Shown one piece after another: positions 1-64,000 of a stretch of DNA of 64,000 bases. Numbering within the stretch: the first letter of the stretch is position 1; each line of letters opens with the position of its first letter. This DNA comes from Takakia lepidozioides (taxonomy: Eukaryota > Plantae > Bryophyta), in contig CM060731.1 of assembly GCA_030704615.1 (NCBI GenBank), forward strand, positions 26,040,001-26,104,000, given 5' to 3'. The notes below the pieces were generated by a model. The model was not told the origin of the DNA, ran no database searches, and worked only from the letters and a program-made list of their open reading frames with translations. A program made the translations under genes and the position numbers.

Positions 1-937
1 ATCACCCATTCTCCTAGTCCGCCATGAGCATCGGCCAATTAATATTTCCCTCAAATCTTGGATCAATGCCTCACCACTAGCCAATGTGGACAACTCACAC
101 AGCAAAAGGTGAAGATCCAAAGCTTTAGTGACGGATTCAATTGTTAGTGATGTTGCAACAACTCAACATAATAAAATTTCCTGCATGGTGCAGATGAATT
201 GTAACAGGGATTTGCAAGAAGGGGTTGAACTTGTGCTGGAGGTCAGCAAGCTTGATGCTGTGGGTCTGGAGCCTCAAGCAAGCCTTATCGAGCTCCCACA
301 GTCTAGTGCGCTGGTGGGTGAAACGAGTTCCATCAATCTCACCCCCAAGCCCATCAGGTAGGTCCTTATGTGAGAACTTATCACCTCCTGCTAGTTGTGC
401 ACTTTCTACTTGTCATTGAGTCTACCCAATGCATTTTCTCGAAGACTTTGTGTTACCTATATATCAAGGATAGAAACTTAACAGCTGGACATTGCTGAAA
501 AACTTGTGCTTGACTGGTGGATGGAGCCACAGTGAGTTGAAGATTGAACGCAAATGGTCTGACACCTGGAAGCAGGTTGTGAAGGGTGTTTTAAACCGGC
601 ACCGGCGGGAGAGGGTTCGGTACGCACTTGTACTCCACCAGCTTCTCGCTGTCTAGATGCTTTCTAAGTTTGGTTATGGAGTTTTGGAGTGTGTGTGTAA
701 GAGAGCGGTGTTATGAAGTTTGATCTAAGGTGTCTTCCCCTTCCTCCATCATCACAAGTACAGAGGAAGCAGTCTTCATGGTGCACTGATAGCGAAGTAA
801 AGGCTTATAGGCCAGTTTTGTGGTAACGAGGTGTCTGCTTCATAAAAGTCGCATCTCTGAAATTCAAATTTCTCAATTTGGTATCCACTTGGGCCCTACC
901 TGCACATCTGAAGGGAAGTGAAGGGTATAACTCACAG

Positions 938-3900
938 GGGGGTTTGGAGGGTTTGAGAATGACAGAGATTTGGCCATTAAATCAATGCATCCGCCAGTTG
1001 CGGCTATCCCGAAGTCAGACACAACAAAAGAGCGGCTTCGGGTGATACTAAGGTACATACACTCATCATATGTATCAGCTTGTCAATAAATATAATCTTC
1101 CGTTTCAATGGTTGGTATGGTGTTAAATATGGCTGTGGCTTCATTCCTCTGTGTAATTAAGGCTTTCATCTTGGAGCCTAGTAAACTCAGCTTAATCAAG
1201 TCCAGTTGGTTTGCCGGATCTGCTAAGTCTGATCTCTGAAGGTTGAGTGAATTATCACTTGGACACTGATATGGCTCATTCAATATACTCTATGAACTCT
1301 CATTGTCTACATGCCAAGAGGAGAAGCAGTCTGACTATCAGAGCCCCTTTCTGAGGAGTCCCACTTTTTTAATTAGATCGCTAACAATAGTAGCTGAACT
1401 CTACCCATGATGCTTAGAACTTTTTCTTGCAGGAATTGCTGCACGATTTATTAGGTGAATTACAGAGTACTAAACTAATCTCAAAAAGTGATCAAAATGA
1501 TGAATGATGATTAGATAATGGTCTCAATAATGGCCGGGTGACAACTCTGCTGTTGATTTTTGACATTGTATGCACCATCTCCACTACCAAAATCTTCAGG
1601 ATACAAAATGGAGCACAAAATTTTACTCGACAATTGGTACAAATGCAAGGATGTTGGGTTTTAGACAGTTGAGAATGCCTTTGTTCAGATGGCAGCTGTG
1701 CTCATGTATTCAGGCTCTCACAGTCATGAATTGGATTACTGCAGCAACCACTTCCTCTTTGGAGACCTAGAAAACGACTTGAGAGAGGAAATAATAGATT
1801 CATGCCAGGATGTTCGCGTCTCGCCGGGGACAGAAATCATCAAGCAGGGTGATGTTGCTGACAATTTCTACATTATTGTAAGTGTGTCTGAAAATTCAAC
1901 ATTACCCACCTAAGTTCCACTTTCTCTAGTGCAACCACAGCCACAGGTGTCAAATCTGTGTGGAGGTAGATGACTAAAGTAGCATGCATAGGATCAACCT
2001 CATGTCAACACCTACTCTCAACAGTGAATGCCTTATAACTGGATTTTTATCAGCTGTGCATAAGCACTGGCAAATCATGGCTGAGTTGTATACCTGGTGG
2101 GTCAAATCCCAGAACTGACTTTGAGCATACTAACCTGCCCATCTCTGCCCTCAAGGTTTTACAATATCCGTACATGGGGAATTTTTATCCAGTCTTTGAA
2201 TCTTCTTTTCTAATTTTATGGTACAAGCAGTAAAAAACTGCTCATTGCAGTCAATATCCACATTGGTAGATCACTTGTTGATGTGATTTGAAGCCCTGTT
2301 TGCTCTGTATACAGGATGTGGGTGACTTCGATATTCTAGCGAAAAAGGTGAGTGCAACTTCTTTGCACTCTTTTCATAATTTTAGTGTTGAATTTCCTTT
2401 CCCAGGTGTTGTACAGTACTGCTATGAAGGGAAATCCACTAGAGTGAGCAAATATGCAGCTGGAACATCTAGCTCTGCGGCTCTGTGTTTGCAGGATCCT
2501 GGAACTAAATGAATGGGATTCAAGCTCAGAGATCTCACCTAGTAGAATGGAAATGTTTCCCTCTGGAATGTCACAAAATAAGTTCAGGTTTGCATCCTTG
2601 TAGGATCATGAACCATACGTGTTATTGAGGTCGAAAGGTGCTGGAGAGAGCTTTGGAGAGTTGGCAATGATGTATGACACCACACGCAATGCCACTGTGA
2701 AGGCCACATCACATGCTCTCCTGTGGGCTGTCAATCGAACTACCTTCAAGTTCATTCTAGGCCAGCACCTCACTGGATCTCCAACTGCCCAGGTTTATTC
2801 CTCGCACATGCAAAGACTTTACATTCAGTATGTTTTCTCACATAGACCTATCACTCGCTCGCCCGATTCTTGGGTCTGCATTTTATGCTGTACTACAGGG
2901 CTTTCTTGAGAAACCCAAAAACCCAGCATCAGCTGGATCTTAAGGTAATACACTAATAGAGTGACCTTCGATTGACAGTAGTAGCGCACCTTCTCTCTCG
3001 TCTCCCCCTCCCATCTGGGCCCCTTTTACGAGTCTTCCCTCCAAATGCACGATTGTACACATGGCTAAGCATATCCAAATTTTCTGACAGAGTATCTTGG
3101 AATATTGCTCCAGGATAGGAAAACATCTTTTGTTTGAAGCCCTTTCGGGGAGCCAGGGGCAATTGCTGGTAAGGAGATGTTCCTTGAACTCAGAAAATTA
3201 CTGACATAAGGTCCTTCGATTCACAGGTGTTGAAAGAAGCACCTGCTTTGAAGAAATTATCAACGAAGGATGTTGTGGCATTGAGCAAGAGCTGCATGAT
3301 TCAACAATTTAGACGGGGGCAGCCGATATTAAAGGCCGGCTCCAACTTGGATAAGGTTTACTGAAGCCGTGAACAGTCCTAGTATTGTGGGGAGCAATTT
3401 AACCTTTTCTATTTAAAGTTGATGTTTTTGGTAAAGCATGATATGTAGGTCTTCTCCATCACACAGTGAAGTTTATTCTGGAGCCTTGTTGGGATGAAAG
3501 TTATGCTCCCCCAGTCAACTGGACCCTTCCCAACATGGGCTCTAATGGAAATTTTGACAACCAGATGGAGTTAGTATCAGGACTGAAATAAATGCACCAG
3601 GAAATGTTGAAACACCTATTATATTATTTACCTTGGCGTGATTGGTGCTCTAGGTGTGTGTAGTACAAGATGGTCAAGTGAGGGTGAGCTGGGGCGCTAC
3701 CGTAGGGAACCCAATCATAGGAAAAGGTGCTGTTGGGGGGGAGACACTGGCTGTGATGAATCGCCTGGAAGTTCTTGGGGAGGCAGTGCTTTTAAATGAG
3801 GAGACCAACAACCCTTGCCACTATACTGCCTCCTCCGACCAGGTAACATCCCATCTGTCTCATTTTTCTTGACAAGGAGGATGGGAAGCACTCCAAATGA

Positions 3901-6900
3901 AGGGAATGAAAAACCTCAAGCACAACCTTTGCACACAAAGAAACTCTTTAACAGGTGGGCAGACATAACAAGAGAGGACCATCTCCAGGTGATGTTTAGA
4001 GTCCTTTATGGTGGTGTTTTTGTAGTCCTCAAGTCCCCCTTACCAATTTTATTAAGTTTCATACTTGCGTTTTATCTTTCTCTGTCTTCGTCTTTAGGGT
4101 AACTTTTGGAGCGAATCCAGCTATAAAAAGGGGGTCACTGGGTCAATCAGTTACCTAATCTGTGGTACCTGGGGCTTCTGAGTCTTTGGGGGAAGGTTTA
4201 GGCAACCGCATTGCCCTGGTTACAGGCGTTCAAAGGCAACCATTTCCACACGGAAGGCAGTATTGCTTCGTGATGAAGAGACGCTGTAATTTATGCTTTC
4301 TTCAGGTGGAGTCCACCTTTGTTTTTCCCCCCATGGGCCCTTGGAGACATGATGAAGTTCCTTTCTTCCTGCCCAGCTTGCACTGGGAACAACAGGGAAA
4401 TCAAAAGTGAAGGATTTCTCTTCTTTCACTGCCCTTTCTACTATGAGATCCGTGGGAGAGTGATACCCAGTCTCTCACGGAGGTCTTCCATTTCTTTGCA
4501 ACAGGGCTCTAGTGAAGAGCTTTCTGGCCCTCAAAACGGTTTTGATACAATGGTCTTCTTATGACACTGGAAAAGCCTTTTGGCATACGGGAATGTGTTT
4601 AATAACCAATCTGTGTCAATGCTGCCGCAAGTAGCTACTTTGCAGATAAGCCTGTTAAGATAGAGGATGCATTTTGAATTTCTGATGCTATCAAATCACA
4701 AAGCTCTGGCCAAAGGAAGTTCAGTCTATCCGAGAAGGCCTTGATATGTTTCATATGGTCAACACAAATCTTTGTTCAACAGTAGAAGTGATTGCTGCTC
4801 GGATTAGACTTCCCACCATGCTTTGGAAAGTCCTTCACATCAGCTGATTCTCTACCTAGGCCTGCTGTTGCATGACGGAAGTATATTGCTCACTGTCTGT
4901 CAGGGCATTCTTAATGTTGAGTCTGAACGGAATACCTGGTGGATGGGATTTTTTTATAGGTTACTATCATAGTAATGGATCGAGTGCTATTTACCAAGGA
5001 CATGCTCACTGCCATCAGAAAGGGGCTGCAGATTCAGCTTATCACAGTAGCCCTGCAGCGAGTGCCTGCATTTCTGGAGCTTAGTCCTAGCCAACTCTCT
5101 GGCTTGGCAGAAAGTTTCAAGGAAACCAACTATCCAAAAGGTCTTTTTACAATCCCGTTGAGAATCGTGTGGTTTTGTGATCAACCCCCTAAAAAGCTTG
5201 GTAATTGTCTAGGCACGCCATAAGTGTCATTCATTCTATTCCCAGCTTCTTCTCCTGCTTATATACTGATATATGGGTTATGAGGCACTTGGCCAATCTC
5301 GTATTTTAACATGGCAAACTGACGAATCATGAAGCTCAGTGAGCTGTGGCTTATGGCTACATCAGAGGCTGTGCTATGGGGTCTGGTGTGGACTCAAGAA
5401 GTGGTTTTTTGTCTCATGGTCATTAGTTAGACACAAGAAGCCTTGATTGCATTGAAAGGCTTAAAAGCCTTTATCGGTTAAGCGGGTGCTACAAGCCCAT
5501 GGTCATTCTTTTTCTCTTCTGAGTGCAAGGAAAACCTGCCATTTCCAGCAAGGTGCAGACCATGACTGAGCACCTACACCTTGGGTGGCCTAGACTCTTT
5601 CACCTACAAGGCACAGCTATGCATTGCAAAGCCTTTTACACACCAGGAATCATAGCATTGATGCTCTCAATAGTGCCTATTTGACTAGAACATTCCTGCC
5701 GTTGGCAAGGAGGATTGGTTGCTCCCAATTAACCAAAATAAAATTGGCTGGACTTGGCCAGATTTGATCATTGGTACTTGGTACATCTGTGGTACACAGG
5801 GAAAGAGATCACAAGAAGCGGCGACATTAAGGGGTCTGCTGCACGAATTTATGTGGTCCAAAGTGGGGTTGTGGCAATGTACAGAAGTCCCAACGAGGAA
5901 AGGCTGGAGATAGCAAAGGGCGACAGTAATAGGGACAAAGCTAGAAGTTCTGTTTCTAGTTCAGGTGAACCAGGAAGCAAGGGGAACTCAGTCGTCAAGA
6001 GCTCAAATAGCTCCACTTCAGGAACTTCAAACAGCAGCAAACTGCAATCTCAACACAGCGGCAACTACAGTCTACCAGAGGAATCACGTGTAGGCCAAGA
6101 GGCTAAGACACTCCTGGGGCCCCTTGCACCTGCATCAAGTACGTCTATCAAGGCTGTGGAGCTACAGTCTGCAGAGAAGAAGAGTTTGAATGGAACTCAG
6201 CAACAGTCTGCAGATAAGAAGGGTATGAATGGGAGTCAGCAACTCTCTACAGATAAGAGGAGTTTGAGTGGGAATCAGCCAAGTCTGAGAGAGAGTACCA
6301 TGTGAGTTATCTTCCCTTCTTTTTCTCTAACTTTGGAACCTTGAGTTGTCTCTTTGTGATGTTTGGGATTTTTGATCACATGCCCTGCATACTATGAGAT
6401 CAGGGGCAGGTAAAAGTGTTTCTTTGGAGAGTTCCCATCTGTTCAGCTTCAAGGACCAGAAGTACTTGGCAACCATTGTTTCTCCTTTTTCCCATGATTC
6501 GCCTGGGCCTGGATCGTGCAAGCACTTCCTTCCTTCTTTTTTATTTCTTTCCGCTTTCTGTCTTAATGCAGGTGACAACATATGATTGTTTCATGCAGCA
6601 TGGTGCCTTGGACTTTTACAACCTACAGTGTGTTTGGTGATGAGTGTTTGCTAAGCAATGCCAAAGATGAGAGCAGTGGGCCACCATGCCAAGCAACCAC
6701 GGTGGCACAAACTCCAACTGGAGTTTTGATCTTGTCAATCTCCTTGGCAGAAATAACAACCATTTTAGGCCCCATTCAGGAGCTTCTATCACGTGTTGCC
6801 AACATGAGGGTGCTAAGGTGCTTTCCTCACCTGTGTTTTTGTATAGTAGAATTATCTATGAGCTTGAGAGCTATTGAGATTCACATATCACTAGACAAGT

Positions 6901-9900
6901 CTTATAGCGGTTATATGCCCTGCTCATAAACAAAAGGATTTTTACTGCTCAACAGAATTATGTTTCTAGCCTTAATTGTCTATGTTCTATGCAGCACCAG
7001 AAGAAAATAGACTGCATTTCAGATAAGCTGAATGGAAGAGTGTATTTGTTCTAACTCCCATTCACAATGAGCCCAGTGAGAGAGAGCATACTCGTTTGCA
7101 CTCATTGTTTGTATGTCAAGCAGTCACCTCATCCGGCTTGTTAAATATTCAACAGACTTCCCGGCCCCCCCTCCCTTTTGCCACAATGCTCTCTTGCTGT
7201 ATTCAAATCCTTCCTATGTGGTGCATGGGATTTTCTATTCCTGTTACATGGTTTTCGTCCTTGGTTCTGAGATTATGAGCTGAATGCAGTCTCTAAAGTC
7301 CGACACAAATTTGTAGTCAGGACATAAATGTACATTGCACATCACTGGAGAAGCTCTTCAAGCAACGGTAATTCTGTACGTTCTAGCAACCATTACAGTC
7401 TGAGACAACCACGGCTACAATCTAATGACGGAATTGGTGAATTTGCAGAAAGGTTCCGTGTTTAGAGTACCTCACAAGCACTGAGATTACCTTGCTGTCA
7501 CATTCAATGGGCATCCACAGATTGAGACCTGGGGAACCAGTCTACAAGGCTGGTGAACCCGGGGATCGCCTCTACATAGTCCACCGAGGGACAGTTGTGG
7601 AGACTACACACAGTGGCAAGGGTGACCAAGTCATCCTTGTCAAGGGGGCTTTTTTGGGGGAAGATGCTCTTTTAAGCAGTGAGCCCAGGCTGTCCACAAT
7701 GGTTGCGGGCCCGAGCGAACCTCACTCTCTGTTAGGTACAGTACATCCCCCGGATAACAATGGATATTATGAAGTTTCTTTCCTTCTTTTGCACATTTTT
7801 TAACAGGACATCTCTTCTTTCATTGCATTACGAGGATCAGAAATGCTTGTTAGCTTACTTGCATGAAGCGTTGACTCTTAGACAATCCCCCCTGAGCTTT
7901 AGTTGCTTTTGGGCTGTTTGTGGCCCCTCTCTCTTTCTTGTTTGTTTCTTCCTATTCTCCCATAAGCTCTTTGAGCTTCAGGCCAACGTTGTAAAGTACC
8001 CTTTCATTTCATTTCTTCTCTCTTTCTCTTGCTATTTCTCTTTTCTGCTCCTGGTCAATGGCCCAGAGGCTACCGTAAACAATGTCCTATGAGTACATTC
8101 TCTTCTGCTCCATTCAAACCGGGAGGGCAATAGAATGTACTCATGAGACGTTGTTTGCTGTAGCCTTGCGGCTATAGACCCCGCGCCCGGTTTGGCTGAA
8201 CAAAATTGAACAGATACTACCTTTGTGAGGAGCTCATTCCGGTAATGTGACTTACCTTGACAAAGACAATTAGTTTGGGTTTTCCAGATATCCTCTTGAA
8301 AGCCCTTCACACAAACGTCACCTTGCTGTGTGTGAGCTGCCCATCAATTAGACCCCAACAGGGCCAGGGCTTTACGCTGACCTCAAGATTTTCAAAGTTG
8401 GTGAACAGGAGTGTTGTTCTTGATGGTCCTGATGAGGATCACCCTCTGGTGAGAATATCTGGAGAAATGTGGTATGTAAAGTAGCACAGGAGATAGTCCG
8501 CACTGATTTTATTGGAATGGGGTGATATCAGTTACGGTTTCTCCAGAAGACAATTCTGATTTTACATGGGATGACTGTGTGGCAGGAGCAGAATTGTTCT
8601 ATTTGGATAGGGCAGTGTTGGAGGCCAATTTAGGACCGTTGCGAGAATTGAATGAGTTAAGGAGACGTGAAAATGAGAAGCGTGGTATTGTCAAGAGTAT
8701 CACTTTTGAAGAACTGCAGGAGATTGGGCTTCTTGGGACTGGTATTGTAACCTGCCCCTCCTGGGGTGTTCTTTCTCTCACTCACACAAGCATTGGTCTT
8801 TCTGTTAATGTGGGGCTGAGTGGTTGGATACCTCCAATCAGCTCTCAGAGGTTAGTATCCGGCAGGGAAAGCAAACATCGTAACCAATATCCCCAGGGAG
8901 TGCTCACTTGTTTCATTTGGAAATCAGCTATGAGATCTGGCAATATTTTCACCAAGCAAAGACAGGGAGCCAATGAGATGTTTTCTTTTTTCTTCACAAC
9001 TGAACCTGACTTTTTCCTTCAAATACGGGTTGTGTGCAGGTCTGTTTGGGAAAGTGAAACTGGTGTATAGTCGGCGCACCAAGGAGCATTATGCTCTCAA
9101 ATGTGTGAGCAAAGCAAAGGTGTTGACTGACTCTATTTCCATCTCCCTCCCACAGTCAATGGACCCAGGGAATGTTCAATGAGTACATCTCTCTCATACA
9201 AAAAAATTTCTGCAAAATCACTCAATATTGACAGAGTGATGGGTGAGGACGTAGGTTGCAAGAATGCAAGAGGAGGAACATTTAAGAAATGAAAAGATGC
9301 ACATGTCAGAGCTGGATCACCCCTTCATCACCAAGCTGATTCGGACCTTTAAAGATCAGAAAAATGTGAGATGACAGACACCCCCTATCTCCCTTTTTTT
9401 CCTCTTTTCTCTCCCCTCTTGTGGGCCCTGAAATCTATTTAAGTGAAGTTGTGTGAGTGCATTGTCAGATCTTTTGAATTCGTTTTGTCTTGAGTGCATT
9501 GTGGAAAATTGACTCAGACAGGAAGAAACGTGGACCACATAGAGAATAACCCTCTCTCGTTGGGTGGTGATATCAATTAAGTACAGACATTACTCAAGCA
9601 ACTCATTTACAGACAGCCTGTTAGTGAAGTTTGGTTTGGTTGAATGATGCAGGTGTATTTGTTGCAAGAGCTGACCACAGGGAGGGAGCTGTTTTTGTTC
9701 ATGGAAAAAGTGGGGCGTTTGCAAGATTGGGAGGCTGCTTTCTATGCTGGTGGAGTTCTTCTTGCGTATGTCCTATCTCTTCCGTCCTCCACAAGTACAA
9801 AGGAAAATACGGAGTGCTAATAGCCTTTCTATGTTAGATACCCCTTAAGACCAACATCCACATCAGTGGCTAAAGTCTTATATATAAGGATCCAATTGTG

Positions 9901-12525
9901 AAGAAGTGAGCTCTATATATCGCACATTGGGCCTGGGAGCACCCCCTTTACCCTTTACTTGCCTGGATATGAAAGCCAGATCTATACACGACATAAGTAT
10001 CCAGGACAACTACTTTCAAACCAAAATTTGGACATATATGAGAAGTTGACATGAGCTTGGGTGGCGGGATTGCAGGCTAGAATACATGCATAGCAAAGGG
10101 ATCGTGTACCGTGATCTCAAACCTGAGAATACTTTGATTGGAGAGAATGGGTACCCAAAGCTAATTGATATGGGATTTGCAAAGCGCATTCACAATCGCC
10201 GAACGTACTCGATGTGTGGCACCCCCGATTACATGGCCCCAGAAATTATCAAGCGTCAAGGCCATGGAAAGGCTGTGGATTATTGGGCACTTGGTTGTAT
10301 GATCTTTGAAATGATCACCAATACAAGTCCCTTCAATAGGGGTGACGACCCCCCACAGGTATCTTTAATCGTGCAGAAATGGACACATGTAAAGCAGTAT
10401 AGTTTCAATGAAAAGGAAAATTGTAAATAGAAACTTTAACCTGAATTTTTGTGCAAGAGCGTGATGAAAGATTTACACTGCAGACTATGTTTCAATAAAT
10501 TGCACCCTAGGGATTGCAAGAAGACTCAACCTTGGCGCCCTTAGGCACTGTGTGCCTAACAATATCTTCTGTTAAGGAGAACACTGGCAGAACATGGATG
10601 GTGACTCTGCTCTTGAATGGTAAAGCTAATAAAAGCCCTGCATCGTTCACTGCAAGGTGGAAATTTGCACATTTTAACCTCCCCACACTGGAAGTTACCT
10701 ATTGTCGTACAGAGAGTTTGTCTGAAGCATGCAAGAGGGTGGGATGTGGGGTGTAGGTTGTGTTTCAAAAGATCACAGAGGGGCGAATGAAGTTTCCATC
10801 CTACATGGCTGCCAATGCTGTTGACATTGTGAAGAGGCTGCTCGATCCTAACCCAGAGACGCGCCTGGGATGTCGCAAGTTTGGCCCTGCTGAAATCAAG
10901 GAGCACCCTTTCTTCACCAAAGAAATTAACTTTCAGCTTCTCATTCGCCAAAAGGAGGAGCCGCCGGTAAGGTTCTCCATTCAAAGCACCAAAGCTAAAA
11001 TCTACTGTATGTTTGATGATGAACCTCTCTTGCAAGATTTGATATACACTGATGTGGTTCTTTGTTTGTTCTACCTTGTCCCATGGGCCATGGTGACCCC
11101 TTGTGTTTTTTCTCTTTCTTTCTGACGTTAAAAAGTTCCATTTCATTTGTTTTCTTTTCTTTTCTTTCCATTTTGTCCCATAAGCTCTATGGGCTTTCCG
11201 CTTTTTCCATTTTGTACCATAAGCTCTTTGAGCTTTCCGCGGACATTATAAATTACCATTTCATTTCATTTCTTTCTGTAAGAGTACCATTTCATTTCTT
11301 TGCCTCTTTGCATGTTTCTATTGTGTTTGTTCTAGTAGTGCCTTGGACCCTTAAGGCTCGTTCTTTCATTCTTTCTGCCTGCGGATAGAGACTAGTTGGT
11401 GGGAAAATCTGCAACGGTTGGTTGCGCTGGGAACTACAGGGAAATTGAAAGCGAAGAGCATTTCTTCTTTCACTGCCCTTTATACTATGAGATCCGTGGG
11501 AGATTCAATCCTTCTTCCTGGATACCGACCTCTCATGGAGCTCTTCCATTACGAGGATCAGAAATGCTTGGCAGCTTACCTGCATGAAGCATTGACTCTT
11601 ACTTGAGCTTTAGTTGCTTTTGGGATGTTTTTGGCCTCTCTGTTTCTTTTGTTTCCTTTTTCCTCTTGTCCCATACGCTCTTTGAGCTTCCAGCAGACGT
11701 TATACAATACCATTTCATTTCTATCTGATTTTCTGCTGAAAAGAGGATCACCCCAGATGAACTGTATTAAATGACAACATCAACCACAATCTTGCCACAA
11801 GTAGAACACGAGGGCCCTTGGGGTCCCCTGTGGCCGTTATGCAGTTTTTCCTTCTCTTTCTTGGCCCCCTCTCTTTCTCGTCCCATAAGCTCTTTGAGCT
11901 TTCTGTGGACGTTATGGAGCTGTGTGGCCATGCCAAGCTTGAGTGACTACATCCATCCCCTACATTTGCAGTTGAGCCCTTCCAAACACAACAATGGGTC
12001 AATGCAAGGTGTAACATACACTGAAAGTGTCTTTCCTGTTCAAAGGCATTCTATCCACAGCAACAAGGAATGCTCTAAGTTTGGAGGCAAGCACAATGAA
12101 AGCCACATAATTAGCATATATACATGGAGTATGGTGATAATTGGGAAAGTCAGATGTGTATTTGGATGGCTTGTAGTTGGGGTTTGAGGTGAGGGGGGTT
12201 GCCATGCCAAAATCACATCCTAAAGAGCCTGGAGTGTTTTCATTGACAGAGCTGATAGCTTGAGACATGGGATGTTACAGAATGCATAATGTATAATGAA
12301 GTCATAGGATGACCAACTGACCAAAGGCCACTATCTGTTTTTCCTGCCTATAACAAAGCTGCAGCTGCTCGCATTCTAAAAGAGGGATTCTTGGTGCTCT
12401 TGCAGATGATTCCACCCAGAATATTTGACTACAAATCCCTGTGCATCGCCGATGACCATCCCGAGCCTCGTGAGAATCTTCCTGTTATGCAAAATGAGAA
12501 AGCCAACTGGGACGACATCTTTTGA
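938..12525 (+). CDS. cGMP/cAMP-dependent protein kinase (PKG-like, AGC group) with four cNMP-binding domains; spliced, 5' end unresolved
   Basis: Phase-compatible GT-AG exons traced by hand: 938-1052, 1745-1877, 2315-2347, 2604-2792, 3227-3355, 3654-3842, 4960-5140, 5800-6301, 6599-6817, 7449-7735, 8586-8741, 9040-9119, 9255-9365, 9653-9765, 10076-10358, 10757-10966, 12406-12525 (TGA). CNB motifs: IPKSDTTKERLRVILSNHFLF, IIKQGDVADNFYII, FGELAMMYDTTRNATV, GEDALLSSEPR. Kinase motifs: GTGLFGKV, YALK, YRDLKPEN, DMGFAK, CGTPDYMAPE, DYWALG. PKG-type C-terminus WDDIF-stop. No stop or frameshift in the joined exons. Confidence 0.93.
4360..4590 (+). mobile_element. LINE ORF2 3' end relic (C-terminal zinc-knuckle region) in a kinase intron
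   Basis: Translates CPAC...EIKSEGFLFFHCPFYYEIRGR; same family at ~6380, ~7815 and ~11400. Confidence 0.65.
6370..6500 (+). mobile_element. Diverged LINE 3' relic in a kinase intron
   Basis: TGCCCTGCATACTATGAGATCAGGGGCAGG (CPAYYEIRGR) and KDQKYL match the other copies. Confidence 0.5.
7815..8030 (+). mobile_element. LINE 3' relic (ORF end plus 3' UTR) in a kinase intron
   Basis: HYEDQKCLLAYLHEALTLR and CCCATAAGCTCTTTGAGCTT are closely similar to 11546-11720. Confidence 0.65.
11060..11930 (+). mobile_element. Cluster of LINE 3' relics in the last kinase intron
   Basis: EIESEEHFFFHCPLYYEIRGRF and LMELFHYEDQKCLAAYLHEALTL, plus several copies of the CATAAGCTCTTTGAGCTT UTR motif (~11180, 11218, 11670, 11882). 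Confidence 0.65.
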
Positions 12526-13139
12526 ACCACCATCTAGCTCACAGACTACAGTCAACTCATCTTCCATCTCTCCTGAACCCCTTCTAGCTACAGTAAATTA
12601 GTAGCATAATGGTCACTGCAGTGCACCGAATTGTCCTGGACACGATTGTGATATCAATCGGACAGTCAGTGATCAGAAATTTCACCCTCCGCCAAAAAGA
12701 TTTAAGGTTTTGGCTCTCACTGAGTTTGTTCTGTCTCCAAACATGAAAAGGATTAAAACAAGCCAAAGGCTTTGCATCCTGCTCTTGAGACCCATCTGAA
12801 TTGTCACTCTCAATGGCTAGTGCTGTTTGTTTTTCTGGCAAATTGTATTGAACTTGCGCACAAAATTTCTGAGATTGTGAAGAACCCATAGCCTGCAGTG
12901 CACTGTGATAGGGTGAGAAGGTTTTGAAAGTTAACCCCTGCCCAAGTACAAATTGAAAACACACACAAGTTTCACAACCCCTCCTCTGTAATTTGAGGCT
13001 ACAGACCTACCTTAGATGCATCCTTGAAAATGATCCTTACAAGTTCATTCAGGGTGTTGGTAGTGGTAGTTGGTGAGCGGGTGAGTAGGTGACAAAATGT
13101 TGGTGACCATAAAATCAAAAGTGAATATTATGTGAGCAC

Positions 13140-13322
13140 TTTTTCTTTTTTCTTTTTTTTGGGTTTCCAAAGCACTGGGCCTTGAGAGGGGAAATCCCCT
13201 TTCTGAGCCATGGAGACATTACAAGGGCAGAGCTCCAGCCTGAAGATAGAGAGACAGATGACAAAGGTTTGATTTGAACCCCAAATGCCCAGGCAAGTAA
13301 GAGTGGCTTACCACTACATCCC
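13140..13322 (-). mobile_element. tRNA-derived SINE
   Basis: Minus strand has an A-box-like GGGATGTAGTGGTAA, a B-box GGTTCAAATC, a CCCCTCTCAAGGCCC tail resembling the 14.5 kb and 47.3 kb SINEs, and an A-rich end. Confidence 0.55.
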
Positions 13323-13791
13323 TATTGTGTACACACTAGGGTTACCTGTTCTAGTGACGACTTCTGAGAACAATGTTCAAATTTTACAAAAAGTTCAATG
13401 TTATTTTCATTGGAAATATATTTTATCAGGAAAAAAATATGAATAACATAAAAATGTAATGAAGGGGTCCGATTTGACGGCACTTTCGCTAGATTCAAGC
13501 AGCATTGGCTTCTTGAGAAAAAAGGATACTCTCGATAAATTGATCACTTATCCTCTCCTGTTGCCCCAATTACTGCCGTTAGAAAGTGTTTACCTTCCAA
13601 CTCGAAAAGTAGTAGCCTTTCAAGGTGAAGTGACACCATAAGTTAAGTGTGCTTTGGCAAGAGTTTTTTTTCCATTCCTTTCTTCTTACATGGTTCAATA
13701 TCTCTTTATGTTGTAAATTTTAAATAACAAATACAACAGATTTTTTAAAGACTACACTTCAATAAAATCAAAAATTGAAAATTATTTTTAA

Positions 13792-13795
<4 letters not shown>

Positions 13796-13823
<28 letters not shown>
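13796..13823. repeat. (AT)n microsatellite
   Basis: Direct reading; a second run lies at ~14420-14445. Confidence 0.9.
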
Positions 13824-13829
<6 letters not shown>

Positions 13830-14018
13830 CAATTAAATATAATCGTTTGTATTATATTGATGAAATGACTCTGGCTAGAGCTGACGTAACTAAGAGCCAC
13901 TTCATTTTATGGCTACTACTCTTCGTCAAGGGTGGGTTTTATAAAGGTTTTTCTAAATCAAAATTTTAGCAAGTAAATTTAAAATAATATAACATAGAGA
14001 CTAAATAGATGTACATAC

Positions 14019-15185
14019 CAGTGTTGGGCGGGTATATGAATTATGACCCGCCGGGTATATCAGGGTATATTGATATATGTATACCCTGGTGTGGCAAGTT
14101 TAGGTACCCGGATGTATACCCTTATATCAGGGTATATTTTTATGATATACCCTTATCCTTATATTTACCCTGCATCAAGACCCTCAATATACCCTACTTT
14201 CCTGAAGGGTATATGTTAAAATGAAGGGTACATCTAATCAGGGTATATAAGGGCCTTTTTGTGCCTTCATAGCCTTTATGTGCTAGGTCTTTTCTCTTTT
14301 TGTTGTGTTGTTAGTGAGCCTTGAGCTATAAGAAATCTCCAATCACAGCTAAAACAAATGTTACATATATTTCATTCCTTAAATGTCATATAACCCAAAC
14401 AATACCTCTTCAGATCTCGCATATATATATATATATATATATATAAGGAAACCTGACAGCCCACAATTTAGGTCCTTGAGGGGTTTTTATTTATTTATTT
14501 ATTTAAGGAAATCTGGGAGCGACAGCACACAATTCAGGCCCTTGAGGAGGGGAAAGATTAACCCCCTTTCATTTATGGGCCATGAGACCTACGGTACGAT
14601 CAACGCCCAGACATACCGTCACACAACAATCCCACACAGGGGGCAGGGCAGCAGGTTCGAACCCCAAACCACCTAATGACACACACTGTGCACTTACCAG
14701 CTGCGAAGACCAGGTATCTGGAAATATCGCAGTTTCAACTTGAACAGGTGGGATATCTTACGATATCTTAATTACCAGCCGATGTGCTTTTTTTATAATC
14801 TCAAACCTCCTCCATCTTGCATTGGAAATTAACACCAAAATATTATGCAATATCTTATCAATTTTCTCTTTTACCATAGATTGTTTTTTTTTTGTGTTTT
14901 GTACATATTGAAGAACATCATATATTCCTTTAAACCATTAAATTATATATTAATGGAAATAACTATCCATACCCGGAAACTATTCATACCCTCAGGGTAT
15001 ATTTTGGCATATATATCCATACTCGGGGGTTATATAGAAATCTGAAAATTTAATTTACCCATACCCGGAGGGTAAATAATTTTTTGAGATTTCAATTTAT
15101 CCATACCCAGAGGGTAAATGATTTGACAAAAATAATTTACTTATACCCTAAGGGTATATTAAATCAATTTACCCGCACAACACTG
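14019..15185. mobile_element. Non-autonomous hAT element (MITE-like)
   Basis: TIRs CAGTGTTGGGCGGGTA / TACCCGCACAACACTG (15/16 match), perfect 8-bp TSD GTACATAC (14011-14018 and 15186-15193), many subterminal GGGTA/TACCC motifs. Confidence 0.92.
14490..14705 (-). mobile_element. tRNA-derived SINE nested in the hAT MITE
   Basis: Minus-strand GCTGGTAAGTGCAC head and GGTTCGAACC B-box; homologous over ~170 bp to 47281-47452. Confidence 0.75.
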
Positions 15186-15193
15186 GTACATAC

Positions 15194-15870
15194 CAATGTT
15201 GTGTTGTGCGGGTAAATCATTTACCCGGATTTATCCGATGGGTAAATCAGGATAAGGGTAAATAATTTACTCGGGTTGGCCCATTTCATTTACCTTTATA
15301 CTTTCAGACGGATAAAGGATCTGAGGGCGTTACCACACGAGCGGCACTGGAAGCAAACGCGAGACTACTATTGGTCACTTCATGTCAGAGCGGCACCTTC
15401 ACCTACCAAACAAGAGGAACAGGAAGCAACGGCAAAGAAAAGTATGGCCGACGTGGTGCGGACGTGGAGCCTCTCCGCGGAAGTCGGATTTCCAGGGACT
15501 ACAGCCGGGAAATCCGAAATGTTAGGGAATCTTTTGTCGTGTTTCGCTCCTTCCCACCAGGGAGCTTGTCTCTCTCCTCTACCCTTTAGACAGATCGTTG
15601 TTTCTTGTCTCCCTTCTTGTCTCCTTATGCACACTGGATTGCCACTCGTGTGGTAGCAGTGTGGTTGTCGTGCTGACATGTACCTATGTTTTATTCCCAT
15701 CGCCCCTTATATCCCTAGCCAGGGACTTCCAGGTCATTGCCTCTCGTGTGGTAAGGCCCTGAGATACCCTTACCCATCTGAAGGGTATATAATTTCCATA
15801 TACCCTTATCCACGGGTAAATATAAATTTTTGGAGGGTAATAATAAAAGGGTTTTTTTTTTAAGGTAAAT
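15194..15870. mobile_element. One end of a second, related hAT element
   Basis: Begins CAATGTTGTGTTGTGCGGGTA immediately after the TSD and has the same GGGTA/TACCC motifs; other terminus not found, so the end coordinate is approximate. Confidence 0.55.
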
Positions 15871-15926
15871 AAAAAAACTCTTCTTCATCCCTAAGTATGA
15901 GGGCCTTCACTCAAGCTCCCACCAAC

Positions 15927-16000
15927 AGGCAGTAGCTCAGTTGGTAAAGTGCACACTGAGTGCCATCCGGATGACCCTGGGTCAAATCCTGCTACTTGAT
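15927..16000 (+). mobile_element. tRNA-like SINE head / tRNA pseudogene
   Basis: A-box TAGCTCAGTTGG and B-box-like GGTCAAATCC; no convincing cloverleaf; resembles the head of the other SINEs. Confidence 0.55.
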
Positions 16001-16056
16001 GGGTGTGGTACGCTCTTCTCCCCTTTCTCTGCGCAGTGTCGCATCAGAAAGCCTTA

Positions 16057-16389
16057 GAGCATCTCCACCAGGGGGTACACTAAACACCACTGCACGGTAA
16101 CCTCCCGCAGCCTCGAACACTCCCCTCCCCCAGCGGCAACTCCATCAATCGACCCTGCACATGTAATTTTCGATGACGTGCCTTGTTGCGGAGGCACCAC
16201 CTGGCAGACACCGCCTTACCATCATGCCATAAATGCACGCAAACGTACTTTTTAGTCGTTCCAGCAGGTACCGGTCGGGCTGACGAGGGCCTGTATCCTG
16301 CACCAAAGGGCCCCGGGGGTGCGGATACCAGGGCCAGGGGCTCAACTAGTACCGTTGTCGTGGCATTTAGGGACACCGGTGGGATGCTC
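16057..16389. mobile_element. PIF/Harbinger (Tourist-like) MITE
   Basis: Ends GAGCATCTCCACC / GGTGGGATGCTC, flanked by TTA on both sides (16054-16056, 16390-16392). Confidence 0.85.
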
Positions 16390-16764
16390 TTACGGCGAGG
16401 TTACTGAGAGGTTATTTTCTCTTCTCTCTATCAAGGGGCCTGATTTGTGAGCTGTCGCTCCCAGGTGTTTCCCTCTATATTTTTTTATTTTTTTTTTAAA
16501 GGTCCCTTGTGCTGCAAGCATCCTCCCCTCTATCACCATCTCCAAGGGCATACCATTATCATGCACCATCTAAGGGGGGCGTACCATTGTCGCTACGTAC
16601 TATATAAGGGCTTCATCTCTATGAAAAGCTTTGGGATTGTGTCAAGGGTCACTTAGCTTAGAGTGCACGGACGGGCTGTTTCCAATGCTATCAACTCAAC
16701 CTAGATCTCGGAGGCACTAGTTTCCATAATTTACGCTTCCTTTGGGAGGCGTCATATATCATTG

Positions 16765-16945
16765 TTGTCAAAAGCCTTTTCAAAGTCCATCATAAGAACA
16801 GCTAGCTGAGGCTGGTCAGACAGATTTGCAAGATGCAATGCTTCGTTAACAACAAGTATGTTGTCAAAGAATCATACGGTTCTTAATGAAGCCAATCTGG
16901 TCCGGCCTTATGATCTTAGGGAGAAGCCGTTGCAACCACCAAGCC
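16765..16945 (-). pseudogene. L1-type LINE reverse transcriptase fragment
   Basis: Minus strand reads LQRLLPKIIRPDQIGFIKNR / DNILVVNEAL...VLMMDFEKAFD, with a frameshift. Confidence 0.8.
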
Positions 16946-19249
16946 TATCTTTTAAAGGCCACAGCAGACTTCAACATCAAACGATAGGGTAATGATAGGT
17001 TGATTTAATCAAAATTTCATCTTTGTTAATGGACCATTTTCTTTTATTTTAAACAATCATTAACTTCCATATGTTATTGGATCTCAGTACTAAGAAGATT
17101 TTACTACTGTTCATCATTTTTGCCCTACTAGTTGAGTACTACATCATAGCATTATCTAATTTATTATTGCAACTTCATTAGTAGTATGATAAACAGTTTA
17201 TATCTACTCTAGTAAATATTTTATGACTTTTGAGAATAGTTTTCATCTATTTATTTCCAATAATTGAAATTATATAATAAATTACTGTAGTGCTTTGCTG
17301 GCATTACGTGGGAGTTACTATTATTTTGATTACTCGACTAGTTGCATGATTTACAGTTATTAATCGCTACTACAGTTGTTTCAGTGGGTCATATATCACT
17401 CTTGAAGATTGCAACTACAATAAGAACTACTGACATTACCTACTGGAAAATTTTACCACTACACATGCTTGAGTCCATAATATTGAACATTATATACATA
17501 TCATTGACATACTTAGTTGTTGAAATACTCCCGTCCAAATCAAAAGATGCCACCAAACACTTTATGAGGGTCAATAACCATTGCTGAATGGTTCTTCGTA
17601 CTTGATATCGCAGACTTAATATTTGTTTGTGGTACTTTTGTCGAACATTTTAATGTGCGTATTGATTGACCAATTGCGTGAATCATACTTCGCAATATAA
17701 TGTTGGAGCATCTAACTTAGGCACTAACTTTTCGAGTCGTTTCATCTGGTCTGCGACATTTTTGTTATAGTGGTGAGTTGCAAATTTGCATTTTGACAAC
17801 CCATCTTTAAATCGGAGAAAAACCGGATGGTGTGGGTGTATCATTATTTTAATGGCTATGCATGGGTTCCCACAATAATTGAGATTGAAGATGACATCTT
17901 TGAGATCCAATCAAACATATCCAAAGTGTTTGACATCAGAGGACGGTTGTCCATTGTTTTTTGTTGTTTAACGAATTTTAACCCCTCAAAATATAAAGAA
18001 ATACAAATTGTTTCCTCTTCCATCAATAGTGATCAAGAAGCACGACGTCTTTGATGTTGTTTCTTAGTGTATACACTTATAGCATCATGTGGGATGATTA
18101 GATCTTCAAGATCCATCTTTATATTGAATGGGTCAATAACATATCATCGACATCGCCCTGAACCAATCCATAAAATCCTCGAATATCGTTGGTACAATAA
18201 ATTGTTGAAATGATATGAACTGCGATGTTTCTATAAATTCGGAGTTTTGCGTAGGTCCTCAATAGAGAGGTTTGTAGTCTGTTTAATTTGCTTGCACACT
18301 AGACATGAAGAACATTTCTATCCTACAAAGCTCTCTCAAATGTACGTACATGGCGGCAGCGGTAAAAAGCAGAAGGAGGAAGAGAGAAAAGAAATAGCCA
18401 CATCGTCCATGATCATGTTCCTACTTTGCTCGATCCATGCAGCAACAGAAGCAGCAACAGAGTAGCAAGAGGCCCATTACCCCCAGAGTCAGCCACACCA
18501 ATGCAAGTCTAAAGTAAGGAATTCCTCTGAAACCCACCGACTGCCCACACATGCCATTAGATGCATTGCGTGCAAAGCTCTTCTGAAGGACTTAACGTTC
18601 CCTAGCAAAAACCAAACTTGCAATTACAATGTCGATCTAGTAAGTACCCCAAGTTATTTGTATGCTCATCTCTAATGGATTCAATATTGGTCTCATGGAG
18701 AAATACAATTTTGACGAACAAAACAAAACAAAACATTGATACAAGAAGAAAACAAAGTTAAATATCATTATTCCGAAAAATATATATTTGTATTTCAACA
18801 ATCATGTGTCACTTACAATTGATTGTGATATGGATGATATCCGTGAACATGACATGATAACTAATATTTTCTTTGAAACTTATCTTTTTTGAAAACTTGA
18901 TGTCTATAAATAAAGATTCTGAGAGACATGTTGAAAGGTCTATCGCGTTATTAGTTTTTTTTTAATAGTCAATTGACATATTCAGCTATTTATGTTTAAT
19001 CCCCAACACAAAATGCACTTACAAAGATAAGAACCTTAGCAACCCAGGAGAAAACGGGCCAACATCGAGGGAATGTGTTTCCTCACCAGCGCCTTTCTGG
19101 ATGGGAAGCGGACCTTCCCATCTCTCCTCAGCACCATCCTCCTTAGCCAAGGGTTCTCTACAGCTGATAAAGAAACAAAGCCCTCAGCTATGTAAAGAAC
19201 TAGGTCCTCCAAGAATTTTTGAAAGGATCAGTGTAGGTTCCACCATGAG

Positions 19250-19883
19250 CTGTTTTCATATGTATATACACCTCTACAGACCTAGGCTAGATCGCCCTTC
19301 TTGTAGGAGGTGCTTGATCCAAAAAATTCAGTGATGGCGCTAGGGTTTACCTTCTGCCTTCTTGCACGGTTGCCTGGCATCTTGGCTACTCTCCAACCTC
19401 AATTTCTCCACAGTTTTGTAGCGCTCCAGATCTGGTCCATGCTCATTCAACAGAGTGCTTGGTCATGGATGTGTTGCCATGGCCGGGGTTGTATTTCATA
19501 ATATCTTTCCGCGATCTTGTTGTGTTGTTGTCGCTTTGCACTGACGCTGTAGGGTGGCAGATGACACAGCGCATCACCTGGGGTTTTTGGGCGTCCACCG
19601 ACATTGCTAGATCGTTGAGGCGGAAGAACGCCCAAACAATGCTATTTCTGTGATAAGGCACCCAAAACTTCCAAGGCTGCACCTAATCTGGTGCCTCTTG
19701 AGTATCACCAGCATCTTCACGCTCGTGCGCAGTACTGGTTGTGGCTTGTGTCTCTAGCCCCAATTCCACTGTGACTCCAGTAGTGTCACCTGCATCTATG
19801 AAGGGAAACTCCACAGAAAAAGAAATGTCAACGTCTTCCGTGCTTAGATCTGCTTTTGTAGAGCTTATACACGATGTGCTCAA
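19250..19883 (-). pseudogene. BED zinc-finger N-terminus of a hAT-type transposase, degenerate
   Basis: SIVWAFF...MRCVICH...YNPGHGNTSMTKH fits zf-BED; in-frame stops. Confidence 0.65.
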
Positions 19884-20129
19884 CCCCTAACCCCAAGAAT
19901 CTGATAGCTGCAGATGCTAGCACGACTTCAAAGCAACAAAAAAAAAAAACAAAACAACACCAGATGCACATTTAAGAAAGAAGGAGAGGAAATCCGTCTG
20001 AAAACCCTACCAAACTTCTAGACATGAAGGCACAACCGTGCAAAAACGCCTCCCAGTGCCACAATCTCATCAAATCTGCCTCAAATCTGCCTCCATCTTC
20101 ATTGAAGTGCCCTCTTGAAAACGCTCTAT

Positions 20130-22806
20130 GTAGTTAGTATCCCTAACCTCAAACTACCCTAGACCCTACCCCTGCATCCCGTCCCTCAACCGATGCATGC
20201 ATGGTATTGGAGTGGTAACGCGAGGAAGAAGACCCGACTGGTATGTTTTGCACTAGGGTTTTACAAGTCCATAGTCCGACACTTGTAAAGCATGTTCTGA
20301 GTTGGGGTTTCAACCTCAAGCCTAGATAGAGCATGGCTCTTGAAGTGGCAGGTGTAGGGGGCTGGAATAGGCTCTAAGACAGATGCTATGGCCAAGGGAA
20401 ATGCTTGAATGAGTGCTCACAAGGGCTGGAAACCAGCAAGGCTTGGTTGTTTGCCATTGAGTTTAGTGGCGTGTTTGGGGAGTCTAAGTGAGAAAGAAGG
20501 CTTGGTTTGTGGCAACCATCTTCCTCATGGCTTAGGGCTACTATTGGTGGTGTGTGGGAGCCGAAAGAGCAAGAATACCTTGCTGATTTCTTCACAGCCG
20601 CCATAGCTCGGTGCAAAGAAGCCTAGAGTCCAAGAGACACAAACCCTAGCTTGGCGTGGCTAAACCCCTTGGAGAAATGGCTAAACTGTCATGAGTGGCC
20701 TGTGGGGCTGTGACAGGCTGTGATGGGCTGTGATGAGCTGTGCCCTATGACCTTTGTAGGGCTATGACAGGCTGTGCCTATGGCCTTTGGGGTTGTGATG
20801 GGCTGTGACAGGCTGTGACATGTAGCCTTTGGGGCTGTGACGGGCTGTGATAGGCTGCGGCCTGTGGGGCTGTGACCCTGTGACCTGTGTAGGGTTGTGA
20901 CAGGCTGTGACCAGTGATCTGTGTGGGCATGTGCTGGTCTATGGTGGCCCGTGTTGACCTGTGGACGGCATGTGCTGACTCGTGGAGGCACTGGTGGACT
21001 GCCTAAGGACTGGCATGTGGTCTTGAAGGCCGAATTTTGAAGCTCGTGGAGGGCGGTTTGAGGAGTATCTTCATAATATTCCCATGGTCATGCAAGTGAG
21101 GGAAGAGAGGAGAGGAAGACCATCATTGTTTCTCATGTGGTGAGGTTGGAGGTGATGACCAGCCAACCATAGGAGTGCTTGCTGTGGATGCAGGTACAGG
21201 TTTAGGCTATGTTAGGAACCTAGTATTCCAAACCATAAGCCGCGACAGGTTCTCTACCCAGTTACCTTGTGGAGAGGGGGTTAGGGACATGTTCATGATT
21301 GGTTGAATGACAGTTTGTCAACACGGAGGTGCCACTAGTTGCTGGGGACAGTGCCGGTTTGAGCACTAGCGATACTAGTGGGTACACAAGACGAGGTGTG
21401 CGGTTTAGGCCACCTTCACCTCCTATGTCTTCTACGGAAGGTTCTGATTCGGATTGTGAATCAGGAGGACTCATACCGGCGGTGCAAGTTGTTTCCTTGC
21501 CATTGTTGTGGGACACAATGGAGGAGATGTATGGAGCTACCAAGAGGCCACGAAGGTACTCTGGGGCGGTGGGCACCATCAAGTTGGATGATTTTATCCA
21601 AGAGTTTGATAGTTGGTGTGGTTTGCAGCAAATGCGCAATCCACAACTATTTACGTCTTTCATGGCATGGAAGGGGTTGTTTCAGCACCTTGAGGGGCCG
21701 CCTATGGATTATTACCATGAGTTCAGGCGGGGGCATGAGGTTGAGATTGAGGAGTGGAGGATGTACTGGTCACCCGACTATGTCTCCATCATTAGGGGCA
21801 CTAGAGCCACGAGGGCAGTGGCTACACCTGCCGCTGCACCAGCAGCTTCAGCAAGCAGCAGTGGGACTAGTAGGGCTAGTGATACAGTAGCTACGACGTC
21901 CACCCAAGCCACTACCGTGCCAGCACTAGTACCCGTGCCTGCCTTCAACCCTGTTGTGGAGTTTTTCGAAAAGTTGAGAGGGAACTACCAAGGGGTGAGG
22001 ACAGAGAAGTTGCGGAGCTTGCAAGAGTTCCAACGGAAGCTGATCGAGAGCTTGAGGGAGGCTTTCACTCGCATGAGGTGCTTGATAAATATAATCCAAG
22101 GGGTTACGGAAGCTCAGGCAGTCCAATTCTGGTATGGGATATTAAACAAGGAGCTGAGGAGAAGGGTGCGGGATGCAACTCTCCTACAAGCGGCCCAACC
22201 CACCTTAGCAAATGTGTTTTTGCTGGCAGAGCGGATAGAGCTCAACATGGTGGAGGAACGAGTGGTCATGGTGGGATTTGCTAAGGAGACACCACGGGGT
22301 AGTGGTGCTCCTAGCCACCCACTACCTCAACGTGCTCAAGGCAACAAGGGGGCTTAGGTGAAGCTCAGGGAAGGGTAGAGAGGACCTCAGATGCAGGGGT
22401 CTCTCCCTTCATTTGTTGGCCAACAACGGGCGGATAAGGTGTGCTGGACATGTGGAGAACCCCATGTCGAGAAGGATTGCCCAGAGGGAGGCAAAGGGCC
22501 GACACATGCATAGCCTGCACAATTGTAGTGTGGGCATTGTGGCAAGCACGGGCATGGAGAGGCCCAGTGTTATGGTTTGCATCTTGAGTTGCGCCCAGGC
22601 CAGTTCCAAGGGAACAATGGTGGCCGGGGGCGAGGTGGAGCAGCCCAAAGAGGACGAGGTGGCCAGGCACGAGGTGCAAGCCAAGGGCAAGCTCAACATG
22701 GCCAAGGACGCGGAGGTCAGGGTGTTGACCAAGGCATGGCCAACCGGCTTCAGCAGCTAGAGCAGAGGCTCGCTGCCATGGCTACAGCTCAGGTGGTACC
22801 ATCTCC
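20130..22806 (+). mobile_element. Ty3/gypsy fragment 1: putative 5' LTR (to ~21247) and gag, truncated
   Basis: gag-like ORF 21329-22357; frameshifted CCHC knuckles (CWTCGEPHVEKDC, CGHCGKHGHGEAQC); leader and gag homologous to 32185-34050; putative LTR end CCGCGACA at 21247. Start coordinate approximate. Confidence 0.8.
20690..20915. repeat. GGCTGTGAC-type ~10-bp minisatellite within the putative LTR
   Basis: Many imperfect GGCTGTGA(C/T) units by direct reading. Confidence 0.85.
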
Positions 22807-25582
22807 CACAATCGTCAGCGCAAAACCAAAACTTGTGGTTCTTTGCCTCGCTTTGTCCGTAAGGGAGAAACAAACCCGTGAATGTAGGAGCTGCAGTGCG
22901 TTCTTTCCCTCTGGATATTAATGATGTACATTTTTCATGATTGCTGGCCCTGATCGCCGCGCATTTCACACGCGATCCAGCACTTGTGCGTTCTATATGC
23001 CAAACCTCGTCCAAGCCCATGGACTCGATTATATGCGGCACCACGTTCTGGTCTTCAACCATTGCAGTGACAGTGCTTGATGCAGGGGTCCGGTCTGGGG
23101 CAGAATAGCCCTCACCTGTGGATGTTCCGCAATTCCATCTCTGATCCAGGGGAACACGTGGCGTCGAGAAGTTAACCCTGTCCGCCCTATGGGAATCTGC
23201 ATCCGATCCCAGAGGGGTGTCCAATTTCCGTTTGCAAGACCCAAATCTCTCTTCGCCTTCCAGATGTGGAACTTTTCCCACGAGAGGGGTGCCATTTGCA
23301 CATATGCTCACTGCCCGTGCTATTTTGCTGGGATCCCCTGATCTTCCAGTTGCCCGCAACATCAACTCGCTCCTGTCCGGGCCTTTGCCACCAAGGCCAC
23401 CCCTCAAGAATGACCTGTATCTGGTTTGCTGCTGCAAAGCACGAATAAGGTCATCGGCCGTCGCCGCATACAAATCTCTTCCTTTTTTGCCGGATTGCTG
23501 CAACCACGCATTGTGCACTGTCTCCGCTAGATTGCAAGAAGGCATGTCCGCCATCTCCTCAATGGACATATGCTGCAAGGCAAAAAACACAAAGCCGATA
23601 TTAGGATTGGACCCTGAAAGATATATCCGAAGCACCCAAACGAAGGTGAATGCAAACCACTCACCGTTGTCATGGCCGCTCCCCACTGTCGGTAACGGAA
23701 GTGCCAAAATGCAAACCAGTCTTCCAGTGCCCTCATGCTGTCCTTCGATGCCGCTCCAGATGAGTACCACCAGGCACGAATTATCTGGAACAATGTATTC
23801 GCTTCCCCCATAGTTTTGGCGTCTTTGTACTGTTTGCACAGTTGACGATGCATACTCTGCATATCTGGCTTGATGTAGTCTTTGTGTGTTTGTCCAGGGA
23901 TTGTGTCCAATGGAAAAGACACGTACGTTCTCTTCCAGGCATTGGCACTTTTGGATCTCTCGTCCCGAACACAATGCGGATAGCGTTGAAGTTAGCTTGA
24001 GCACTATCGGCCATAAAAACCAACAAAATGGGAGAGAGGGAGACCATTGGAGGCCATAACACGAATGAGAGCTTCCCACATGAGCAGCTGTGAATCTGTG
24101 TCCTCTGACTGCATGTCACACACTGCAATTGTCATGACCTGCTGATACACAGGGTCGTAAACATGACATGCCATTGTGGTCCAGTCTTTAACCCTCTTGA
24201 CGTGATCGAACATAAGGCGCCACCATTCTGCATATGTTTAACCAGGCTGACCCCGCTGCCCCTCACCTTTTGTGGACATTTTGAACAAGAACACTTTCCT
24301 GGCTCTTGTCCCGGGAAAACGCTATCTTGGATGTAGTCGTACATGCTCCTTTTCTTCAAATCCATAATATTGTCCATATAACCTCGGCTCCCAGAGCCCA
24401 TTCTTAAAGCATTCACCTGATTCCTAATGTTTGGAGAAGTCAAGTGAGAAATGGTCCATAACAATGTCCAAAGCTGGTCCCTCCAGTATTCCTCCAACCG
24501 AATTTGATGCACACAGAATACGGCTTTCTAGAAAGGACTTGCTCGCCCCCATGGCAATTGCAGATGTGGTTCCAGTTGGATTGGTATCCAACTCTTGCCT
24601 TATCAGACGCGAGACTGTGTCAACGCTCTCCCTATACTCCCCCTTGGACACAGGGTGGTTGTGAAAACCGAAATGGACACAGGCTAGTCAGGGTTTTGAA
24701 TCGATGCACCACATAATACATTCTGGCGCCACACAAAGCAAGGCAGCAAGGTGGTACCCTACAGAACTTGCACACAAAAGTGTTACTGTATGGTGGTGTC
24801 ACCCCAAGCTTGAATGGATTCTCACTGACACCATCCCATTCGCTTTGGTTTTGCACATCTGACAATGCAAAGTGTCTACATTTCATGTTCTCGCATTTCA
24901 GGTGCCCATTACAGACTGTTCGCCTGAATATGAGGTTGTCGTTGTTGTGAGTATTGGAGGTTTTTGTGCAGCACCAAGGGTGCCCATTGTGCTTTTTGTC
25001 CATTCCTTCCAGGAGACTGGATATTCCCCCCACGCGACCAGGAGGAGGCAGCTCAAAAACAATATTACCATCAAAAGATTCCGGCAAGAATGCCACCCTC
25101 TGAATATTGAAAGTGCTCCAGTCTATCCCCCTCAACTCACTCTTGAATCCTGCCATCCCACCCATGGCTTTCAGTTTAGGAATGACACTGGTGATCTCCT
25201 CCACATCTGCTTCTTCATGTGGACATGGCTGATCCACGGGCGGTAGTGCACATGCGTCATCGGAGGATGAGTCCGAAACGAACGATCCTGCAGACTGTCT
25301 CAGAGGAGCACTAAGCACCCTGTATCTGCCTGGAGGCACTCTCCATTGTGTGGTTGGTGCAGTATGCGAAGGTTTCTGGAACGCGTACTTGAGCAGTTTT
25401 CCATTGGCATCGTACACTTCCCTCTGAAGGAATAGAGTTCCATTTTCCAACCGAAACTGCGTTGCGAGGACGAGTTCATGCACCACCGCAAAACCATCAT
25501 CTTCCACCTCGTAAGAAAATGGCACAGGGTGGTCCTCACTGAAGAAGTCCGCGTCAAGGGAGCCCATGGCCTGGGAGGCCAT
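22807..25582 (-). pseudogene. MULE-type DDE transposase with GCM-like N-terminal zinc domain (copy A), frameshifted, SWIM end missing
   Basis: HPWCCTKTSN..RRTVCNGHLKC, CKFC..CGARMYY, FDHVKRV, VMTIAVCDMQSED, FMADSAQANFNA, CLFHWTQSL; several frameshifts; intron ~23575-23660. Confidence 0.85.
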
Positions 25583-26783
25583 CTGCCAATGTTGCTTCTG
25601 AACGCAGAGTTCACCGTCTGATGGTGCTTCTGAATGCAGAGTGTATTAGAGCGAAGTTTTTGGCTGCATAGAAGACGTCCTTACACACAATTGCAGGTAT
25701 CGGTCCTGCTTGCAGATCTCCTAACGTGGATTGGCACATCAAAGAAATGTGTCCCCGTGCGAACCAAGCGGATGGTGACAGAGTGCCCAACTGCGGAGTG
25801 CATAATGTCAGCCCTAATGAAAGAATCCAACTGTTATTTCGCAGGTGCCCAACAATGCATTGGTTGAGAGGTTGACTGACAGAGCCGCCATTTTGCTGTC
25901 ATGTCAGAGAGTCCAGAAGAGATGCCCATTTCCATTCAATTTTAACGGCACCTGCACTGCTGTACAACTGTACATACTTGACATTCCTCTGAAACATCCC
26001 AAAAGATATTACCCAATAATGAACTTTTTCGGATGAGAGGAGTTTATACCCGAACGAATTTTGGATGGAAGAGGAACTAATGATTTCCGCAGATATTCAT
26101 AACGGTTAGATGGGCACGTGTTCGCCATGCATGTGGAATGAGCATGTGGCGAACAGGTTGTTCCGAGCGATCATCTTGGCGTTGAAGGCCTTGCGGTGAC
26201 CCTCCCCTAACCCTCTTTTTTTCCTCTTTTCCTTATTGTCCTTGCAACCCTGGATTCTGCAGAGACGGTAACCCCACTCCGAGGGAGAAGCAAGCGTCGA
26301 ATAACACTTTATTTCACATCAAACAAGCAAAGGGCACGCGCTAAGGAGAGGATGAGGAAGGCGAGACGGGAACTTAGATTGGGTGAAGAAACCTCCGGCG
26401 GAGATGAGAACGAAGGGCAAAACAGGATTTTGCAACCACAGTTTGGAGATGAAGGTCTTGAAGTGATCCCGGAGGCGACCGAAGAGCAACCTCCAATAGA
26501 AGGGGGGGAGGACGAGGAAGTGAGCTGGGCTCGGGAGGAAGCACTGCGAGTGGAGAACCAGGTCTCGAAAGAGCAGGGAGGAGAGATGGACGCGGAAACT
26601 CTGCCGTCCGCCCTTGTTTCACACCACCAGGACCTCCTCGGAAGCATGCTACCTCCTGACCCCATGGAAAAGTTGAATGCCTCAGGAGCATCATCAAGTG
26701 CAAAGAAGAAACCGGAGGTGGCTATGAACTGTCTTTTGCCTTCTCTGTTTTTGTCTTTTTCATGCTAAACATAGAGGTCGACT

Positions 26784-27015
26784 TCAATCTTGCGTTGACG
26801 TTGACGCGAGGCTGATTTTGATGCCTCTTTTGTTCACTCCAAGAGGCCGAATTCTCGTACAATGAACTGCAAGGTAGGGAAAGTTGATTATTTGAAGCTC
26901 CCAGAAGAACCCTGCGTCAACGCAAAGCATATATTGGGTTCAAAAGAAATTCCGGGATGCCTTTCAGACTAAGCTACATCCCCATCAATCAACCTTGCGT
27001 CAACGCAAGGTTGAT
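26784..27015. repeat. Three copy-A palindromes in cargo intron 1
   Basis: 26784-26815, 26908-26930 and 26988-27015 (ATCAACCTTGCGT-CA-ACGCAAGGTTGAT, perfect 13-bp arms). Confidence 0.9.
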
Positions 27016-28887
27016 CCATGGGAGCTCAATCTGTCACTCACAGGATATTCATTCTTTGCAGAGGAAAAAAAAAAGGAAATCCGTCGGGGAAGATTCGGCA
27101 GTGTCAGAAGGTGATTTTGAGGAAGAGTCATTGGAGGGCCACTATGAAGACAAGGCCGAGGAGATTATGGGTGGGCAAAAAGTGAACTCGTCGAAGGTGA
27201 TTCTGTCGATGGAGGTTCCCGGCGGAAACCTTGTCATTCCGCTTTGCAGGATGATCTCCATGCCCGCTGTTCGACCAGCATTGAGGAATGACATCACGAA
27301 GTTGAAGAACGACTTTGTTCACGGCTATGTCAAGGGATCTACAGTGTTCTACGTATCCACTATGAACACGAAAGGAGAGGAGTGTCTTGTAACAGAGGAC
27401 ATTGAGCAAAGTTGGGATGCATGCTGGCGGGGATGTAAACAGGGAGTTGAGTTTAAGCTGTCCAAAAAGGCCTCCACAAAAGCATTCATGGGAAAGATGT
27501 TTTTTGTCTGGGATGGGAACACAGACTGCTTGCCTGGATGGATTACATTTCAAGCATGCACACGGACGACATCAATGGCACTGGAGCGTGGTTTCCATGG
27601 TTCTCGACACAAAAGGACGTGTCACGCAGCTCCTTACAGCCATGCACGACATAAACAAGTAAGTTGCCAACATTGTGTCTGTTCCGAGTTCCCACAATTT
27701 GGAATCCACTTATGAGTTGAAGGTTTTTCCAGGTCCAATGAAACCTCTCATGTGACGACCAATCTCTACCACACTCTATTCCGCATCCAGAAGATAGGGC
27801 TGATGCCATTGGATTCATTCACGACGTGCTCAGTCCAGCAGATGAAGAGGTGTGCCGACAAGAAGACAAGCACATGGTACAGCTTGACAAGAGAGGCTTT
27901 TCTTGACTACATGTACACTGTAAGCTTCTTGACACCTGTTTGCTTATTGTTACTGCAGATTTTGTCAAGAAACGCCAGTGTTTGATTCTTTTACCTGTTA
28001 TGAATGCAGCAAGAAATAGCAGAAACTGGTTTGAAGGCGAAAGCTGAGTACTATGATTCCCACACAGAAGAGCAGAGGTCTGAAACTGGGCTTGAGGACA
28101 TGATGAAATTCGAGATGAACAATCAAAGGAAGAACCTCATGAGTGCATTCGACAAACAAATCCGGATAGCAGATCCAGGTCTTGGCACGGAATTTCTAGA
28201 GTAGGTGAAAGCACATTATGACAAGTATGGCTCTAAGCCAGAAATGACTCAAGAGAAACTACATCGCCTTTCCATTTCAATGTGGACAATGCAACCAAAA
28301 TCAGGTGGTTGGAGATCTGGAATTCGGATCCACTTGTGAGAGACACCAACATGTTCCCAACTCCTGAGAGGGACTCGAAGACACAAGCAATAAAAGTTGT
28401 TAGCGACCACACATTCGACCAGTGGCTACACAAAGCCACATTCTGGAGCCAGGTATGGTTTCCACAAAACCATTTTCAGAAAGTAGTGTTGCTACTTAAT
28501 GTCTCGCGAATTCTTATGAGTTTTCTTGTTGCAGTTAGAAAAACGTGCAGTCGCTGCACTTGGGGAGACCATGGCAGACTACAAAATCCAGATGGCTTGC
28601 CCCCGGATCACACTGGAGGCCTACATCAGGAGATGGAAGCTCGCTGTCTGGAACAACTGCTTCTTCAGGGAGTTTGAGAAAGACAAAGGAATCTCCAGGT
28701 CGTACGAATTCAAAAACCAGTACAACAGCGAGCAAGCAATGAAACGAGTGTTGTACAGGTGTGACCTCCTTGAAACAAATTTGGTACTTGAAGGGCATGT
28801 TTCTGCATTCTTGTGTTGTACTTTCTATATAGCAGCTCGAATTTGCAGGTTATGAGGGAGCTCTGAGGGCTCTGGATGTGCAATCGA

Positions 28888-29512
28888 GCAACATTGCGTT
28901 AACGCAAGCTTGTATCCCGTTGTTTTGGTTTCAATTTCCTATAGGTGGGGTCTCCCATAATGCCATTTTTCTCCATGTGAAAGGTGAAAAACTGACAGGA
29001 AAATCAGCATTGCGTCAACGCAAGGTTGATGAAGGGCCAGGCTATGTAGGTTTACCTGGGTTTTTGGGCTATAATTTGCGGTCATTTCCAGTTTCAATGC
29101 TGCCAAGATGAACATAAAGTCTGTTTGGAGTCTGTTTGAAATGCTATTTAGAGCTTATTTTGTACCATCAAACAGACTTGCGTTGACGCAACGTTGTTTG
29201 GTGGTATGGATTGCTAGAAATGTCCCGCAGCAATACCCCAATTTCCATACAATTGTAGGAAAGTTGTGGTTGTCAGATACCATGGACATGTGTTTCAACA
29301 GAGGAAATCAACATTACGCCAACGCAATGTTGAATATCCGTACCAGTAGATATTCGAAAGGATGTTTTCAAGCACTGTTTTCCATTTCCACTGTAAATGA
29401 AAACAACCTTGCGTTGAAGCAATGTTGAATTGCCCTTGTTAAAGAACAGTTCTCCGCATTTTGTGTTTCCCATTTCTGCTCGATTCAACATTGCGTCAAC
29501 GCAAGGTTGATT
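28888..29512. repeat. Six copy-A palindromes in the large cargo intron
   Basis: TCAAC(A/C)TTGCGT(CA/TG/TA)ACGCAA(G/T)GTTGA variants at 28888, 29003, 29173, 29307, 29404 and 29483. Confidence 0.92.
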
Positions 29513-32184
29513 CGGGACTGCAAAGGTGATTTCTGCGTGTTGCTTTCCTGCATTTCAATATCCTTTTCCTGATGTGTGATCTGTTTCATTTTCAGATCGA
29601 ATGACTGCCTGGATTTTGTGTGTGTGATTCAGGTACATGTATCATGTCCTCATACCGGGAAAGTACCTTAGCGATGACCCAGACTTCATCTACTCATGGG
29701 CTGACCCCTCCAATGACAAGACAATGTACACGGCTGGTATTGCCAGAGACTGGAGCAGGGCGCACTTCAGAGACTATGGGTGGTACCTCGACCTGCCAAA
29801 ACAAGATACACCATTCGATGAAGTTGTTTTGAGAAACCTGAACGACAACGCCACAGCAATTGCCCCACTGGCTGACAAAGACATTCAGGATAGAATCATT
29901 TCTGCTCTGGCTGCAAAAGAGCCCGAGAAATCTGCTACTCCAAAATGAAAGGGGAAGATTGTCGGGGATCCAAAGGGGAAGGGGGAAAAGTGCAGCTCCT
30001 CAAGGACAGGACCGTCAGAGGTCCCTCAAAGACAGCCTTCTCCAACTAGGAGGGATAGGAGAACATCAAAGTCGAGGGAGCAGCCTTTCGAGGCGAGAGA
30101 ACATCCCTCCAGGGTTTTGGGACAGTTCAAGGTGCTGAATGAAAGTTTTCTTGCAATGATGGAGTCCAGGAAGTCCACATTCAAAGGGGTGCCCTCGAAA
30201 TCATGGGACATGCTTGTTTCGTTCCTCACTCAGGTAAGCACATATGTCTTAACTATTGTATGAGTGATTTTGGTTTGACCACTTGTTATGACTTGTCCAG
30301 GGTTTGATCTCGTGCTGGATTTGGATTTGGCTTCTTACACTGTCTCCTGTTTTTTGCTGAAGGTCACAAAAAGTCCGGATTGGGTGAAATGGAGTTCAGC
30401 AGGCATACGCGACTGACCTTGTGGTGCTGGACATTCCTGACGGTTTTCCTGTCCCTGATGTGTTCCCTTCCAATTCGACCCCGACTTGGAACAAATCGGA
30501 TTCTCGTTACTGGCAGTGGGCTTTCTCATTCAGCAACAAATTCTTTTCTGACTCGGGGGCTCTTCTTCTCATGCAGTCAAAGGACACGTCGGCACGAAGA
30601 ACTCTTTTTCAGCTACATGAAAGCTTCCGGGTTTCGTGTCATCAAAACTTGGACATGCATCAATACTCTGCCTCTTACGAAGGGCGAGTTTCCGGGGCAG
30701 AAAGTGAGTTGGTTCCTTTCAATTAAAGTTTCATGGTTTTTCAGTAAATCAAAAGGTAGGTTGTGTCTTTTGCCTCATGCTCTCTTCGTGATTATTGACA
30801 GACTCGAGTGTTCGAAGCTTTGTGCCTGGTGAGGCGGAAGGACACTCTTCCTCCTGGTGTTGCTGAGTTCCAGTTGAGAGACCTTGCAGCTCACATTGAC
30901 CCCACCTGCGAGCCTGTGGAGGATGATGTTATCTTCAATTACGTCGACTCGGTCGAACTATGAAAAGGTCGATTGGTGTCCCTTGGAGAGGTGCACGGGA
31001 GAAATCTCCAGCTTTCATGCAGACTTTGGTGGAGACATGCAGCCGTCATGGTGGTCGAGTGGTTGACTTGTCTATGGGCACAGGTGGGGCCCTTCACATT
31101 GTGTTTGACATATGGGCAGTGACCTTAGGGAAGCCCTGTTTTAATTTCTCGTTCGTCTTGGATTTGCAGGAGCATCTTTTCATGCTTGCAAGAGCGCCGG
31201 AAGGCACTTCTTTGGCATGGAGGTTGATACGGAGCTCTTCTCAAGCGAGCTTCGTCAGCTTGAGTCCGGCACTACTTCTTCCCCATCCACAGGGACTTCT
31301 AGAGGAGCCCGAAGCGCCTGAGGAGGATCTCGACGTGGACTCCGATTTTGAGTGTGAGTAAGTTCGGCTGTAGTCGTGCAAAAATGTTGCATTTACTTGT
31401 GTCATTCCCGTTTGAGATGGTTGCTTACATTGTCTATATCTGGATGTTAACATCTACCACCATTCCTCTTCTTGCTTTCCAGAGTTCGGCACCAGTCATC
31501 GAATCAGCAGACACCTTTCGGTTTCCAAGGATACTACATGTCCCCGAGTCCCCCTAGAGCTTACCGCTTGCCGGTTTACGCTGAAGCTTGCGCACAGGTG
31601 TTATCCCAACAATCAATGTATTCGCATTTACATGAAGGTCGTGGAAAAAAAAAACGTCGCGGATGTGCTGCTGTATTTGATAGATGATATTGCTGTAAAC
31701 TCTGGAAGTGGTTCCTCTGAAACCTCCAATAGTTCTTGAGTTCAAGTACCGAGGCTCAATAAATTGTGTTTTGGTTTTGCTTCCATCCCCAAACTGTTTT
31801 TCAAGTTCATTGCGCGTTCCCGTAAGTACAGTTAGGGATTGCCTGGGGTAGGTCTTCGGAATCCGGAATTGAAAAATGTTTGTGGGTTGGAATGAATGTA
31901 CTGCTTTGCAAAACAAAAGGGTTTGCTTTTAATATTCAGTTCTCTAGTGGGCGATCTCCTCATTCCAAAGGGATGCCCTCAATCATAAACCATCCGCAAA
32001 CCTGCCATTGTTCTCGACTAGAAAGAATATTCATGTGGGGGCAATGAAGAGGGATAAAAAATAAGGATCCGCGGTAATAGGGGAAGCCAGGGGGAAAGCA
32101 CGGTATTAGGGTCTGAACACGTGGATGCTTGCTTATGTGGCGTGAGCAAAGCCAAGCTCACAGGCTCACGCGCAAGCATCCCGC

Positions 32185-34658
32185 GGGTCCATATCCGCCT
32201 CCATGAGGCCCAAACCTGCAATAGCAGCTCTGCCCAACATCAGTGGCTGAACTCCCGAGTCCAACAAGACCCGCAGTGGCCAGTACCTCTTGCCTGCTGG
32301 TCCACTCAAAAAGAAAATGCCATCATGGTTGTCTAACAAGACAACTCCAGGTGTCACCATGACGCGCTCAAAGGCTGGCCTAGATGGCAGCTCTGTCAAC
32401 CTGGCAGCTACAACTTGCCATGGCGCAGTCGTGGCAGTCTTCACCCTCAAATCCGAGGATCCCTCTGCCACTACACCTTCCACTAACTCCGCAGAAGATG
32501 AAGTGACATCCCCACTCTCACAGAGTATTGCTACTAGTCTGAACACCGCAGCTGGTCTTACCCCCGGCGCTGGGCATCTCCATGCCCATACTTGCCACAA
32601 TGCCCACACTGCAACTGTGCAGGCTGTGCTTCTGCTGGCCCTTTGTCACTTTCTGGGCAATCTTTCTTGACATGGGATCCTCCACATGTCCAACATACCA
32701 CCCCTGGTTGCTGTTGGCCTGCAAAAGAAGCTACTGGCCTCTGCACCTGAGGTCCCCTGTAAGCTCCATGGAATTTGGGTTGGGCAACCTTGCCCCCCTG
32801 ACCACACTGTTGGGCAGTCCCTTGTATCTGTTGGCTGGCAGCTGCACCTCGTGCAGGCATGTCCTAGCCAAATCCAATGGTAACAACTCACTTCTCCACC
32901 ATGTTGAGCTCAATCCGCTCAGCCAGCAGAAACACATCTGCTAATGTGGGTTGGGCCACTTGTAACAGGGTTGCATCCCGCACCCTTCTCCTGAGCTCAT
33001 TGTCCAAAATTCCATACCAGAACTGGACTGCCTGAGCTTCAGTAACTCCTTGGGTCACACTTATCAAGCGCCTCATACGAGTGTAGGCCTCTCGCAAGCT
33101 CTCGCTGGATTTGCGCTGGAAGTCTTGCAAACTTCGCAGCTTCTCTGTCCGTACGCCTTAGTAGTTCGTCCGCAACTCCTGGAAGAACTCCACCACCGGG
33201 TTGAATCTAGGCACATGTGTTGTAGTCGTGGTAGGAGGAGTAGTAGCACCTTTTGAACTGGTACCACCTGCAGAAGTACCAGCACTACTTGTTCCACTAC
33301 TAGTGCTGGCAGTGGGAGATATTGGTGCTGATGCAGCTACTGGTCGCGTCGTGCCTCGAGTAATGGAGACGTAGTCAGGTGACCAATACATCCTCAACTC
33401 CTCAATCTCTGCTTTATGTCCTCGCCTGAACTCATGGTAATCGTCCATAGGCGGGCCTTCCAAATGCTGGAACAGTCCTTTCCACGCCATGAATGGGGTG
33501 AACAGCTCTGGATTACGCATCTGCTGCAAATCACACCAGTTGTCGAACTTTTGGATAAAGTCATCCAGCTTGATTGTGCCAATAGCTCCAAAGTACCTAC
33601 GAGGCCCCTTAGTAGCTCTATACATCTCCTCCATGTCGTCCTACAACAATGGCGAATGAAACTGCACACGTGTTGATGAAGCCTCTGAGTCTGTGTCTGA
33701 CTTTGCACTAGTTGAGGGTGGAGGTGAAGGTGGTTTGAAACGAACACCTCGTCTGGTGAACCCACTCTCACTGCTACTGCCTGTAGCCTTACTCCCCTCA
33801 AAACCCTTGGGTAACTCCGTGATGACACTCACAACCCGCACCTCCCCCACGTGACACTATAAGGCTCTAGTACTAATTCTAATAGTGACATGGGTGAGCA
33901 CCTGTTGCGGATTAAGGGTCATATCCCAGTGGCTAAGGGCACCTGCACCTGCATCCACCGCAAGAACTCCTATGGTTGGCTGGTCATCAACCCAGCCTCA
34001 CCATAGAAGAAACACTGGTGGTCTTGCTAGTCATCACTCCAGCCTCACCACCGATAGCATACTCTAGGATTGACCGGTGATCAAATCCGGCCTAATCCCT
34101 ATGAAAGCAAGCGCCCATACAAAACCAACATGGCGCACAGTCAAGCATGCAAGTGTGAGGGGGATCCAAACACAAAAAATCAAAACATCAACACCCCCAC
34201 ACCAAAATCCATCTGCAGTGCTGATCCTGCAGAATATCCCAGCCCAAAACCCCGGACTGACTGGCCTCCACCAAGAGAGGCTTTGGCAACTACAAGTACA
34301 AAGTAATGAAAATAGTAAAAAAAAAGAGGGGAAGAATAGAGGCCCGACCAAGCAAGATCTAATCCTGATCTATGTTATCAATTGCCAGACTTCTCTCAAA
34401 GTGCCTCGCTCTGCATGATGGTAGGTGGAGGAGGTATATCTATGTCCAGAAACCTGCCACTAACCTTGTCCCAAGCTACAATAGCTCGCTCTAACCAACC
34501 CTCCTCCTCTTTCTGCCAGGTAGAGACAAAGCAATACTTCTCTATCTCCTGCTCACTGAATACTAAAGAAAATAAAGGTAGGGTCTGACAGTCTCTCAAC
34601 TCGAAAGCTTTGAGACGGTTGTGAGTGTCCTCATTGCGAATGACTGCATCTCGTTCAA
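32185..34658 (-). mobile_element. Ty3/gypsy fragment 2: part of putative 5' LTR, gag, CCHC knuckles and aspartic protease, interrupted by copies A and B
   Basis: gag 33850-32880 homologous to 21329-22357; CWTCGGSHVKKDC and CGHCGKYGH; protease VLLDSG; putative LTR end CCGCAACA at 33903, which may continue at 51251-51786. Confidence 0.82.
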
Positions 34659-34874
34659 CAGGGATGCCTCGGCGTGAGCCTGGTCACGTGAGCGCGTGAG
34701 CGCAACTGCGCTCACGCCACGTCACCTTGCGCAAATGCCACGTCACGGGGCTCACTCCACGTCATCACACGTGAAGGCCGCGTCACCACGCGCCCAGAAA
34801 GAAGTGGAGTGTATTCCCGCGGATTGGCACCCTTTACGCGGAAACAAGCTGGACGACATAATAAAAGGCATTGA

Positions 34875-35190
34875 ATAAAGGATGGATGAATGTACAGTTG
34901 GATGATAAACAGATGGATAAGTGTGAAAAATGAATGTAGATGGATGAATGAGGGATGGATAAGAGTAAAATGGATGAATGTATAATGGATGTTGAGCAAT
35001 GACAAAAATTCATGACAGGAAGATGCATGACCAAATCTTTTGACGAATGCACAACGTATATGAAATGAGTGTGGAAGGTTTGTGGGTGGATTAAAGAGTA
35101 CAGAGGATGAATGTACAATGGATGTTGTACAAAGGAAAAAATTCATGAATGGAGCACGCATGAATACACTGTAGATGAATGCACAATGGA
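34875..35190. repeat. TGGATGAATG-type low-complexity repeat near the copy B end
   Basis: Recurrent GGATGAATG/TGAATG units. Confidence 0.65.
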
Positions 35191-37689
35191 TATGAGAAGA
35201 GTCAGGGAGGTTTGTGAGATGGATTCATACATATTGCAATTTAAATGAAAGTTGATTCTGTGATTATTATTTGTTCTAAAGGAACAACTACGGTGGAGGA
35301 AGGGGATTCAACGTTTCCAGATAATATGAAAATGAATATTAAAAGAATACAGTTCAGTCTGACTCAGAGTCAGTACAATGTATCCCCGCTTCCTCTGCAT
35401 CTAAGTCTAAGTATTTTAGAACACCAGATCCACGCTGGATACACCTACGCTGGCCACTAAAAAGTCAGGGGATAGGGACTCGGCCGCGTGAAGTGCCATT
35501 GCTTCGGCATAAACAAGAAGCAGAAAATTGGAAAGGGGGCTGTCGAAAACAGACTCGCCAGAAATGACTGTATCTCCTGAAGATCCACCGCTGCCTTTCC
35601 TAAAAGACAGCCTGAAAAATTATTACTGTAACTTTGATGTTATTGAGAAATTGAGTATGACTCCCAAAGAGGGTTTAGCACTTACTCACATGAAAAGTCG
35701 TTGTCGACCTGCTTATCTTCGGGATCGTCATCATTTCGAATTTGAATCCGATCAGTCTGTGTGCCTGAAGTGGAGCCAGACAAAAGGGGGAGGAGCACTG
35801 TGTTGTAGAGGTCAGAATCACCCTCCATGCCAAAAAGGCTTCTTCCGCCTGCCTTGCATGCATGGTAAGTTGCTCCTGCACCAGACATGAGAACATGAAC
35901 AGTTTGGAGGGGGGGATTTAAGCAGATAAAACTGTTGAAAGAAAACCAATTCGGAAGGGAAAAAACGAACCTGTGGACACAGAAAGATCGACCACCCGTG
36001 CAGAGCGGTGGCTGCATGACTCCAGCAGTATTTGCATGAACGCTGGGGACTTTTCCTTTGCACCTCTCCAAGGAGTGCCATCTGGTCTCTTCAGAGTCTG
36101 ACTGGACTGCATGAAGTTGTACAAAATGTCATCGACATGGGGCTCATAGGGGGGGTTGACGAAACAACCCTGGTCAGAAATCTCAAAGCTGCGGATGGAG
36201 GATGTGTCTTTGAGGTGCGAATCCTCCGCAGGCAGATCGCCGAACATCCTCGTCTGCCAAAGATAGCAGGTTAGTGTGGTAAACACAATCTATAGTGGAA
36301 GTGTGTACATCGGCTATTCAGAACTCAGACACAAAAAAATCATGAATCGGTGATGATCGGTGTCGATCATAAACATTCTACTAGAGTGGAGCTGCAGAGA
36401 AAATTAAAACTCATGATCAAAGCACAAGCAGAAGGGAGACGGCATACCAGCTGACCAGGGAAACCCCCTTTCACAAGGTAGAGGCTGTTCACACAATTCC
36501 ATGTGCGCAAAACTTCAAACCCTGAAGACTTGAGGTATGATGCCAATGCCCGACGACTATCATTGTCACATGACTGAAAAAAGCAGAAGTGTCCTTGCAT
36601 CAGAGAGGAAGTTGTTACAGAACCCGAACACCCAACTCCAGTAGTTGTCCTCGAATTTGTTCCAGCCTGGCGTCTTGCCCTTTGGAAGAACTTCTGGCAG
36701 CCTGGCCATCCGGGATGTCGAGAATGACAATGTCGGCCGCATAAGTTTTTGCACACCGCACACGAAGGTGGGACCTGTGCTCACCTGTAACAGACATGTT
36801 TTTTATAAGAATGATGGCAAGATTGTTTTCAAAGAACGAGACTGAAATACTGCCAACGAAACTTTCAGAGAAAAAGGAAAGAAACTGGAATTCTCACCAG
36901 ATTGAGGAATGAGATTATATTGTCCCAGGTAGGGGATGGCACCCCAGTGTATCCTCTCTTTCGACTCTGCATCATCGAAAGCCAACCCTCATTGACAATT
37001 TTCATCACTCCTGCCGAATCAGAACGGGAAGGGTGTGGCTTGGCATCGAACACGCACTGAAGAGTGCGGGTATATCTTCCAGCAGTAAAGTCCTGCCCAC
37101 TCTCCATCTCCTTTTCATTCTCCTTCCCCTTGTCCTTTTCCTTCTCTTTGGACTTGTCTTTGTCCTTTGGTTTTGCTGGTGAGATGGCTATGACATCAAC
37201 AGCCTTGTCTTTTGGTTTGCGGCCCGCCTTCTTTCCCTTCTGCGGCGTTCCCTGAGCATCAGGCTCCTTGGCAGCCAATGTTGCTATGTTTCGTTATACT
37301 CTTCGTCAGTCAAAGGCGCCCAGCATCTCAGCGTTATTGTTCAAGTATTTCATATGCTGTTCTTGAAAGGTCGTGTGCTCAGGTGGGCAGTCAAGGTACC
37401 ACCCACAGTCTCTGAAGTGAGAAGGACTCCAGTCCTTCAATATCCCTGCAGTATACATGGTTGGATCGTTTGCAGGGTCCGACCACATGTCAAGATAGTC
37501 GGAAATTCCGCTCAGGTGATTTCCTTCCATAAGCACATATTTCGTGTACCTGAAAAAAGGAGATAAATCCCAACCCACAAAAGCGCTCAGTGAGTAAGAT
37601 GCAAGTAGAACAGAATGAAAAAACATAGATTGAAATGGCTCTGAGAACTGCTCCAAGGACCTTTCAGGACCACACTACTGCTCCAGATA

Positions 37690-38411
37690 TGAATGTCGTC
37701 AACGCCATTCAAAACATTCCATTCAATGATACTGTAAATACACCTCAATCCAGGTGAATGCAAATTATCGTTAGGAATGACACAGACATAGAAGTGAATG
37801 TCGTCAACGACATTCACTAATGAAGCCTAATTATTACTTAAATGAAGCAAAATCACAGCGATGGAAATCATAAAATCGAGTAAGGAACCCTCCAGGAAAA
37901 CTCAATGCACATTCATAACGAACATATCACTGAGGACCTCACAACATCACTGTATGTGAATGGCGTCAACGTCATTCACAAAAATACCAAAAAGAAACCA
38001 ATTACTTAGCTCCCAATCCATGTAAATTCAAATTGTTGCTGTTGAATAATATAGACACAGAAGTGAATGTCGTCAACGACATTCACTTTGCATTTCTCAT
38101 AACAGAGCTTATCAAGCCTCCAGATTCCTCGCAAGAGGCAAAAACAATGCAGAACAACTGAATGTCTGCATTGACATTCAGCAAAATGAAGTGAGGAACC
38201 CTCACTGTAACCTCTATGGACATTACAAAAATTTACATAACTCTGAGGACCTCTCACCAACTCCTATGTGAATGTCGTCAACGCCATTCAAGGACATTAT
38301 CAATTCTAATCAGGGACACTATAATTACACCCTTAGATCCTAACCAGGTGAATTCATATACTCGCTTAAGAATGACTCAGACAAAGAAGTGAATGTTGTC
38401 AACGACATTCA
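37690..38411. repeat. Seven copy-B palindromes in the large cargo intron
   Basis: GTGAATGTCGT-CA-ACGACATTCAC variants at 37690, 37794, 37955, 38061 (perfect 13-bp arms), 38158 (altered core), 38268 and 38389. Confidence 0.92.
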
Positions 38412-40273
38412 ATCTGGATCTATGATTGCAATCCTTATGAAGCCACATTTTTTCCCAAAAAAAAACAGTAGAGTTTCAAGTATGACATTGCACCTGTACA
38501 CAACTCGCATCATGGCCCACTCTCCTCCAACCTGACTGTCAAAGTCGTTGGACCGTAAAATGTTACCATCTTTGGAGAACTCCCGGAAAAAACAGTATCT
38601 CCAGGTGAGACCTCTCCACTTCCTTATGTATGCCTCAATGACATTTGGGGAGGGAAACAATCGAAATGTTTAGGTCCTTCAAAGTCTGATCCAGCACAAT
38701 GACGGCGCGCTTTTCGAGCTGCAAATAGTATATTGTCAGAATTGCAAAAAATACTCATCACATACTTGAAGAGAAGAAAACCATGTTTGAATACACACCT
38801 GACTCCAAAATGTAGCCTTGTGGAGCCAGTTATCAAACACCAAATCACTGATTCCTTCCACCTTTGTGCCAGGCTGTATGGTGCTCTTTGGGAACTGATT
38901 CAAGTCCTTTACTGTTTGATCTGAGTTCCATATCTCCAGCCACCTTATTTTTGTTTGTGGGTCGACCATCGATATGGCCAGCCGGTGCAATTTTCCTGCT
39001 GCATCTCCGGATGCACATGCTTGTCATAGTGTGTTTTGATCTGCTGAAGGAACTCAGGACCAAGTCCAGGATCTACTATTCTAAGCTGCTTTCCGAAGGC
39101 GGACATCAATTTGGTTCTTCGCATTTCAAACTCCTTCTTTATTGCAGCTTCCACACCCTTTGATGTCCTTAGTTCTTCTGGTGTAGTGCGGTAATATTCG
39201 GATTTTCCCTTCTCAGCTGCCTCTGCCAGTTCTTGCTGCATTGATTCAAGTAGTGATTAGCTCCGAAGGGACTACAAACATGTATTCGAAAAGTAAACAG
39301 AGTACAGACTCGGGCTTACCGCATACATGTACTCCAAAAACGCCTCTTGTGTCAAAGAATACCAAGTGCCTGCAGCTCTTCCTGTTTCGCACTTCTTGAT
39401 GATATTGGGTGGTAGTACTGTCCGAAAATCATCCAGCTTCATCAGACCAATCCTCTGAATTCGGAATAGTGTGTGAACCAAGCTTGTTGTCACATGCGAT
39501 TCTCTGTCGGTCTGCAAAACATTGGAAACATTGCATTCCTTAACACTGTTTTTTGAGGATTAATAAGACACTACAAAGGGAATGAAATCTCCTGGATGAC
39601 TACTTGTTCACGTCGTGCATAGCTGTAAGAAGCCTAGCGATGTCGTTTCCAGGATCCAAAACCATTGCCTCCACAGCAACATGCTTGTCTTTGTCTTTCG
39701 CATGGTGTTTCTGAATGTATCCCATCTATGCCAGCAATCGGTGGTTGCCGTCCCAGACGTAGAACATGTGGTTGCAGAATTGCTGGGTGTTCTTTCCCAT
39801 CATGAGGCCCAGCTCGAACTCCTCATTGGCATCTTTCCAGCACTCATCCCAGTTATCACTGATCTCTGGAGACACTAATGTGCTTTTTCCCATTTATATC
39901 CGTCAGTGACACATAAAAAACTTGTGCACCAAGTCTATATCCATGCACAAAATCACTCTCCAATTTTGTTGTCATGGGAAAGAGGTGGACGCACAACAGG
40001 CATTGATATCATCCGGCACAGAGGTATGTCCAGACGCCCTCCAGATACGAGCATGTCCCTTATAACCTCCTGAGAGTTTACCTTCTGGAATTACATGAGT
40101 TCTTTCACCTTGTCAAGGTAGTGCACTTCAGATTCATCTGCTTCATTTGTATTCTCTGAGCTTTTTGCGGACTCGTCCCCATCTCCAGATCCTTTCCCCT
40201 CTGATCCTGTAGGCTTCGACCTCACAATTTTCTGCACGATGCCATTCAGTTCTGACTGAGTGATTTGCAAATA

Positions 40274-40897
40274 GTGAATGGCGGTAACGACCATCACTCT
40301 GTCTCAAAGAAACTCACCATGAATGGTGTGAAAGAATTCAGTACAATCTACACAAGCAAAGCTGATACTGCCGTATTCAAAACAAAAGCGAGAGCGATAG
40401 CGAACGGCGTTACCGACAATCACAAAAGATAACGACCTGCCGGATCGGTGTTGTGTAATGACATATATGTGCAACTGATTGGCGGCAACGACATTCAGTA
40501 TAGTTTAGGGCGGACAGTAAGTGCAGATTATTCAGATTGACTCCACTGTGATTATCGTCGCCGGCATGGGAAGAGGAAGGACTGCTTCAAAGGCAATCAG
40601 ACAGACTGTATGGTCTGAACAACGATGATTGGCAAAATGCCGACCCTCACTCTCTCTTTAAACACATAGGTACATAAATCTCATGAGGAGAATCGAATGG
40701 CGTTAACGACGCTCGCAATTCAGTAGTTCCTGCTAAAGAAGGGAAGAGGAAGGACTCCTTGAAAGGCAATCAGACAGACTGTATGATCTGAACACCAGTG
40801 AATGACTGTACCGATAGTCACCAACTCATTGTGCGGTAAACCCTTCGCAGAGGAGTAGAAAACAAATCACCTTTGTGATGGTCGGTAGCGACAATCC
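40274..40897. repeat. Degenerate copy-B palindromes in cargo intron 1, plus a ~53-bp direct duplication
   Basis: Examples: GTGAATGGCGGTAACGACCATCAC (40274), TGATTGGCGGCAACGACATTCA (40476), GAATGGCGTTAACGAC (40695). Duplication 40568-40620 / 40741-40793. Confidence 0.7.
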
Positions 40898-43800
40898 CTG
40901 TCTGGGACATTCCACTCAATCTCTACGCATATCTTCAACAATGAAATGTAAGTTAGATAATACTTACTGGCGCCTTCTTAGGTTTTGAAATTTGATCCCC
41001 TTCTGCAGGTTTCCTCTTCCCTCTCACATCTGCTGGAATTTCTGTCTGCGCTAGGGTTTCTGGACCTTCTCCTGGTTCGGCGTTCCGCGTGCTTCCACCT
41101 CCTTCAGTATCCCTACAAATCATCTCTGCCTCCACAGGCTGGCGCACTCTTATCGCCGACTGTGTCACAGCCGCTGCCTCAGTCTCCGTCTGCTCTTCTG
41201 AATCTGTCTCCGCGTTCACCTGCTGCCTTGGCCCTGTGTTCTCCAACAAACGACGCCTCGTCATTTGCTCTCTTGCTCTGCGTCTCTCTCTAAGGGAAGT
41301 AAAATAAAGAGACTTTCTTCTCTTTCGTATTGTAGAAGGAACCCTCTCCAGCTTGACTACCACTCTCCCTCTAAGCGCGAAAAGTAGAAAAACGCAGTGA
41401 CTCCCGATTTCTTGCGGGATTGCCTGCGTTCTTGCGTGTCTCTAGAAGCATCGGATTCCCTCTCGCGTGACCGTTACACATAGTCGTTCCCTTATTAGTG
41501 CAAATGCCAGCAATTGGTGTACAGCTGTTCGTATTCAGTTATGGATGTCTGACGTGTGTCGCCCAAAAAAAACGGCGTGTTCTTTATTAGAACGGTTTCA
41601 ATATTTAAAAATAACAGCGAATCCCAGAAATCTTGGCGCACAGTCTTACACAAATAAATGTAAATGAACGAGAGTTTGATGACAAATCTTGGAATATCAT
41701 ACACGGTCATCCTTGTTAGCCAAACCCCACATTCGTTTCACATTTGGAACTTTCCAGGTGCGCATGATCATTGGTAGTAGTATAAAGATACATTTACTTA
41801 ATCTGCAATCCCATTCTCAGATCCTGTGGCATGCTTCCAGGAAGTCGGCTTTGTTTTTGGGTTTATTGATGAGGTTCTGGTTAACGGTTTTACAGCTGCC
41901 GACACTGCACCTAGGGATACTCTGACCACTAGGCCCACAAGAAAAGTAATTAAAATGGACGGTTGCATATCTGGAAAGAATAACATAATATGCACAGTCG
42001 TTGTCTGAGCTTCCTCCGTCATATTCTCTGCTCATTCTTGAACTGTGTTCTGGAGACATAAGTAAACTTATTTACACTAGATCTGCGATAGCAAGGTACA
42101 AACGTACGCGAGGAAGAAAGATGGCTTCCTCTGAAGCGGAGTTCTTCTCTGACGACAAACCAATGCCGTTCTCCCAGGAAGTCCATGACAATGGATTTGC
42201 AATTGTTCTGGAACATGTCTTGGCTACCCATTTTCAGCTGCAGAATGGCTCCATCTTTTTGGAGAAAGAGGTGTACGATCTTAAAGGGAAGTTGTTGAAA
42301 TACTCTTTCCAAAACCGTGATGAGACGGCTCATATCAGCCAGTGGAGAGTGCGTCCTGGTCCATACAGAGTACTTGGAGAGCCTCGGCGAAAGTCCCTTG
42401 GGTCATATGTGACGCCCGGGACTGCTGCTTCGGTCGTTGAAGACAAGAGGGAGGTGGTGGTGAAAAAAGAACAGACGTCCTCCACTCCAATTGTTGAGCT
42501 TTCGGATTCTTCCGATGATGACATAAGTAAAATTCCAAATCTAGTCCTTCCTACTGTGGTTGGAGAAGCTGATGAAGAAGAGATTTGTAGTGTCATTCCA
42601 AAATTGCGGGCGATGGGAGGAATGGCTGGATTCAAAAGTGAATTGCGGGGAATTGATTGGGAATCTTTGAAGCAGGTACCTGTGAAGTTCTTGCCGGAGA
42701 CTTTTGATGGCGATATCCTATTCGAGCTGCCTCCTCCTCCGCAAGTTGGAGGTGTAACAATCATGATGCATGGAATGGACAAGAAATACGACGGGCACCC
42801 GTGGTGCAGAACAAAAACATCCAATATTCAGAATGATGACAAGCTTGTTTTTAGGAGGACAGTTTGCAATGGACACCTTAGGTGTGATAATTTGAATTGC
42901 CACTACAACAAATTGCGGCTTGTACATCTCTGTGTTATGACTGCAAATGCAGTCATGGAAGCCATTTACGACTTCCTGACTCTGCAGACGTAAAGACCTA
43001 GTCAGTTGTGACATGGCAAATATGACTCTCCAGGCTGGCTGTCACGTGGCGCCAGAGCAGCTGTGGGGGTAGTCATACATGCTGGCTTTACTAAATGACT
43101 GAACGGACAGTGTAGTCCATGTCAGCGGCTGTGCAAGAGTGGCACGTGCTCGATGCAGGAAATGACACGTGGCAGAGTGTTTAGCTCTCCATGACTGCGA
43201 ACTATGACTACGGGTGTGCTAATCCGGTTGCAACACGTGGCGCGTTGCAGTTTTTACACGTGGTCCATCAGCAGATTGACATGTGTCATGATGGGTGTTT
43301 TTTTGGGGTGTATTGCTATTTTTTTACATATTTGTATTTCTGCCACGTGGTGTAGTACTATTAGGGAGTGAAAATAGATGTAGTCATTATTATGACTATA
43401 ATAGCAGTCATGTACATGTCTATTACAACAATGAAATATAATATATAATACAAAGAGAACAAGGCAGCAAGACATAACTGCAACAAGCTGAGCAAACCAA
43501 GAGATTGCATACCATCTCTATTTACCAATCTATTTATCATTATCATTTTTGTTGCGATCTAAAAATACATTAAATAGTCGCATGTTCTCATGTGAATTAT
43601 TTTGTCTAACTATAACACTTTGAAAAGTGTTCACCCAGAATCTTCTAACTACTCATGTATTCCATCAATCTGCAACCCATCAAAAACGGCTTGCATGGCT
43701 TTAAGAATTACTACAGCAAGGACATTTGTTTGTTTTCCAAGTTCTTGCATAAGATGCACCAACCAATATTGCATTGTGAGACACTCACTCGCTATACTCC

Positions 43801-44811
43801 AAAGCGTTGAGGGAAGGTCACTGAGCAACCTGCCAAGGCGGAAACAATTAAGAGAATTATCTAATACCATATATGAAAAACCAATGCCAGTGTTGTTTAT
43901 GGTAACTTCTATCCCATGTCCTAAACAAACCAAAGCAAAAAGGTTGGTGTGTATTGGCGAAGTCGTCAGATACCTCACAAAGAAACATGCACTAAAAATG
44001 AAACCCAGGATGATAGGAAGGTCACTCACGTTTATACAAAGACATCTTGCCCATTGCCCAACACCCTGCGTCACCCACACTCTATCACTATTCCTTTAGC
44101 TATCCATGCCTCTGCACAAATCAAGCATTCATCCTTGCCTTGCTGCTAGCAGCTGACAATGACAACCTACATTTGTTCTAGGAAACACCCAACTCAGCGT
44201 AGCACACTAGTTCCTATGCTGAATTGCGTCTGCTACTCTCTGAAATGTAGCAGGCATTCACCTTTCTGCCCCGGTTGACCCATCAGTGACTGGGCTCAGA
44301 AGTATTTATTCCACAGCTTCTCCTCATCTCTGTTACCTATTTTTTGACACTTTCCTGTTGTCACATTGGCAGTATCATGTCAAAGTCACTCCAAACTAGA
44401 TTCACTCAACCAGCTAACTTGCAGAATTGAACATGTAAATTTAGGGCCGATTCTGATAAGAGGGAAAAACAGGGTGAAATGTGTTGAAGAAGATGCCTTC
44501 ATTAGCAGTGCCTGATTTTATCACTTGTGCCGCTGCTCCCAGTTGACCATCTACCCATGAAGGTTTCTTGTAGCTATTGATCCACAGGGAATCACAGGTA
44601 ATCTTGTGCTTGAAATCTGGCCTTCTTGGATGAATCTGGACCCACACGAAATCCCTGCTCCTTCAGCTATCCATGCCTCTGCACAAATCATGCATACATC
44701 CTCGCCTTGCTGCTAGCAGCTGACAATGACAGCCTAGAATTGTCAAAGCAAACACTAGCAGGGAAAACAGGGTGAAATATGTTGAAGAAGGTACCTTCAT
44801 CCTTTTCTCCA

Positions 44812-45275
44812 TCATTTGCTTTCAGGTGTCCAAAGCCCCATCCCGCGCTCCTGCTCTGCACACCCTTCAAGCATCGCATTCCACGACACCACATCTAGTT
44901 CAGCCATAGTGTTGAACACTCCCTTGGCATCCTCAATGCTCCCACATTTAGCATACATGGCCACCAGAGCCATGTTCAGGATGACATCTGGTACAATTGC
45001 AAATTTGATGATGTCACCAGGGATCTTTTTGCCCTTTTCCAAGGCTGCAGACGCACTGCAAACGCACGCAAACGTAATGTCGGCGGCCTTCACCCCTTCC
45101 CCATCATTTTCTCAAAGGTTGGAGCCTCCATCCCGCACCCCAGCTGTGCATACCCAGCAAGCATCGCACTCCACGACACCACATCTCGTTCAGCCACAGT
45201 GTTGAACACTCCCTTTGCATCCTCAATGCACCCACAATTGGCGTACATGTCCACCAGGGCAGGGGCAGTGTTCAA
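44812..45275 (-). pseudogene. Captured PLS-class PPR gene fragment
   Basis: ALVDMYANCGCIEDAKGVFNTVAERDVVSWSAMLAGYA and ALVAMYAKCGSIEDAKGVFNTMAELDVVSWNAML; frameshifted. Confidence 0.9.
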
Positions 45276-46099
45276 AAGGACATGTGGTAATTTGACAGGC
45301 ATTCACCTCCTAACTTGGCTATTCCCAACCCATCCTGCCATTGGCAAGAGATTCCACAGAAACTGATAGTTGTCTGTTTGACTGTATAACTATGTATCTC
45401 TTGCTTTCTTACAGCTTGTACTGTGACACGCGTAATGCTCTTGTTGTGTTGAATCATTTCACGCCTTCAGGTTTCAGAACAAACATTACCGTCTTTCTTT
45501 ATCAGACATGTGCACCAAGACAGAATCTCACCAAAAGATTGTTGGTGTTCAACAGTACCATACATGAAGATAACTAGCACCAAAAGGGCATATGAAGCTT
45601 ATTCTGCTCTCCATTGGTATTAACTTGCACCAGGACTTTCAATGGCTGTCTTCCAGTCCACCCACGGCCCGCTGTAAATGGCTTGCAACCTACAGATTTT
45701 CAAGAGAGCTGATTACCATGACAATTTCAAAACTGGCTTTACAAACCTAATAATTCAAGCATAATCAACATTCACGCTAAGGAAGCTTTACAAGCATCGT
45801 GTTGCGAGTAAAGCCTTGGCAATGTCACCAGGAAATCCCTGGCTGAATGGATGACACTGAAATAATGGAGCTTGAAATCCGGCCCTCTTGGACGAATTTG
45901 GGCCCACACTCTATCCCTGCTCCTTCAGCTATCTATGCCTCTGCACAAAATCCTTCAGCTATCTATGCATACATCCTTGCCTTCCTGCTAGCAGCTGACA
46001 ATGACAGCCTAGAATTGTTCCAGCAAACACCCCCAACCCTACTTATCAACGAGCAATGAGCTAACTTACAAAATTCAATATGCATCTCAGGGCGTCTGA

Positions 46100-46995
46100 T
46101 GAGAGGGCAAAACATGTTGAAATAGGTCGAAGAAGAAGATGCCCTCACCACACTGTCCTTGACCTTGTGTCATGACCCATGGAGGATTTGACCTTGTGTG
46201 TGATGCTTGTGTCTGTAGTCAGGTAATGTCGGATTGGTCAATGAGAACCTGCACCACGGTGCAGCTGAGCAGGCAGACTTTGAAACACGGTCTGCTAAGA
46301 CCAAGCTGACTCTCCCAAGAACCTTGTAAACATCAGGAAGAATATCAAATCATGGTACTAACAGGAGCCAACAACCCACATTTGCAGGATGGACAAAATT
46401 CTGCACATCGTACATTAAAAAAAACCACACCTTGCGATTGCGATCGCACCCTCGTGAAGGATCTTAAAAAAACTCATGCCAGCTCTGCTCCATGATTCAA
46501 ATTCATGAGAGGGAAAAATAGGCTGAACTAGGTCGAAGAAGAAGGTGCCCTCACCACATTGTCCTCGACCTTGTGTCATGACCCATGGAGGATTTGACTG
46601 AACATGAACCCAAGATGACCTCTAGTGTGTGCTGCTTGTGTCTGTAGTTAGGTAATGTCGGATTGGTCAGTGAGAACCACCACGGTGCAGCTGAGTGGGC
46701 AGAGATTGAAACACGACCTACTAAGACCAAGCTAACTCTCCCAAGAACCTTGTAAACATCAGGAAGAATACCAAATCATGGTACTAATAGGAGAGCCAAC
46801 CCACATTTGCAGGATGGACAAACTTCTTCACATCGTACATTAAGAAAAAGCCACACCTTGCGATTGCGGTTGTCCCACCATCGTGAAGGATATTTTAGAA
46901 ACTCATGCCAGCTCTGCTCCGTGCTGTAAAATCAGGGCCGAGCGGGTAGAGATTGAAACATGGCCTGCTAAGACGAAGCTGACTCTCCCAAGAAC
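46100..46995. repeat. ~400-bp tandem duplication plus a partial third copy inside the CACTA
   Basis: 46120-46495 matches 46530-46920; a fragment recurs at 46945-46995. Confidence 0.85.
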
Positions 46996-47237
46996 GGCGG
47001 GCTCCCAGCCGAAACCTCCTCGCACACATACCCTAGCGTTTCTAAGGTTGCTTGCTCCAGATGCGAAGGTTGATCCAACTGCGGGCCTCCCATGCATGTT
47101 TGCCCTCTCTCCCGCTCGCTCGCTCTAAGTCCCAACCCTCTCTCTCTCTCCCTCCCGCTTGCTCTAAGTCTGTTCACGCTACTGTGATGGGCAACTTTTT
47201 AAGTTTTTTAACCTTTTTGTAAACCCTAAAAGCCCCT

Positions 47238-47452
47238 TTTTTGATTTTTTTTTTTTTTTTTTTCTCTTAAAGGAAACCACAAGCCCTTGAGGAGGGGGAA
47301 AATTCACCTGCCTTCATTTATGGGCCATAAGACCTACAGGACGATCAACGTCAAGACATACCGTCTCGAACAATCCCACACACGGGATAAGGGCAGCGGG
47401 TTTGAACCCCAAACCACAAGGGCGACACACTGTGCACTTACCAGCCGATGTG
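47238..47452 (-). mobile_element. tRNA-derived SINE inside the CACTA
   Basis: Homologous to 14535-14705; B-box GGTTCAAACC and poly-A tail on the minus strand. Confidence 0.78.
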
Positions 47453-50400
47453 ATTTTTTTTAAATCTTTGTTTTTTTTGGGTTTTTTTAAATTCATTCTA
47501 GTGGTAAGAGTCTCCGTTTTTTTAACATATAAATACTCATATAATATATATATATAACCAGAAAAGCATGTGTCGACACGTGTAGTCATATAGTGATTCA
47601 TCCATGTGATGATCTGGCATAACGCATTAGAGTGAGAGTCATGAAGTCATATGTCTGTCTTGCAATATGCACACGTCATTCTAGTGTAGCCATGACCGTG
47701 ACTGGTAGTCATATCTGCCATGCCAATATTCGTGGTCAAACATGTTTGACCTGTGTTGCGTAGAGTCCGAAGCCATGCAGTCGCATATACGCCTTCTCCA
47801 GACCTGCATTATGACTTCAAAAGCATTTTACGACTGCAAATGGCATTTCTGCCACAAATCTGTCATGACTGCGCACCCATGGGAGTCATAAAAGCCGCAA
47901 TCTGTTATAGTGTGCAGACACTTTCTTCAGTCTGGGGTTCATAATCAAAGCGAATGGGAGGGTCTGGCGGAAAATCCATTTCAGCCTGGGACTGCCCCTC
48001 CACCGGCAAACACTTTCGTCTGCAAATTCTGCAAACTTGTGCCATCCTGCTTGGCGCTCTGCGGAGCAAGAATGTACTATGTTGTCCACCGTTTGAAAAC
48101 AATGACGATAGCTTGTGTGCATTTTGGATTCCATAACCATCCTGTTTCGAAGGGGGATTACAGGGAGAGTGTTGAGACAGTATCGAGGTTGATCAAACAA
48201 GAGTTCGGGAGAAACCCATCCGCAACAACATCTGCAATTGCTCTTGGCGCAAGCAAGTCCTTCTTGGAAAGCCATATTTTGAGTGAATGGGATTTTGTGG
48301 GGACTAAACTTGACGGTGCAGCATTGGACCTGGTCATGGATCATTTCTTCACTTTAAGTTCACCTAACATTCGGCATCAGATGAATGCATTGAGGATGGG
48401 CTCTGGGATCAGAGGCTACATAGACAATATTTTGGAATTGAAACGAGTGAGCAAGTACGATTACATCCAGGACAATGTATTCCCAGGTCAAGGTGCCATC
48501 AAGTTTTTCTTTTCAAAATGTCGACGGGGGAGGGCAGGGTGGGGTTAGCCTCGTGAAGCGGATGCAGAAGACTGGGGACTTGCAGAACTGTTTTCTTATG
48601 TTTGATCATGTGAAACGAGTGAAGGATTGGACGACAATGGCTTGTCATGTCTACGATCCAGTGTACCAACGAGTTATGACAATTGCAGTTTGTGACATGC
48701 AATCTGAGGATACGGAATCCCAGAAGCTCATGTGGAATTCCCTGATACGTGTCATGGGCTGCCATGGGCTGCCATCTCCAAATTTCGTAGGTTTCATGGC
48801 GGATAGTGCTCAAGCAAATTTCAATGCTGTTCGTATTGTCTTCGGATCGGGCGACCCAAAAGTGCCTATGCCAGGAAGAGAGCGTACATGTCTATTCCAT
48901 TGGACACAATCTCTGGAAAAACATACAAAGTCGGACATCAAACCAGAGATGCAGACTCAGCACCGTAAATTGTGCAAAGAGTACAAAGATGCTAGAACAA
49001 TGAAGGAGGCGGACACTTTGTTCCATACAATTCGTGCCTGGTGGTTTCTCTTCTGGAGCTGCATCACTTGAGAGTATGAGAGCATTGGAAGATTGGCTGG
49101 CGTTTTGGCACTTCCGATATAGACAGGGGAGCAGCCATGACAATGGTACGAGGCCTCTATTTCATGCTTTATTCATACATTTGCTTTCCATATTTTTGAC
49201 TCATTGCTTTCTTTATGTTGTTTCCTGTGCACTGTTGTGAAGTGTGGTTATCCTCTTTGCAGAACATGTCCATTGAGGAAATGGCGGACATGCCATCTTG
49301 CAATTTGGCAGAAACTGTGCACAACGCATGGTTGCAGCAGTCTGGGAAACGAGGTCGGGATTTGTATGTGGCAAAAAACAGATGATTGATACGTGCCTTG
49401 CAACAACAAACCCGATAACCGTGATTTCTTACGAGGTGGGGTTGGTGGCAAAGGTCCGGACAAATGGGAGTTGATGTTGCGTGCTGCAAACAGATCTGGG
49501 GATCCAATCAAGATAGCACGGGCGGTGAGCATGTATGCCCAGGGAACGCCACTTGTTTCTAGAGTTCCACATCTTGAAGGGGAGGAGAGATTCGGCTCTT
49601 GTAAGAGGAAATTGAACACTCCACTTGGTTCAGATTCAGATTCCCACAGGGCAGACCGTGATAACTTCTCGAAGTCTCGTGTTCCCCTGCATGATAGCTC
49701 CATGTCCGGAACTTCCATTGTGGAGGAACCTCCAACACGACGGCAAGCTCCAGCATCAAACAATGCCACTGAAATGGTGCAGGAGAGAAACAACCCCCTT
49801 GATGTGCTTGAGTCCGCATGCCCCGACCACGTTTGGCACATAGAACGCACAAGTGTAGGGTCTCGTGTGAAATGTACAGCGATCAGGGCAACTAATTTCG
49901 AGAAGTGCACTTCATCTATATCCAGAGGTGGTGCCCGAACTCCTGCTCCGACTTTCACGGGCTTGATGCGTCCATACGGTCAACCAGAAGCCAAGAACCA
50001 CAAGTTCTGGTTCTGCGCAGATGATTGTGCTAGATGTGTGCATGGAACTGTGCGTCCTTCCGTAGTGATGAAGCCATCTCCTCCAACCGTTTGGCCCGTG
50101 AAGGTGGGAACACATCTCAGCTTTCAAGAGATTGAAATGCTGGAGGAGGCAGGTTTTTCCCTTGCGAGACAACCCCAACTCCATGCATGTGCTACTACTT
50201 CTGTGTCCTCCCGGGTCCCCCCGGCAAATCCTGACTTGTGGCCAACCAAACGAGATGCAAAGCTCGTTCGGCGTTTCCCTCCAACCGCTGGCAAAGTGGA
50301 GTCCGCAAGAATGCTCCAAGCTCGTGTTGGAAGCACCACGGAAGTACCCGATCCAGGATATGGTCGGGTATTCACAATCATCACTTCCACATCTGCTGTT

Positions 50401-52011
50401 CATGACAGGACCTACGACATCACGGTTTCCAATTTCCCCAGTTGCACATGTCCTGATTTTGTGAATATGCTATCAACCAGTTTGGGCAAGAGAGGTAAAT
50501 TCATACCCTGCAAACATTTGTATTTCATATTTTTGAGGAGGATGGTTTGCGATCCCAAACGTGACAACTTCATTCACCAGGCCACTATGAGTTTCAACGA
50601 GGTCGGTACTCTTTTGCAGCGGGATACAACACATGGGTAGCATGAACTATGTAATGTGGTGTGTGGAAGACCATGATTTGAAATGTGTAATTCACATCAA
50701 TTCGTCGGCTGTGCAATGATATGGCCTCCAACTATACGGAGTGAGCTCTGAGTGACAACTTTTAGGTAGTGCACATTTGTCATTGCACCGTTCGAAGTCT
50801 ACATGTCTTGCTGTCGCTATGCACTACAATCATCTTTTGAAGATGATCCTAACTCTCATTGTTATTTGAGGAGGGAGGAAGGTCTTCCCGTGGCAGCCTT
50901 TATGACGCACACTTTGTGAGGATTTTGTCGTCATCGTAATTGTAAAAGTGAAACAAGCATTTGTAATTGCACAATGTTGGATGCTGCAAATTGTAGGCCT
51001 CAATGCTCGTCTTGATTCTATTTAGGCAAGATTTCCTGCATTAATTCCACGGTCATAAGACCATCCACGGTTATAGGCGGCGCATGTTAATGCTGACGTG
51101 GCAGATGATGGACAGTGCCATGTCATCATTTACCGCCACATCAGCATGCTAACATGACGCTCACGCCACGTCAGCTGGCGTGAGCGTATGCTCACGCCAC
51201 GTCACTTCTGCGTGAGCGCACGCTCGCGCGCTCACGCCATTGTGTCGTTGCTCATTCAAGCAGAACAAACTTGTCATGCTAATGAACCCCCGCTCGTGGT
51301 TGCCTTGTGCAGAGTGTGTCCCAGCTGACCATGTCTGATTGCTCTAGCTCCTGCTCCTTTGCTCCAGTACACACAGCCTTGCGGCTGAACACCTTGGTCC
51401 CCGGGGCTGTTTGGCTGTGTTCCAAGCCTAGCTTCACCATTTGTTATTTCACCTAAGCTGCAGAACTGCTTGCTCCAACAAAGTTGTGACTGTCCAAAGC
51501 AATATTGAGGCCCTCAACGCCAACTACAGCAGTTTGTTGTCTATTGCTAATGCCTGATTCCCAATATGCAATCAACTCGTCCAACTGCTCTCCACTCAAA
51601 TCAGTGTGAGCCCCTTGAGAAACATAAATCTTGTCCCCTTGTGTGCACAGGCTAAGAGAAGAGACCTGCCCTTCAATTACGTCCTCATTTCCCCCAGCCA
51701 TACAAGGAGGACATCCACAGATTTGTCTCTCATGTAGACCATATAGGTTATAAAACAGAAATGTGGATTCCATAGCACCCTGACACTCTCACTCATACTC
51801 AAAAAATTCCATAGATTTTAGCAGAGTCCAAAAAACTAGATAGTAGATTTCCCCTTTCTACAGCTATCCCCTCAAAAACTGTGTCAAATGGAGCTCATAT
51901 GACAAAAATATGGCCAAAGAGGCTCTGTAAATATAATATATGACCTTAAATAGAAACAAATACAATGAAAAACTATTTTCAATTGGTTTCCTTTGGTTCC
52001 ATGTTCCCACG

Positions 52012-53000
52012 TTTTTTTTTTTTTTTTTTTTTCTCCAAACAGGGAGCAGACCAGGCCTATGAGCTTGCTACGATCCAGCCCGCTTCTTACTCCAGTTCTT
52101 TGGATGGCTTATGGACAGGCGCCTGCAATCGAAAGCTTCGTGGATGGTTGCTGGACTTGCACAACACATCTACCATATCGGAACCACAGCTTCACTTCAC
52201 CACATTCAGCACAACAGGAGCAGAGCAGGGCATACAAGAGCTTGGCCGTTGATTGCAACACCTTGGAGTATGTTGGTCAGAGAGCACGCCATGTCGTCGT
52301 CTCCTGTTGCAGGGCAGTGGCCTTCTTCTCTCAGATGGCTGATTCAAGGTACGCCCGATTCTAAAGGTATATGGCACGGATCTCAGGCCTGGCGCTCCAA
52401 AGGGAGTGCACCTCTTGATTAAGAACTCCAAGACATGGGCAGCCTGGGATTCCGCGGGCTTCTCCCAATTCTCTCACTTTTGGGAAATGGCTCCTTCTGC
52501 TCTCCTGAATTCATGCCAGCCCTTTCAAGTAGAAGAGTGGCTGCTCTGAGCACTATCTCTGGTAGCATACCCGATTCCTGGGTTTCTCTTTGCTCTCATC
52601 CAGTCAATAGGTTATCGCTCCCAGTTTGGCTTGGAGGTTCGTTGGGGCAATCACCTTTCGCTTTTTATGCCGGATGATGTGAGGCTCATGTGAGGCACAC
52701 AACAGGGCAGGGGCTTGCCTTGAGACCCCCCTGCACTCGGTACTCACAACAAATTACAACAAGCTGAAGCCCTCCGTATTGGCCAGGACATACACTCCCC
52801 AATTGAGGAGGTCTGAGTTGTACTTGCCAGAGATCCACTTAAGACCCGAGGGGATTTCCAAGCACACGAAGTAAAAGTGCACTCCCTCTTCACTATGAGT
52901 GGCTATATAAACTTCCGAACACCAATACCCTCCAAGTGCCCGGGAAGAGAGAGGGGGCAGGTCATGGTCTAGGCTGAGGGTCGACGGACACAAGGTCACA
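52012..53000 (-). mobile_element. Possible degenerate LINE 3' portion
   Basis: Minus-strand poly-A (T-run 52012-52032) preceded by a weak zinc-knuckle-like CCASPATIHEAFDC; otherwise decayed. Confidence 0.4.
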
Positions 53001-53949
53001 TACACTTGACGCACACACTTAACCATCCCACATACGATTGCACGCCCCCACCTGCTGCCACGTACACCTGTTCAAGGCCCATGCTTCCCAATACTGCTTT
53101 ACGTGGGTGCCCTTCCCCTTCAGCTCCAATCCGGAGCTTGCTGCAGCCTGCAACCTGCTCCTTTCGTGACACCTATCTGCAATTGATGACTGCTACGGGG
53201 TCAGTTTCAATTAATCAAATACAACAGGGCTCGTACATTCCAGACGTTCGAAGGAGCTGCTACGTTCCCATTGAGTGCCTGGTATAAAGGCAAGGTAGGC
53301 TGAACCAACATAGAAAGCATGTCTGCTCCGAATCCCTCCATGTCCTCAAAGTTATGCTAAAACCATTCCAGCTCCAGTGTAACCTGCACAATGCCCCAAC
53401 TTCGTGTTCTATGCGTTGTGCTTCGGCTGACGGCGAATGCTGCCTGAACCAGATCCTGAAGCATGCCAGAGCTAATCACATATTTCTTCTTTTTGTCACA
53501 AAACATCACAACCACCATAATTTTTCTCTCACTTTCAAAACAAAACCACAAGTGCCTAAAACTAACTCACTGGCACTCACAGATGCAAGCTGATCTCTCT
53601 CGCGTGATTGTAAGAACTAAACTCACATGTCTGATAACAGAGAAACACAAAACACAACACAATCACTCGTTAAAAAAATAGAGTCGAGCCAGGGGCACCC
53701 CAAGCTATGGGGACTCCACCCCACAACATCATATTCTCCCTTCATAAGCACACTCCGATTCTAAGCGGTGAAGGAGCTCGGTCGTGCAGGCTCAACTCGA
53801 GAGAGATGAGCCGCACGACTGACGAGCTCGTGAAGATAAGATGGTTCAGGTGTCAAGCTAAACTTGACACCTGACTTAACACTTGAACTAATTCCAAGTG
53901 TTAATACAAATAACTAGATTTATTCTAGTTAGTTTCACATTGTGTTTAT

Positions 53950-54957
53950 TTAACTTAACACCTTCCCAAAAGGCTGCTGGCATGGGAGACATCTGTTGGT
54001 GCCGGAGCCTCCGGGAAGTCCTCGGGCTCCGACTCCCCAGATTCCTCCCGTTCTTGAGCGGCCTCGCTTTCAAAAGCATGAATCGCCTCTTCCAATTGTC
54101 GCTTTGGTGACACGTCGCCCCCATCGGGCTCACCAAGATCATCATCTTTCAGGCCGTTCCGCTTTCGCTTTGGCTTGCCCGACCCCATAATGAGGCTGAT
54201 CTCAAGGACGATCGCGTACTGAACTCTAAGCTTTGATACCAAGTGTCGCGCACCTCACTTTGGTAAGCTCCCCTTCAAGTCATAGTTACTCGCTTTGATG
54301 CACGCGCCTAACTCCCAAACTGGCCGCCGGGCCAACTCGGAGCTTCGGCTGCTCACCGGGGCATAACGATCCCCTTTGCTCCTCCACAAGACCCTCTCTC
54401 AATTCGGGCCTAGTGGAAATTCCCTTTAGTTGTTGGCAGTCCAGAACAGCTCCCCACACCTTGGTCGCTTTCCGGCTCGCACGCTTACTCACTAGTTTTT
54501 GGTCACCAACGGGCTTGCACCGTTCTCAGGGTTACTACTCCCTATATATACTTCTGTGACTGTCCATGGGGGTTTCCCAAACAACACCGTCCTTTTATGG
54601 CGAACCACCACGAAGACCCTCCATTCCCGGTGGTGAGTCGCGGTGAGTCTTGGCCCACCTACCACGGCCCCATTGGACCGTGATGAGTCCCAAGACTCCC
54701 CACGACTCCCACCACAAGGTCTCCGCCCCATGGTGAGTCCTATGCCACCCCCACTAAGTCCCACTAAGCTACCACCACCCCTCGTGGAACCACCCCCACC
54801 GCAACCCGGTGTGCGGGGTTCCACCTAGTGAGCGCCTCCGCCTCCTTGAGTGCCTTGGGCACTCAAGGGTGCTCCTCTATTGTTGCCACTACCCCCACCA
54901 CAGGGGCAGCCCCTTTTGTGTCCCAACCCCTTGCCCTCAAGGCGAAGGGCCGCGACA
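53950..54957 (-). mobile_element. LTR retrotransposon 5' end: 714-bp LTR (54244-54957), tRNA-iMet PBS and short downstream ORF
   Basis: LTR termini TGTCGCG...CGCGACA; TATATATAGG inside; TGGTATCAAAGC (54230-54241) 2 bp after the LTR; ORF MGSGKPKRKR from 54188. Confidence 0.85.
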
Positions 54958-54991
54958 TTTCTGTCCCAGCGTCTGATGAGTTAGAGTGAAA

Positions 54992-55286
54992 ACGGAAATG
55001 CGGCGCCGCATTTCCGTTAAGGCAGCTTTGAGTTGCATCCCGAATGGTTTCATGCCTGAGATGCAAAACGGAGTTCCACTGTTGCATCCCTTACATGTTG
55101 GACGGAAATGCGGCGCCGCATTTCCGTTCTGGAAATTTAGAAGGTACGACACGGACGGAAATGCGGTGCCGCATTTCAGTTTCACTGTTTCATGATTTAC
55201 AATCACAACAGAAATGCGGCACCGCATTTCTGTTCCACTGCTACATACCTTACTTGTTGGACGGAAATGCGGTGCCGCATTTCCGT
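54992..55286. repeat. Array of 26-bp palindromes at 53-bp period
   Basis: ACGGAAATGCGG(CG/TG/CA)CCGCATTTCCGT variants at 54992, 55102, 55155, 55208 and 55261. Confidence 0.93.
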
Positions 55287-58200
55287 TCTGGAAAGAATAT
55301 TGGCGGCTGATTGACAAAAATGACTTTTTGAAGAATTTTGATTTTTTAATTGTTTCAAACAATTTGGGCAGCTTAAGAAAAAAGACAACAATGATGATGA
55401 CATGGCTGTGATGATGTGTCCAATGATGATGTGGCACTATGACACATATTTAGTCTCCGACTCTTTGGTCGTCACTAGAATTTAATAGTCTTTAGTAAGA
55501 TAGGTTGTGGAAAATTTGATAGAGGGCGTATCGGAAGAGCCGACATTGCTAGGAATTGACTAAAGTATTGTCAAATCACATGCTCATCGATTATTTAAAT
55601 TTGACCCTTAAACGCCTAGTAACATAATTTGATTTTTAGGGGAAAAAATGACCCCATGATTAAAAAAAATGCAATAAACCTGAAAAATGAAAATCTACAA
55701 ATTTTGATTGCACAATATGTTGGCATCTACCTTGTGCATGTTGTACAAATTTCATCCCAATCAGACAAAATATGCGAAATCCCCACCATTGAATGTGGAG
55801 GCATTCTTTAAAACAAAATTCACTCGACTCTATGCACTTCCTATGAAGCCAAGTTACATGATGATTGTAAAGGGAAAATACTAGAGTTCGTTGAAGCAAC
55901 TTGGCTGCATGTAGCCTACTTACCGTGCAGTGCAATGCCACCACGTCCATGTTAACAAAACATATCATGCAATTCAATATCAAAAGCAATACACAACCCA
56001 CATGACTATATGTCCATTCCACATGAGGTAGTGGTTTTTTTACCCGAATTCCACACATTTTTTCACACATTGTCTTCTCATCAACGTGCCATGTATGCTA
56101 TGCGTTGACAAAACATAAGACCCTACAAGACAAATGCAACGTTTATAAGTGTGTCTTGACTTTCAAGCTAATGTTAATCAAAGTTGCACATACACGTGTT
56201 GGGACGAGTCTAACCAAACTATGTTGCAGATGTTAGTATTTGGCTCAGCCGAAAATCCCTCTGGATCACCCTCCTCTTTCGTGTCTTTGCAGTCCAACAT
56301 ACAAGCTGGTCGCTTGGTACCACCATAAGAATCGCAAATTTGTAGGTAATGACACAGTTGGAACATGTACTTTTTGGCTTTTGCAGGCCATCTCAATTAT
56401 ATGATATATTTAAGATTCAATGCGCATAATATGGTTGTAAGAGCATACCTGCCCCAAAACGGCAATGTAGCCTGCGGGGTCTTAAAAGTCGAGCAGGTTG
56501 CTCCACGGTTGCCTCAACCCGGTAGAATTGCTGCAGGCCCCGCCTCAAATCTGCCTCCCGCACGGCACTTTTGCCAAACATACAGGGACCCACCAACCAC
56601 TGTACATTAAATTTGTAAGGTCAAGATACATAATGTCGACGGTCAACGCCCCAAGATTGTGATCGGTCGGCGGGCCTGCCTCGGGGCTATCTATGCCGCA
56701 TCTGCTACCGTCCCAACCGTGGAGTGGCAACCAAACCATCCTTGTAAAAAATTCCGTCGCCCCCTTAAACAAGGTATATAACGTTTGACGGCCCTACTCA
56801 CCGTGGAGATGCTCTAACAACATCATCATTTGCTCCTCTCTCTAGCCTAGGCCTCTATAATTTGTGATTTTTCCATACAACTGAACGGTTGCATGAGGCT
56901 AGTGAGACCCATAATATCCAAGGTTTGGAAGATACCGTAGAGGCCGCTCTATTTCGACCCCTGCCGGAAACATTAAGTACATGCAGGTCGCTAGGTTTGG
57001 CAGGCTTAATGACAATATTAATTTTTTCATCTAAGCTTCATCCGATTTTTCTGGAATCCGGCACCCTGGGTACTTTTCATTAAATTTCATTAATAAGTAG
57101 TTAGTAGTTAGTAAGTAGTTAATGCTAGCATTCACTACTGTAATGTTTTTGCATTGGGCAATTGCCACATTTGTTTTTTCCAAAGTTCACTTTTTAAAAT
57201 AAAAATTATTCCCCTCTTTCATCTACCCCCAGGACAAAATTTCAAAATATTCATCATCTCTTAAAATGAATTAATTAAAGTCGGAATAGAGCGACCTCTA
57301 TGGTAATCTCAACCTACCACCCAAATACACTACACCTCTACTACGAGCGTTACATTTCACGGCCATTACATCACTCACATCCCTAATCCTCAATAAACTT
57401 AAGATTGAAAGTGGCCAGCTAGCGATTGTGTGACATGTTACGGTGCGGATAGAGCCCACCCCCGAAAGGGGGCAGTACCCGCAAGGGGAAGAGGCTCTTA
57501 TTTACGCTAGCTTCGGTTGGCGTCATATATATATATATTTACTTCTTTGCTATCTCCAACTCCAGCAAGAAGAAAACATAAGTAATGAAAAGCGGCAATT
57601 CCTCACTTAGGGCGAAGCAGTGCCACAGATAAATAACATAAAACAACACAAAGTAGTAAACCAACGCAACCACAAACGGCTAGCAGGGAATATGATGGTA
57701 ATGAAAGGGGACTTTCCTCACACAGGCCGAAACAATGCCGCTTATAAACACCATAAAGTAAGGAATTTTAGCAACCACAAACGGCTATTAAGGGACACCA
57801 CTGCTTTCTAACATAGAGTATTCACAAGTGAGAGAGAGATGTGTTGCCTTTGGTGTGCACCCTATACAAGGCCATCTAATCCAATCGCGCGGCAAGACTG
57901 CATATAGACTATCAACTTGTGAGCTCTATGTATCGTCGCATTGAGAAACGCGACTAGATCTCAAAGGATACAACTCATGAACATTAATGGAATCATGCCA
58001 CATTTTCAGGTTCATCCACACACGCACAAAAAGGAAGGGAGTGCGACATTATCTCTGCTCCTTGTTGCTGCCAAATGAATCAGCTTCAATATTTTAGGGA
58101 CATCTAAATTTCAGTGTTTTTCTTTTCAAAATTGGAAAATAACAGGAGTGGCTACTGGGTTTTGCAGGAAATATCTGGTCATCCACTGAGATTTGGACAG

Positions 58201-58589
58201 AATCAGCCTCTTCTGTACTTTCATCCATGTATATCATCCATATTAGGTGAATTCATCCAAAATTTATATTTGTTTTGGAGAAGTTTGGCGATTTCATCCA
58301 TGAGAAAATAGGGAATTCACGACAGAATATTTAATTTTTTTGGAGGTCGAAAAAGTGCAAAATTTCGCCAGAAATAAAAACATTGCATGATTTAATACAT
58401 TATCTCCCGCATAGTGAGTTATCGATTGTGGACTGATTTAACACAGTGTCGCGGCCCCTGCGCACGTAGATAGGGATTAAAACTACTGGTTACCTAAGAT
58501 TTTTCTTAATTTTTTTCCTTGTAAAATATTGTGACTCTTTTACTGACAAGGGTTATGGAAAAACTAACCAGAAATCCGAGGCCGCAGTC

Positions 58590-61095
58590 CTCAATCAATA
58601 TATGAATCGAGATGTTTGTTTTGTTTTGTTTTGTAGTGTCGTTGAGATCTCCCACACCATGGGGCCAACGCGGGTGCTTGGTGCCATTGGAAAGCCCTTG
58701 AGGAGGAGGGGTGCACCGGCTTGGTCTCATGATTTTTGGACAAGCGGTGAGGGAGATGTGGAATTCCAGGTATTTTTGGTCGCTGGAAATTCACAAAAAA
58801 TAACAAAAATGGCAAAGTGGGCATTCCTGGGACAATGGTTGGAGCCTCGACGGGAGAGATATCAAGGGAAAGGTCTCCGGTTCAAATATGGTCGTAGGCT
58901 CTGTGAAAAAAAAACTATTTTAGATGACATTGGACACTTGGGGCCAATGGCAAGGGCTACCCTAGAGGTTGCATTTGGGCCTCGACATAGGAAACGGACT
59001 TTGATACATACGGGATTGCACTTGGACAGATGACACTGGACACTTGGACCAATGACACAGGCTACCCTGGAGGTCATACTTGGCCCTAGACATAGGAGGG
59101 ACATAGGAGGCGCACTTGAATGCATAGGAGATTGCACTTGGGCTTACATGACCCTGGACACTTGGGCCAACGGCACAGGCTACCTTAGAGGTCACACTTG
59201 GGCCTTGACATAGGAGACGCACTTGCATACATAAGAGATTGCACTTGGGCTTAGATGACACTTGACACTTGGGCCAACGGCACATGCTACCCTAGTCAAT
59301 ATATGAAGCGAGACGGTTGTTTTGTTTGTTTTGTTTTGTTTTGTCACGTTGAAATCTTGGTACCGTTGGAAAGCCCTCGACGAGGAGGGGTGCACGGGCT
59401 TGGTCTCATGATTTCTGGAACCTACGGTGTGGGAGATGTAAAATTTCAAGTACTTTGGGTCGCTGGAAATTCACGAAAAATAACAAAAATAGCAAAGTGG
59501 GCATTCCTAGGACAATGGTTGGAGCCTCAGCACGAGAGATATCAAGGCAAAGGTCTGTGGTTCAAATCTAGTTGTAGGCTTTGTGGAAAAAATTTTGATT
59601 AGATATGGCTTGCTTCATATATTGATGCACTTGGACTTGGATGACATTGGACACTTAGGCCAATGGCACAAGCTACCCTAGATAGGGGATTGCACTTGAG
59701 TTTAGATGACATTGGAAATTGGAGGTCGCACTTGCGCCTCTACATGGGAGAAGCACTTCGATACATATGAGATTGCACTTGGACTTAGATTTCAATACTT
59801 CACACATGGGCCAACGGCACAAGCTACCCTAGAGGTCGCACTTGGGCCTCGACATAGGAGACACACTTTGATACATAGAGGATTGCACTTGGACTTAGAT
59901 GACAATGGACACTTGGGCCAACGGCACATGCTACCCTAAAGGTCGCATTTGGACCTCGACATAGAAGACGCACTTAGATACATAGGGGATTGCACGTGGA
60001 CTTAGATGACACTGGACACTTGGGCCAACGGCACAGGCTACCCTAGTCAATATATGAAGCGAGATATTTGTTTTGTTTTGTTTTGTAGCGTCGTTGAGAT
60101 CTCCCAAACCGGGGGGGCCCAGCACGGGTGCTTGGTGCCGTTGGAAAGCCCTCGATGAGGAGGGGTGCACCGGCTCGGTCTCACGATTTTTGGACAAGCG
60201 GTGAGGGAGATGTGGAATTCCAAGTACTTTGGGTCGCTGGAAATTCACAAAAAATAGAAAAAATGGCAAAGTGGCCATTCCTGGGACAATGGTTGGAGCC
60301 TCGTCGGGAGAGATATCCAGGGAAAGGTCTCCGGTTCAAATCGGGTCGTAGACTCTGTGGAAAAAAAAATGCATTTGGACTTAGATGACATTGGACACTT
60401 GGGCCAATGACACAGGCTACCCTAGAGATGGGAGATATATCAAGAATGATTGGATAAACATAGGAGATTGTACACTGGGCTTAGATGGGCCTCGACAAAG
60501 GAGACGCACATGAATACATAAGAAAATTGCACTTGGTCTTAGATTCAATTTTTCACACATGGGCCAACGGCAGAGACTACCCTAGAGGTCGCACTTGGGC
60601 CTGGACATGGGAGACGTATTTGTATACATAGGAGATTGCACTTGGGCCAACGACACAAACTACCCTAGAGACGGGAGATATATTAATAATGATTGGATAT
60701 TAATACTCAATAACTTCATGAAAATAAATAAATGGGGCCTTGACATGGGAGACGTACCTGGATACATAGGAGATTGCACACTGGGCTTAGATGGGCCTTG
60801 ACATAGGAGACGCACATGGGAGACGCCCTTGGATACATAAAAGACGCACTTGGATACATTAAAAGACGCACTTGGATACATATGATATCACACTTGGGCT
60901 TAGATGACAGTGGACACTTGGGCCTCTACTCAAATTTTCATACATGGGCCAACGACAAAGGCTACTCTAGATGTTGCACTTGGGCCTGGACATGAGAGAC
61001 ATACTTGGATACATAGAAGATTGCAGTTGGACATAGCAAATGCACTTGGATACATTGGAGATGGCACTTGGGCCAACAACACAGGCTACCCTAGA
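58590..61095. repeat. Composite tandem repeat: three ~320-bp blocks interleaved with a ~100-bp minisatellite
   Basis: Blocks at ~58595, 59296 and 60047 (GGAAAGCCCT..GAGGAGGGGTGCAC..GGACAATGGTTGGAGCCTC); many GCACTTGGGCCAACGGCACAGGCTACCCTAGA units. Confidence 0.9.
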
Positions 61096-61214
61096 TCGAT
61101 GACACTGATGCCAAGGCCGGCCTCGTGCGAGTGCTTATGCGACTGGCTCCGCCGAACATGGCAGAGAGAGCTATATCCAAGTATCAATGCTTCTCAGATC
61201 GCCGCAACCCTTTG

Positions 61215-61588
61215 ATGACATGCCGGATCTAAAAGAGTTCAATATGTTGCCACATGAATGGTGTGATCTGATTGGAGCTGGAGCAAGAACATTGGCTCCC
61301 ATTGCGAAGCATATTCTTGCTCAAGTATGCTCTGCCTCATCTTGCGAACGCAATTGGAGCAGTTACTTATTTGTTCACAACAAGATTCGCAACAGGTTGA
61401 ATCCCGCAAAGGCTGACAAATTGGTGTATGTGTATACCAATTGCCGACTGCTACGTGAGAGGGCAACGGATGATGTTGCAGCATGGTATGAGAGGAATTT
61501 GCATTCCAAAGACTCTACTTCTGAGGTAGATTCAATGAGTGACGATAGTGAGCCTCAGAGGGAATCATCCCAGAGGGAATCATTGTGA
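61215..61588 (+). pseudogene. hAT transposase C-terminal dimerisation-domain fragment
   Basis: PHEWCDLIG..LAPIAKHILAQVCSASSCERNWSSY..HNKIRNRL..KLVYVYTN. Confidence 0.88.
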
Positions 61589-64000
61589 TGGATGACAAGT
61601 ATAAAACCTGTAATCCATATGGTAATTTCGACAAAATCAGAACTATCTCACTTTAGACATAAGCCAAATTTTTTATGCTTGATTTACAGTGCATCAGGGT
61701 GTGTGTCGTGCGCATACATATCGCTACACAACTACATCGCTGTCCAAAACCACACAACACATGTGCACACCACACACTAGTATACTACTAGTCCACCACT
61801 AGTCCAGCCACTAGTCCAACCACTAGGCTACAACTAGTCAGTCACTAGGCTGCCATTATGCTGCCCACTATGGCAGTCACTAGTCCACACAATCGCCCCC
61901 CTAGCTGGTGCTTAGGTCCCTCTAAGTCCAGGTAGCCACAAGATGTGATAGTGACCATAGCCTCACTAAGTCCTCCACCATTATCCCTACTACACTCAAA
62001 CTCGATAGATCAAGAGGCCGGGTGCAAGAGTTGCCCCATCATTAGTCGCCGTCTTGCAACCTGTGAACTTGAGCTTGGGATCTCATGTATTGACTCCTAT
62101 GAGCTTGGCCTCCCATGTCTTGTTAGCTGCCTCCAGTCATGTCCACTGCCACTATCCCAAGCAGTGTGGACACAACCAATCTCCGTCAGGAACCTTCTCA
62201 AGAGGTGGTGTCAAGCATTCCCATATGCCAACCCCTTGAGCATCGATCACACACCAGCATGGTGGCTGCCCCTTTGGCAGACCCACAAGCATGCACCTCA
62301 AACCTGCAGGTACCACTGCCAAGTTTGGGTCAACTCTGCCATCGACATTGGGAAGGTGACATGGCGCACAATTACGCACATGGTCCTTCCAAGTCATGCC
62401 ATCCCGACCCTCCAAGATCAGGACCCCTGAGGGCAACACCTCTCAAACCCTCAGAATAACACGCCCTGCAGTAAACAACAAATGCCCCAGGGATGCCGCA
62501 CTAACCGTGCACGCTGTGTGGGGTGAGGCACAATCCTCACCCGACCATCTCCCACACTCGAAGTAGGTGTATCCCCTCCCATTGAACCTCTTGGCTCGTT
62601 GCAGGATCCGATCCCTCCCCTGCAGTCACAATGGCTGCCGTGTCTCCCGTGCGGAGGTAGTCCAACACAGCCGAATCCTCATGTATATCTCTGGCACCAC
62701 CTAGCTCATCACTAGCCTCAGGGTCCTCAGACACTCCGTCTACAGTCATCCCTGTTGTAGGTCCAATCTGACCTCCCGATGCCAAGATACACAAAAATGC
62801 AGATGCGTGCCATCCCGGCACCATCTCCTCGTCCGTCTCACCATGCCACCGAGCTCCAGTGTCATCCTGCTGGCTCATGCATGGATTGCGACTCAATCCA
62901 TCCGCATCCCGATTGACCAAACCCGGTCGATGCACAACCTGAAAGTCATACTCCTGGAGTATAAGTGCCCACCGTGCAAGCTTCCCCGTAAGCTTGTCTG
63001 ACTCCATCAACCACTTGAGTGGCTGGTGATCCGTGACAAGGGTGAAAAGATTGCCGTATAGATAGCACCTGAAGTGTGCCACGGCCCACACTGCAGCTAA
63101 GCACTCTCCCTCATATGAGCTGTACTTAGCCTCTGCAGCGTTGTTCGAGCGGCTAGCGTAAGCCACTACGAACTCTCTTCCCTCATCATCCACCTGTGTG
63201 AGCACCGCTCCAAGCCCCAGCATGCTCCAATCCGTATGCAGCTGAAAGGGACGCCCCCTGATAGGTCGTCTCAAGATAGGCGCCGAGGTCAACCTCGCCT
63301 TGAGCTCTTGAAAAGCTCGTTCCTGCTCATCTTCCCACTGCCACTCCTGGTCCACCTTGGTCAGCTTGGTTAGAGCCTTTGCAATGGTACTAAATCCCTT
63401 GACAAACCGTCTATAATAGTTTGCCAACCCCATGAAAGCTCGAACTCGGCTCACCGTGGCGTGGAATTTGTGCAATGGCCTCTACCTTAGTCTGCTGTAC
63501 CCCCAATCCTCCAGGATATATCATGTGACCCAGATACTCAATCTGGTTGTGGAAAAACTTGCACTTCCCCGGATGCAACTTCAATCCGTGCGCTCTCAAG
63601 CGCTCCAATACCACCTGAAGGTGTCTCTCATGCTCCTCCATCGTAACACTAAAGATGATGATGTCATCTATGTAGCACCGAGCAAAGTCCACCCCTGCTA
63701 GAATCCTATCCATGACTCTCTGAAACTCTGCAGGAGCATTCTTAAGCCCAAATGGTAAGAACCGCCACTGATATAGGCAATCCTTGCCGTGCTCATTGAT
63801 CCCCCAGAATGCCGTCTTCTGCTTGTCCGCCTCCTTGATTGGCAACTGGTGATATCCGGATCGTAAATCCAAAGTGCTAAAGGCCTTAGCATGCCCGATG
63901 GCATCAAAGATCTCCTCTGGTGTTGGCATGGCATACTTATCGGACTTGGTCTGACGATTTACAGGCCGGTAATCACCGCACATACGTCTCTCCGTCCAAT
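61584..64000 (-). mobile_element. Ty3/gypsy 3' part: RT, RNase H, largely deleted integrase, PHD finger, PPT and 3' LTR; continues beyond the window
   Basis: RT CGDYR..LDLRSGYHQ..YIDD; RNase H TDWS..ECLAAVWAV..TDHQPL; PHD 62155-62300; PPT-like AGCTAGGGGGG, then an LTR starting TGTGTGG at 61891 with ACTAGTCC-type repeats. The far LTR boundary is approximate. Confidence 0.9.

Follow-up and report, generated by a model that had tools for sequence, protein, structure and literature searches.

The introns of a transposon-borne gene in the moss Takakia lepidozioides carry arrays of long palindromes, which raises the question of what these palindromes are for and whether their type follows the lineage of the protein encoded around them. 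A sequence-only reading of the locus had held that two copies of this cargo gene, A and B, use palindromes with a common core and different arms in equivalent introns, that protein and site co-diverge per family with new motifs spreading by tandem duplication, and that this parallels motif evolution in VANDAL transposons. We followed up these claims in the 64,000-nucleotide stretch of DNA that holds both copies (hereafter the window) and in related loci. The features needed below are as follows, with positions counted from the first letter of the window.

34659 to 51250, no strand: element B, multi-copy DNA transposon assigned as Mutator-like, with a 9-bp target duplication and a degenerate 21-bp terminal inverted repeat
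35690 to 41300, minus strand: B cargo gene with approximate limits, disrupted by stops and frameshifts (from translation and tblastn with the full-length homolog P0164)
37550 to 38493, minus strand: GT..AG intron of the B cargo gene, with seven palindromes (37689, 37794, 37956, 38063, 38158, 38268, 38389) in three tandem units
40256 to 40968, minus strand: B cargo gene, intron 1, limits read by eye and approximate, with six degenerate B sites within 40274-40898
42120 to 50640, plus strand: B transposase gene, divergent from the cargo gene, with D..D..CxxH..E-type motifs (by eye) and a SWIM-like finger, split by a CACTA-type insertion
42901 to 47912, no strand: CACTA-type insertion with CACTA..TAGTG ends and a 3-bp duplication, TGC
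34669 to 34720, no strand: subterminal GGCGTGAGC repeats and a palindrome at the left end of B, a second motif class and candidate transposase sites
51158 to 51240, no strand: the GGCGTGAGC repeats again, with palindromes, in the subterminal part of the right end of B
26340 to 31360, plus strand: A cargo gene, limits approximate, broken (from translation and alignment to P0164)
26725 to 27045, plus strand: intron 1 of A, limits approximate, where A-type sites occur at 26907 and 26990
28759 to 29632, plus strand: A intron equivalent to that of B, with six A-type palindromes (28889, 29005, 29173, 29309, 29404, 29486)
22760 to 25570, minus strand: A transposase gene, divergent from the A cargo gene, C-terminus cut

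Elements A and B and the palindromes of their cargo introns

Contigs from four public runs were compared with positions 34400-43000 and 47700-56000. The empty site is covered by one contig, in which both flanks overlap by 9 bases; this sets the limits of element B at 34659-51250, between target duplications at 34650-34658 and 51251-51259 (9 bp, one mismatch); in a single run (X1), 34,324 contigs match 34400-43000, indicative of a multi-copy element. A target duplication of 9-11 bp is expected of the Mutator (MULE) superfamily, and the 9 bp of element B lie within this range. Pfam gave no MULE domain match in the transposase at E 0.1 and a weak SWIM match (E 0.004, under the curated cut-off), and the assignment of B as Mutator-like is made on the duplication length together with transposase motifs read by eye. 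A Sola1 identity was considered and rejected, given that the duplication is 9 bp as against 4 bp in Sola1-1_Ec32; positions 5-30 of the Sola1 profile (PMC5751038 supplement) were also unlike the first-Asp region of the B transposase by eye. The CACTA-type insertion is absent from other B copies, with loose contig ends at 42900 in three runs, and PPR-like gene fragments lie within it near 44700-45300. The divergent layout of B recurs in element A, for which a search found no ends; A is flanked by two gag-like retroelement remnants (21113-22567 and 32570-34028), which are 71% alike and in opposite orientation. Further along the window, a complex tandem repeat region with a 107-bp period occupies 58595-61100.

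The B motif is a 24-bp palindrome, GTGAATGTCGT-NN-ACGACATTCAC, present seven times in a 944-nt intron of the cargo gene. Six of these sites have at most three mismatches to GTGAATGTCGTCAACGACATTCAC (37689, 37794, 37956, 38063, 38268 and 38389, spanning 37689-38412), for which 100 shuffles gave an expectation of 0, and the seventh, at 38158, is weaker. As the sequence-only reading had described, the sites are paired (spacing 105, 107 and 121 bp) within a unit present in three tandem copies whose starts lie ~267 and ~312 bp apart; the output of Tandem Repeats Finder for the 64-kb window has no entry for this array. In one contig, from a run whose RNA origin is a guess, the 944 nt of the intron are precisely skipped, with intron-type ends. 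A palindromic profile trained only on the seven sites of this intron and applied at a threshold of at least 12 bits found 13 sites in the whole window, namely the seven training sites and six in intron 1 (40274, 40400, 40475, 40693, 40798 and 40875). The latter score 12-25 bits, as compared with 0.15 matches per shuffled window, so that the degenerate versions claimed for intron 1 are indeed there.

The corresponding A motif is CAAC(A/C)TTGCGT-NN-ACGCAA(T/G)GTTG. A profile built from the six sites of the A intron has 10 matches in the window, of which eight lie in the A gene and the other two, both weak, outside it at 11989 and 34126. The two introns are equivalent, as had been proposed, since 28759-29632 in A and 37550-38493 in B split the same Arg codon (TAC AG/G TAC). 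The A and B half-sites, CAAC(A/C)TTGCGT and GTGAATGTCGT, agree at 5 of 11 positions, and the proposed common core was likewise recovered, with CGTCAACG occurring 12 times in the window against 0.53 expected and every occurrence lying within the A and B cargo genes. The cargo proteins are 56% identical over 401 aligned residues and are sisters on the cargo protein tree (support 88/96), and their motif profiles do not cross-match: element B holds no A-profile match and element A no B-profile match. Once its sites are masked, the A intron neither aligns with the B intron nor contains a repeated spacer. The claim that new motifs spread by tandem duplication thus holds for what is visible in the B intron and finds no counterpart in that of A.

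A third array, at 54993-55285, comprises five 24-bp palindromes of the same geometry (CGGAAATGCGG-NN-CCGCATTTCCG, spacing 53 and 110 bp). It adjoins a very high-copy repeat, its spacer differs between copies, and comparison with P0164 detected no cargo remnant near it.

Domains of the cargo protein

Both cargo genes of the window are broken, and both align to a full-length homolog of 1147 aa, P0164, from the moss Ceratodon purpureus; the fern Adiantum nelumboides supplied a further named homolog. The architecture consists of an N-terminal domain with a predicted ParB/Srx fold, a helical middle and a C-terminal N6/N4-methyltransferase domain. In B the ParB/Srx-fold exon lies at ~39603-40150 with the motif WDGNHR, and the methyltransferase-like C-terminus is marked by DIPD near 36720 and VVDLSVSTG near 35975. 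A HMMER search yielded 341 proteins at E of 0.001 or below, of which 150 were listed, four of these being repetitive false matches. With the A fragment as query, a word-index homolog search gave no match and the ESM Atlas no lead; PDB sequence searches returned weak rows only, and a viral sequence collection gave one weak locus which was not upheld.

A model of the N-terminal domain built from 69 homologs (pLDDT 88) had leading Foldseek and VIA matches that were all Noc, PadC, ParB, KorB, Srx (sulfiredoxin) or SerK-type proteins. The Foldseek E values were 0.008-0.05, none being below 0.001, and the top VIA match, KorB, had a Z of 7.8 and an rmsd of 2.5 over 90 aligned residues. The scores are modest, and the predicted fold is that of the ParB/Srx superfamily; Pfam gives no ParB domain name in any of the 69 homologs, only two weak DndB rows. 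Residues D162-G-N-H-R166, which contain the G-x-x-R nucleotide motif of this superfamily, are invariant in 18 of 18 aligned homologs, which were chosen for that motif. The nucleotide motif of CTP-gated ParB is GERR, in place of which the cargo has DGNHR.

The helical middle (P0164 366-745) was modelled as all-helical with a pLDDT of 75, and fold searches with this model gave neither a helix-turn-helix nor any other clear match. A split helix-turn-helix in exons 3-4 was rejected as unsupported by these searches; the candidate helix is nearly identical in L045/L068 and in relatives carrying another motif, and the folded alignment of the cargo covers exons 5-6 with one relative only. In the ESM Atlas, features of P0164 205-745 match fungal DUF3723 clusters at 0.95-0.96, with 173-193 features in common, while a Pfam hmmscan of P0164 gave no DUF3723 match. 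DUF3723 is a conserved Starship cargo gene (10.1101/2021.12.13.472469), and the word 'ParB' is absent from the available text of that preprint. On these language-model features, the same module may include the DUF3723 of fungal Starships.

Canonical beta-class methyltransferases carry the motifs (D/N/S)PP(Y/F/W) and F-x-G-x-G. P0164 matches PF01555 with 30.4 bits (cut-off 26.7) over residues 903-1119, with motif IV preceding motif I; the window's own cargo fragments, alignable to P0164, give no PF01555 match by themselves. At motif IV both A and B have DIPD where DPPY would be canonical, and LS(V/M)(S/G)TG occurs in B and A, so that the sequences depart from both canonical motifs. The relatives are also non-canonical at motif IV (DTPF, DQPY, DVPF, DIPE, DVPR). 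Because of this, methyl transfer, and with it catalysis by the cargo's methyltransferase domain, appears doubtful.

Motif type across related loci

A metagenome scan confirmed 305 stretches, and the best 80 loci of these, together with one viral locus, formed 45 non-redundant groups. Of 37 representative loci searched de novo, 20 contained an array of at least four 24-bp palindromes, 4 yielded AT-rich satellites or a weak 25-bp family, and the remaining 13 were blank; as a control, 4 of 30 distant segments (143 kb) also contained an array of at least four palindromes. Among the 31 loci with at least 1.5 kb of upstream sequence, 21 have at least three sites of some profile and 10 lack an array of at least three sites of any profile. 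The 11+2+11 geometry is uniform across loci, and the arms differ (e.g. TCAACTTTCGG, GCTTCTYTCGG, CATGAAGAACC, CTTATGGTCRR, TCCATATGCGT, GGTTTGGGTCG). Most arrays lie within ~1.5 kb upstream of the ParB exon, and those of A, B, L010, L023 and L072 are found in downstream introns, far from the promoter. A divergent transposase is present in 7 of the 18 distinct loci with at least 5.9 kb upstream.

Many elements contain two palindrome classes which alternate at near-fixed offsets. The offset is mostly 39-47 bp in L033, L074, L050, L071 and L058, where the arrays lie ~1.5 kb upstream of the ParB exon, 20 bp in L065 and L049, and partly 28-30 or 56 bp in L045, L068 and L078. Several of these values are near whole helical turns, and two proteins, or one protein in two modes, may thus sit on the same face of the DNA. 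In L072 the outer arm bases differ between the upstream array (5100-5700, GGTACC..) and the intron array (7690-8440, CCTACT..), which may reflect an ongoing change of motif or the insertion of foreign sequence.

We then placed motif types on an IQ-TREE tree of the 25 cargo rows with a motif label, leaving out unlabelled loci. The 11 motif types required 11 changes on this tree (minimum 10), whereas shuffles needed 17.1 on average and none of 200 came as low; the labels were assigned by the analyst from the same scan, and near-copies inflate the clustering. The profile-by-locus table is near block-diagonal on the protein tree, and cross-matches of at least three sites numbered 0/316 for pairs below 45% protein identity, 9/158, 12/111 and 4/9 in the successive classes above, and 10/15 for pairs above 67%. 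The motif learned from one locus, L051, was recovered in its clade mates L042 and L061 (support 98/95), in which the de novo search had been blank. Furthermore, relatives share motifs where their upstream regions have no alignment over 60 bp (L051/L042/L061, L040/L050 and L040/L033).

An absence of correlation between motif type and cargo lineage, the outcome that the sequence-only reading had named as fatal to it, did not occur. The wider claim of co-divergence per family fares less evenly: the motif tracks the cargo tree, but a distance-based Mantel test was weak (rho 0.25, p 0.051, n=19), the nearest protein was also nearest by motif for only 9 of the 19, and the motif of L078 resembles that of another clade. 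Moreover, sites and gene are inherited together, and such cis-linkage by itself predicts congruence, which therefore is no proof of co-evolution by binding; nor is the tree signal specific to the cargo, because the transposase is co-inherited.

Readings of the palindrome arrays and their significance

Identity between the tandem units of B is 90-96% in the sites and 63-68% in the spacers, the apparent conservation of the sites being raised somewhat by choosing them for likeness. The CpGs of the arms are kept in 15 of 16 arms in A and 22 of 26 in B, with an intron CpG o/e of 0.27-0.63. The same motif occurs in two introns ~2 kb apart, and intron 1 and the downstream intron do not align once sites are masked. 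The two arms vary independently of each other: 152 sites from 28 motif sets show 47 symmetric departures from consensus vs 52.8 in shuffles and equal numbers of sense-strand G-T and A-C mismatches (177 each). The 2-bp centre varies among CG, CA, TG and TA in most motif sets. A reading of the sites as RNA hairpins was rejected on this lack of compensatory or G-U excess. The pattern of independent arm conservation fits that expected of half-sites for a protein dimer.

We infer, with a probability of about 0.55, that the cargo protein binds its own family's palindrome as a dimer, spreads in the manner of ParB, and protects or marks the element by means of its methyltransferase fold. The palindromes would then be the likely loading sites of the transposon's own cargo protein, with one subunit per 11-bp arm, and each family would likely recognise its own copies only. 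After loading, the protein may close as a nucleotide-gated clamp or spread, the way bacterial ParB does from parS. Its methyltransferase-fold domain may then act on the element, either by marking it at N6-adenine or N4-cytosine or, in view of the altered catalytic motif, by non-catalytic shielding, and so counter host silencing in the way that VANC does in VANDAL elements. An altered site would become an array by tandem duplication, such as is seen in B, and selection would hold the sites while the spacers drift.

KorB-type ParB proteins are transcription regulators. With KorB as the top VIA match, most related arrays close upstream of the ParB exon and the catalytic motif altered, the cargo might bind the palindromes and do no more than control how its own gene and the divergent transposase are transcribed, its methyltransferase domain being a dead relic. 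We hold this to be unlikely, given that the domain is kept in moss, fern, many other copies and the brown-algal element (PMC12477816, accessible text), and that the downstream-intron arrays of A, B, L010, L023 and L072 are remote from the promoter. It is quite unlikely that the transposase or a host factor binds the palindromes and that the ParB cargo is a mere neighbour. The co-inheritance of transposase and cargo would agree with such a reading, as would the two palindrome classes of several elements, at least one of which may belong to another protein; the ends of B, however, which are the expected place for transposase sites, carry a different repeated motif, the motif of a host factor would not differ from one element family to the next, and red-algal families of an unrelated transposon superfamily have inverted-repeat arrays beside their ParB gene (10.1101/2025.02.11.637652, available text).

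That the arrays are neutral minisatellite units or RNA/ssDNA hairpins, with a family pattern due to shared descent only, we find very unlikely. Tandem units do exist in B, as do short-period arrays in relatives, palindrome families of at least four turn up in 4 of 30 control segments, and the array at 54993-55285 has no cargo beside it. Against this, the sites are conserved above their spacers, keep their CpGs and outlast their flanks, the geometry is uniform across unrelated motifs, neither a compensatory nor a G-U excess is seen, and there is no Rfam match in 26000-42000.

Parts of this arrangement resemble known systems. In Ectocarpus, the accessory gene of Sola1-1_Ec32 encodes a 1104-aa protein with ParB-like and N4C/N6A methyltransferase domains on the strand opposite to the transposase, and this protein was proposed to bind and modify its own element (PMC12477816), the main text of which does not contain the word 'palindrom'. 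The cargo described here is likewise a ParB plus methyltransferase gene divergent from a transposase, the two proteins being likened by domain description; Sola1-1_Ec32 differs in its 4-bp duplication and 282-bp terminal repeats, as compared with the 9-bp duplication and short degenerate terminal repeats of element B. In Plavaka elements of Bostrychia and other red algae, PAG3 (and PAG2) has a ParB-like N-terminal domain, tandem arrays of inverted repeats adjoin the PAG gene across families, self-binding was proposed, and the cassette also occurs in Mutator elements (10.1101/2025.02.11.637652). PAG3, however, is fused to a 2OG oxygenase with the methylase as a separate gene, whereas ParB and methyltransferase are one protein here, and the red-algal arrays lie beside the PAG gene whereas those of A and B lie inside cargo introns; the available text of that preprint contains no test of motif against tree.

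The likeness to VANDAL is one of layout. In Arabidopsis, VANDAL carries an accessory gene of a DNA transposon with family-specific motifs in non-coding parts, spread by tandem repeats, and VANC was shown to bind its 8-9-base target motifs (PMC5735166, text available). An accessory gene with family-specific non-coding motifs is also what A and B have, with 24-bp palindromes in place of 8-9-base words. The A and B cargo further differs from VANC in the domains found, a predicted ParB fold and a methyltransferase fold, and its sites are candidate ones. VANDAL elements are Mutator-like, and the parallel drawn by the sequence-only reading stands for the layout and falls for the protein and the type of motif. 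Bacterial ParB-parS, Noc-NBS and KorB share with the cargo an N-terminal ParB/Srx fold, predicted in our case, and clustered palindromic sites near the gene. The cargo differs from them in having DGNHR rather than GERR, longer sites and a fused methyltransferase fold, in being eukaryotic, spliced and transposon-borne, and in that no helix-turn-helix was found behind its ParB domain.

As far as the available texts go, ParB-methyltransferase cargo in brown algae and inverted-repeat arrays beside ParB cargo in red algae are already published; the measured divergence of sites per family in land-plant Mutator-like elements is new. A search of the openly accessible literature found no paper testing motif against protein lineage for ParB cargo. 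The algal papers proposed that ParB-like accessory proteins bind or modify their own elements, and in their accessible text name no site-protein pairs. Defined 24-bp candidate sites with matching proteins are now available for two sister families of a single genome and for nine more motif types from related loci, which makes a reciprocal binding test straightforward.

A broader and more tentative possibility is that transposon-borne ParB clamps have radiated in seed-free land plants, with a distinct 24-bp parS-like address for every family; the clamp would load in the cargo introns and slide along the element, and the methyltransferase-fold effector that it carries would shield the element from silencing. 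Such a radiation would amount to a natural library of at least 10 orthogonal protein-site pairs, and the problem met by VANC would have been solved independently by a bacterial-type clamp. If self-recognition by the cargo is true, VANDAL would cease to be the only known case of a transposon that recognises and protects itself, a clamp of the ParB type would work in eukaryotic chromatin, and these families would offer orthogonal DNA-targeting pairs together with a view of symmetric change in binding specificity.
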